In this document: in pieces, positions 1-64,000 of the stretch
Numbering within the stretch: the first letter of the stretch is position 1
Layout of the letters: every line of letters starts with the position of its first letter
Assembly (NCBI RefSeq): GCF_003704095.1
Contig: NW_020843402.1
Location: 62,001-126,000 of the forward strand
Length of the DNA: 64,000 nucleotides
Origin: Pocillopora damicornis
Lineage: Eukaryota
Reading direction: 5' to 3'
The notes under the pieces: model-generated
The model's input: only the letters and a program-made list of their open reading frames with translations
What the model was told of the DNA's origin: nothing
Databases searched by the model: none
Translations under genes and position numbers: made by a program

Positions 1-2577
1 AGACTGAAGCCAACATGGATTACTCCTTCCTCACTGAAATTCACCAAGAGTGCACTATATTTATAATAGATTTCACTTTTGAGTCAAATTGCTTTGTAGA
101 AAATGAAGATACTTCCATCCACACCTAAATTTTTTGTAGCTCTAACTGTTAGAAATTAAACTTGCTCAGAATAAAATAGAGTAAAGTTCAGATAAACAGT
201 TCCTTTTTCTTTTCTTGAACTGCAGAAAACTGCTGATATTGGAGGTGGACATCTTACCACAGATTTTCTTGATTGTTTGAAAGAAGAAATTGGTCAAATG
301 GGCAACTTGAGTGGAGCAGATTAAAATGTAATTCTTTGGCGATTTGTGAAATGTCATTTTCTTGTCAATTTTTTTTTGTTTAACGAAATTTTCAAGTTTT
401 CTTTGTTGTTGCTTGTTTGAAAGAAGATACTGTAAATTTTATGTAAAACATTTTCAAGTGATAATTAAAGGCTTTGTACAGATTTGTTATTTGTAACAGC
501 TTCACCCAATGTAGTCTACGCCTTCAAATGAAGATCTATATTTGTGATCTCCGTCATGGTGTTTTACGGTCTAACACTGAATGGCTTTAAACACCCAAAC
601 AATTATTTTAGTATTTTTACCTAATAACATAAAGTAAAATTGCGGCCTTAAAGATAAATAAAGTGACAAATGGCTTATCAAAGTGAAGTTATTTGCGGTT
701 GATTGTTTGACTCGCTGACGTTTTTGTGGTAATTCTTTCGATTTGTGATGATGTGGTGAGCCACATTAACTTGATGAAAGAAAACTTTTGCCACCAGATG
801 CTGAAAAGTGCTGCTAACTAAATTACGCGAAAAGTAATGGTGGCAGAAGGATATATCACCCATAAGTGGATAAGTCCCGTCAGAAGGATGAGTTGTTACA
901 TTTAAAGAGTTCCCATAAAAATCGTTATCTGTCAATGAAAATTGTTGAATGTTAGCGCAAAGCTTCCAATCAGCTCTCGCTCATTTTGGTCACGAAGTTT
1001 TGGGGAATCCATCTATAGAATTTCTGCATTTTTGTCCTGGTTATAGATCGGATTAGCTGAGGTTGTGCACTCAAACGTACATTTACAAGTGCACCCTCCC
1101 AGAGATCAAACAAACTCCTGAAATCACTTAATACCACTTCCTTCATGACCGACCTTCAATTGGTAGAGGCGCAAAATGATGGTCATGTCTTATCAAAAAA
1201 CGATCTCTGCACTAAATTTCGCTTATCCCTTCTATTTTGTATGAAGCAAATCTCTTATATATCACATGCATTATTTCTTTCACTACTCGTTGTAAACTCT
1301 TGAGCGAGCTACGTTCCTGCATATTAAAGGTTGAAATGTTTCGGAAAAGTTCAAACAGGTCGTCTACAAGCAGACCTGGTGGAATAATCGACAGACACAA
1401 TTGCGTGTCAACGTGAGGCATAGAAGAACATCAAGCACGAAAGTAAATTCCTACCCTAAAAACTTTACTAGCTGTGTTATTTCTCAGAAATCAGTCAAAA
1501 TTAGGGGGAGGGGGGGGGGGTTCTTTGGTAAAACACCGGTTACGACTTCTTTTTCTTTGTTATATATTTATCAACGGTTTAAACTTGCCTTACCTGATGC
1601 CAAGAAGATTTTCAACTTAGTATCCGTGAGAATAATTTAATCCTAAAGATTAAATTAAAGACTTCAGAAAAATGTCTTGTTATTTTTCAACCTCAAGTAA
1701 ATGGAGCAAAATGTTTCGTTTCTTTCGTTCGTGATAAAATTTTTTTCCTTGTCATCATCACCATCATCATAATTGTTATTATTATTACTATTATTATTAT
1801 CCAAGTACGGAATGTTTTATGCATGGACCAGCCATGGTCAGAGATATCGCCCTTCGACAGTGCTATAAAAGTTTCATAAGTGTTTCCCCCTTCAAGTTTA
1901 ATTTACTTAATGACTCCTAGGATCAATTCTAATTTTTTTTTTACAAAAGGATTTGTGAAGATTATCAGTTAAAATTGTCCACAAAGCATCCTCGCTGTGT
2001 TTACAATATTTTGATGTGATCAGAATTCACTTTTAAGCGGAAAAGAATGTTTTTCATTCAACACGAAGGAGGGGAGGGGTGGGGTACGTGGGCTTGGATA
2101 AGGTTTCAGGGCTCTAGGGCGGGATATGAACCGGCAGAAGGAGCAGCAAAAGAAATCACTAAGTGCCTGAATCAACAGGATTCCTCGAAAGAAGCATTAG
2201 CGACTTTAATTAACCAACAAAAGGCTTCATTATACTTGTTCTTGTGTTTTAACAAAGTTATCAGATCTGTAACGTACAGAAAACTCAGAGGGGTGTTGAA
2301 TGAAGTCAACGAGGGGATGGTTGAGTGATTTATTTGCCCTGGTAATCACCTGAGCAACTTTGCTGAGACTGTTATTCATCTTTAATTCACCTTAGGCCCG
2401 GTGAATTTTGTTGAATAATCCTCTCACTACGAATCGCCGATCATTTGACTAAAATTTATGTACTTGGCCATTGGAATTTGGTAATTGTTGACTAAAATGT
2501 AAGTGTTAATAACTTATTTTATCACTGACACGAGTTCTGTGGAGCTGGAAGGTCAAAGTAGGTAAAGAACGAGTAAA

Positions 2578-2789
2578 GAGGGGGGCATTGGGATTTTCGA
2601 TTTTGCGGTTTTGGCTATTTTTTAGATCAGTTTTTGCGCCACAAAACTTTGGTTTTTCGGTTTTGATGTTCATTGCGGTTTGCGGATTTTCCGTTATTTA
2701 GCATTTGGTTTTCGGTTTTCGCGACGACTTTTTTTTGGACGATTTTTTCTACGGTTTTGCGGTTTCTAATAGGCCCCAATGGCCCCCTT
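2578..2789. mobile_element. Non-autonomous DNA transposon (MITE) with ~15-bp terminal inverted repeats and an apparent 6-bp target-site duplication
   Basis: Left end GAGGGGGGCATTGGG and right end CCCAATGGCCCCCTT are imperfect inverted repeats. AGTAAA flanks both sides (2572-2577, 2790-2795). Internal CGGTTTT sub-repeats. Confidence 0.7.
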
Positions 2790-5700
2790 AGTAAAAAACA
2801 CCGCTTTTCCGGCGCGCTGTTCGTCAGGCTGATGGGGAAGTATAATTACAAACAAACAAAGCGACGGTCAGGTAGACAAAATGATATGATCAAACAAACA
2901 GGACACAAAAACGAATAGAAAAGAAAACTTTGCTTCGTGTCTCATAATACTATATGCTGCATGTGTCCTTACTTAGGGAAGTTAAAGCCACTGTCACCAT
3001 CAGGGATCTCCCTAATATAAGCCATTTAAGGCTTCTTTGGCTATATCAGGACTGACGATAGGTTTTGTGATCTGAATCATATGTTGCATACAGCTCAAAA
3101 GCTCATGGCCCCCACAAAATTAAAATAAGGAACTTCCTCGGTTACTCAAAACATTGCTACCGAATGCTTGTTAAGAACAATTTTTACCGAAAATATCCAT
3201 TTTTGTGCAAATGGTTTTAACCAGTGAACTTTCGTTGATGTTTGAGGTTTAATCCGACTCATTTATCAAAATAATAAGTCTTACAGTCTTCAAAGTTTCT
3301 GTCAAGGATAGAATCCAAGTGACATTTTATCTAACAGCTAAATGACATTTCAACCCACAACACGTCCTTCATGGGATTTTAATTTGTGGCTGACAGGAAA
3401 TACGAAATCGAGCACGCGATGAATGAGTTGTAAATAAGACCTAGCACCGCCATTATACTGACAGTAACGGAGCACAGCTTGTAGTACAAGGTAGAATGTT
3501 CACCTGCAGATAGCGTGAGTAAATTGCTTTAGTTTGCTGAAGAATAGCAAAGTCGTCTTTCTTATGACGAGGTCTTGAAAATTTTTGAAGGGGTTTCGGA
3601 CTGGGCTTCTGTTTTTCATTAATAATTTTTCTGAGCCTTAACCTCTGAACCATTCCAGTCAGAGGGCTTTCTAAGTTGTTCATGTTTTTCAAGAAATCCT
3701 TTTGAATCTATTCATTGTGCTCTCAAATTTGTTGGCCATTCCTAAGCGTCTTTACTTAAATTCCACTCATGAAATAGCATCACGTTCAAAACCACCAAAA
3801 TAAACAGTTTCTCACGTTTGATCGGAGATGAGAGTATTGTTCGATGACGTAAGATCTTAGGGTTTAGATTATTGTAAACACGGACAGTGTTCGTTCATAG
3901 TGCAAAAGAGCGCCTTTTGATGCGAAATGTGCATTGTATCAGCTTTCTTGTTTTTTGAGTGTGAGAATGAGAATAAGGGATTAAAGAATATGGATCAAGT
4001 AGAACATCAGGAAAAGATTAGAAGGCAGAATATCGATCGAAACATGTTTATATTTTTATGGACGTCACCGTAACTGAATTATCTGTATGTTGATTATGTT
4101 GGTGGCAGGACTCAGTGAACGATGGTCACCAGACTCATCTCATTATCCTCTGATAAGCAAGAGTGACTCAAATCTCAACATGCTTAAAATACAATAAAAT
4201 AGCTGCATTGCAGTTAGGCTCAAGCAGGCAGAAAATAAATTCTATTTGTAGTCGTCTTTCATTACTTGAGAGGTCAGGTTGTAGATAAATACATGAATCC
4301 CATTGAAGCACATTGACCACTTTCTCAATTGAGTTACACTCTGTTACGTGAAACAACTTCTTCACTTCGGCAAGCTTCAGGGTGACTCTGCCAAAAATGC
4401 CTTTCCTCAAGTTGTCTGAATAAAAGTAGGCAATGGTGCTTTTAAAAATATTGTATTCCATCCATAAACTGCTTTGAATTAAGGATTAAGTGGCGTACGG
4501 TTTTATATGACTGAACACTGGACTAATCTCTCTAATAACAAACTAAACGACAAAACGCTGAAACTGAAATACACTTTTTTGTTGTTGTTGTTGTATGACG
4601 CACAACACGGTTACAATATGATTCTGTTTTCACCCGTTTTAAGCCCGAGCATAGCTGAAAAACCGCATGAAAACAAGACGCTATCCCGCATATAGAATAT
4701 CACAATTATTCAGAAAACAGCTTAGGAGTTAAAATGAAAATGAACAGTTCCAACCATTATCCTAAAAAGAAGGAAATCTCTGTTTTAAGAACTATTATTG
4801 TAGCGGATTCTTTGCGTATTTAGTCTAGTAAGAGACGTGCAGTGAAACAAAGATTCACGAAATATTAATGTTAGTATGTCACATTTCCACCATCAGCGAT
4901 TAACAAGAACCATCAAAAGCATACTGTAACTTTTTCAGGCGACAAATTCAAAGATGTAAATGACAGATCTGAATCGCTCCGTTTCTTTGACAGAGGAAGT
5001 TTTTCTTAATCACACTCATGAAAAACTCAGTGTTCAACCTGGCAGTGTGAAAGTTTAATTGGGGTTAATTTCTTGTAAAGTGTAGTAACTTATGGACTGT
5101 ACGTTACGCCTCAAGCTCTTTTTAAGGTGAATATCTAAGTTTTGGCGGTGAACTCATTGCTCAATTCTCCAACCGCCCCGTGTTAAATTGTGAGAGGATT
5201 GCTGTGAAGTTCTTTTGCTAAGGTGACGAAATTAACATGCTACAAATTTTTGCAATAGATTAAGTCGGAATTATAAGAGAAAGTCCAGCTTAACTTGAAA
5301 TTAAGTCTAAAAATAACAATAACAACAACAACAAGACCAGCCTGATGAAACGCAGGTAAGCTGATGAACCTACGTTATCAAGTCTCACCAACTGAGTCCA
5401 AAGTTTCATCTCTTAAAAAATCTACATAGAGAGGCTTTCTGTAGAAAATTCCGTGAAATTGTTGCTGCAAAATAGTGGATTAGGAGTACATTTTTTATCG
5501 CTTAACACACGAACAGCGGGGAATGAATCATGAATCATAATCCCGGCCACGGACAAATATAGACTTTTCCCTGACCACCCAGGGTTCTCATATGTTATAA
5601 CAGCAAAAGCTGTAGAGCTCTTTTAGGACATTTTTTCTTTTCTTTCAGTATGGGAGCCGAATAACAAGCGACCAACAAACACGAACATGTGGGGTTTGTC

Positions 5701-7092
5701 TTTGCTTTACGATCTACATACCGTAATCCAGTTCTCAGTGCTCGAAAAAAATGATAAGCAATTCCCGAAAAAAAAAAGGAAAAAAAAAAAACAGTGTGGT
5801 AGGTGTCCTACTTTTCAGGACAAAATAATTGTTTATAAAAACAGGATCAATAAAAAGTTAGCAGTCATATTTTAGCGAACGTTTTCCAAACTCTTACACG
5901 TGATTTCAAACCAGCGCAATTTGCCCTCACCAACAATAAAATCAAGCCTTCTGTTATTGTTTACCTATTTGGGAGAGATATAACAGACCTCACCCCCGCT
6001 GAGGATGGACATTTCAAAGGTCCTTCTGACACCACGTAGTAAAACATTCAGTGTTTCCTGGATGTCCCACCCAAATTACGTTCCCCATTACGTTAGGGAA
6101 CAGTTAACTCATGAGAGTAAATCTGGATAAGTTGATGATTAGACAAATTATTCATTCCTTCACGGACTAAAGAAACATTCTCACGCCTCAAAATTGTTTT
6201 TCTTTCGGCTAAACATGTTTTCCTGTCGGTAACAGTAATTTAACTCCTACAGCTTATCGTAGCTTGAGAAGTAACTTAGCTGAAGACCACTGCATGTCTT
6301 CTGCAAAACATAACTATGCTTATCAACAGAAGAACAGACAAATGTATAACGTGCTGAATGTGTCGGCGATTGGCTGTAATACCATAGCGAGCTAAACGAG
6401 CACACATGCCGTGAAATGCAGATTAAATAATTGCTTTATTTTTCATCAGGGTCATAAATCACTAACCTCTTGAATAGCCTGTATTTAAACTCTATTTCGG
6501 AAGGAGCCCTAATGGCGCCTTCAACATTTTAGCGCCGTTTGCGTGCAGAATAAGAAAATAATTAGTCATATAAAACACATGTAATAAGGTTATTGATCGC
6601 CTGAGGTCGTGCCACAGTTGTCAATCCTGTTTGTAAAGTTCTCTGAGGAATCAAAGGCTTACCGACTTCCTGTGAAAGATACTGTCAGTATTGACAGACG
6701 GTGTATCCTCTAAATTAGTCAATAGTTGGCTTTCCGCTTCTAAGTGGTCTTAACTGAAGATTTATTAAGATTCTGAGGAAAATTAATTCGAAATCAGTTG
6801 AATTAGCGGCTCGCGACATCTGAAGAGCGCATATCGTATGTTCCGTTGGCCACTTGTCTCCAGGTCTTGCGTGTTAAACTGCCGATAGCAGTCTGTGATA
6901 ACCTTCGCTCTTGAATCTTCAATTTCCATCTGATAACTTCATCTACTGACAGACCACAGACACTGCCAAGGCAAGTCTATTTTTGATACTGATCGTTTAC
7001 AAATAAAAGCCTTAATAGTGACTGTAAATGTTTTATTGTTCCTGGTAGTATTGTATTGGTGCACGCGCTGTTCGTGACTTGCTCTGTTTGGG

Positions 7093-7128
7093 CGCCACAT
7101 CGTATCGCCACCTCGTATCGCCACCTCG
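7093..7128. repeat. 13-bp tandem repeat (CGCCAC[A/C]TCGTAT, ~2.7 copies) upstream of the EGF gene
   Basis: cgccacatcgtat cgccacctcgtat cgccacctcg seen directly. Confidence 0.8.
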
Positions 7129-7656
7129 GTATTCTATGTTTTACTTACTTTCTCTCTTGGGTTAAACTCATGACTTTTGTTTTCACTAGCGAAGAGCTGT
7201 AGTTTGGTAAACATGTAATCTAAACCTGTTATTCATGGTGAAGGTTTTTTTGCCTTTAAACCCCATTTGAGGTCTCCTTCAATCTCCCAATTGACTGATT
7301 TGCTCGTGCTACGTGTGGGTGGCTGTCACAGTAACGCTTGTTGGGACATGCAATGGATAACCTGAAAGAAATATTCTCTTTTTCTCGTCAATTGATAATT
7401 TGGATCACAGCAGGGTTACGGAAATTTGAGCCCCATTAGGTTAGCGTATATTATTGCGTAGTGAAATCCATTCCGTCTCACTCTGTGACTTTTTTTCATC
7501 GCAGGTTTAAGCCGCGTTAAACTCTCTTGACTACACGTTGATCTGAGGATCCGCTGTGGTCTGAAAAGCTCTATAAGAACTGAACGAGAAACAAGAACGT
7601 GGTCAGACTGGTATTTTCCAGAAATAAAAGAGGAAGCATTTCAAGAGTGGTACACC

Positions 7657-10600
7657 ATGAATTTACAAGTTAAGTTTGCGCTGATGTGCGCGGTGTGTGT
7701 GATGTGCGTATTTAAATCGTGTGAAGCTCGATCCAAACGAATTCGACCTGTGATCCACAAATCATTGCTTGTTGTTGACGAACAAGGAATCGATGTAATC
7801 ACAGATGCGTCCGAGTTGACCAAGAATGCTATGACCAAGTCTCGCAAACGGATTTTTATGGACGACCACAATTTTATCAAGCGGGTGGCATTGGTTGAGT
7901 CTTTCCTAAACAAAACATCGAAGGAAGGCGGGCCGTGGAGCATAGAAGAGTGCGCTTTTAAATCGACGCAAAACAAGCGGAAGGAAAACAAGCAGCTGGC
8001 TGCGCTTCACAAGAACATACGCCGTACATTTGGTGTGACTTGGTCCAAAATCAAATACAGAGATTTACGGAGACCCCTTTACTCCGTTTTGGCCGCCAGG
8101 ATTATCCTGGAAATGGCTGTACCGTCAATTCCCCGTGGTTTGAGAAATCAAGCCAGGCTTTGGTTGGAGACCTACCATGAATGCGCAAAGAAACTCAGCC
8201 ACCCACAAGTATGGGAAGACACGAGGAGCAGATTTATACGAGGCGAGTGTTTTGATTTGTTTTATTTTATCCTAGAGTTTATCCTAAGCAGTAGTAAAAT
8301 GTCTCATGTAAAAGGAATTTTAAGCTTAACAGAGGAATGCAAGCATTTAAACCGGAAGCTCAGTAGTGGGTTCCGGTTCGGGACATATTTACACTGATTA
8401 AACCGTACAAGGAACCAAAAGTAGAAGGGTCCTTGAGAAATACGTGAGTGGTTCTATTTTTGCATGGTTTATTAGGGAAGTCGGCCTTTAGAGTAGCATT
8501 CTCAATGACCCGTGTGTAAGTAATTTTCTGCTATTTCTACCGCGTGCGTCCGGGGAGAAAATTGATCTACAGATGTCGCTCACGCAAGACCCTTACTTTG
8601 TACTTTATATCCTAACCGTGTGCTATTCTGAGAGAGATAGGCCACGAAAGAAGTGCTTTTCTATAGAGGCATGAATAGAATGATTCTACCATCATTTTTC
8701 AAACAACCGTGTGGTATTCGCAAATAAGCAAGTAGCGGCTAATGGCCCAAGATAAATCTCAAATTTCTGAACCAAAATACCCGTCATTAGTGAGAGGAAT
8801 TGGTTACAGCTTTAAAAAGGGCTGTGTCAGCCTTCCTATCCCAGAAAACCTGATCTTTCAGGTTTTTTGCTTACCCTGTGGTCTCGGGGTAGTTTTGAAT
8901 TCGCGGTAGTAGCATCGTCTTTCAAGTTGTAAAAAAGTTATGAAGGAGAAATCTGCAAAAACTACGGTGTTCTTTATTACTTGTAAGCCTGGCAGTTGTT
9001 TAAACCTGTTAAAAGAAATATGTCGCTTGTTGTACTCAGAGTTTCTTCTCGATGTTCCCCTTATTATTGATGGAGATAAGTGTTTCATATGCGAGATATT
9101 GAAATATGTTTTTTTCCCTTTTTTCATTAACCAGTTACAAGGCGACATTTTTTTTGGCGGCCGCAATTTCACATGAGGTCAACAAGCAACTTGAAGTACG
9201 GGTATTGATTAAGTTAGGCGATAAGATAACTGTAGGGAAAGAGTTTGGCACGTTAGCGGTAAGCCCGAACTGAATAAGTAACAGCTGAAGAGCTGTGAGA
9301 ACCGTAAGGAAAGAAGCTTGCCAAAGAAGCTTGAAAAACTACAAAAATGCCGATCAAATAAGGAAAAAATGCTAAAGAGTTGAGATTTGCTTCAGCTTGG
9401 CGTTTGGCTACTTTTCCAAACTTCTAATGATGTTTGATTTGCCTCACAGAGCCACATTCCTTCCAGACTGTTCGGCTCTGAATACGAAGAAGACGTAAAA
9501 AATCTCCTGCTAAAATTTCTTTTGACTAAAATTCGAGCTTTTTTATCGTTTGATGAGAAAAACACATTCTACATTAGGAAATCGCACTGGCATTTTCAGA
9601 GGTAAAAGGTTGCGTATTTGAGAGCAAACGTTATTCCTAAATCACAGTGGATGCAAGGATGGTTTAAGATTTGTTTTTAAAACCCTTTCATTCTTCCGGA
9701 CTCTTGTTTTTCTTATCAAAACTATGTTTTTTCATTCAGTTCAGTTTGAAAGCAGTTGGAATGGCTTGAAGATAAAAACAATCGGAGGCGATGAACAAAC
9801 AGGATTTGTGGAAAATCCTAAATGTAAACATCATTTCAAATACCGATTACTCATTCGGTGGCATTCAGTTTATTTACCCCTGCACGTTTTTGCTGTCGAT
9901 TATGTTGACACATGTTTCGTTATCGAAAATATGTATTTGTTCAAGAATAACGAAGAGGAAAGTACTTAATAGTTTGGCTATGATTATATTTCCTGTTTGC
10001 CAACCATCGATTGATTCAGCCCACCCGCATGTCAATCGTTGACACCTAAGTTTTTTTTCCACCCATGCACGAGGCTTCTGAGCTTACTGTGCTGTTCATT
10101 TTGACGGAGCTTATTCGTGATTATCCTTGGCAATTGTTTGTTTAGTCTTGTGAAACATTCTGATATTTCCACAGTACAAGCTAGTGCTCCAATAAAGTTT
10201 TTCGCCTTGTAATGATTGCTGTGCACCCTGGTCGGTCGCTGAGTGGAGTTTCATTGAGCACCAGATTTCGAGAGATATCAATACTTAGTTTATCTTAAAA
10301 AGAAAAAGAGTTGCTTTTAAGGGTTAAGCATCTTCACTTTATGTTTTTCCCACGAGAAACTTTTTTCAGGCCCATAACAAACAGCGAACTGATGAAAAGA
10401 AGTTGTCAATAAGAAAATTCATTATTCGAAATTTTAACTGATGTCATTGCTATACACGTGAATATGGTTTATTACCTATGGCCGATTGCATTTTTTCTAC
10501 GGTTAAAAAACGGAGATAGTTATGAACAAGCAGAAGTGCCCAACAATTTCCGTATTTTTTCGTGGAACTGGTTTGTTGTCCCACGCCGAGATGACCATTT

Positions 10601-13600
10601 CATACTTCCTCATCTTTGATATACAGCTGGGTTAAATTTCCTCTACTCAGTCACAGTAATGTTTGTGTTTTTTGTCACGTGATACTCTGCCTTCGTTGGG
10701 CGAAGACAGAAAAAAACCTTATTTCATTTATCGTAATTATATTCGCATGAACTAAGGATTACCAAAAAACAAACGATCGATGAATTTGGGACGATAGAAA
10801 AAGATCCTTCGACTTGACGTTGGCATAGTGGGAAACAGATGCAGTTACAATGTGAAGAGCTGTGTGTAATTCACAATCGTTTTGTTGATGTCATGATATA
10901 CATATGAATTAAAAATTTATGTAACATCTACATCAAGCTCCCTATCTGTTTTTATTTTCGCCTTCTGCTTCACGACTCTGGTTTTATTTTCTCTGGCTCA
11001 GCTGCTGGTCAATTTAGAGGAAATGTTTAGAGATATACAAAGTCTTTTTCTTTTTGCACGACGAGATCGAAGAAATGAAAAACTCCTCGATATCTTTGAA
11101 GATTTTCTGTTTGAAGTTTCCCAATGTTTTCTTGGACAAAAGCGGCTGACTCGGAAAAAAGAAACTTAGAACTCATTCCGGAGACACCAATCTGCGGTTT
11201 TCAACCAACTACTTTGAGAGTCATGTCTCACGCAAGCCGTCGAATTGGTGGTTTTAATCACGATCAGTTCAATTTATCTGCGATCTTTAAGACGTCTAGG
11301 TGCAAGGTCACATTAGGATGCTTTTTAATTATGCCTCTCAATAGCCATATTGAATTCGTTCTTAAAGATCTTAACCTGTATCTGTAGATGGTAAATGCGG
11401 GCATAAGTGTGATATTGCGGTGATTTTTTTAGCGCATATATTCGAAAAAAGATCCAATTATGATCCTAATTGAATCAGTATATCTGGTTTACAGGCTTGA
11501 CCTCATGTCTCCCTCTGATGTGTTTAATAAACTCCAATTCTTTTCACTCTAGTAGAGGAAGAATCAAACACATTGTAGCCGACCTCACTTTTTTTTTTTC
11601 TTCAATTCGTAAACTATTGCCGAGGGCATGGGATCTTTTTCTTTAGAAGGTCACCCTAACCTTCAGAAAAGCAAAATAAACTCGAGATTTCCTCCCAGGA
11701 GTCTGCACATTTCCGATGGGTTTTTATGTCAGCACGTACATATCAAATAAGAACCGTTAGTTTTTATAAAAAAAGCCTTTTAGCAAAAAGGGGCAAACAG
11801 TATCATAGTGGAGGCCGATTTCATGAAAACAAACCCTTCAATATGGTTTGCGCGCACGCGAATTTACGAATTGAGCATCTTCATTAGACGGAAAAAGTCA
11901 AGTTAAAGAAAGCACGATGGACTCAATAATGAACTTACAGGCCCAAACTTGCGACAAACTCTGCGGCGGGTAATTTGAAATTGAGCAATATCTCAATTCA
12001 TCATATACTCTCATTTTCTGTGGTAACCGAAAAACCGCAGATTTTCTTAGGTTGGCGAAAGCCGAGAAACCAATCCCCTATTCGCAAAAGCGAACTTTCT
12101 GATGCACCTCTTGATATTTTTTGCACCTTTAGAAATTATCGTGAAGTAATCAGCAACTTGACAAACTGCATTCTGAAAACATAAAATAGTTCGATATACC
12201 TCTAACAATGCAGAAAGCCGTGACTGTTCTGTATATTATTACTTATCGGTCAAGTACCAACGGAAATAGTGTCGAGCTGGTCAGGTGAGATGATCATTGA
12301 TTATTAGATTTATATTACCTTTCACGAGTCTAGACATACAGAGGACATGCAAAAGAAATCAGAAGTATCAGCGAACTTTACAGTAAGAAGGAACCTTAAA
12401 TATTTGTAAGCAGACTTAATATGCTTTTACTTTTGTGGTTGGCATGTTAATGGTTTTTTAGTAAAAATCGTTGCCGCTCAGCTCCAGGTCAGTGAAGAGG
12501 ATAAGGTCATGGAATAAACTCACCTACTTATCCGGTGATAGGATTTGTAGCAAAGAGATTTCCGTAAATTCTCTTTTTCCCTCGCAAGAATCCCATGAAG
12601 TATAATTGATCATTATTCAATTTCAGCCTCTCTCCTTGTTGATAATCAAACGAACCCCCAGGCCATTTATGATAGCGTTTCGAGCGTTAGCCCTTAGTCA
12701 GAGCGAAGGACGAAGGGCGAACGCTCGAAACGTCAGCCTTTAAACTCTTTACGGTGACCAATTTACGTTTCCAACTCAGTTGATAACATTAAATCACCCT
12801 GTGATAATCTCTTAACGACGCAGCACTACGGTTTCTTTAGAAACTTACCTCCTTTATCTATTTATAATGGGTTAGGGCCGCGTCAGCATTACAAGAGATT
12901 AAAAGATGTGTTTGTAAAATGAACTCAGAGCTTCACCTGGTGAAGTGAGAAGAATTGAAGTCGTCTGAGGTATAAAACAACCCCGCATCAGTTTCTTTAT
13001 CCTAGGGTTTCAGTAAGCGTTAAGTGTCCTAAAACTCCCCATCAGCAGTCCTGACTGAAGGCTTAAGCTCAAAGTGAACGACGCATTGTTTTCTTCTTTT
13101 CTTTTAGCGTAGTGCTACGGCACTGATCTTCTTTAATATACATCAACTCGCCGGGAATGATTTTGGACATGATACGATTATCAACAACCGGGGTGCAGTT
13201 GTCCAAAGAGCTAAATCGCTATCCAGCGGATAAGAGCTAACAAAATGTACCGTGCTATTCACCGTATAGGGAGTTACTCGGCGGATAGCGTTATTTAACC
13301 TTCCAACAACCGGCCGGGGCCAGTTACAGATAGCTTCCTTTTTTTCCCTTGGTTATTACTTGTGTCTCTCTGTTTCTCTTTGGTTGACGAGAGCATCTGA
13401 GCGTGAGACTTTTGCTCGTTTACAGGCTACTGAAATACTTAAAAGGCATATTTTGTACGCGTAGTTTAGCTGTGTGATTTTCTAGATCAATGAAAAAGTG
13501 ACCAAAGCTGACCAAACGCCCTTGGGTAACGAGGACTGAGAAGTTGTACTGATTTGGGAAGCTATTTTACTTTTAATGTATTTACTTGGACATTCCATTA

Positions 13601-16600
13601 GTCATGTTCAGAGTAGAGATTACGGCAGAGTCAGAAACTAAGAAATGTAGTCGTTTGAAGCCTTTGTGAAGACAAACTCATTTCAAAACAAACAAGCTGT
13701 TTAGTGTCATATTATTCAAGACAATGTTATACTGATTTCATTTCCTTTGTTTTTCCGCCCTTAATAGTTGTGAAGAATTCTTGTGCCAGTAACTTTCTAA
13801 AGTGTGAACATGTCTGCCGTGAGTCAAGCAAGGGTAGAGCGAAATGTGAGTGCCAGTATGGCTATACCTTGCAAAATGACGGCGTGTCTTGTTCAGGTAA
13901 ATAAAATCAAGCCAGTCATTGCTTTGTCGCATCAGCGGGAATTATCATCACAATTAACTATAGAGTTTTCTTTACCTCTTGTGATTTTGTTTTTCCCCAA
14001 CTTTCCCAACAACCCAGCTTTGTTGTCAAGGTTCTTTATGGGATAGCAGTCATAAATCTCACACGACGATCACTTCACACCCTAACAAACAATCGAGTAC
14101 TAAATATTTATTTTCATTTCAGACGGAGCTTCTCGTTCTTCAAGCGGGACTAAAGCACCCTCTCCCGAGCTGGAAGTTGAAACCGGATGTGGGAATGGGC
14201 TTAAGTGTGATCATAGGTGTGTTGAATTTGGCGGTGTCCCTCAGTGCGCATGTCATAATGGTTACCAGCTGCATATGAATGGTTTTACCTGTGATGGTAA
14301 GTGGAATTGTACAGTAGTCAACGTTACTTGCCGAAAGTTAGCAACCTTCCACTAGAAGTGATTTACATGTAACTTCTCCCTACAATATCCATACACTATC
14401 CAACAAACAGGTAGTGAGATAACTCACACTTATCAGTTAGAGGTTGTTATCACGATATAACACTAAATTCTTGTAACTAAATTACAAAGAAATGTGTTAC
14501 AGCTAAATGGGAGAATTAACAATCAGATCTTGGGAGTTAAAGGGTTAAAGCCTTTCAATCAGAGAATGATTCCAATGTATGTGACCACATTAGTCTGTTA
14601 ACAGTGCTCCATCATTCTTGTTGGGTTTCAGATATTGACGAATGCCGGCATTCGCCATGTTCACAGCTGTGCAAAAATACCCCAGGCTCATTTTCCTGTT
14701 CGTGCCAGGCGGGTTTCAAGATTCAGTCAGATAAGGTTACCTGTGAAGGTAAATCAAGGAGTTCCCTCATCCTGTTTATCTTTACTATTGGAAAACAATG
14801 CAGAGACAAAATTCATGTTTATAAGGTAGCATAGTCGGCGTTTTATGGCCGTAGATGTAAATGATCTACTGAGTTGTCCATATCTGTTAACTTGTTCTCT
14901 CATCACTTTTAATAAAATTTTTTGCCAGAAGAAACATATAATTAAAATCGATATAGTCTAAGTGTTCAAGTTTTCCATTCTTTACATTTAGGACGAGAGA
15001 TGACTTTTGATTAGAGGTGCATTCTCGCTTAGCGGATAAATGGGTTACGTCATAGTCAGATACTCAAGCGAGCCGAGAACACAGAATGTTACTTAGCAGG
15101 CAAAGAACGAATGAAACTGGACATGAACGTAACTGTTGCGTGTGTTTATTTGCAGAAGAGAAGACTAAGTGTTCAATGAATGATATCGCTTGTATTCAGA
15201 GATGTACCGAGTTTGGAAACTGCTCCTGTCCACCAGGTACCGCCATGGGTCCAGATGGCCAAACATGTGTCGGTAAGTCAGGGACGCTGAGTGCACAATG
15301 GTTTGCAAGATTTAGCAGCCAAACATCTCTCAGATACTCATGCTAAGTTATAAGCGACAAGCTCGTGACTTTTGTTGCATGTAAAACGTACAATCTATGA
15401 TTATCAATTGTATGTAGCTATTTTCACTGATAGTTCATAGTCTTACTTTGTTGACCGAACAAGTCAACACACTCACAATGTAACTCACTAAAATAATTTC
15501 CGGTGATTTGGCGCATTTGTAGACATTTGTTGATGTTTCTACCAATTACCAGACAAGATATAGAGTGAACATCATTCAAATACTTTGCGTCGTACTCATG
15601 AGCTTTAGCGTCATATGGGCCAATTTGCAATTGATTTATTAGTAAAGTATGAAGAACTCTTTATCTATAAGAGAACCATCTTTCTTGATACACTATCTCT
15701 TGTTCTCAGATGCAGAGAACGTTTTATGATAACAAACACGTCTTATCTCATACTTCACATCGCCGAGAGCTTCCAAAACAATGTGTGAATCACCTTGAAT
15801 CGTTTACTTAACCAATATCTGAAACCTGGACCACTGAAAAAAAGACATAGTCTTCACGGATTTGTGAAAACTCGCCGTGTCTAAATCAAGAACCCATTTT
15901 CAGTCTAGCTGCCATATCGAGCTTTTTTCACTTAAATGGTCATGCAAATTTTTTTCCACTTTCACTGAGCAGATCATTTCCTTGTTGATTGTTGTGTATC
16001 TTTCTCCTTCAGAGGTAAATGAATGCAGCTTATTCAAAGGTGTTTGTCATCAGAACTGTATCAACACGCCCAGAGGGTACCGCTGCACATGTTCCAAGGG
16101 ATATGAATTGAATGTGAATGGAATTTCCTGTTCAGGTGAAAAAAGTTAGACAATTTAGTGTCTGGGAACATTTAAGAAACGTCACGATTGACGGCTGTGT
16201 TAAGATTTCTGCAATTTAGTGGTTTTAATTCCTCCGTGGATGCAATGGATTCTCAGCCTAGACTAAGACTGCAAGAAATTTGTGATAGAAGAATGAGGGT
16301 AAACATTACTCTTGGAAGTTTTATTGAGTATTCCATATTAATTCGTTGGTTTTTTTAGATATCGACGAATGCGCACGAGGTATCCATGGCTGCCACCACA
16401 ACTGTCGTAATGTTCCTGGATCTTACTTCTGCTCATGTAGCAAAGGATTCCAGCTCAGTGATGACCTGAAGTCATGTGTTGGTATGTGTCGTTCGAATAC
16501 CTTTGAATGCTTTTCTATTTTGAGAGACCTTTTTGAATCACATAATAAGCTGTCATCGTGTCTAAAAAGTGCTTTTGCTTTCGTTTCCTCTAAGTTGAAG

Positions 16601-17475
16601 AACATGTTCACATTTAGATAAACAACTTGGGCGTCTACCCTTTAATTCATAATTTTCTGTTCAGATTCTGAATGAATAAACGAATTTGTTTTTCTTAAAA
16701 CTTCTCTGGTTTTAGATATAAACGAGTGTGCATTGTACCCTGGGATATGCCCCCTTCCTTCGCGATGCCGCAATACCATTGGAAGCCACACTTGTGATTG
16801 TCCCAAGGGATTTGTTAATCACAGACACAAGATTTGTATCGGTAAGTAGATTGCAGTCGTTAAATGAGGTTTGATCAAAGTTAGGTTTCGTTTGAAATTG
16901 ATGTCACCGACAAACTTATTTCAGACGAGAACGAATGCGCAAACTCCAATGGCGGCTGTGACCAGGTGTGTCAGAACTACCCAGGAAGTTACCGATGCTC
17001 CTGCAAGTATGGGTTTATGTTACAGTCTGACAGGAAATCATGCAAAGGTACGCAGATCAGATGATAGCTTTTTATGTTCTAAATACAGTGAAACAGAAGT
17101 AAACCGGCAGATGTAAGTCTAACTAGAGATCACTCGAGTGTTGCTGGTAACAAGATGCTTTTTTTTTTTATTACTCTATATCGACTCAGTAGGTGGATGT
17201 TTTGCGAAAAATATTGAAAATCGAGAATTGTTCTAGAGAGGGTGCATGTTTAGGGGAAACCAAACAACAAAGAATTTTTCACCGAGAATGCTGACCTGCT
17301 TTTGAAGATATTGACTCAAATTAATTAGAATTTTTTCTTTTTGCTTATAGATATCGACGAATGTTCCAGATATTCGTTCCTTTGTCAGCATAAATGTGTT
17401 AACACGCCGGGAAGCTACAAATGTACCTGTCCACCTGGTCTGCGGCAACCTATAAACGGCTTTATGTGTATGTAG
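7657..17475 (+). CDS. Secreted protein, ~580 aa: signal peptide, uncharacterised lysozyme-like N-terminal domain, 9 EGF repeats (6 calcium-binding type), fibrillin/SCUBE-like repeat region
   Basis: Coding exons 7657-8242 (GC donor AG|GCGAGT), 13768-13896, 14123-14296, 14632-14748, 15156-15272, 16013-16135, 16359-16481, 16716-16841, 16925-17047, 17351-17475 (TAG). All introns are phase 1 and the total of 1743 nt is open. Hydrophobic N-terminus [24 protein letters not shown]. cbEGF starts DIDEC/EVNEC/DINEC/DENEC. Probable 5'UTR acceptor at 7504. Confidence 0.85.
12676..12860. mobile_element. Penelope-like element terminal fragment with inverted, degenerate minimal hammerhead-ribozyme motifs
   Basis: cgtttcgagcgttagcccttagtcag (12676-12701) and gacgaagggcgaacgctcgaaacgtcag (12709-12736) form an inverted pair resembling CUGANGA-stemII-GAAA-CGUC. 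The same terminus is attached to a GIY-YIG fragment at 59250-59345. Confidence 0.7.
13189..13323. mobile_element. Degenerate MITE with TATCCAGCGGATA-type internal palindromes
   Basis: gggtgcagttgtccaaag ... ccttccaacaaccggccggggccag termini; internal ctatccagcggataag and ggcggatagcg. Confidence 0.55.
14343..14547. mobile_element. TTAA-ended (piggyBac-like) MITE, left end degraded
   Basis: Right terminus GATCTTGGGAGTTAAAGGGTTAA; left AACCTTCCCACTAGAAGTGAT is a partial inverted match. Lies in an intron of the EGF gene. Confidence 0.55.
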
Positions 17476-18014
17476 AAATAACAGTGTTTCCTTTGTACTG
17501 TGAGTGAGATTCTCTGACAGCCTCACCACTCACGCACTTGGGCAAAGGTTATATTTCCTCATTAAAACACTGTTAAAGAACCCAAAGATTCTGTTGGAGT
17601 AAAAACATCCAATTTTCAAGATAATGCTTTCGTCTTCAGAAGAATAGAACAGTAATTGAGTCAGAATTGTTTCAATGTAAATTCAAGCTTAGTGCAGTAG
17701 GTAAGACCATAAAAGAGGATCAAAATATTTATTTCAACCTATCGAGGACTGCTGCTTGACAAAACGGCGAGAGGCTGTATCATGTCAACCTTTGAGAGTG
17801 GATTTGACTTCGGTGGACAAACGATGGTTACCAAGGTCCCGTGTTCAATTCATCAAACCTTGTCGGAAGTCAAGGATATTTTGACAACCTTTTTTGATAG
17901 AGGGTACATGAGGAATGTAAATATGGAAAGTGTTTTGTCGTATTTAATTTACCTTGATAGGGTGGCGAGTTTTAAGAATTGTCTCTGTTTTAAATCTAAC
18001 ATGCATATTTGAGT

Positions 18015-18242
18015 AAATTTCAACTAAGTGTTCAATCCCGGATTGTTGTATGATTGGCCTAAAAAACTCGCGCCACTCTTTCAACCAATCAAATTAAAAA
18101 CTAAACCAACCGCGACTTTCCCGAGCTTCAGACTTTTTATTATTATTTTTTTAACCTTTGAGATTCTAGTAATACTTACCTTTTTCCTGAATGGCTGTTG
18201 CGCCTACTTTGCTTTTGGTTTTATGACACTCAATCGAAAATT
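18015..18242. repeat. Degenerate interspersed repeat (GATTGG/CCAATCA-rich, ends GACACTCAATCGAAAA)
   Basis: Resembles a widespread cnidarian non-autonomous repeat, recognised from memory only. Confidence 0.4.
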
Positions 18243-19182
18243 TTACTTATGTCACAGATAGTGCGAAAAATCCAAGCTCATTTCCTAGCATCTTTGGCAA
18301 TTTTCATGTAGCACCATTACAGCCAAGATTAGTGACGAGCTTAGAGGAACAGTTATTCGTCAGTAATTAACACAAGTTTTGGACAAATAACCTGTCCAAA
18401 TTACCATCCAACTTGTTTTAAAACGTCACGACAGGCCAGAGGACGCAACAAAGACATAAGATAGTTGTGTAACTTCAGTACATGAGTAAAACTTTTTTGT
18501 TTCCTTTGGGTAAGAAGCAAATTTTGTTTAATATCTATACCTTTGTGACTTAAAATAACAAATTTGGTTTTTCTTGAAAGGAACCAAATTAGCCTTTGAC
18601 CAAAGGAACTGAGATACTTCATTGTATACTCCATACTTAGATTTAACGAAAGATCAGATGTTATTTGTAAGAATGGCAAAACAATTGGCCCCATAAGATA
18701 ATTTTACCCTCGATTACAACTTTGAGAGAGGGAAATAATCACAAACACCCTTGCCAATTACGGAACATCCAAATGTTCTTGTAACGTCCCTGCAAGTCTC
18801 GCGGGAAGGAGGAATAGCACTTATCTGACAGTTTAAATTGTACATAAATTTAAATATGAATAAATGATGCTTGCAATTTATAGGATTTCACGTTGAGCGT
18901 AGCGAGATATTAAATGTTCAATTGCAATTTGTTTAACAATCATTTTTTTTGAATGTGCTTTACTGATCCACTAAAACATCGCTCATCCACACTACTTTAG
19001 TCTAATAAAATCAGTAAAAAAGATGCGCAACTTTACAGAAATCCCGATATTTTGTTGTCAAAGAGGCGTTTTCAAGCCCTTGCCGTTGTTGTGTGGAGTC
19101 GCTTGTGGTCTCCTCAGTTCCTTCACACTTCACTTTCTATATCTGTATCCTCACTATTGTCCCATCTTTCTACAGCAATCAG

Positions 19183-22100
19183 TCAGTCGAACTTAGTCTT
19201 CTTGGAGACAGGTTCTTTCATGTCCTCTGCACTGCTGCCCTGTCAAAGAAACACATACACGACTTAAGAAATGAGGAGGAGAAAAATTATTTTGTCGTTC
19301 AAAGACTAGAGCGAGGAAAGAGAGTGTTTAAGTCGTTATAATGGATGAATCGTGATTGGGAGAAGATGAGAAAACATTTGAGTAGTTTTCAGTCGATGAA
19401 AACTTCTCATATCATGTTCTGAGCTTTTTTCGCGTCCCGGCATATAAATTGTGAAATTTGTTTGTTTGCTCTTTTCTTTCAAAGTCTTTAGAATTACCTT
19501 TTTAGAGACGAGGCTGAAAGATAAAAATTTATTTTCTGTTGAGGACTTGTCAACATTAATCTTGACAGCCACTCGGTCAAAGCTTCGGTAGGTGACGTCA
19601 CCATCTGTAAGGGATGGCTCCTTGATTAACAAAAAAAGAAAATAAATGGTATTTCTTGACATCATTCTTGATATTATGTATTACAGTTGCCAAGGTAAAC
19701 TAAGCGTCGGAGAATGGATCATGTGATTTCATCAGGGAATGTCAAGAACACTTACATTCGCTGCGTTTTCTGACACCAAGATTTAACCCGAAAAGATTCA
19801 CACCACATGTCCCCTACAAACCTCCGATGATAAGCGTCATTATTCCTTCGATTTTCTCAAACACCAACGCTCACTCATGAACCTCTTCTCTGCCAAATCG
19901 AAGCTGACTATGTATTGAAAAAAAGTTTGAGAGAAAAACACCTGTTCGTTGTAGGTAAATCCTGATACATCTTGTTTGTTCATGAACACGGTTCCTTCAA
20001 GGCCATACTTGGGGATCAGAATTTGAAGCGCATTCTTACGAACAAACAGCACAAACGCTTCTTCTTCTTCTATAGCCTTTCCTTGGAAAAACAGCTGAGA
20101 AAAGAACATTCCATGAAATAAGCCAAACAGTCTGAGTGCAAAAAAAACAACAAACAAACACTACAAACTCTTTGTGAAGTCTTAAAAACTATGACAAAAG
20201 AATGATATTAAAAACCACACTACCTGGCAATGCAGGTCAATGGAGTCCCGTGAAGCATACTGGGCCATTTTGTGACGGAAGTTCAGATGATTGCACAATT
20301 TCTGAAAGTAAAGAGAAAAGTAAGACGTTAATGACAGTAACGACAGAGATATATTCGTTATAAGATAACTCACTAATTTTGACAGCGAGAGAATGGAGCC
20401 TAGTGGTAAGCTACGAACTGGTTATACCTCAGGTCATACCCACCTGTGTTTTGTCTTTGCTGAGGAGGTCTGGATACGAATCTAAAGCTCCAATTGCAAC
20501 AGCTAGGAGTCTATGTACCAAGATGTCAGAATATCTACAGGTAGGAAAAATTTTAGGTTAATGAAATGTACAGTAATCAAATGGTAAATAAGTAGTAAAT
20601 TAATGGTACATTGGAGCAGTACATACCTCCTGATTGGTGACGTGAAATGTGTATAAATTGGAGTTGCCAAACCGTAATGTTGAAATTCCTCTTCAGGGAG
20701 CATGCCTGAACAGAAGTAAACCGCTTGCATCATGCATCGCGTCGCCATAATTCGAAGCAGAGTGTTAAAATAGGGCTCATCTGGGATATTAGCAGCATTC
20801 AACGAAACAGCGAGAGACTTGGCACTATCCACTTCAAGTTGGACTCCCTATTTAGATACGCAAGTGACGTGTGAGAACAGTGTTGCACAGCAGAGGGGAT
20901 TGAAGGGGGGGGGGGGTAAAATTAACAAATAAATTTCATATTACCGTGTGACCCTCCACTGATCGCGAACAATCGAGGTTCGTTTTAATGTCACGATTTC
21001 CCTATCACTTTACAACATGGGTTAGAATCTTCTATTATTCGGCCGATTCTGACCCGGAATCCAGTTAAGCCTGCGCCACCACGTCTCACCCATGATTTTT
21101 TCATTTCGTCATTACTGGCAATGTTTTGTTTTGTTTTTCTTCTTCTATCATTGCAGGTTTTGACGTAATAAATACAACATTACGTTCAACAATGGCGTTG
21201 TAACAAAATTAAAGGTAAGAGGCGGGTAATCAAAATTGGTTTTGATTTCGGAATAACAAGTAACATTCCCCGTGCATGACATCAATTCCAAACAATAATA
21301 TGGAAATCCCCCTCCCCCCAGGTAAAATGGCTCACCTTGGAGCTCGCAGCCTTCACCAACACATCATAGTTTGCAGCAGGTGGCGAAGGATGTCTCCGTA
21401 AAACGGCAAACTCTGGGAAATTTTGAAAAATTTTCTTGGCGACTGAAATGTTGGCTAACAACATAAATTCTTCCACGAGGGAATTCGTCTCCCTGAAAGA
21501 ACATTAACAAAAGTTAGAGTGGATAATCCTTAAATCGATCACTCAAGGAATCAAAATTAACAGCAACAGCTTGACAATGATAAATAGCTAGCTTACTTGA
21601 GTTCCTTTGTTTGAAGATCTACTGGGTCATGTGTCTCACTGTCTATGTGAAAACGAACTTCTGGAGACGCAAGAGTTAAAGCACTGAAATAAAAAGTAAG
21701 TCAGTGAATGAGTTAAGAAGATAAAAAAAGGAACTGATAAAACGTAATTGTGCAAAGTGTCTGGGTAAGAGAAGAATTCACGTCTTTTCTGGTCTGTATT
21801 GGAGTTCAGATCAAGGTTTGCGGGAACTACTGTTCCCTCAAATACAAGTTTTCTTACCCCTGTTCGACTCTCTTTTGTTTTAGAATCTTTGCCAGTTTGT
21901 TGAGATGTCTTAGGCTCAGAGTTATTTCATCTGTTTGGGTCGGATCATCAATTCGCATCTGAGCCTCGGCATACGTGAAGGAAGTCTGAAAGTTTAAAGA
22001 CAGGATAAATAGTCTTAATTGCAGATAGCCTCAAGTTTACGACGCTGTTTGCTATCAAAACCTACATGTACTCACTCTAGAACAGATAATGCTTTTTTTG

Positions 22101-25100
22101 AACTTCGTGGAGACAATTTCAGCTTGTGGTGTCATTTCCCATATAGATGAAAACGCCAGCCTAAAGTGAGGAATATGCCAAGCCAGTTACATTGCATTAG
22201 ATATGTACCGTGCAAAAAAATGTGTATATAAGCCTTACTAACCTGTCCACATTAGATCTCAGTGAACACAAGTCTGAACTCAGGAGTGCTGGTACCATGT
22301 CAATACGCTGTGTGATAAACATTAAAACAAGTCAATACCAACAATTACGCAAGATTTCAACTCCCAGATAGTAACTTTAGGGATGGAATTTATAGTCTCA
22401 ATTCAAAGATTATCCCGCAAAAGTTTCTTAAGACTTCTATAAGACCCATTTGCACCAATGGTCAGAAGGAGAGAGCTCCTCCGAGAGTAAGGTAGACAGT
22501 TTAAAAAAATATCTATATGAATACATAAGGCAGAAACGAGCTCCATGCTAAACACGCCCACTGGACTGACTTGCGCGTTCCGTCCCTTTATTGTGCTCCA
22601 AAGCTGAAATTTGGAATGAAACAAATAGCGTCTTGAAAATTCCTTTTGCCGCCTAAGAGTGGTGTCTTATTAGTGTCACGAAATCTTTTTAAGTGCCTGC
22701 ATCACATAAATTATGCAGCTGTAAATCACCTTATCTGTGAGATAGACTGTAGTTCCTCTATTAGCTGCCTCAGCATCCAGAGCTGTACCTGGTCTGATAA
22801 AGTGCGTGACATCTGCTATATGTACACCAACCTGATGAATAATAATAAAGACAGTCGGACTGACCATGATCATGCAACAAGATAATTCAAGGTTGGTGAG
22901 GGGATAATTTCAACGCTGAACTTTTCTCGAAGTATTTGAAGTTAAAAATAGTCAAACAGATATTCTAAACATTATACACGTAGTTGAGAATAACGAGAAT
23001 AACATACCAACCCTGTTAATAATCGTCTTTTTTCGCGTACCTCGTAGTTTCCGTTTGGCAGCAATCTCCAGTGCAATGCGTCATCTATGTCTGTGCACCC
23101 CGGAGGATCAATGCTACACACAGCTAGGAGCCTCAAGTCCAAACGACTCTTTACATCCTGCAATGACCGGCACACAAAAATAAACATTTTCCGGCTGAAG
23201 ATAAAACATATTTTCCTAGTACTTTCTTCCCCAGGATACTTCATGCTCATCTTATATGGTACAGATATTAAATTTCACGAAAACGTGCTAATACATCGCA
23301 AGAATCAACTGAGCAACTTCATTCACACTTTACTGTCCCTAAGGCAAGATATGGCCGGAATTTAAGAGTACGCGCATATACGTATTTACTTATTCACTAT
23401 TTCATACCTCGTCTGTGATTGACCAGGGCATGGCGGGAAGATCTTTCAGTACCGCTGCTGAAAAGGGCAAGTGGGGAACATCTCTCTCCAATAACAGAAC
23501 CTCATTTTCTGTTTCTTTGTCACCAATGGTACCAAGTTTTCGGACAAAATGTCCCTTCATTCCACAATAATGAAAAAGAAGAATCATAATAGACTTATTA
23601 GGACACTGGATTTTGCGATGTCACTCGGAAAATTGCTAATCCTTATCGCTGTCCTTTCTGTACCCCTCTAAAGAAGTTGGTTACTCCAATATTATTAGTT
23701 TTGATTCCCCAGCAAACGAATGGTGAAAATTTGTAATTAAAGGTTGGAAGAGGAACCTATAGACGAAACAAAAATCGCGAAATAGGTTAAAATATCATGA
23801 ATAAGGAATCCAAGAAATAGAGAGTCAACGTACAGCCTTCAATCCACACTGATACGCTGTTGGCAATGTCTACCTCACAAAACTACTTGTCCATGCTACA
23901 TAGAAAAGTGTAAACGCAATATTGCTCACCACAGGGTATTTTGAATGCTGAGGCCACGAATCAATGCTAACCACAATCCTTTGCCCCTCAAGTGATGATG
24001 CCTGGCGTGTTTCTATGACAACTCTGGGGATTCTTCTCTCTGCTGCCACAAACAAGTGTCTTGTGCTCTTTGAAATGACAAGGAGGGCAATGATCATAAT
24101 CACATTCAGTGTGGTGCCATTGTTCTACTCCATTGTAAAATAGTCTAAACTGACCACAGTCAAAATTTCTGTTTTCTCCTTACATGTAGAACGTGTTCTA
24201 CTTTATTCTTCACTATTAGTTTCCTTTATTACAATTCACAACATATCCTGTAATATCTGCTGATACAATTCATGAAGAAGATACCTATAATGAGGAGTGA
24301 TATATGAAATTTTTCTCATTAACATTTAAAATGTAATTTGGAAGATTACATTAAAGAAAGATAGGGATTTTATCTTTACTTGAGACTTAGCAGACTTGGA
24401 CAGCACTCCACAGTATGGCCGCCAGTTTCTTTTAATAACACCAACAACCTGTGATGATAAAAAAGATAAAAATTGATCTGCAAACCATATCCAGCTCAAT
24501 AGCTTTGACCTACAAAAAGGAGCTATATTTAAGGAAAAAGTTAATTTGTTTTTACTAAAAGTGTGGAACAAAGAAACATCTTGAGTCACACACGAGGAAT
24601 TAGATCTCAGACCTACAAATTTCTCATGACAGTGCTATATCACCAAGTTACAGTGGTGAGGTAGGCCATTACAAGGTTCATATGTGACACTTGAGGCATT
24701 GTGCATACTGCTATGATATGCAATTTTGCAAGCAACATGTATATGTGTAAATAGAGTTAAGAAATGGCAACCTGTTTAGCTCAAAGGTAGAATAAAGAAT
24801 AATATCATCAATTAATGGAACAGGAGAAAGCCTTGTTGTCTTACCCTTGCCATCAAAATATTTATTGTTGTAGAACATCACTCAGACTACTTCTTTTTAA
24901 GCCTGCCTAACAAAAATTGTTTGAAAATTCTTTCATAACCAAGCTCATATTTTACCATCTCTCTTACTATGTTGTAAACATAATTTACATACCTTTCCTG
25001 ACAACACTTTTTTTGTTCCAAGTTCTTTCTTTGATTCAATCTAAAAAGAAAGAAACACTTGATGTATTTTCAATATGTCAGCTTGATAGCTCGTAGTGTT

Positions 25101-28100
25101 ACACCATCAGCCCAATGAGGAGGAAAGGTAAAGTAAGTTGATACCAAGATACACTCTCACAATAAAGACTGCAATGTGTGACAATGAACTGCAACTTTTA
25201 CTTATCAGCATGCTTATGTGCACAATGTTGGAAATTGTGCATACCCTATGTTTAGAAAATTGATAGAGATTTTCAAGCTCAACAAATGATGACATCTATA
25301 CTTCTAGAAGTAGACTGAGCATGAGTATTCTTGAGTCTCTTGATTCAAGCAATAGGCATGAGGAATTTGTTGTTTTTGAAGAATCTTCATTCTCTTAATT
25401 TTGAACTAGTGGGATATACTCTCCTATCCTGTAAATTAATTAAGTTGCCATTTGTTTGCACTTAAATGTCAAAAAATAGTAAACACGTGTACCATTTTAT
25501 CACTGTTGCTTTCTTCATTGTCATCATCTGAGTCATGTTCAGCTGGTGATGCTGCTGTTACTAATGATGATGGACAAGTCCATTCTTTCTTTGAAAGAAT
25601 CTCCACAGCAACAATGTCTTCATGTACTGCTCGGTTGAGATTTACAAGTCCTTGAATAAATATCTGTCCACAGGAAAAACAAATTCATTGCTAGGTTAAG
25701 TGTGATTTCTGACAAGTACTTGTACTGTACAATATCATTTTTAATGACCCCCTATGTTAAGTTCAGAATGTGAACTCTTCATTAATTAAATTTGTGCCGA
25801 TAACACAATTATTACTACTCTAGAGGAAGAGAAATTATTTATTTGTTACACAGTCAAGTATGATATGTACATGTCAAATGTTTGCATGTTAAGTCACATC
25901 ATTACTTATTATACAAATTTATACCTGCTTGTCTCCATCATGGACAAATACATAAGCCTCAGTGAAGTTTTCTCTGTGGATTTGAAGTTAAAAAGTTAAC
26001 AATAACACAAGAAGCTTTGAAAAGTTTAAAACTACAGAATTTGTTTCAAAAATCAACTCTTTTTGTTGCATAGGGTGAATTATTGCTTGGAACATATCAT
26101 GTCATAAAGGATTGTCTAGATGATTTTTGTAACCGAAAAACTCTTTGTTTCATGGGAGAAATATTTCCTCCTTTTATGCCCTTTCTCATTGTAAAGGACC
26201 CCTTGTCATATTGAATCTATTGTGAGAATTTTACTCAGAAAATTGCTAAGTATGCAAAAAAAGGTAGAACAGACTTTTGGATTGTACAAATGGGAGGGGT
26301 GCAAAAACACTTAGCTGAATAAAAGTTGTAGCAATTATCATTAAAGCATGAATTTTCTTCAATATTCTACAAAAAAAATTTATCAAACTACAGAAAAGGC
26401 AAGTATAAATGTCATCCAACAGAATACAAATATCTGACAAGTAACAATAAACATTCAGACTGCGCTTACCTGCTCCTATGAAAAGCACCCTTGAATATAA
26501 AGAAGAAGGAAGGAAAGAAGAAAACTTTAGAGTATTCAACAAAGTTTTACTATCATTTTGAACACATTCTAAGGACAATAGTACAATAACTGAGACTAGT
26601 AATCACCTGTACATACTTGCCACTTTTTAGGCCAGCCTGTATTTTAGCCATAGGTAGATGTTCTGGGTAAACCCACTTCCTGCTTGTCTTGTCATCTATC
26701 TACAGAGGAATTTCATTTCAACAATACAAATAAAAGAAACAACTTTGACTTTCAAGTATATTTCATGACCAAATGTCGTAACATAGTAAATACCACTCTC
26801 AGTTGGACATTCAAATATGATGAAGCACTGAAAAATTCAAAGTTATAAACATGCAGATGACTGTTGTACCTCATCACGCTGTGTGTTACAGGAGAGTGCC
26901 AATCGGTCAGCTAAACCTTCATTCCCTTCTAGACTTTCAACATACTCTTGAGCTGTGAATACCAATACACAATTAGATTCCAAAAATTGTCATGAACATG
27001 CTGACCAATGTACAACTATTATATTGGTCATTAGTAATTAAATACTTGATGATTTAGATATTAAAAGGTTCCAACAAGGAAAAAAGCATCTTTGGTGAGT
27101 GAGGGAAAAAGTTCCCAGAGTAATAAGAGGAAAATGTTGATTATACCTGTAAAACAAATGATTCCCTCATTCTTTGCCTTTTCTTTGTTTGCTCTGTCAT
27201 TTGTGAGAAGAACAACCTTAATTCTTAGATCTTCATTATTTCCTCCTTCACATTCCTTTAAATGCTCATCATACCAGCTGAAAGAAATCAGCAAAATGAA
27301 ATCTGAAAATAATGTGTATTAAATATTCCACCTAGTAGGCTACTCTCCGAAAAAAAGGAAATTAAAAACAAAACCTAGGCTTTACCTGGTTTTCCACTAT
27401 GCCAGTTGACAATGAAATTCAATAAGGAGATTGGTAGTTAATAGTGACATTACCAAAGACATGAAATGATGACAAAAGCAGAATGCTTTTTATTTCAAAA
27501 CAATTTGAAGCTCTGTGAGTTTTCTAAAAAAGGTTTAGAAAAATAACCAAGCTTTAAATATCACACACGAACATTGCAATTTACTTCTAACTACAAAACT
27601 TAGAGGTAATTTAGATGTCATTTCCTGTTGGATCTGACCAATACCTTGCTGCCACTCTTATTGCTCGGTCATTTCTGTCATTTGGAGATTCTTCCTTTCT
27701 TCTCTCAACATATGTTTCTCTTAAGAGCCAAAACAAGAATTACAAGTTATGAAATGCACAATTATTCTGAAGGTAAATCCTAGCTTTGATAGGATAACAA
27801 TTTTTTTGCTATCATGCAAAGAATGATCCGTAGGGTTCCAAATAGATGCACACTTACCTATGGTGCTCATTTGAAAAAACGAAAAATTTTCTTTGTTTAC
27901 TGGATATCAATTCCCTGATTCTCTTGTAAACTGAGGCATTGAGATGCTGCACCTGAAAGTGATTGGAGATACTTGTCTTAACAAGAGTTGATCTGAATAT
28001 GGCAAAAGAGTAATAAAGAATTATGGAATGTGATCCATGAAAAACATGAAAATGATCATGACTTAAATCAAACAAATTAAAGGATTAATGACAACGATTT

Positions 28101-28754
28101 TAGTGTACTCTTTGCTGAAAATTAAATTCACGTCCAAATTATTGCAAACTAATGTCAAATAGTAGTAATCTGTAATTCTTTTTTTTTTTGTAATACCTGT
28201 ATAACATTTCTGAGGAAGTATAAAAGTCAAAATTACCACATGAATAAATAAATGTTACAAAAGTGATTGCCCATGTGCTTTTCATGTCGTCATGAAAACA
28301 GTTGAATAACAACTAGGATCAAATAAATTTAGAATGTTCTGACAGCGTCTTAAAAAAGAAAGGTTCAGGGCGCATCTCTGAGCTTTCTATTAAGTTCGGG
28401 CCTCTGGATCGTCATGACACAGCTGAATTCAGTTTCAGAACTTGTCTGAAAAACTCACTAAGAACTCACCTCTTGCAAGACAGTTTGTAGAAGTATTACA
28501 TTTGTGAACACTGGATCTTCTAAAACGTCTATCTGATGTAACACAACATTTGTATCAGGCAGTAAATAATGTGGAAATGTGTACAGTTTAGAGGAGTTAT
28601 GAGGCGATGAATCCAGTAAATTTTGATCTGTTTGAGCGCAGTTTCTACAGTGACTTGCTCTGCACCATACATCATCTCGTAAGTAATGTTCACGAACTAT
28701 CTTCATTACTCCTCCCTTTCGTGTCTTCTTGACAAACACCTTGGATCTGAGCAT
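19183..28754 (-). CDS. DIS3: Exosome complex exonuclease RRP44/DIS3 (PIN + CSD + RNB + S1), ~26 coding exons
   Basis: Start [31 protein letters not shown] residues [29 protein letters not shown] catalytic motif [12 protein letters not shown]; also VEEFMLLAN and [19 protein letters not shown]. Exons include 28754-28470, 27952-27858, 27719-27645, 27277-27147, 26489-26470 and a last exon 19239-19183 ([18 protein letters not shown]). Confidence 0.97.
24563..24780 (-). mobile_element. Degenerate tRNA-derived SINE in a DIS3 intron
   Basis: gagtcacacacgaggaattagatctcagacc...gtgctatatcaccaagtta resembles the reverse complement of B-box/A-box tRNA head sequences; heavily CpG-decayed. Confidence 0.45.
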
Positions 28755-29982
28755 GGCTCCAAAGAAAACAGATCGCTGTTTGATCGTAAATTTACTTTTA
28801 AAATATGATAAAAAATGGATGCACGAGGTCCGCCATTCCGTTTCCTTGTCAGGTACTCTATGTAGACCACATCATACCGTACTTAACGCAGATACAAACT
28901 CGTCCCCAGTCACGAGGGTGTGGTTTAGGTATGAGGAGGTTTTGCAACTCAACCCCACAAGTTCGTCCCCATGTTATCAAGGCCTTGTAACGTCACATTT
29001 ACAAAAAAGGAAAAAAATTGTTAATTTGGCGGCACTTTATTTTCATCAGACCTTGTTCTTGCTGAAAAACATTCCCATAAATCAGGTGTAAAGTGAAAGG
29101 AAGGGGGGTTCTTACTAATAGTAGGTTAGTGGTGGTTAGCCTCAGGGTGAGGTGGCATTTTCAAGTTACTAGAATGGGATTGTAAATTTTCAGGAATTGG
29201 GGATTTGGGCGAAAGGAAATTCTTCAAGTAGGGATTTAAAAAATGAGATTCTCAGTTAAAAAAAATGTGAATGATGGTTCTGAGAGGCCTGCAGCATGTA
29301 CCCAGCAAAAAAGTGACTAACTTGTCCTCCTTGGTTTCTCCAATTTGGTAAAATTTTTCATTCAATTTTTTATTTAACTTTTTTCCTTCAGTTTTAAATC
29401 TAGTCCAGAGGCAAAACGTCTCTGAAAGTTAAAGAAAATTGTTACTTTAATAAAGTGATTGTTTAGTTCGATGAGACCACATCTGTCTAAACCAACCCAG
29501 GATATATCCAGGTATTCAAACAACATCTCTTTCATTCTATCATCCACACTACTCTTACTTGAAGACTAAATTATCTTTGGATGCATAACTCTCGTAATAC
29601 AAATTGCTTCAATGTTCTTTAAGTACTAAAAAGTCTGTGTTATTCCGTGAAATTTTGTAAACTTACTGAGACCAGGTAGAACTTTAATGTTATACATGTA
29701 CTAAAACTTGTCAAGTCTTAAATCTACATTTACATTTACCATATTACAAGCATTCCCTCTCTACAAGGCTTATGTGCTCAGATTTGGTCAGGTTCATAAA
29801 GGTATCTTATACAAAGTCACTTCTTTAGCACTCCAAACCTATTAGTTTCTTTGAGATTTTAAGTTATTTACAACTAGGTTAAAATAAAAATCAAGAAGCC
29901 ATCTAGAGCTGATGAAAAAGTAATGTAAATAAATTATACTTTCTTTCTTTAATGTGAGGCTGTGATGGAAGTTTTGTGGCAT

Positions 29983-32900
29983 TTACCAGTCTGAGTCCAG
30001 CTGAAGCTTGTTCCAGACCTCGTTGAGCTCAGCTTGAACAGCAAAGTTGGGTTTGAACAACAAATCCTGTTGAATGTCTTCAGGAAGCTCTTTCAATGTC
30101 CTCACAGTCAAACCATGTTCCTGGACAACTGAAGAATACTGGACACTAGCCCGCTCTAACCGCACAGACCTACGCACTGGTGTTAATATCCGTTTACCAA
30201 ATGTTGTCTTAAACCTGAAAAGCACAAATTTCATGGCCTTCATGAGATTATTGTACATCTAATTATGTAAACCATTATCTCAATGTCTTAACATGGAACA
30301 ATGAGGAGGTGGGGTCATTGCTTGAATTGGTTAGCATTGTGTTCATATCTGAAAGACAGTCTTAAGATTAAGTAACTGCTGAAAGTGTTAATTAAGTTAA
30401 TTATGCCTTCAATTTCTCACTTTTTTCTGTGGGGTGTGACCTCCATTAGGCAGAACTTTATGATGGAAGAGTTCAGCTCCTCTGATGAAATGTCATTCAT
30501 ATCAATCTTAGTTTCACTTGGAGGAGATTCATCTGGTAATGACAAGCAGATCTTATCTACAAAATGTATGTCTGCATCTAAAAATAACAAATGATATAAA
30601 TGGTTTTGATAAAAATCATTTTTCATTTTGACAAGGCCAAGTGTCCTTAACATAGAAGGCATACCTTTTGGTTCATTTTCCTTTATGAAATTTACAAAAG
30701 TGCACACTGCATCCTTCAGGACTGAATCTGGCTAAGAAGAAAGAAGTTAAAAGACCATAAGGAACAATTACCCTGGTAAATAGTACCTCCCTTGAAGAAA
30801 AATGTAACAAAGGCAGATGACAAGGAAGTGAAACAAAAGCAAACCAACTTTACCGAACTTCATAAAAATAATCTGAAAAATAATCTGAAAAATAATATGA
30901 AAAATAATCTGAAAAAATGAAGATGGAGCTTGTTTCAATCTCAGCCTATAACCTGTGCCTTGAAGACAAAAGCTTGCTCCAGTAAGCACACCACTCTATT
31001 GAAGTCTTTCTGATGTTGAGCAATCTTTGCCCGGCACAACCAGTAGTTTGCCATGTGACAGATATGTGGACATGCGGATTTGTACAAATCGAGCTTGGAC
31101 CTTACATCATCTGCATTATATTCATTCTGAAAAAATACAAACTTGGAAATTATCTAGTACTTCTCAATAACTGAGGAGAGTTAAGAGGTCTTTTGAGCCA
31201 CTTTTAATAAGAATTTTCATTCTGACTAGTTCTTGATAGGTTTTCTGTTATTTAGCAATTAGTCTTTTGTAACTGATAGAAAGATTGAACACTTGGTGTT
31301 AAGCAAATGGAAAAAGAGTGGAACCAATTAATTTTGAACAAGAGAGTTTTACATTTTACACTTTTTCTTTGGCTTTGATTTAAAGGTTGTATGAAAAGTG
31401 AGGGAAATCAGAGTCCCTTTTTTGCCATGCATATTTGCCTCAGTTATCGTGCTTTAAGTCACAGCACATTGATCCCTAGCTTACCAATTCTAACTGTTGC
31501 AAACATTCTTTCAGTTTTTCTTCAACATTTTCCCCTTCATCAAGTGAAATGGCACATCCAATTTTGTCCATTACACAAACAGTTTCCTCTCTCCCATTAA
31601 AGGAAAGTCTCTTTTTTTCCGTCAAATTTCTCCTTTGAACACTTTTGGAATGTTGCGGCACAGCTGGTGTCCTGTACTTTGGTGTTTTTCTGTGACAGAA
31701 AAAAACTAACAATTGAGGAACTATGTGAACTAAGTCTATAATTTCATTTAAATAACCTACTTTCAGCCAACTTAAGCTGAATAATTCAATCTAGATTAGA
31801 AAACTATTATCAGCACAAATGACATGCGAGAGTTTCATTGGAGAGATTTTATAACAAACCCACCACAAGACATAGGTAAACCAGCTTACCGTAATTATTT
31901 GATTTAGCACCCAGGGAGCTTTCTTCCCTTTTTGTATATCATGGGAGGGCACTTATTAGAACCAAGGCACTTATTGGAGATAGGGCACTTATTTCTTTCT
32001 TAAGAAACAGAAAAATGTGAGGAACAAAACTTTGACTTTTATCTAAAAAAAGATCAAGAAGACTGGAGAATGGACTTGTTATCCATAGATCCTTCTTGGT
32101 TAAAATGATCAGCCAAGAAGTAATCCTCAAAAAAGGTTAAGATCACTTGTTTGAAGGAAGTGTGCACTCAGATGGACACAAGAGTAGAACGAAGGAGACA
32201 TAGATTACTGTTTCCTTGATGAGACTCAGCAATTACTATGACACATAGTTGATCTCAATGTGGTGCTATTACCAAAACAGCATAGGTGTGCTTATTGGTA
32301 TATGGGTGCTTTTAGGAATAGGAGTACTTACTTAATATGGGTGCTTATTAATAAAAACCAAATTTTAGGGGGGAAGGGGGGGGGGGTCATTATCAAAGAG
32401 GGGGCACTTATTGGAATGAGGGCACTAATAGAATCATTATGGTACCTATTTAACGTTTATCTTTTTTACTAGAATTTTAAATTGATTTAAATTGAACATG
32501 AATGAAGAAATATACAAGTGGGTTGGGTGTATTTCCCCACACTGCAGGGATTTATGTCAGTTTTATAAGTGGGAATCTTATTATGTCTTTACTGAACAAT
32601 CAGCAGAAGTAGACTGTAAAAGCTTGGGAACTATATAGTTATGCTAGCTCAACACTCACCCTTTTTCAGCAAGCCAAAGGTCCAATCGTTCCCTTATAGA
32701 TAAATGAGACAAAAAGAATCTCTTGATTTTCAAATAATAGAGCATTAATGATATGTGACTTACAGCACTGATCAAACATTTGAAAGTCAAATGATTTTGA
32801 TGCAGGTAACCCAGTTATGGTGTATGAATGTGTGACCAGTTTATTTCTCTGTTTTTATTAAGGGCAGAAGTCTTTAGAACACTGTGGACAACATGTCACA

Positions 32901-35240
32901 TTTTTCAGCTTTCAAAATTATTGCTTTATGTATGTACACATGACCATTAAGTTATTGTCTTGTATAATTAAGAGCAGTCCCTAGTCTCTTGTGGGTTCTC
33001 AAGGGTGGATGGGTGTACTCATACCTTATATCAAGAGCCTTGTTTTTGTATGACTTTACTTCAGGATTACTGGGCAAAATAGACTGTGGTGTTAATTCAC
33101 ATTGGATTAGCTTTGATTTCTGTGCACCATTTGATTGTACTATGGAAGGTTGGTGATGAGATTGAAGGGTAGAGGTTGATTTTACCCTAGGCTTAAATGG
33201 TAGCTTTGTGGAGGCAGGAGTTACTACTTCTTTAGTGTGCTCCCTGAAAAATGAGCAGAATAAATATGTTTCATTAAAATTTTCATATTTTTTAATTACC
33301 TGCTACTCAAATTTTTATTCCAAAAATTGGCAAAAAATAAACTAATCACCAAACTGTGTAATTTGTAAATTAACACAAACAAAATACAGTGTAGGTCTGT
33401 ATATTCCTTTTGTGAAATTAAACAATATTTATTAATGAAATAAAATCTTAATGAAATTTATTTTAATAAATATCCCACCAAGTTAACTGCCACATGTTTC
33501 TTTGTAAACAGGTAAAAGAATTTAAATTTCCAGTCAATACCATTATTAATTCACATCACCTCCTTAAAAATGTGATTATATGGTACAAAGAAAATGTGTG
33601 TTTTTTCACTCCTGAAACTTAGAAAAAATTAATGAGTATGTCCTGAGTATAACTTACAGTCTGTGGTAGTTATACAGATTTTCTTTCATACAAGCTGACA
33701 TCCTACTGAGTCTTTTCCCACATGATTTAGATTTCACAGCAGCTTTGTCTGGGTTGTGCTGCCTTTGTATTGGAGAACAACTGGAATTAAAATCTCATTA
33801 AAAATTTTATTAGTATTAGGTACAAAAACAGAATATTTTGGTGGTCACTGCCAAAGGCAAAAAGAAATGATAACAGAAACATATTTACCCCTTTTCAGTT
33901 CTCCAGAGTTCAAGCCTTTCTCTTAAAAAAAAATATTATACCTTTTCATTCATTTTTATACGATAGCTTACCATAGCAAATTCTCAATCAATATTAAAAG
34001 CCACAATTCTACTTGGAAAAAGAGCGCTACATTGTGCATGTGTGTAAATCATCTAACTTTCACATCGTATACCTCATACTGAGAGTCTTGTCCTTATATG
34101 TTTTAAGCTTTTCAGGTGTCTCTTTTGAAGTGGCTGTCTTCAGGGTCCTAGCATTATCAAGGAGTGCTTTCCTTTGAACAATATTCAAAGCCTTTCTTCG
34201 TCTCTGTTCACCAGTTAACTTACATGCATGGTCAGAGATTCTCTTGTATCTTTCTGTGGCCTGTAGTGAGATTTTACTAGTCTTCGTATAAACAAATCAA
34301 CGGTAAGGACCTCCCATTAATAAAGCACAAAGATCTCTTACCAATATTCGTTATCAATTGAAATTTCATTTTAAAATGACTCTTAACGTACACTTTCTGG
34401 CTGTTTTTGAAGTATCCTTGACTCTTTCATTTCTCTAGAGGTGGCAGATAATAAAAAAAAAAAAACGGAAAACCATTGACATCAGAATGTGCCAGAAAGT
34501 AAAGTTTAAGGTTAATCCTGCCCTTACCTTAAGCTAAATAAAGGGACAGATCAAACATACATCTTTCCTCCACGGATGCATGCCATAAGGTTAACCAACA
34601 TCAACAATTACTAAGTACTCTTAGAGCATCGCATGGCATGGCATATAACGGTACAGCATGTAATTTTTGATCATCGAATACACAGGGCCGAGTATTACAG
34701 AATTCCGTGAAGAAATATCATGCTTGCAGACCATTCTTAATCGCATACATTGCTTGCAATGCGACCGAAAATGGAGCGTGCAGTATTGCCTCTGAGTTAA
34801 CAGCTGGCGCCTGAAAGCTTTTATAGAGCTTTGATTCATGACCAGTGACGTGCGCTGGTCATTCTTGATCTGCAGTGATTAAATACTACTTACACCACAA
34901 TTGCAACCAAGCCTAAGTTTCCATAAAAACTAATTAATGTAATTATATTCCAAGATAATGAATAAAAACCTTTTCTGGAGACTGTTAGCGTCCTTATTTA
35001 TGTCGAACGAAACAGCTGATCTGGAACGATTGTGGACAGTCTTGGCACTAAAAAAGGAAGACCTTCCTTTCATTCGACGCCATTTTTCTAGCTTTTCTCG
35101 CATAAGATCTGAAAGAAATTGTAAAGGATATTAAAGTGATCCTTTATCTCTTCAAATTTTAAATTTTCACGATAAAAAGACCCACCACTTGAACTACAAG
35201 CTTTTGTTGAGGAAGCGAAACTCTCCTTCGTGTCCGCCAT
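29983..35240 (-). CDS. CKAP2: Cytoskeleton-associated protein 2-like (CKAP2/CKAP2L family mitotic spindle protein), multi-exon
   Basis: Last exon ILTPVRRSVRLERASVQYSSVVQEHGLTVRTLKEL...LLFKPNFAV matches the CKAP2/CKAP2L C-terminal TPVRRS..E/DH...PN.AL signature. YWLCRAKIAQ...LEQAFVFKAQP (31125-30954) and SSIIKFCLMEVTP also match the CKAP2_C domain. First exons MADTKES.../DLMREKLEKWRRMKGR. Internal exon boundaries are only partly resolved. Confidence 0.8.
30864..30917. repeat. 12-bp minisatellite (AAAATAATCTGA, ~4 copies), intronic
   Basis: Seen directly; it gives the spurious FQII repeat in ORF 30768..30989. Confidence 0.85.
31887..32444. mobile_element. TA-flanked MITE (TACCGTA...TA[C/T]GGTA termini) with GGGC[A/G]CTTATT sub-repeats
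   Basis: Left TACCGTAAT, right ATTATGGTA (one CpG-decay mismatch). Multiple gggcacttatt/gtgcttatt units near both ends. Confidence 0.65.
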
Positions 35241-35341
35241 AATTCAAACTTGAGGACGCCACAAGATTCGCGTCGTTGATTGGTTATTTCCTTAGAATTG
35301 TAACGCGAGCAAGGAAACCAGCGGTGAGCAATGTACTTGAA
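35241..35341. promoter_or_regulatory. Putative bidirectional promoter (101 bp between divergent ATGs) with CHR-like TTTGAA and CCAAT box
   Basis: TTCAAA at 35243-35248 (TTTGAA on the CKAP2 strand), GATTGG at 35278-35283, local CpG enrichment; both genes start ATGGCGGACA. Confidence 0.55.
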
Positions 35342-36885
35342 ATGGCGGACAGTCTAGGTGAATACGAGCTATCGATAAAAGTACTATTAGATGCTGCAGT
35401 TAGTCGTCCAAATCTGCAACAGTTTGTAATTTCTGAAATTTTTGGAGTTATAGGTAAAACTAAATGTGATACCAAGAGCTTGAAAAGGATGCTGCCATTT
35501 TATAAGCACTTAAACACAGTTGCTGTTAGGTCGTTGGAGTGGAGACTTGCTGCTTGTGGTATTCTAACTGAAGAGGATACTGCTCTATCAGCCATCTCTC
35601 CTTTCATGGATAAGATTTTATTTCAATTGGTTACTAGCTCGGCCATAGAATGTGCTGAATACTGCGTTCACGTCTGGTTAGAGAGGTATGCTAAACGTAT
35701 GAGTAACAATTAACTGTCAAAGTTGAGGGTTGCTGTTTTCACATTTATTAAAGGAACGATATATTAGTCTTCTTTTATTCTTATACTTAACGATTGATGG
35801 TGTTTCAACCGAAATACTTGGTATAAATGTAAAATACATAGTTGGCGATAATTAATAACAAGCCATTTCCAACACTAGACAAGTTTAAAAGTGAAGACAA
35901 CATTGCTGGTTGGGTTCATTGCTGATGATAGTTCCACAAATTACCTTATGAAACCTGCTATGTGAAACGTGATATTGGTAAAAAGCATGAGTGTGTATAT
36001 GTGGGTGAACCATAGCTTGAAGTGGAGGCTATTGTTTTAATTACCCATGGAGTATTTGCCGCAGAGGGGAACATATGTTATTAATCTATTGTCTGTCAAG
36101 AAGGTTCACAGTTTCGCATGTGGACTTTTCAGCGCTCTCTGGGATGACATTGAACAAACAAGTTTGTTTCTTTTGTAAAACAAATAGAAATATGGGAATG
36201 ATGTTAATGCTCATGCTTTACCCAACTCAGTCAAATCTATTGTCTTTTAAACATATGCTGATTGATCACTTTCCATCTTCCTGGATTTCCTAAAAGCTGT
36301 TATTTTGTTTGCAGGGTAGAAGCCCAGCACAAGGAACCCAAAGAAATGTTCAAACTTGATTTGCCAAATCCAGTGGAATATTTAAAGAATGAAGATTCAG
36401 CAGAATTGAGCCTTGTATCATCAGTGACTCTGGCATCATTTAGGGAACTAAGTAAAGAGCAGATACAAATGCTCCTGTCAGAATTTCCTCTTCTCCTTGA
36501 GAGCATTCCCAGCCAGTTTTATATCAGGCTTTTTGTTGGGTTTTTTGTTTTCTTTGGGCTCCTCAGATGTTTGTCAAACTCAAGCAATTTCAGCTGCCTT
36601 TCAGAAATTGGAAATTGGACAGATATGTGGCTACATTTGCTGACCTCCAGTCTTTTTGGAAAATTCAAGGCCAAGAGATCACAAACAAAGATATTCCAGA
36701 CACAAAGATATGATCTGCCAGTCCACCATATCCTGTGTGGATTGATGATATCTACAAGTTCTTTTACAACGATTAAATCCCGGCCTTGTACTCAAAGGAA
36801 GCTCTTAAAAGGACTGGAACAATTGATAATGTGTAGTTCTGGATTTACTTCAACGTGGCTGAACACAATAAAGTTATATTTTTGA
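35342..36885 (+). CDS. Unrecognised alpha-helical protein; two clear exons, then degenerates (possibly truncated or pseudogenised)
   Basis: AATGGCGG start; exon 35342-35685 (AG|gtatgc) splices in frame to the exon from 36315 (tttgcag|G). The frame stays open to 36885, but the 3' part looks non-coding and contains a 39-nt intron-like tract. Confidence 0.5.
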
Positions 36886-37911
36886 AACACAGAAATAGTT
36901 TGGAACATATCGGAATGAAAGAAAAGAATCCGGGACCACACGAAAAAAAACAGGATAATATAAATAAATAAACTAATAAAGTTAAGAAGAACATCCTTAC
37001 ACCGTCAGTCAATTCACTGTCGAAACGGCCGACTTCGGCCATCGACAGGATACCGTCAGTTCACCAAAGAAAAATTTGTTCTTTGGAATTGAGCAATAAA
37101 CGGACACGGTTACATCTGCAACGAGATATACCTCATCAAGAGAGTCGGTCAACCACAAAATTGACCTTGAACTTAACAATGAGACAATGGTGAACTAAGT
37201 GAATTCTTGTTCGCGAAAAAGACTTGGCCGCTCGCCAGGTGATACACTTGACAAAAGTTTAGCATCGGTCCTTTTATCGACGACCCAGCTCAAAATATAC
37301 CATGTTTTCAATTTCTTTTTGTCTTGTTTCAGGACAATTACTTTGGAGATGTAGGATGCATAGGGGTAAGGTTAAGATACTTAAATCAAACAATGTCAAC
37401 CTGGAAACCAGCGCGCCATTCGTGTGTCCACCACGTCTCCCTATCATAGGAACCCAGGTTATTTCTTTGTTCCACACTCATGGTAAGAAGGACGAGGATC
37501 AATAACACCATGTTTAAAAATGTGAAAAAAATGTCCCCAATGTTGAGCTAAATAATGACTTTTACCGTAGAAAACTAGCTAACTAACTAGTTTACTGATT
37601 TTTCGATCTCTCAGAGCTGAGCTTTTGTGGATGACAGCGACACTTCTTGGCATTGTTTGTTAAGTTATTCTATACTTGTGCAAATTTGGTGGCGTTCAAA
37701 CCTCGTTGAACAGCTGAACTGGCTCACAAAAGAGAGAGAGCTTACGGACTCGATCTCATCAGGTACTTGTTTTCCCTTAAATCATTGTGGCGGAGAACAT
37801 TATAATTATGTCGCTACTATGATATTTACACCGCTGTAAGGTGACCCGTTAACCTGATATGTTATTTTAATAAGAAGAAACTACTTTGTAATGCTCCCCT
37901 GCGACAAACTC

Positions 37912-39185
37912 CTAGTCCCTAGATCTTTCCAAAGCATTTGACACTCTCGACCATCATATCTTGTTTGCAAAATTAGAGCACTATGGTATCCGTGACGTGG
38001 CTCTGCAGTGGTTCAAAAGCTAGTTCTGCCGCCAGCAATTTGCCCAATTCAATCAAGCTTGCTCTCCTATGCAAACTATCAAGTGTGGTGTCCCTCAAGG
38101 TTCGATTTTAGGCCCTCTATTGTTCATTCTATACATAAATGACCTCCCTAATGCCTCTGAATTAACAGACCCTCTGCTTTTCGCTGATGACACCAGTATC
38201 TTTTATTCTCGCTCAAACCCAAATTGCTTAGAATCCGTACTTAATGATGAACTCCAAAATATTGATGTCTGGCTAAAATGCAATAAGCTCTCAGTTAATA
38301 TAAGGAAAACTAACTACGTAATTTTTAAACCCAGACAGAAGAAATTTAACTCCAGCATTTCTCTCTCCTTTGGAGGTAAACCCCTACAACAATCTAACAT
38401 AACTAAATTCCTTGGGGTCTATATTGATGATCATCTCACTTGGAAACACCACATCAGCTATGTATGTAAACAAATCGCTAAATTAATAGGTATTATAGTC
38501 AGGTCTCGCTTTTTCCTATCCTCTACAACCAAGCTCACTTTGTACTACACCTTAATTTATCCTTATATCGTCTATTGTAACTGTGCCTGGTCGTCCACAT
38601 ACGTATCTAACTTAAATAGAATTCATTACTCGCAAAAGCGAGCTGTGCGGGCTATCACCAACTCAGACTATTGAGCCCATTCCGCTCCTTTATTCTCCAA
38701 ACTAGGAATTTTAGATATTTTCCAAGTCAATACTTTTGAAACCGCCAAATTCATGTTTTATTATAGAAATAACTTATTGCCTCCATTGCTTCTCAATCTT
38801 TTTGTAACGAATAGCCAAATTCACAACTATGGTACCAGAACAGCCAGTAATTATCGAACGCATTTGTGCCGCACAAATCTCAAGCAATTTATAATTCTTC
38901 ACCAAGGTCCTAAAATTTGGAACTCTCTTCCTGTTTCTTCACTCGTTCGTCAAACCTTCTTAGTTTTAAGACGAAAATGCAAGAGTTTTTACTTAAATAA
39001 TCCTTGAATTGGCCTAGCCGCACATTCGCAGCACTTTTTCTCTACTTTATTTATTAATGTAAGTGAGGTGGCTCTCTCATAAGCCCGGTGGCTTCCCGAG
39101 TCTCCTCGCCTTCTAGCTATAACCGCTGTAAATAAATTTTTTTGTATTGTGTAAATAAGGCAAATAAAATATGATGATGATGATG
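37912..39185 (+). mobile_element. 5'-truncated, inactivated non-LTR retrotransposon (CR1/L2-type reverse transcriptase 3' half)
   Basis: [34 protein letters not shown] and KFLGVYIDDHLTWKHHI motifs, with stops/frameshifts near 38020, 38672 and 38940. 3' AATAAA followed by an (ATG)n tail. Candidate TSD AAACTC at 37906-37911 and 39186-39191. Confidence 0.93.
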
Positions 39186-39550
39186 AAACTCAGTACTTAA
39201 AACCTTCCTTGTATTTTTTCAGAGAAATAATTAACTCACTGCGAAATATGTATTCGCTAGAGATGAAAAATTAGCCTTTACTTTTTTTTCTGAAGTTACA
39301 GTTGTATGTTTGCTTTGCTCACGACTTACGTTTATTCACTAAGAAGATGTTTTCAACTGACTTGCCTCTCTCTGGTCATTTTATGAAAATAATTCATATA
39401 GATGCTGACATAATTACATGATAAGGTTTACAAAAACGACTGTAGGAGGAGAAACGGTCTTCAAAGCTATTTACTCTTTTGAAGCGACTCAAAATCCCCA
39501 ATATTAAAATATCATCCTCATGTAAGGCTCCGTTACTGTCCATGCTACTC

Positions 39551-40266
39551 TTAACGCAGGCCAACACTAGTAAGTCTCTTATCAAGTTTGTCATGACCAT
39601 TAGTGTGAAATGCCACGCTCCCAAGGTTATCCTGAGAAGCTGATGAGTGAAAATATAACGAGTCGCTGTCTCCAAATCAGGAGTCACAGTCCTTGTGGCA
39701 ATTTTCTGTGAACCCAGAGATGAAAAACCCCCGGGTAAAATGAGTTATCACCGACCAACAGTTGGTAAGAGAAAGCTGCATTCGACCTTGTCATGTCCCC
39801 AATCCTTAGGCCGTAGCATTTTCCCATAGTGACATGGGCCACGATAACTTGATTCACTCGCCGTTTGAAGTAAACATGATCTCCAGTCTGGTGATTGACA
39901 AACATAATCTCTGTAAACTAAAAAAAGAAATCAATTCATACCATGTGTAGTTAGAAAAAAATTGTCTAATTACAAGTAGAAGGTGATCCAAAATTCCTAT
40001 TTTACGTCTCCCTTTGTTTCGAGTGTATAGCACTATGAAAACCATGAAATCAAACCATGTCGATTTTTGGTCAACAGTTAACTTCGTCTAAAAGAGCACC
40101 GTTAGAAATAAAAATCAACTAAGTCGGTGTTTGTATAGTTTGGCCTGGAAAGATGGCCTGAGGCATCACTTAAAGTTTACACATGAGATATTCAATTATT
40201 CACGAGTTCTCATTGGTAAACCTTCAGCAAAGGTGAAGGCACAAGAAGAAAAACCAAAGGTGTCCA

Positions 40267-40302
<36 letters not shown>

Positions 40303-41800
40303 ACTTTAAATGAGGTGAGTGGAGGAAAAGAGGGGAAGGGTTGAACTTACTAAGTGTGACAGACTGGCTTAAAACAAGTAGGATGTACTCGAGAAACATG
40401 CCACACTTTGTACTTGTCACCGACGGCTCAGTAATATTAACCTATGTTGGTCAATCAATCTTGATGCGAGGTTACGACCCTATCCTTTTCAGTTTGACCC
40501 TTCATTGCCCCCAGCCTTTTCTCATTAACTTAATATCAGAGTTGTAGATTAGTGTTATACCTAAAGTGAGGCCAAAAGATTTGCTTAGACTAATCTTTCA
40601 CATGTAAACTTTTTCTATGTAGGGGAGTACATTTTTTTTGCATGCACCGGCTCTAATCCTACGCATGTTGTCCTTATTTTTATCCTAAAATGACAATTGT
40701 GTAACACACAATCTATTTCTTGATTAATTTTGTTAATGATATTCTTTCTGTTAGTTCCTTCTCGAATACAAGTTGTTCGTTTGACAGTCTGAATTATGAT
40801 AAACTGCACTCAATTTTGATACCAAATGATAGTTCAAAGCAAAATCTGTTCTTTCCATGGCGTCAAATTCTGCCTGTAATCACCCGAAAGGTAAGCGGGA
40901 ACTATTTTGCTAAGTTAAAAGAACTTGTTGATGGCTTGTCTGATTCAAGTTTTTCTTCTTCAGTGAATCTCCTCTAAATTTCACTCTTGGCATTATAACA
41001 AGATAATTTGGATATATTGGTTTAGTTGAAAATATAAATTAACCACCATGACGAGTTCTAAAGCTAATTTATACATAACCTCGTAAATAACTTTGAGAAC
41101 TGTATCCTACGAAATAGGAGTAGAACGAAGTGTAAATAAATAGCATCCTTTGTTTTATTTTTCATGTTTCACAACGAAATGTTTGGAAATGAAATTTCAA
41201 CTCAAATGATGGTTGAAATTTTTCTTAATCGTTTATTTTTGGCCCATAAATTTATAATGATCTCCTCGAACGATTTTATGACCAGCCTTCCTTCCAATCA
41301 AACTTTAATTCTGACTAATAAAAGTACTTAAAAATAATCGAAAGGAGCTAAAACAAAGATCGCCAAACAAAAATTCTCGTGTTCTTCTCTCTTTCACTAT
41401 CTAGGGTTAGAGGTGAGGAGGTTAGGTGTTCAGGTTTTAGGTGAGAAAGCAACATACGGAACTTGTCTACTGACCTTTATGCTTAGATAAAGAAACGCTA
41501 CGCTGTTGATGAACTCTTGTGATTTGCTATCGATATTTATCGCTTGGAAATAGCTGCCAAGTTGATAGAAAAACTCCTTGTTCGGTTGACACAAAGTTTA
41601 CTGCATTCCTGGAACTCTGTCACTAACACAGATGCCAATGGGGCTATGTTGAGATGACGAAATTTGTGTGCAGCAAAGTTTGCGTAACCTACACCATCCC
41701 TATTGTCTCGCTTAAATACATATTTTAACGAGTTGAGTGGTGATCAGGCTGGAGTACAAAGGTATTCTTGCTTGAATAAGACTTGTACTTGCGGGTATGA
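39551..41800 (-). pseudogene. Decayed cnidarian PAN/Apple-EGF-C-terminal-domain secreted protein gene
   Basis: Exon ~41710-41475 RDNRDGVGYANFAAHKFRHLNIAPLASVLVTEFQECSKLCVN...SINLAA*..FLYLSIK|gt (PAN-like, with a stop and deletion). EGF-like remnant at ~40200-40265. Last exon 39910-39551 EIMFVNHQTGDHVYFKR...YQLLVGDNSFY/FISGFTENCHKDCDS*FGDSDSLYF...VAFHTNGH...RLTSVGLR*, with frameshifts. Confidence 0.65.
40265..40302. repeat. (TAC)n microsatellite
   Basis: About 12 perfect TAC units. Confidence 0.95.
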
Positions 41801-42528
41801 AATTAACTCCTGTCCTATTGTATCTCACTCTTTCCTGACCAGTCGTGTTTGTCATGTGTATGATGTCACGGCCTACGCTTCGTGGGGTAGAACTCACAGT
41901 GAACAACTTAACATCACCAAACTCTCATTGGAAAAACGGGCACACTATTAAAACCTCTAGAAATGATAATCGGTCTGAGTGTGTGAGGCTAAAAAAATTT
42001 GTTATTAGCTGAATTTTACTTTATGTAGTTTAAATATGGAAGATTTCAGTGATGGAAGAGTCTTTCACACATACAAAAAACAATAACCACGATATAAATA
42101 ACTTACTACTCTTCCCTCAAAAGCTCAAAATTAAAATAACATGGCTGTCATAAGTACATCTTCCCAGCTAGAGATTTTTTCTTCACTTTGTCTGCAGTCT
42201 ACTTTTCCAAAGAAAAATGAATTATTAGGGAACTGTGTAAACCCTATGGTGGGTGCAGCCCTTCTAGTAAGCATCCACTTCAACTGACCTTTAATGGAGA
42301 TGAGAAGAAAAAACAGACTAAAACATTACTTAGTTGAAAAACTTAAAAGCACTATCTATGTACTATAACTGATCTACACTTGACGAAACACAGAATTGAA
42401 CTACATAAAATTTGACAACTTTCTCTTAACCTTTTTTCACACAAGGTGGAAATGGTTTTATTACACTTTTTCAAGTTCCCTTGCTTCCTTTGAAAATCAA
42501 TAGTTTCATTGTAATGCAAAACACTTTC

Positions 42529-44178
42529 TCAAAAATCTACAACTCTATCACCAAACTCTGTCTTAATGATTTTTTTGCCAAACTGTTTAGTGTTCACAAG
42601 CTCTTTGGGTACAGCTTGATCCATCACTTCCAGCATTTCTTTTAGTTGCTCAGCAATCTTACAGTCAAGTGTCAAAAAAGATGTTGCAACACCAAAATGC
42701 CCCATTCTTCCTGTACGACCACAGCGGTGAACATAATCTTCAATACTATCTGGTAGATCATAGTTTATTACATGCGTTACTTCAGGAAAATCAAGACCTC
42801 TTGACCCAACATCTGTTGCCACCAACACATCCACTTTGCCTTCACGAAATTCCCTCACTAAAGTAAATCGGTATTCTTGAGGTTTTTCAGAGTGCAGGCC
42901 AGATGCATGGAACTGTTCCTCCTTAAGTAACTCTGTGACATAATCTACATTCTGGATGGATGATGTAAATACAATGACAGGAGGAATAGGTGTATTTCGA
43001 AGAACTTGTAATAATTTTTCTGTTTTTTCATAATGATACAGAAACATGACATTTTGTTGGATAGTAGGAGATATCAGCCCAACAGGTCCTACTTGAATTG
43101 TAATGGGATCTAACACCGCAGACCTTGTCAATCTGTCTAAAGAATCTGGCATGGTAGCAGTCCATAGCAGTGTTTGTCTTGCCCTTTCAGTTCTAGTTGC
43201 AAGTCCAACAACCTTCCTCAACTGTTCTTCCAACCCCATCCCAAGCATCTTATCTACCTCATCCATCACTAAATATGACACTTTATTAAGACTGATGAGG
43301 CCACGTTTACACAAGTCAAGAAGCCTTCCGGGAGTTGCTATGACAACATCCACTCCACTCCTTATCTCCTGTGCCTGAACTGAAACTGGCACACCACCAC
43401 AAATTCCAACTGATTTGTATTTGATGCTGACTGGTGAAGCTGCAGGGAATAAGTAAGGGAAAGATGCTAAATTACTTGATACTGGATGACAGCCAGGCAT
43501 TCCTGGTGACCCTGTGTTCATCACGTTATAAGGTAAATGTGTATTCAAATAAGAACTCCTTGTTGTGTTTGAGTAATTCAAATGAAGTGAATTGATGTTT
43601 TCAGCGACACTGCCATGGTTATTGTTTGGTAAAACCATACCTGTAGTCTTTGTTGTGATACAATACAACAATTCTGAAATATGATCAAACACTTGTCGCA
43701 TCAGTTCCCTTGTGGGAGTCAAAATAAGTGCCATAGGTCCTTGTCCAGGCAAACATGGCTGTCTTGTTTTCAAAAACATACACAGAGGCAAGGAATAAGC
43801 CAACGTTTTACCAGACCCAGTCTCTGCCAAACCAATGATGTCTCTTCCACTCATAACACAGCTGAGAGCCTGCATCTGGATTGCAGTGGGGCTAATGTAG
43901 CCATTATCTTGCAAGTACTCCTGCAGTTCAGGAGGTAACTTTAAATCTTGAAAACTTGTTATAGGCTTCGGGCAATTTTCACCTTGGATCTCAATCCCAT
44001 TTTGCCACCTTATTTCATCAATTTTTTCCTCAGAAAGCTGTGTTATATTTTCAACTTCCTCATAGTAAGATTTCATTAAGTTGTCTTCCTGTCCCGTGGT
44101 ATTTCGTTTCGTATTTGTTCTAAGAGGAATGAAATCATCTTCAGATCTCTCTCCTTTTCCTTCCACTTGGTTCGCCAT
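42529..44178 (-). CDS. Intronless DEAD-box RNA helicase, 549 aa (DDX23/DDX41/DDX59-like neighbourhood, subfamily not assigned)
   Basis: Q motif SPTAIQ, I AETGSGKT, Ia TPTREL, GG, Ib TPGRLLD, II DEVD, III TAT, IV VIVF, QxxR, V TDVGSRGLD, VI HRCGRTGR. Single open frame with AAAATGGCG start. Confidence 0.93.
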   Translation of the reverse strand: MANQVEGKGERSEDDFIPLRTNTKRNTTGQEDNLMKSYYEEVENITQLSEEKIDEIRWQNGIEIQGENCPKPITSFQDLKLPPELQEYLQDNGYISPTAIQMQALSCVMSGRDIIGLAETGSGKTLAYSLPLCMFLKTRQPCLPGQGPMALILTPTRELMRQVFDHISELLYCITTKTTGMVLPNNNHGSVAENINSLHLNYSNTTRSSYLNTHLPYNVMNTGSPGMPGCHPVSSNLASFPYLFPAASPVSIKYKSVGICGGVPVSVQAQEIRSGVDVVIATPGRLLDLCKRGLISLNKVSYLVMDEVDKMLGMGLEEQLRKVVGLATRTERARQTLLWTATMPDSLDRLTRSAVLDPITIQVGPVGLISPTIQQNVMFLYHYEKTEKLLQVLRNTPIPPVIVFTSSIQNVDYVTELLKEEQFHASGLHSEKPQEYRFTLVREFREGKVDVLVATDVGSRGLDFPEVTHVINYDLPDSIEDYVHRCGRTGRMGHFGVATSFLTLDCKIAEQLKEMLEVMDQAVPKELVNTKQFGKKIIKTEFGDRVVDF

Positions 44179-44368
44179 TTTACAAAGATTGCAGTTGTCT
44201 TGTACGGTTCAGCGGCAAAGTTGAGAATATATGCCCGCGCACAAATTTGCAGCAAATTTGACTTGAAAGCGAAGGCTCAAAATTGAGGTTGCAGATTTCC
44301 CCAAAATGAGAAAGAGAGATTAGTGACTTTATTAATACCGGTCGATTGGACTGTGCAATTCGTGAGTC
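44179..44368. promoter_or_regulatory. Putative bidirectional promoter between helicase and SNX25 (190 bp between ATGs)
   Basis: Divergent start codons; CpG-retaining island; GATTGG near 44344 and TGAGTCA at 44363-44369. Confidence 0.55.
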
Positions 44369-47300
44369 ATGCAAAATTACTACATTGTAGGGTGCACTAT
44401 CCTTGTAGCTGTGCTATGGCAGGTTGGATTTCTCCAGAGCCTCTATTCGACAATATGGAACTTTTTTGTTGTACTAATGGGGATTTTCTCAGGGGTAATG
44501 CTATACCTCCTCTCTGGTAAACAACGAAACCCATCAACACCAAAACTTCCAAAGAAAGTTGAAACAGTCAGACGTTTTCTGGCTAAGCTTACGCGAAGTC
44601 AAACGCATAAACCTTACAAGCACAAGACTGTTGTTTCAAGACCTGTCGACAAAGCCATCCAGGAGGTGTTTGACTTATTCATCCGTGATTTTTGCCTATC
44701 TTGGTTTCGCGATTTGGGTAAAGATGAAGCTGCCTTTGTCGATATACTAACTGAAGAGCTGTGGGTTGTGACGGCGAATCTTGTGGACAGGTTAAAATGT
44801 GTTGACACCGTGAAATTCTTGTCGAATGACGTGGTTGAAATTCTCAGCAGACACTTCCAACAGCTGCGACTCGCAGACACCCGAGCCTTTTCTGATAATG
44901 CGATTCACTTTGTTCTCCATCCATGCCTCACGAGTCGAGCTGCAGAGCTTGATTATCTCCGCAAAGCCTCCGAGGTTATGCTTTGTTGTCTTCTTCCTCA
45001 AAAGAATTCACGTTGTTCCACAATGCGATACCTTTTGCGCGAGATTTTAGCGTTCTCTGTCTTCCAGCCTCTGGCCGACATGTTGTGCGATCCTGACTAT
45101 ATAAACCAAACCCTTCTTGTCCATTTGGAGGCCAAAGAAGCTCTCACAGCTCAGCACAAGCAAGGCTATGCTTATGCAGAAACTTATGAAGACTTCATCA
45201 AGATGATCAATACATCAAATTCAGTTGAAACTTTGAAACAAATTAGGTAACAGCATTACAAGTTATTTATAAAGATCACAAAGTTGCAGATTTTTTTTTT
45301 TCACAGCACCAGCTTTTCTTCTGAATCATTATAATGCAACCTTCCCCCCCCCTGAAAAAACCTTTGGTGGCTCTGACCCCCACCCTCAGGAGACGTTTGT
45401 GAAGGTTTAAGATGGAGTATAGAGGTTTGACTGTATTTATTTTTGTTTGGATAAAGGAAACTAAAATTCCTTTTTTGATCTGATTTTACCACACAGGTAT
45501 CACATAATTGCAGAAATCATGCAGGCAACTACAATTAACAACTTAAAGGGAATTGACCAGTTTGGACAAGATGACAAACAGGGAAAAGCCCTGAAGAAAG
45601 ATACTCAGCTGAGAGCTAGGAATCTAAAACGTTACATCAACCAGTGTACTGTGGCTAAAGCTCAGTGTGAACGTCGCATCAAAATGTTAGGGGGACCTGA
45701 TTACACTAATAATGGAGGGACAGACATAATACAGACTAGACAAGAGAAAGTCAAGCTTAATAAAAAATTGAGTGCAAAATCTCAAGCCAAAGTGTTAGGC
45801 TTTCCTGAGGTGATGGATAACAGCTTGGCAAGGAGCTTTTTTATGCTGTTCCTTCAAAATAAAACTGGCAGCAAAAATATGCTTAGGTCAGTTTTGGATT
45901 ATTCTTTTGTTCCAAAGATTTAGAACCACAATCTTAATATCAATTCAAATATTTTTGAGATGATTGCAAATCACATTGATGTTAAACCATGGACTTTGTA
46001 TTGTTCACCCAGACAAAAATATTTTTAAATTGATTTGTGACAGTTCAAGTGATGATGTTTTATGGTTTTCTTTAATATGAAATGTTCCATTGAAATTCAT
46101 TGATTTCTTTTTTCAATGATTGCAGTTTCTGGATGGCTGTAGAGAATCTTAAGTTAGTAAAATACACTGAACTGCATGAAAGTGCACAAGAAATCTACCA
46201 AGTTTATGTTGCACCATCATCAGACAAATCTGTTATGTTGGACACCACTTTGGTGAGAGGAATGGAGCAGTACCTGCATGGTACCCATGGACTCCAAGGG
46301 TTCTTTGATGCACAGAAGAAAGTTTATAAAACTCTAGAGGAAAGGTTTTACCGCAAGTTTGTGCTAAGTGAAGAGTACTTCATGTTTGTTTTGCAATCAG
46401 AAGCAGAGTTAGATGATTTGCGTGCTCAACACAGGGAGGATGATGACCTGGATTTGAACTGGAATGATGAATTTGATTTGGATACAACTGATGAAGATGT
46501 ACGTACATTCAGTTTAGAAAAGTGAAAAACAGTTTTAAATCATACTAACTGGAATGTTTGGACTCTCAATACGATAAATTTTGTTAGTAGAGTTTTATGT
46601 AGATTGAAAATTTTTCCTAGGGCATGTTTCTGTATTTTGATAGTAGATAGTAATGAAAAAAAATGAATATACATTTAAACTACTATGCATATCAATTTCT
46701 TGAAACAGTTTTCCATTGTATGAGAATGTTCATATCTTTTCTGATTTATCATAGGTTGGAACAGAAAGTGATGGCACTCCAAAGCTTGGTGTGTGGACAT
46801 CTTCCGACCATATATTTTTTGCTATTATTTTTTGATGATCACTCATATTTTGAAGAAGTTAATCAACTGTTTTAATTCTTGTTTAAGACCAGTACACATA
46901 CACAAAAATTAATTGGTATTCCTTGAAAAAATAGACAGGTATATGAATTCATAAAGTAAAAGAGAGGTACTGGCAGCTGATGAACCAGCAGAAAATAAAT
47001 TTTATGCATCAATCCTTAGCATAGATGACATTTTATTTAAGTATTCTCTTATGCTTCCTCATAATTTATGTAGTATTTTTCTTTTCTCAAATATATCTTA
47101 GATGACTGAAGCACTAATGGGAATGCTTTTTGACATTTGAATTAAGAGTAGATCCCATGTTCTTTTTAGCACGTAAACCAAGTACTGTAGAAGAACGGAG
47201 TGAAGCAATTGTCCGTAAGTTAGAGGTTCTTGATCAAAGACTTGCCTCAAAGGTAATGCCAATCATAAAAATGTATGCTCTGGTTGTACCACAATAACAA

Positions 47301-50300
47301 ATTTACAGAACAGCTGTATATTGTTTGTTGTAAGAATTTATGATAGATAAGAGAGGTTCTATTGTTCAATGTTCTTTCTCCTTTTGTAGGTACCTCAGTA
47401 ATTGACATCTACAACTTAAAATTGTGTAGTGGTTTGTAATGATCATTTTCATGTAGATATTGTAAGTGTAATTTTTAAAATGATGATAATTTCTCCTCAA
47501 GACACAACAATTGGAACTTGTGAAAAGAAGTTATGGAGCTGAGGTCGAGGTACAGAGCCAGTTTGTCTGAATTATAAATATGAGTTAAGAGCAACATATT
47601 GTTTAGCAATGAAAACTAATATTTTTAAAGGGTATACCAAGTTGTGTAGAATTTTTGTAATCTTAATGCCAACTTTTTCATTTTTGACACACCATAGATG
47701 GTAGAATTCTGAGCTTGTTCTCTGCCAAAGCCTTGTTCAAGTCACCTGACCTGTGACTTGACCAGCCTCTTCTAGATTGCTGAAAAGTTGTTTCCCCCCC
47801 CACCTCTATTTAGGGTTGGTTTGTGAGCTGTAATGTAAATTGCCTCTGAAACTCCTCCCATAAACCAGTCTGGATCCCTGTCCAAAACATGTTCCTTGTC
47901 CTTAAGATATTTTTGGTTTATTTTTTAGGGAATTCCATGCATATTATTGAAATTAAATCATTTGTTTTGATTATGAATAACAAGAATATATTCATAACTA
48001 AATGTAATTATTTGAAGTTTTGTAATTAAAAGCTTCTCAAGATATCATTGGAATGGATGGTTTGTAGCACTAAGTTTCAATCAAGTAGCATAACCATACT
48101 GTAAGTAATGATGATCGTTTGTTTTTTAGTGGTTGTAATATTTATTTTATTCCTTTTTGAGGAAATGGAATATCTTACTGGTGAGATTGAAAAGTTGAAA
48201 ATAGAAAGAATGCAGCTGGAGTTTCATGTGGAGAGAACAGGTAGTCAAAGAATAATAGATGTTTGCAATCATTCGTACTTAAGCCTGATGGTGATGTTGG
48301 TTCTTGCAATGCACTGCATATTTTGCACTGTTGGAAATTGGCATAGTGCATCTTATCATATTTTAACCATTTAACAAGAATAATTGTAGTTCTCCATGAA
48401 ATATTTTTCTTCATTGTGATGGCAGCAGTGGGTAGTGTCATAGAGTATGGTATTTCATTTTCCAGTTATCAGATTTGTTGTAAAGAAGGTTGAGTGTTGT
48501 GAAGTATGGAAACAACAAAGAGTTTGATAAATGTATTCTATCAGGCATGCGCCCTGAAATTTATTTGTGTTTAAGAACCAAATGTCTATTCAATCCCCAT
48601 CTCCATACATAATTAACTCTAAGAGTTCCCTGATTGTTTTTTACAGATCAATGGTGTGAAAACTTAGGGATGTGGAAGATAGAAATACCTAGTGTAGAGG
48701 TAGGTCGGTAGCTTTACACACTTTGTTTAAAAATTTTAGGCACCAGATAGACAGAGCAGTGAGATCCATATGACTACTTGCTATGTTTAATTTTTTTTAT
48801 TTTAGTGGAATATAGATGGTGAGAGGTCAGTACCTGTGTATGCTATAGTGGTTCACAGTGCTGGTGAGAAGTCTCAGTCAGCTGGCAGATCACAAGAGGG
48901 AGACGGAAATCTCAATTCAGAAGGCTGGGTTGTAACTAGGAAGTTCAAAGATTTCGAGACTCTTCATGTTAAATTAAAGGAGGTAATGATATAGCATGGA
49001 AATGGAACTAAATTATACTTATTCCTTCTAAGTAATAATCTATTAGTGGCTAACTCTCAGTTGTAACAAAAATGGCGCTTGGTCTGTTTTATTAGTATAA
49101 AATAAATGATTATAATAATAACATATTTAATTTATTGTGTCTTGCAGTGTTGTTCTTGGCTTACTCGTGATCTACCTGTGCCATCCAAAAAATGGTACAG
49201 ATCCATTGATGACGAGTTTTTAGAACGATCAAGGAAAGCATTGGAAGAATACCTACAGGTAAAGTTGTGTTGCATGTTTTCCTATCCTTGCAATTTCTGT
49301 AAAATGAGCTGGTTGTTTATGTAAGAAAACATATAGAATTAAAGTTTCGAGGTGAAGTTAGCTCATAGTATGCTTACCAACACATTTACCAATTTTTTTG
49401 TGTTATGTATTACTTTTGTTGAAGACATTATTAGCTGATGAAAAGCTGTGCTTGAGTGAAGAGCTGTACTCTTTTCTCAGCCCCAGTCCTGAACATCTTA
49501 AGAAGCAGAGGTATTTAAAAGAGGTTTAATTGTTAATAAGATTATCATCACATTATCTTCAATCAATTTTAAATCATATTGAATTATCTTTGGTGCACTT
49601 TTGGCAATGAACTTCAAATCAGAGTAAGTTGTATTTACAGAATTTTGTGGTTTGAAACAAATACATGTAAAAGGCACAGGTGCATGTATTAAAGAGATGA
49701 ATAGTTTATTGACGTTCTTTGAGTCTACTTATTTTCTCATGAATTGTTTAATTTTACTTAATAAGATTCCCCACTTTTCTTTTAAGTGAACCAACCAAAA
49801 GAGGGTTTTCCCTTTTGTCAGTGTTAAAAAGGTATGTAAAATGTGTAGAATTGTGTTTGTGTTGGTTAATAAGTGGTTTGATGTGGCTTTCTGCTTAATG
49901 TTTGTTTACTTCAATGTTAACAAGCTGTTCACTTTTTCTTGAATTAGCCTACCTTTTGACATCATTCCAGCAGAAGAAGCTGATGAGGTTAGAAAAAACG
50001 GTTATTAAGATGAATGTGTTCAGTTAGTAGTATAAATACTGTTATAGACAAGATCATTTGGTTGTCAATGTCCACCTTTAAAAACTTATTTCTTAATTGA
50101 TGTTAATTTTACAATTTTAATTCTCACTGGGATGAAAAAATTGAGAAAAAATAGTAATTTTCACCCTCCACAAGCAGTTGATTAATTTGTTTTTGAAAAT
50201 TACTCTATAGGAAACAGGTCTTGATCCAGAGGACAGGTGAGACATTATGTTATTGATGATTTACAAGTTGAACATAATAATTCAAGAAATTAAATCATTT

Positions 50301-50748
50301 TTATTTCACAGTATTCTCAAAGTAGACAAAATGGGAATATTGTTTTAGGAAATTTTATTGTTTTGTTCTTGAAAATGAGACAACAGTAGATGGAGTTATT
50401 TTGTATGTCAGTGTTTACATAAAAAAATATTACAATTATACTAACAAGCACTTTCAACATTGGGTTTTGCTATTTTTGGAAGAAAGATGTTTGCTGAGGT
50501 TAGTCAATTATCTTTCCTGACATTTCCCTTTCTTGTTATGGGCAGTTCCCTGCGTAAAGATTCTATTGCTGAGCCATTTTATGGATTAATTGGTGAAATA
50601 TTTGAGCTGAAAGGAGGTAAATGTGATGAATTTCAACATGCAGGATACCTTTTCTTGTATGGATACAGTGATCTTGTATTTAATATAATTTTCCTCAGAA
50701 AGAATCTTCTTGGAGGAAAAATAAAATAATGATAGCCATTATAATATG

Positions 50749-50790
<42 letters not shown>

Positions 50791-53355
50791 TGATGATGAT
50801 GATGATAATGATGAGAACAATAAATACATTGATATTAGAAAGAACAATTATTTTTGTGCACAGTTTTTAAGTGGCTGAGAAGAACTTTAATAGCTTTTGT
50901 TCAAGTCACATTTGGAGGCACAATTAACAAGTAAGAGTTTCTGGATGAGTTTGTTATAAATACACCTTTTTCAGTGGTTCAACATGTAATGTGGGCACAT
51001 ATTTTGTGAGTTGCAGCATATTTTTCTAAGGAAGGAAAAATATGAGCAATAAGCAAAAAGGCCAAGGGATGTTGTATGTTAAACCTGGATCAAAAAAGGG
51101 ACTAGTCTTTCCATCTTTTTTCAATTTTGTAATTTTTTGGCATTCTTTGAGAATTGTTTTGATTACTTAAGGCATGTATTAAAGATAAAAACAAAACAAA
51201 CAAAACCAGCCACAATAGAAAATTGTTTCAATCAATATAGTTTGTCCCTGAAATGACACAGTCAAACAGTTTACAGTTTGGATGGCTGCCTGTGGCCTTT
51301 TTATTTCTCATTTTTTTCTTCATATTTTTGCCCTGTTCTACATCATAATTCCATTGATTTTGTGGGTTCTGTTGCCTTAATATGGCAAAATATCATGCAT
51401 AATAGTGAAATGAAAATATTGGAAGTAAATATCATATAGTGGGTCATCATACTAGTTTGAAAAATGATTACACCAAGGACAGATTTGAATCATAAAATTT
51501 TCAGTCACTTGACATAAAGGTTAAAATTAATGAAGTTATTCACACTGGTATTTTGATTCCTTTCTATGGTGTGCTTATAATATTTGTGTCTTATCACAAG
51601 GGGGTTGAACAGTTATATTTAGCAATTAACTGATCCCAAAAACATTACATATGGAGAAAGTGTGGGAACCTTTGCAGACAGTAGAATGTGTCATGTTTAA
51701 TTTATACCTCTTACTTGAATTGAAGGACAGTTAATTTATCTTCATAAATCCTGATTACTATCTAATGAGAAGACTTTGTTCCTTGACCAGGGAAATCCAT
51801 CATATGGTTGAGTGGCTTGTGTCAGAATCAATGGTAATGTACTACATTCGTTTGTTCCGTGACTCAACATGGCCTGGTGGGGAACTGGCTAAACCTGCTG
51901 TACAACGTACTGATGCAGTAAGGAAGTTGGACTTTTTACATTGAATTTCTGTCAACATTGTAATTTTTCAATACATTGGCTCCAAGCTTCAATCATTTTG
52001 CTGGACATGGAGAGTAGACAAAATAATTGGCATGTATCTCAGGCTAGTTCCAGAACAAGGAATTCAAGATGGAACTCTTTGCAAAATACAATGATTTAGT
52101 ACTTGAGGTATTTTTAAAGATGTGATCAAAATTGATTTAAATGGTAACTGAAAATATGCCTTTCCACAGTCATCATCTCTCTTTCAGGAGAAACTTAAGA
52201 CAAGTAAAAGAGCAAGACAAAAATTTCTGAAAAACATTCCAGGCAAGTTAGAAATGGGCAACGAGCTTTAATTCCCTGTCACACAGATGTTGAGAAATGT
52301 AGGAACAGTTTCAGATCATCAATAGAGTTTTATCAGTTATCTGATATTAATTTTTTTTATTGAGAGGGCAAGTTTCTGAGGAAAATGTGGTGCTATGTTA
52401 GTGGGGGTGTCAGTTAATACAAGATAATTCTAATTCCCACCCATCAGAATTTTTTACATGATGAAAAATTTTCCATTCTTTTCAGTAATCATATATGGGA
52501 ATGGTCCTTTAATTAATTTTTAAATTTATGACATTAATAGAATTACTGGTTCACATACTAAGTTGTAAAAGATTACTTCATAAAAGATCCTTAAAAATTC
52601 TTCTTTTATTAATAATTCATATTATAGAAGTTCTCCAGAATCTGGTGGGAAAAAAAAATAGTAAACTTGGAACTCTGAAGGTAACCCTAATGATTTAACT
52701 GGCTACAGTTATGTACCTTGATTAGTGTTTATGTGCTATATATTTTACAATAAACAACTGGATTGAACATTCTTTATTCTTAAAATTCTGTGATTGAGCA
52801 AGTGAATGGGGTGAAGTTTTCCTGAAAACACTTTTTTCCAGCTTTTACATAAAACATGTTTGTTTTAGGTGTTTGAAGCATTTCAGGATATCAGGGTTAC
52901 CAAACACCTGTTTTATGTAAGTTCTTTGTCAGAAATTTCTCCTTATTAATTTAGTTTCAAGTAGATTTACATTATTTGATAAACAGAGGTATGTCCTATT
53001 TGGTTTTTACTGTTGAGTGATGCATGATAAGGATGCTAAGCTGAGAATACAGAAGGGTGTGTGGGTGGAAACAGGTTACTGTTCTGTTTAGCTGTCTATG
53101 GAATCTTTCATCTCATTCTGACCTTGTTACTGCTAAGTTTCCACCAGACTACATTTTGATTTGCATGGCAATCTTTTTAGCTATTAAAGAAACTGGTGGA
53201 TTTTTAATCCATCTTTGTTTTTCTTACAGGTTCTGTTTGAGCTCATTTTATTTACCATTTGCCCTGAAGTGATGTCTGAGGAAGTTAAGCAAAGAGCAAT
53301 GGTTTTGATGAACATGAAGAACATGCAGCCAATTTCACCTCACATTGATAAATAA
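44369..53355 (+). CDS. SNX25: Sorting nexin-25 (N-terminal TM hairpin, PXA, RGS, coiled coil, PX, PXC), ~21 exons
   Basis: Two N-terminal hydrophobic helices. PXA (FIRDFCLSWF...RYLLREILA..DPDYIN). SNX25-typical YHIIAEIMQATTI...RARNLKRYINQCTVAKAQCERRIKMLGGPDY. RGS (FWMAVE..AQEIYQVYV). PX (WVVTRKFKDFETLHVKLKE). PXC (FRDSTWPGG, KHLFYVLFELI). First exon 44369-45246, last 53230-53355; GC donor at 52243. Confidence 0.93.
50751..50812. repeat. Compound (AAT)n(GAT)n microsatellite in an SNX25 intron
   Basis: Seen directly. Confidence 0.95.
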
Positions 53356-53998
53356 GGAACTGTTACTGTGGGAAATTTTTAAATGAGGCTTGGATCATTG
53401 GAAAATTACTTACCTACATGAGATGTGTATTGGGCCCACATTGTAATGCTCTCAAAACTTATTGAGTAACAATCAAAGTATTAATAATTATGCAGGAGCC
53501 CTTTTAAACTGTTCAAGGATACACTTTTTGGATATATCTCCAAAGATTCTTGCCCAGTATGGCTCTGTAAAATTGTTGTCCACTAAATCATATTTTCTCA
53601 GTTTTCCCACTTAACCTCTGATTACTTTTAATGTTAGATTAAAACCATAATTTTGGACCTTTGTTGAGAAAAAAATTTAAAAATAATTGGTTTGGAAAAA
53701 CCTGACAGTCATTCCCCTATTTTCATTGTTAGAAGTACCTCAGAATTTCTGAAAATGTTTTCAGTTTCTCTGTTAGGTACAAATTTCACTGCCTAATATT
53801 CAAAGATTTATTTATATTAATTTATTTTTATATCATGATCTTCAGAAATAAAAAGCTACAATAATATTGGTTAATTTGAAATAGCCTGTGTGGTTCAATT
53901 ACCTGAACATAGAACACCAACATGCAGAAATACCATTCAAAATGATGAAACTTTATTTAAATTCATTGTTTCACTCTTCACCCAACTCAGGAGACTTT

Positions 53999-55499
53999 TT
54001 ATTCATAAATCCATTTTGCCATTTCTGGCTCCCAATCAACAAGCTCCTCGTCTTTAAACCAGAGCTTAATTTCTCTGTTTGCTGTGTCCACTGAATCACT
54101 GCCATGGCAGATGTTCCTAGAGACAAAATCAAAGGAATCAATTTTATGTACAGCACAAAGAATAACAGTTACAACATATTGCCAGAGAATACAAAATTGA
54201 TTTTTTTTTACTTGCAGAGTGCTAACCAAAAAAAGAACAAAAATAAAACAGTTAAAGTAACAGTAAAAAGAGCCATAAAGGAACACTAACCTGCCAATGT
54301 GAATGGAAAAATCTCCTCTCACTGTACCTGGCTTAGATTTTGCCTGCAAGTAATTGAAATCAAATCACTACAATACATTTTTCCTTTAAAAAAGTGTAAT
54401 TTGAGCAATAGTCATTATCAGTTTGTCATCCTTTGTCACAACAATACCCACTGGATCTGTTTCTCCAAGAATAGCTCTGCATGTTAAAACAGCACCTTGT
54501 CCTTCCCACACCTGGATGAAATTGTTGAAAAGCTCAGTTATCAAGTAAACAAGAAACATTTTCTACATAGCACAACCTTTTAAAACAGTAATTGAGGTCT
54601 GTTTGGTAATACACTCTAAAAAAGAAGGAAAAAGACCATGGATTAAATTTTCAGGGTTGCAGGTTGACAAGGCGAGCTTTGTACCTCAATCTTCCTTCTG
54701 CCAAAATTTGTGATAAATTCTGATCCCTGGGGTAACATTTCTATTTGTATCCAGCCTTATTTATTAATTCCTCAATTCTTTGCATATTTTTCTTTCTTTT
54801 GGTTACCTTGTCTTTCAGTTCGACCCTCACCCTTCCCTTTCCGTCCCTCCCTTTACGCCAAAGGACTGTTCATTCGAACTCACACCGAACGAAATTAATC
54901 GCAAATATACTGAGTGAAACAGGAACTCTGTACATAGCTTATCAAAACTGCAAAAAAAAAAATTTCCATTTTGATGACATGCGAGAACTAAAGACATTGT
55001 GGTAAGTTGATTGCTGTTGCTGACTTAGGAGTACATTATTCTCAAAGGTTGTAATAAAAGACGGGCGATCACCATAAAAAGAACTACTGATTACAAAAAG
55101 GTCGGAACTTTAGTCACAGTCAGCCTTGAAGAAAAGTAGTAAGCAACATTTCAACACATGGATCACAATCAAATTTATTACCATTGCCACAACAGGGCCT
55201 GATCCCATATATTTCACGAGGCCATTATAGAATGGTTTCTTTGCCAGTTCTTCGTAATGCTTTTTAAGGAGTTCTTCACTTGCCTAAAAGAATGAAAAAT
55301 AACTTTTCGTGACTTATCGCTCAAAGAAATACCCCATCAGACATTGAGTAGGGATTACACAAAAGCAGCGTACCTTGACAAATTTCATGGCGACTAATTT
55401 GAACCCTTTCTGTTCAAATCTTTTAATGATATCTGCTATCAGTCCTCTGTGAACAGCATCTGGTTTGATCATAAGGAAGGTTCGCTCGTCTTTCGACAT
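53999..55499 (-). CDS. NME: Nucleoside diphosphate kinase, group I, cytosolic type, 152 aa (NME1/2-like)
   Basis: Exons 55499-55374, 55283-55182, 54511-54452, 54343-54291, 54116-53999 (459 nt). [28 protein letters not shown], catalytic NICHGSD, terminal WIYE. Confidence 0.97.
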
Positions 55500-55576
55500 G
55501 TTTAGAGGGTACTTTTTGAAACAGTTCCAGCAGAGGCAAGAATCACGAGCTCCTTATCGAGAACAGTCTTGAGCGC

Positions 55577-55582
55577 CACGTG
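55577..55582. promoter_or_regulatory. Canonical E-box CACGTG ~80 bp upstream of the cytosolic NDPK start
   Basis: GCCACGTGCC within a CpG-retaining segment; function is inferred. Confidence 0.35.
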
Positions 55583-57040
55583 CCCTAGGACTTTAAGAAA
55601 GTTCAGTGTCCATATAAGGTACTGGAACAAACTCCCGAGGTGACGGGGAGGGAGGGGAGAGGAGGAAGGAATAACAAATGCAGTCACATCCTGTTGGCCT
55701 TATCCTCATTTAGATTTGGGATACGATAGTAATGAAGTTTACCGATCATAGAATCGAATCAATATTTTTTACAAAATACAATTCTGTATTAATTAGATGC
55801 CAACAGTTCAGCATAGACAGGTGAAACAGGTATAACACTGATCATTGAGTGCTATTATTGATAAATTATTTCATCACAGGTTGTCCTATTTCTAACTTTT
55901 TATTCAGACTATAATAACTGTCATTACAGGGAGAGTGGTGCCCTGGAGTGCTTATGAACTCCCTTTGCCTTTGTAGAATAATTTTGTTTTAAAGCCAACA
56001 ACATATAAACCTTTTTGTCCAAGTTAGTGAAAATGTGTGAATCTACATTAATCTCTAAGTGATAGATACTCCATTTTCTGTTCCTTCTGTTCCTTCTCTC
56101 CCCCTCCATGGGACTTGCATTTCGAGGTTGTGATTATGCATCTCAATGCATTGAAACTGAAGCTCTCACGCAAAGAAACACCAACTTGATTGTCGACCTG
56201 TGATGATTGTGGAACTAATAGGTCTTTAAGATGATTGCACATTATTTTAGATTTTAGGATTAAAAAATGAAAGAATTATAATTTGCATTCAGTTACTATG
56301 GGTTACCGTCTGAATTACAAATCATGGGAAAACAGACGGTCTGTTGAAGAGCCTCACATATGGTTTATATTGCCAAATTGTGTTTACAACTTGAATAGTC
56401 AAAATATCAAAAAGAGTTGTTTAAATGGACTCTCATCCAGTTGCTATAGTCTGAATTAATTGCACTGTAATACAGAACCAAAAGAAGTGTTATGGGTGAG
56501 TTATTTATTCCTTGGGTTTTACTGATTGCCTAGCTGACTGTACAGGGAAAGCCTAAAGGCATATCAGGTTTGTCAGTTATCTTTATCTAGTACCCTATTC
56601 ACACCATTGAAACATATTTTGTTAAACTGGTTTTTACTAGATGAAAATCATAAACAGAGAGCTGAAAAACTTAATATTCCATACAATTCAAGTACTTGCT
56701 AACTTGCATTTCCAATGTGCTACATTCAAGTAAAAAAAAATATTAAGTTAAGTAGTTTCTACAAAGAAAAAAATTAAACTGTGTTTAACAAAACAACTTC
56801 AAAACATGTTTAAGCTTTAGTGGAAATGGGATATAAGAAGCAACAGAAAGAGGTACCTAGTGACACATAGCTTTATCTACAGGAGAACAAAAATTACTCA
56901 AGAGTGGAATGGCTTTCAAGGTAAAGGTGTGATTGCTAAAACATGGACACATATCATTTAATTTGTTTTTTGTTAGATTTACAACACAATAAGTTTGTGA
57001 AGAATTCAATTTATTACTACCAGTTATTACAGATCAATCA

Positions 57041-60000
57041 TTACTCATAAATGTTTCCAGATGATGTCAGATTCCACTCTACTATGTCATTCTTGAACCA
57101 AAGATTTATTTCCTTTTTAGCACTTTCCACTGAATCACTTCCATGAATGATATTTCTGCAGAGTCAAGGGATAAATACAGGTGTAGTGGTAATCATTAAA
57201 GGCAAAGACTGAAAAGTTACTTCAACATCAATGATAATCCAAAATTTGTCAGCATATGTTTGTCACCTTTTTCACTTCAATAACACAAAAGAAAGATAAA
57301 ATAACATTACAAAAAAAATTTGATTGCCCAAGGGTTCAGGAAGGCTACAGCAGCTTACCTTCCAATCTGGATACAAAAGTCTCCACGGATTGTTCCTGGC
57401 AAAGAATTTGCCTGAAGAATACAGAGAGGTTTAGAGTTTGCATGACTTTTTCTCTTACTGCTATGAAATGCATGTGCACTATAGAAAAAATTTCCTTCAT
57501 TTAGTCATTAAAAAAAGATTTGCCACAATGTTTATATTCATAAATTTTTACTAGATAGTTTTTTCCCCCTAGTTTTGAGCTTGCAGGTAACCACTAATTT
57601 GTGTATTCTATAAAAATATAATTGGAGAACTTGAAATTCAGGATTAAAGATTATGATACAATAAAAAGCTTTAATGTACTGACTGGATCTGTTTCTCCAA
57701 GCATACGGCGTCCTGTCTTCACAACATTAAGACCTTCCCAAACCTGCAGGTTTAAGAGGACCTCAGAATCTAGGCATTCTCCTAGGTTCAAGAAAATTAC
57801 ACTCAAGTTGATTGATTATGGTTGGGGGCTGCAGTGGCAAAACTGCTGGCTTGCAATATCTGCTGTTCAATTCTTAAGATCTGATGGCCAATTCCTCTAA
57901 CCAATAACTACAAAGTCCTAAGAATTCAGTGTTCATCCAAACAATATTCAGCAGTAGTTACAAATTTTCATTATCACTCGTCAGTTTGCCAGTGCATTAA
58001 TATTGAAAAGATAATTTATTAACAGCTTACTTAACTGAAGGTGACATTGGTAAGATTTAATATAAATCTAGAATATTTTAACCTTCAGCTTTCATCATTA
58101 AGGCTAACCACCACAGAAATATTTATTACTTACCATGGCCACAACTGGTCCACTGGACATATGTTTCACCAGGCCTGGAAAAAATGGCAGATGACTAAGG
58201 TCTGCATAATGTTCCTTCAGAAGGGCTTCGTCCGCCTTAAATAAACATAGAAGTCAGTCCACAAATTAATGAAAATGGTTTACTATATCAATTTCCATGG
58301 CAAGAAAAGTGTGGAGTTGTTATTTCATAACTCAATGCCTAAAGTATTCCAGTGCATTAGGGGTAATCCCAGTACTAATCAATGGTAGAGGAAAAACATC
58401 TTGTTCTAGAATAATAGTGAGTGACCTTGGTTTGCACTTCAATCAAATTCAAAATGACTGTTAGGAAATTTAATAAGGAATCAGCTCAAAGATATCCTAT
58501 CAGAGTCAAAACCAAATTAAAATATTTTTTAGCAAAAGCGTGTTGCAGCTTCCCAGGTTTTGTACACAAAAAGAAGTCTTGTGGTCTCTTAAGTGACAAG
58601 TGGTATCAATAGTTTCAATGGCAAAATAATGGCCAAAAATCCACAAATTGTTCCTCATGTGAGAATTTAGATTTCAAAATTTGTCAAGGATAATACATAA
58701 CAAGGTAGTCAATTCAGAAACTTAATCATCTATCAGGTAAGAATTCTCACACAAGCTAGAACAGCATCGCATCAAAAAGTTCCAAAAGCTCTTGATTTGG
58801 AACAAATAAAGTTAAGAACACAGAGTCACTGTTTCTCACCTTCATAAATTTCAATGCTACTAATTTGAATCCTTTCTGTTCAAAGCGCTTGACAATTTCT
58901 CCAACCAAACCCCGCTGGACTCCATCAGGTTTGACCATGATAAAGGTTCTCTCTGATTTACCTTGGCCTTCAACCTTAACACACAAAAAAATTGCTGTCA
59001 AATGTAATCAAGTTTCTGAGCAAGAGTTGGTATACTTATAAGAGCAGAACACACAGCTTCTCAGAGCTCCCTTTGACCAGTTACTGGATTATTAAAATAG
59101 ATGTTTGCAAAATATCTACCCATATGATAGCATGTCAGTTTTAGTACTGAGTACAGTGAGGTATGAAACAAAAGTTGCCAAAGGTGAGATCACATGCACC
59201 TGGGATCACCCCTTAACTTGTGGTCTTCACCTAGTTAAGGTGAGGTTCAAGGTAATTTAGTATTATCAACTGAGTTGATAAAGTTAATTGGCTAATGTAA
59301 AGAGTTTCAGAGCTGACATTTCAAGTGTTAGTTCTTCATCAGAACGAATGGAGAAATTGTGGGTTGGGAACTTGTAAAAAGAAGAACAAGAACAAATTAG
59401 TTGAATGAAAAGCATTCCTTGATACCATGAGGATTAATAGTGCTAATTTGAAAGTTAAATGTTTGTTCCAGGGTTTGCTGCTTTCCCAACTACCTGGACA
59501 TAAGGAAAGGCTGCAGAAAGCCATGTACGGGCATCACAGAGGTCATGGGTTCAAATCCCATACAGGCCTGAATTTTTTTCAGGCCTTATTTTCATTACTG
59601 CTTTGGCAGTATTCATTAATGTGAAGATTGCTTGCAAATATTCACTTCTTAAACTGCACTGAGTTCACAGTCATTGATTCATTACTTCAAAGGTTTAGTA
59701 AGAACCAACATAGTGACCAGCTCCCAGTTGGCTTGTTAGCTCAGTTGGTAGAGCACTGCATTAGTATTGTAGAGGTCATGGGTTCTAATCATGCATAGAC
59801 CTGGATTTTTTTTTCTAGGGTCACTTTCATTACTGCTTTAGCAGTGTTCATTGCTGTGAAGATCACACCTATTTCTTATACTGCAGTTCACATATAAGAT
59901 CCTTGACGGCCACATGCTTCTTATGATCATTAAGGAGACTTAGGTGTCTAGTGACTGGTTTGGATGCATCCTTGTCATTCTTTCTATGTTGTAAAGGTTT

Positions 60001-60785
60001 TCTCAGAATTGGTCACCAAGTCGTCTTCCTGTTTCACCAATGTATAACTTTTTGCCATAAGTGCAAATTATGCAATAGATGACATTGGTGGGGGTGCATG
60101 TGAAGTGATCAGTAATCTTCATGGTTCTCTAAGGTCCTGACATTTTCTCTACGTTATGAATGAAAAGTGAGGTAAGGTTCTATTGGGTGACAACTGGGTT
60201 ATGACTGGGTGCCAACACTCTTCTACACTTAATGTACAAAGTACCATCACCATTATTGAACAATTTTCCGGTTTGAGTTGTGAGCACTTTCTTCAAATAT
60301 GAAGAGGAGAGGAGGTGGTCGTATCACCGTATTAATAGGAGAATTCAACGAAATATGGCCGTAAATATCAGGATATTTTGGAGGCTAAAAAAAAGTGGGG
60401 TTGCGGGGGGTGTAAAAACTCGACCAATATCGTTTCAGATACCGAAAATAATCTTCAGGTACAGAACATCTTTAAGTTATCCCTGCTGTCAAGGAGAAAG
60501 CGCGCATAGAATTATACTTCTAGAATAAATGACTGTAACATTCACAATTCCCACCTTTGTTGCGGCGTGAACATTTCCGATGAGGGTAAAATTGTTCCTG
60601 TACAATTGATTTGCAGCAAATAGTCCTGCAGTAGCAGCCGAAGCACCGATCAGAACAGGTCCAGCGAATTTAAAATAGGACCCACTTTCCTTGAAACGAG
60701 AAGTAAATGTTCTCCTAGCTGCTGCCGTTCTAAAAGCGCTGAGAGAAGAACGAAACAAAAGGCTGGTTCGACTATGAAACGCCAT
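57041..60785 (-). CDS. NME: Nucleoside diphosphate kinase, group I, with ~77-aa mitochondrial targeting extension, 231 aa
   Basis: Exons 60785-60555, 58974-58840, 58235-58134, 57743-57684, 57411-57359, 57155-57041 (696 nt). [30 protein letters not shown], catalytic NIIHGSD. Exon 1 is R/S/A/F-rich, almost acid-free, then hydrophobic. Confidence 0.95.
59250..60170 (-). mobile_element. Penelope-like retroelement 3' fragment (degenerate GIY-YIG endonuclease + 3' terminus with hammerhead motif), interrupted by a SINE
   Basis: Minus strand [52 protein letters not shown]...[10 protein letters not shown], continuing after the SINE as FCSLSL...[12 protein letters not shown], then CTGATGA-13nt-GAAATGTC. 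Confidence 0.85.
59526..59900 (+). mobile_element. tRNA-derived SINE, ~1.5 tandem units
   Basis: A-box TAGCTCAGTTGGT (~59737), B-boxes GGTTCAAATCC and GGTTCTAATCA, each followed by an oligo-T run and the same downstream body (TTTCATTACTGCTTT..GTGAAGAT). Confidence 0.85.
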
Positions 60786-60846
60786 GTCAACGAAACAGCA
60801 CGCGGAAAGGGATTAATCGGCGGCGATCGTGGAGGACTGGGTAAGC

Positions 60847-62723
60847 TCATCCGGGAGTGGGGGTGAGTAGTGGTAGGACGTTGCTTGTGCTTGAACTAGC
60901 TTGGACTACTATATTTTTCTTTAATTTCCTTAACTTTGCGGATTCCACCATTTCCTTTGTTACGTATGAAGCAGCATTACAATGTCTGAATTTTATACAT
61001 CTGCTCCTGTGGAGTTCTTACCTTGCATCGCTCGCTGCCCTCACAAAATTGCTCCAATGCATCGAGAGATTCTGCAGTCACTGTTTCGTCGTTACCACGT
61101 CCCAGTTCTTTTCTAGAATGAAAACTACCGAGTATTTCCAATACTGCTGTTAATATTACGATAGTAATCAAGTATCTCATCCCCTCTAATTCTGATCTGT
61201 ACCTGATGAAAGCAATAAATTGAACAAACGTTAGAAAAGGACCCAAGGAGACTGGGAACGAAGCGAAGACACAGGTACGCCATATATAGGCACATGTACA
61301 GCTGTTATTCTGACGGCCCATGAGCGCACTAGTGTCTTTATCTCACCAGTCACACAAAGCAGTTTCTCTGTTTTTACCAAAAACAGGGTCCATGTCTTTA
61401 GGCAAGAGAGGATTATGACCAGAATCAGGGGATGAAATCATTTTTAGACTCTTGTTCCGTTCTTAACCTCAGCAGAAATAAAATGCACACTGTGCTTGCA
61501 AAGATGACATTTTATCAAAGCATGAATATTGCGAAAAAAGAGAGAATTCTTTGGACTTGGCATTTTTTATGCTTCAATAATCTGGGATATCTGTCAAACT
61601 CATCCCAAAATTGTTTCTGTTCGCAAGCTTTTAATCCATGCAAAACGCTTATTTCGAAAAATTTAGTGTCTGCGTGTTTTTAGTATTTATATACACCCGC
61701 GTGAACTGTTCTTCTATTCAGACACTAACTAATGAGATAAGTAAACTAAGCGGCAAATTACTGGGGACGTCAAGTTTGCTCCTCCACCCCCAAGTAAGGC
61801 AAGGCCAGATAAGCTCATGGCCAGATAAAGCACTGTAGTTTAGCCCCAGCTTCCTCTAGCTTTCAATCCACGTGTTCAAGATGGGAGATGTAGCAGACCC
61901 TTGGAACGATGTTCCAAAGTTGTCTTCTGTCCCAAGTTAATCCGATTCGGCACCTTTAAGCAACATAGTAAAATCTGCTTTCCCGTTAGTAGCGGTTTGT
62001 GGATGGATATGTTCTGGTGGAATCAGCCCTAAAGTACGAAATTTTTTACAAAAAAGATTTGTTTCAAATTATAGTTTAGTAAATGACAATTTCTTTCGGT
62101 AGAAAATTTATTTCACATAGCCTCCACTTGAATGAAAAACGACTCTAGGGTTGGGTGTCATAATTTATAAATAGACCAATTCAAAGCTCTTTCGGTTTTT
62201 TTTCCGCAAACCCTCCAATTTCCACAAAGCTCATATCATTTATCATCCTCACCAACCCAGAACCTTACCCAATGCTAAACTTACCGTCATTAGTCATAAC
62301 ACAATGACTCAACACTGTCAACAAGCTGTGTGCAAGCTTGCACCTAAATTACGTAAATTGTTCAACCGATTGAGTACAATACCCAGTACGGTGAAAACTC
62401 TGTCTCTTGGATTCTCTCGGGAAAAATTGTGATCTAAAGAAATATACTTACAGGTTTCTCATTTACGGGTTTGTCTTGATTTGCATCAAAGTCTCCAGTT
62501 ACCACGTCCATCAACCTTTCGAGAATCTTACCTTCAAGTCTGGCTGAAGTGCTTCCTGGTGGGAGTTGGAAAGCACCGAGTAGTGACGAGGAAATTGTGT
62601 CAGGAGAGAATCATAATAAAAAAATGCTTTTGGAAAAGTTCTAATGGTAACGAACTCATCGATTGACAACTGATATATAAATCTAAGTTGATTAACTTCC
62701 TCGAAATGTCTTCTTTGCAGCAC
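60847..62723 (-). CDS. 3' exons of an unrecognised minus-strand gene (tentative)
   Basis: Phase-compatible chain ~61450-61348 (..PKDMDPVFGKNRETALCD-W|gtgaga), 61202-61022 (YRSELEGMRYLITIVIL...ERCK|gtaaga), 60954-60847 (EMVESAKLRKLKK...PTPG*). Further exon-like segments near 62030, 62340 and 62530-62720 could not be joined with certainty. Confidence 0.4.
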
Positions 62724-63201
62724 CTACTCAATGGAAGATTAACAAGTGGCGACAATGTCATGGACAGGTAAGTTCTCTCTTCATGTTCTTAAAAAAACTG
62801 CTGTTTTGCGACGAACGACCCTTAATACTGAACAAAACAAGTGAGGTTCTAACCATGCCTCATCCGAGACATGAGGACTGGGTCTGTTTGGGAAAATCTC
62901 TTGCCATCCGCTAGTCAAGCCACGACAAACTATTAATTGTTCGTTTCGCTATCTGTGCCAAAAACTACAATGAAGGTCAAAACTCCCAGGGACAGTTATT
63001 GAAAACATACCCTAAATCCAAATATATTGTAATAGGTCACTTTTACCAATTCAAAGCTGTACAAAGAACTTCCCTTCACCCTCCCCTCTAACAATTTTTG
63101 TAAAATTAACTCATCATTGGGTCTTCGTAAAGTTTACAACGCACTCAAAATTCTGCAATGTTTGGGGTCCTGTGTGCGGTGGGTGTGGTGGGGGGGGGGG
63201 G

Positions 63202-63301
63202 NNNNNNNNNNNNNNNNNNNNNNNNNNNNNNNNNNNNNNNNNNNNNNNNNNNNNNNNNNNNNNNNNNNNNNNNNNNNNNNNNNNNNNNNNNNNNNNNNNN
63301 N
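63202..63301. other. Assembly gap (100 N) preceded by a poly-G run
   Basis: Seen directly. Confidence 0.99.
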
Positions 63302-64000
63302 CTCTCTAAATATGTCATTTTGGTTCAATAAAGCAACTGTCCTTTTATTTTACTGATTTCTACACTTCCAGAACACAGATAATACCGGTAGAGATACTAT
63401 AAAGACAAATCTGCATTCACGATCTTCCACTGTTCCGACTTTCACGAAATAGATGATCACTGTTTTTCAAAAAATTTCGGATTACAGTTTTCATTATCTA
63501 CAATCTTAACGTTCAACGAAATGACGTCAAAATAAAGAGAAACCACTGGGAACAAGCTTTTCAGTTACTCTTTCGACTGCTACACAAAAGCGCAGATTTC
63601 TCGACCCCTCTCACTGAAGGAGCACCACACAAACGTAATTTAGATAATTTGATTCTTCACAGGTTTGTGAAAAATGACTTTCGTTCTCTTCATACAAATA
63701 TACCCTCTCTCTGCCGCAGACATACCATATATAACGAAGTTAAGAGGCACTTCATCAGGTCTGAACTATATTGGTCAGGCTTTATTTTTGGTATTGAGCT
63801 GTATGTTTATGACTGGTGTCAATTAATATTCGGTCGCGAACGGATACCAATGACAAATTGCTGTGTGAATTCAATACTATTTGTTATAATAAGGCGCTAC
63901 AGTGAATAGAAGAACGGATTACATTGTTAATTATCACACGGCATCCGCTATTCCATGACAATCTTTAGTTTATTTCAGTGAACTGAATATCACGTCACCC

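What the first reader, a model, noticed from the sequence alone, without database searches (positions are those of the whole stretch)
7768..8190. Uncharacterised lysozyme/lytic-transglycosylase-like domain mounted on a 9-EGF stalk in a secreted protein
Seen: after the signal peptide comes ...[18 protein letters not shown]8-GGPWSI...[27 protein letters not shown]...IP...QARLWLETY, all in one phase-1-ending exon, followed only by EGF repeats with no TM or other terminal domain. Known: helix-ES (catalytic Glu) followed by GxxQ and a later helix-Y(N/H) is the motif order of SLT/goose-lysozyme folds. From memory, invertebrate proteins contain a similar unnamed domain (RRIAYVES...GGIWQV...DLRKPLYSGLAARL). 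Inference: this is an exon-shuffled, glycan/peptidoglycan-recognising head on a Ca2+-stiffened rod. The Glu (7897-7899) is kept but the GxWQ Gln is Ser, so it may be a binder rather than an enzyme. It is a candidate extracellular-matrix or mucus immune/symbiosis protein and my best candidate for an undescribed system here.
Basis: partly seen in the sequence, partly recalled or inferred. Interest (0 to 1): 0.75.

Follow-up and report, generated by a model that had tools for sequence, protein, structure and literature searches.

The report
Phage-related lysozyme-fold domain in coral protein
A secreted coral protein carries, on a stalk of nine EGF repeats, an unnamed domain whose closest non-animal relatives look like phage cell-wall-cutting enzymes; this points to an overlooked, probably phage-derived family of animal lysozyme-like proteins, of which the coral copy looks partly disabled and may bind rather than cut.

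Summary
RNA contigs of 4 of 4 runs join the head exon (7505-8242, GC donor) to nine EGF exons, giving a 580-aa protein: signal peptide, ~165-aa head, 9 EGF. The head has no Pfam or NCBIfam match. Its predicted fold is lysozyme/lytic-transglycosylase-like (best Z 7.5; 9.1 for a phage relative).

The head is the animal branch of PHROG 3108 ('unknown function'). In phages these genes sit in endolysin position (gene-holin-spanin in PMBT28) or among virion proteins, and keep Glu, Ser/Thr and Gln in 62 of 62 loci. Other animal members reach 53% local identity to a metagenomic phage protein. Rooted on the endolysin-type genes, animals nest inside phages, so phage-to-animal transfer is likely; the root is assumed.

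The domain occurs in corals, anemones, an octocoral, echinoderms, an annelid and a mite, alone or fused to VWA, chitin-binding, CARD or cytochrome c domains. The EGF-stalk clade keeps Glu (11 of 12) but none of 12 has the full site, so it is probably a binder. No activity was tested. I found no description in ten paper searches.

The parts
6971..7504 (+). 5'UTR intron, GC-AG; the upstream non-coding exon ends at 6970 (its start was not mapped)
   Evidence: joint 6968>7503, 3 letters ambiguous, in 3 of 4 RNA runs; ends GCAAGT...CAG
7505..8242 (+). exon with 5'UTR, start codon 7657, signal peptide and the whole head domain; ends in phase 1
7657..7728 (+). signal peptide, residues 1-24 (cleavage after CEA judged by eye; no predictor was run)
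   Evidence: sequence; hydrophobic N-termini in orthologues
7753..8238 (+). lysozyme/lytic-transglycosylase-fold head, animal branch of PHROG 3108; basic core (net +12, pI 10.1)
   Evidence: AF2 pLDDT 93; fold search; PHROG 3108 E=4.8e-5; charge
7897..7899 (+). Glu81, presumed catalytic position, near the C-terminal end of a helix
   Evidence: Glu in 62 of 62 phage/MAG loci and 11 of 12 EGF-clade rows; model residue 52 in helix 44-55
7939..7941 (+). Ser95 at the family's GGxxQ Gln
   Evidence: Gln in 62 of 62 loci; Asn 9, Gln 2, Ser 1 in the EGF clade
7951..7953 (+). Cys99, clade-specific; possible disulfide with Cys176 (inferred, not measured)
   Evidence: Cys in 12 of 12 EGF-clade rows; not among the four commonest residues elsewhere
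8173..8184 (+). Tyr173-His174-Glu-Cys176, at the family's YN motif
   Evidence: Asn in 60 of 62 loci; His and Cys176 in 12 of 12 EGF-clade rows
8243..13767 (+). 5525-bp GC-AG phase-1 intron between head and EGF1
   Evidence: 4 of 4 RNA runs; ends GCGAGT...TAG
13768..13896 (+). EGF1 exon
14123..14296 (+). Ser/Pro-rich linker and EGF2 exon
14632..14748 (+). EGF3 exon (calcium-binding consensus)
15156..15272 (+). EGF4 exon
16013..16135 (+). EGF5 exon (calcium-binding consensus)
16359..16481 (+). EGF6 exon (calcium-binding consensus)
16716..16841 (+). EGF7 exon (calcium-binding consensus)
16925..17047 (+). EGF8 exon (calcium-binding consensus)
17351..17475 (+). EGF9 (calcium-binding consensus) and stop codon; 3'UTR runs on to at least 17794

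Best explanation
A secreted hexacoral protein that holds a domesticated phage-type peptidoglycan-cleaving domain at the tip of a nine-EGF spacer. Shown here: splicing and architecture; homology of the head to PHROG 3108; a predicted lysozyme/SLT-like fold; erosion of the family's site residues in this clade. Inferred: (1) the phage proteins are single-Glu peptidoglycan glycosidases used as endolysins or virion-associated lysins (about 85%); (2) animals took the domain from a tailed phage, probably the virion-associated type, before cnidarians and bilaterians split, and shuffled it as a module (about 70%); (3) in the EGF-stalk clade the cleft was remodelled (loop after the Glu shortened, Gln to Asn/Ser, Asn to His, a new Cys pair, strong positive charge), so that the head now binds an N-acetylglucosamine-rich or anionic glycan, such as bacterial wall or host matrix, with little or no cleavage, while the EGF rod holds it out from mucus or matrix (about 55-60%).
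For: Fold: all 20 chains with Z>=5 for the coral model are lysozyme-superfamily glycosidases by their titles and my knowledge of the entries; best phiKZ gp144 Z 7.5, rmsd 3.9, 139 aligned, and MltE Z 7.3. Phage relative L002: MltE Z 9.1, rmsd 3.7, 121 aligned; six chains at Z>=8. Its Glu42 lies 26 residues after the first aligned residue, MltE E64 and Slt E503 lie 27 after theirs (range ends only). One phage member, L014, passes the Pfam SLT cut-off (21.6 vs 21.3 bits) over the ES and GxxQ motifs. PHROG 3108 is hit by 85 of 92 family members. Context: PMBT28 has this gene, then a holin, then an Rz-like spanin, and none of 54 of its 68 proteins scanned hit an endolysin family. Of 77 loci, 5 have a PHROG holin or spanin neighbour and 6 a large virion or endolysin-domain neighbour. 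Site: E+[ST]+Q+[YF]N intact in 60 of 62 loci, 71 of 164 other non-phage rows and 0 of 12 EGF-clade rows; Nematostella P0013 has Gln for Glu; net charge median +12.5 against -1 and 0. Tree: animal rows lie inside a phage grade behind branches 100/99, 97/89 and 97/97; the EGF clade is 100/100 on a stem of 1.08; one animal origin is not rejected, p-AU 0.47. Parallel decay: both CARD-fused members have Met for Glu.
Against: No activity or binding was measured for any member. Glu81 is kept in 11 of 12 EGF-clade rows, two anemone rows keep Gln, and the head is about as conserved as the EGFs (53-70% vs 54-76% in 5 pairs); this fits a working enzyme too. GH184 muramidases have an Asp near the place of gp13's Gln (PMC10394673, passages), so Gln is not obligatory. 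The Nematostella Gln rests on one predicted protein whose C-terminal part looks mis-modelled. Z 7.5 is in the range the tool calls common for models with no clear match, and Foldseek found no PDB match at E<=0.001 for either model. W, Y, N and R invariance in the loci is partly circular, since the search patterns held them; Gln was in the pattern for the four MAG loci. Most loci (66 of 77) had no PHROG-named lysis or virion-lysin neighbour, and no random-gene control was run. The root was chosen, not inferred; animals form two groups on the free tree, and one MAG row (L087) falls among animals. Many 'animal' and 'phage' labels on unnamed proteins are my inference from signal peptides, fusions or likeness.
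Confidence: 0.5

Rival explanations
1. The head is still an active single-Glu glycosidase, perhaps with shifted specificity (peptidoglycan or chitin); the EGF rod tethers an antibacterial or digestive enzyme in mucus.
For: Glu in 11 of 12 clade rows; Gln kept in two anemone rows; W, P, S, A, Q165, W169 and Y173 kept in 12 of 12. The fold neighbours include a GH23 chitinase and GH184 muramidases. A basic surface is usual for lysozymes (own knowledge).
Against: 0 of 12 rows keep the full site against 60 of 62 phage loci; the Ser after the Glu varies (S5 T2 N2 K2 and one other); Gln for Glu in Nematostella; the loop between ES and GGxW is about seven residues shorter.
Confidence: 0.25
2. The head has left carbohydrate chemistry altogether and is a protein-interaction or self-assembly module of a matrilin/fibulin-like extracellular-matrix protein.
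For: The rest of the protein is only EGF repeats; annotators call orthologues 'matrilin-2-like'; it is a one-architecture clade kept from anemones to stony corals; many relatives are fused to VWA.
Against: The Glu and the Tyr that line the presumed cleft are kept; there is no VWA or C-terminal assembly domain; other members pair with chitin-binding CBM14 domains.
Confidence: 0.2
3. Direction reversed or mixed: the domain is old in animals, and the phages most like animal proteins picked it up from animals.
For: Some phage rows (L001 group, P0152) and one MAG row (L087) sit next to or among animal rows. An animal-to-myxobacterium transfer was proposed for g-type lysozyme (PMC12855814, passages).
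Against: Phage diversity is deeper than animal diversity and spans endolysin and virion roles and several hosts; phages keep the full site; the fold neighbours are mostly bacterial and phage enzymes. Late back-transfer to one phage group stays possible.
Confidence: 0.12
4. Artefact: a contaminating phage or bacterial gene, or an ORF that is not joined to the EGF exons.
For: The head lies in one intronless exon, has phage homologues, and its donor is a non-canonical GC.
Against: Spliced contigs in 4 of 4 RNA runs; the same architecture in Montipora, Porites, Exaiptasia and Nematostella records.
Confidence: 0.01

Closest known systems
PHROG 3108 (phage proteins of unknown function, e.g. phiKO2 gp54, PMBT28 AUZ95556)
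   Same: Homologous over the whole domain (E=4.8e-5 for the coral head; 85 of 92 family members hit, best 1.3e-20); same order of motifs ES/ET, GxxQ, PL...AR, IP, YWxxxYN.
   Different: Phage members have an intact site and sit in lysis cassettes or virion modules; the coral copy is secreted, in a spliced gene, EGF-fused and eroded at the site. The family is not annotated as an endolysin.
Family 1 lytic transglycosylases / GH23 (MltE, MltC, Slt70, phiKZ gp144; Pfam SLT PF01464)
   Same: Predicted fold (Z 6.4-7.5 coral, 7.7-9.1 phage relative); Glu at the end of a helix; ES, GxxQ and YN motif order.
   Different: 11-16% identity; no Pfam SLT hit for any animal member scanned and only 1 of 22 proteins over the cut-off; chemistry (hydrolysis or anhydro product) untested.
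Animal g-type lysozyme (GH23), reported as acquired from bacteria (PMC12855814; PMC11576321)
   Same: Same superfamily, and the same kind of story: a prokaryotic wall-cutting enzyme adopted early by animals.
   Different: A separate family: no Pfam lysozyme hit; salmon g-type scores Z 6.4, below bacterial transglycosylases. PMC11576321 found g-type in two soft corals and not in other cnidarians screened, whereas this family is in stony corals and anemones.
GH184 fungal muramidases (PMC10394673)
   Same: Fold (Z 6.2 coral, 8.3 phage relative); one essential Glu at a helix end; found as an unnamed domain beside a known module.
   Different: [quoted passage not shown]
Matrilin / fibulin-type EGF-array matrix proteins (the database label of the orthologues)
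   Same: Signal peptide and tandem EGF / calcium-binding EGF modules on phase-1 exons.
   Different: No VWA and no C-terminal coiled-coil or fibulin domain; the label comes from the EGFs alone (inference).

Membership tests
Lysozyme-like superfamily | Lysozyme-type helical core | tested here: met
   20 of 20 chains at Z>=5 belong to it (best Z 7.5, rmsd 3.9, 139 aligned); phage relative best Z 9.1, rmsd 3.7, 121 aligned. Predicted models; Foldseek not significant.
Lysozyme-like superfamily | Catalytic Glu at the C-terminal end of the central helix | tested here: met
   Glu81 = model residue 52 in helix 44-55; phage Glu42 in helix 34-43; register with MltE E64 and Slt E503 within one residue, from range ends only.
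Family 1 lytic transglycosylase / Pfam SLT (GH23) | Pfam SLT score over the curated cut-off | tested here: not met
   No Pfam hit for the head at E<=10; 1 of 22 relatives, a phage protein, just passes.
Family 1 lytic transglycosylase / Pfam SLT (GH23) | ES motif | tested here: met
   VES in the window; the second residue varies in orthologues.
Family 1 lytic transglycosylase / Pfam SLT (GH23) | GLMQ-type motif with Gln (motif recalled; also named in PMC12855814 methods) | tested here: not met
   GPWS in the window; Asn 9, Gln 2, Ser 1 in the clade; Gln in 62 of 62 phage/MAG loci.
Family 1 lytic transglycosylase / Pfam SLT (GH23) | AYN-type motif (recalled) | tested here: not met
   YH in 12 of 12 clade rows; YN in 60 of 62 loci, partly by search pattern.
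Family 1 lytic transglycosylase / Pfam SLT (GH23) | Cleaves peptidoglycan to 1,6-anhydro products | not testable with these tools
   Needs an assay.
Animal g-type lysozyme | Sequence match to the g-type family | tested here: not met
   No Pfam or NCBIfam hit and no PDB sequence match under E 0.02 for the family profile.
PHROG 3108 | Profile match across the domain | tested here: met
   E=4.8e-5, profile positions 35-141 of 160; 85 of 92 members.
Phage endolysin (for the phage relatives) | Position in a holin/spanin cassette with no other endolysin in the genome | tested here: met
   Met for PMBT28 (54 of 68 CDS scanned, the rest annotated otherwise or very short); holin or spanin neighbours in 5 of 77 loci. 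One genome only for the 'no other endolysin' part.
Phage endolysin (for the phage relatives) | Demonstrated lysis | not testable with these tools
   Needs an assay.
Matrilin | VWA domain(s) | tested here: not met
   P0002: the 5 best of 7 Pfam families shown are all EGF-type; precomputed domains list only EGF-type families.
Matrilin / fibulin | C-terminal coiled-coil or fibulin domain | tested here: not met
   The protein ends right after EGF9.

The most novel reading that the evidence does not exclude
An unrecognised class of animal lysozymes, taken from a tailed phage's cell-wall lysin before cnidarians and bilaterians split. Intact secreted members kill or digest bacteria in animals thought to lack lysozyme. 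Repeatedly disabled members serve as peptidoglycan receptors: outside the cell on an EGF stalk (this gene) and inside the cell fused to CARD. PHROG 3108 would then be a new endolysin family as well.
Probability: 0.4. Interest if true: 0.87.

Novelty: new variant of a known kind. Interest (0 to 1): 0.68.

Why it matters
The literature treats animal lysozymes as c-, g- and i-types and describes cnidarians as mostly lacking them (PMC12855814, introduction; PMC11576321 found g-type only in two soft corals and mentions unpublished 'non-conventional' lysozymes in Nematostella). This family gives named, expressible candidates for the lysozyme-like activity reported in anemone mucus and for bacterial sensing in corals. 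It would be a further prokaryote-to-animal transfer of a wall-cutting enzyme, here from phage, followed by module shuffling and repeated loss of catalytic residues. It also assigns a probable function to an unannotated phage family and explains phages with a holin and spanin but no recognised endolysin. The coral gene alone is the less exciting part: it is probably a degenerate binder of unknown ligand.

Tried and rejected
Pfam, NCBIfam and PDB sequence search do not name the domain. Foldseek against the PDB gave no match at E<=0.001 for either model; against viral models the one significant hit was an uncharacterised phage protein (TM 0.69). No whole genome is held, so paralogues in this coral were not searched; the window has one copy only. 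The 'longer' search with the family profile was crowded out and returned 6 proteins, so the taxonomic range rests on three look-ups of 10 proteins each (named animals in 7 of 10 clusters, none) and on names. The scan of bacterial and archaeal genomes found only 4 MAG loci with one narrow pattern; this does not show absence from bacteria. My first neighbour list skipped small genes and was redone. Neighbours of the phages closest to animals (L002, L006-L010) got no PHROG name; reading them as virion or ejection proteins rests on gene size and layout. PMC6139136 lists phiKO2 as having two-component spanins but the two passages seen give no gene numbers. P0021 looks like a base-converted read; it is in alignment A3 but not in the counts. 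The Cys99-Cys176 distance could not be measured because model coordinates are not returned. No complex prediction was run: no partner is claimed. Contig depth cannot rank expression. Four look-ups in earlier findings returned nothing.

Full report
1. The gene is real. A 580-aa assembled protein, P0002, is 99% identical over the head and maps onto ten coding exons of the window, nine of them one EGF module each. Contigs of 4 of 4 RNA runs from four studies skip 5525 bases between head and EGF1 and show all eight later joints. Read with the cut shifted within the stated ambiguity, the intron is 8243-13767 with a GC donor; a 5'UTR intron 6971-7504 also has a GC donor. Six of nine EGFs start with the calcium-binding consensus. 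The host is by inference a stony coral: the nearest named orthologues are from Montipora and Porites (61%). The same head-plus-EGF build is recorded in Exaiptasia and Nematostella. Several metagenome gene calls read through at the same exon end.

2. The head belongs to a large unnamed family. It has no Pfam, NCBIfam or PDB sequence match. A search of 1.84 billion representatives gave 470 hits at E<=0.001, of which 150 were returned. Of 71 proteins scanned (P0002 and 70 of those hits, chosen mostly for length), partners were VWA (most often), CBM14, EGF, MAM/LDLa, IgGFc-binding, CARD and cytochrome c; 12 proteins carry two or three copies. Named hosts are Acanthaster, Amphiura, Owenia, the mite Halotydeus, the octocoral Paramuricea and the hexacorals above.

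3. The fold is lysozyme-like. AlphaFold2 with 92 sequences gave pLDDT 93. Against 48,161 chains, all 20 at Z>=5 are lysozyme-superfamily enzymes, led by phiKZ gp144 (Z 7.5, rmsd 3.9, 139 aligned) and MltE (7.3); that they belong to the superfamily I judge from titles and own knowledge. A phage relative scored higher: MltE 9.1, MltC 9.0, six chains at Z>=8. Foldseek found nothing significant in the PDB, so this is a distant branch. The Glu sits near a helix end in both models; its register with MltE E64 and Slt E503 agrees within one residue, judged from range ends only. One phage member passes the Pfam SLT cut-off narrowly (1 of 22 scanned).

4. The closest non-animal relatives are phage proteins. 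The ESM Atlas puts both the coral head and an Amphiura member next to unnamed, mostly viral clusters (0.96 and 0.92; leads only). PHROG 3108 is hit by 85 of 92 members. A viral scan found 407 coding stretches and kept 80. The protein of locus L002 is 53% identical (local) to an Amphiura protein (45% over all aligned columns), while the coral head reaches at most 31% to any locus. In Salmonella phage PMBT28 the order is this gene, holin, Rz-like spanin, and none of 54 of its 68 proteins scanned hit an endolysin family. For 77 loci (90 minus 12 duplicates or annotated records and one without a hit) I scanned 134 neighbours: holin in 4, spanin in 1, 'internal virion protein with endolysin domain' in 3, a very large 'endolysin' family in 3; the others were unnamed or unrelated, and no random control was run. 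I infer two phage roles, endolysin and virion-associated lysin.

5. Direction. A 270-row FastTree and a 91-row IQ-TREE on rows picked by hand (bootstrap not fully settled) agree: rooted on 12 endolysin-type rows, animals lie inside a grade of phage proteins behind branches 100/99, 97/89 and 97/97. Animals form two groups, 8 rows (85/88) and 36 rows plus MAG row L087 (96/87). With L087 left out, one animal clade is not rejected (p-AU 0.47). The root is my choice, and labels of unnamed rows are inferred. Phage-to-animal transfer is the simplest reading, about 70%; back-transfer to some phages is open.

6. The coral clade has an eroded site. On 270 rows (deduplicated at 85%): Glu, Ser/Thr and Gln are each in 62 of 62 phage or MAG loci. 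W, Y, N and R were in the search patterns, so their invariance is partly circular. The full signature E+[ST]+Q+[YF]N is in 60 of 62 loci, 71 of 164 other rows that have all five columns, and 0 of 12 rows of the EGF clade (several of these 12 are single-exon calls whose EGF link is inferred from the clade). The clade keeps Glu in 11 of 12 (Gln in Nematostella), has Asn/Ser for Gln in 10 of 12, His for Asn in 12 of 12, a shorter loop after the Glu, two new invariant Cys, and a net charge of +7 to +17 against a median of -1. The head is conserved about as well as the EGFs, so it is under selection for something. Decay recurs in the family: both CARD-fused members have Met for Glu, whereas all four cytochrome-c fusions look intact.

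7. Mechanism. Most likely the head recognises a glycan through the old cleft and a basic surface but cuts poorly or not at all, and the EGF rod spaces it from mucus or matrix. The ligand (bacterial wall, chitin or host polyanion) is not determined. An active enzyme (25%) and a pure protein-binding matrix module (20%) are the rivals. The kept Glu and the GH184 precedent of Asp near the Gln position (PMC10394673) speak for the first.

8. Novelty. Ten full-text searches found no description of this domain, of its phage link or of PHROG 3108 as an endolysin. The library lacks most subscription papers, and InterPro, CDD, PANTHER and CAZy could not be queried. I saw passages only of PMC12855814, PMC11576321, PMC6139136 and PMC10394673, and search listings of the rest; no supplements were read, and those of the two g-type papers might list members. 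PMC11576321 mentions unpublished non-conventional lysozymes in Nematostella, which may be this family. Animal adoption of prokaryotic wall-cutting enzymes is a known kind (g-type per PMC12855814; GH25 and phage-type cases recalled, from no call). This is a new family of that kind, hence 'new variant of a known kind', interest 0.68.

Noticed in passing
P0090, P0154 and their clade: N-terminal CARD fused to this domain, no signal peptide, Met at the catalytic Glu; 10 of 11 rows of the clade have Met. Candidate cytosolic peptidoglycan sensor. Host unnamed.
   Followed up: partly
P0194 (Paramuricea clavata), P0187, P0057, P0201: Intact-looking domain fused to a cytochrome c whose CxxCH motif lacks the first Cys (GGQCH, ASQCH, GAQCH, AAQCH); two of the four have a clear signal peptide. 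Single-Cys haem attachment is recalled from euglenozoan cytochromes. Unexplained.
   Followed up: partly
window 6971-7504 and 8243-13767: The first two introns of the gene both have GC donors, which may explain truncated or read-through gene calls.
   Followed up: yes
L089 3896-4387 (phiKO2 gp54); L091 46661-47158 (PMBT28); about 16 phiKO2-like loci: PHROG 3108 genes in endolysin position; in the phiKO2-like loci they are flanked by PHROG 27866 and PHROG 15362, both 'unknown function', possibly holin or spanin parts.
   Followed up: partly
window about 12690-12850 and 14340-14550: Intronic stretches with very high summed contig depth and many loose ends in all four RNA runs: multi-copy interspersed repeats.
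   Followed up: no
window about 19000-28900, minus strand: Multi-exon gene that looks like the exosome nuclease DIS3 (recognised from memory, no call), tail to tail with the EGF gene.
   Followed up: no
window 38024-38671 (+), 42532-44208 (-), 44366-46522 (+): A reverse-transcriptase fragment, a 559-codon single-frame DEAD-box helicase-like ORF, and exons of a sorting-nexin-like (PXA/RGS) gene head to head with it; all recognised by eye.
   Followed up: no
L087, L088 (Rhodospirillaceae MAG contigs): About 430-aa proteins with this domain at the C-terminus; L087 falls among animal rows on a long branch.
   Followed up: no
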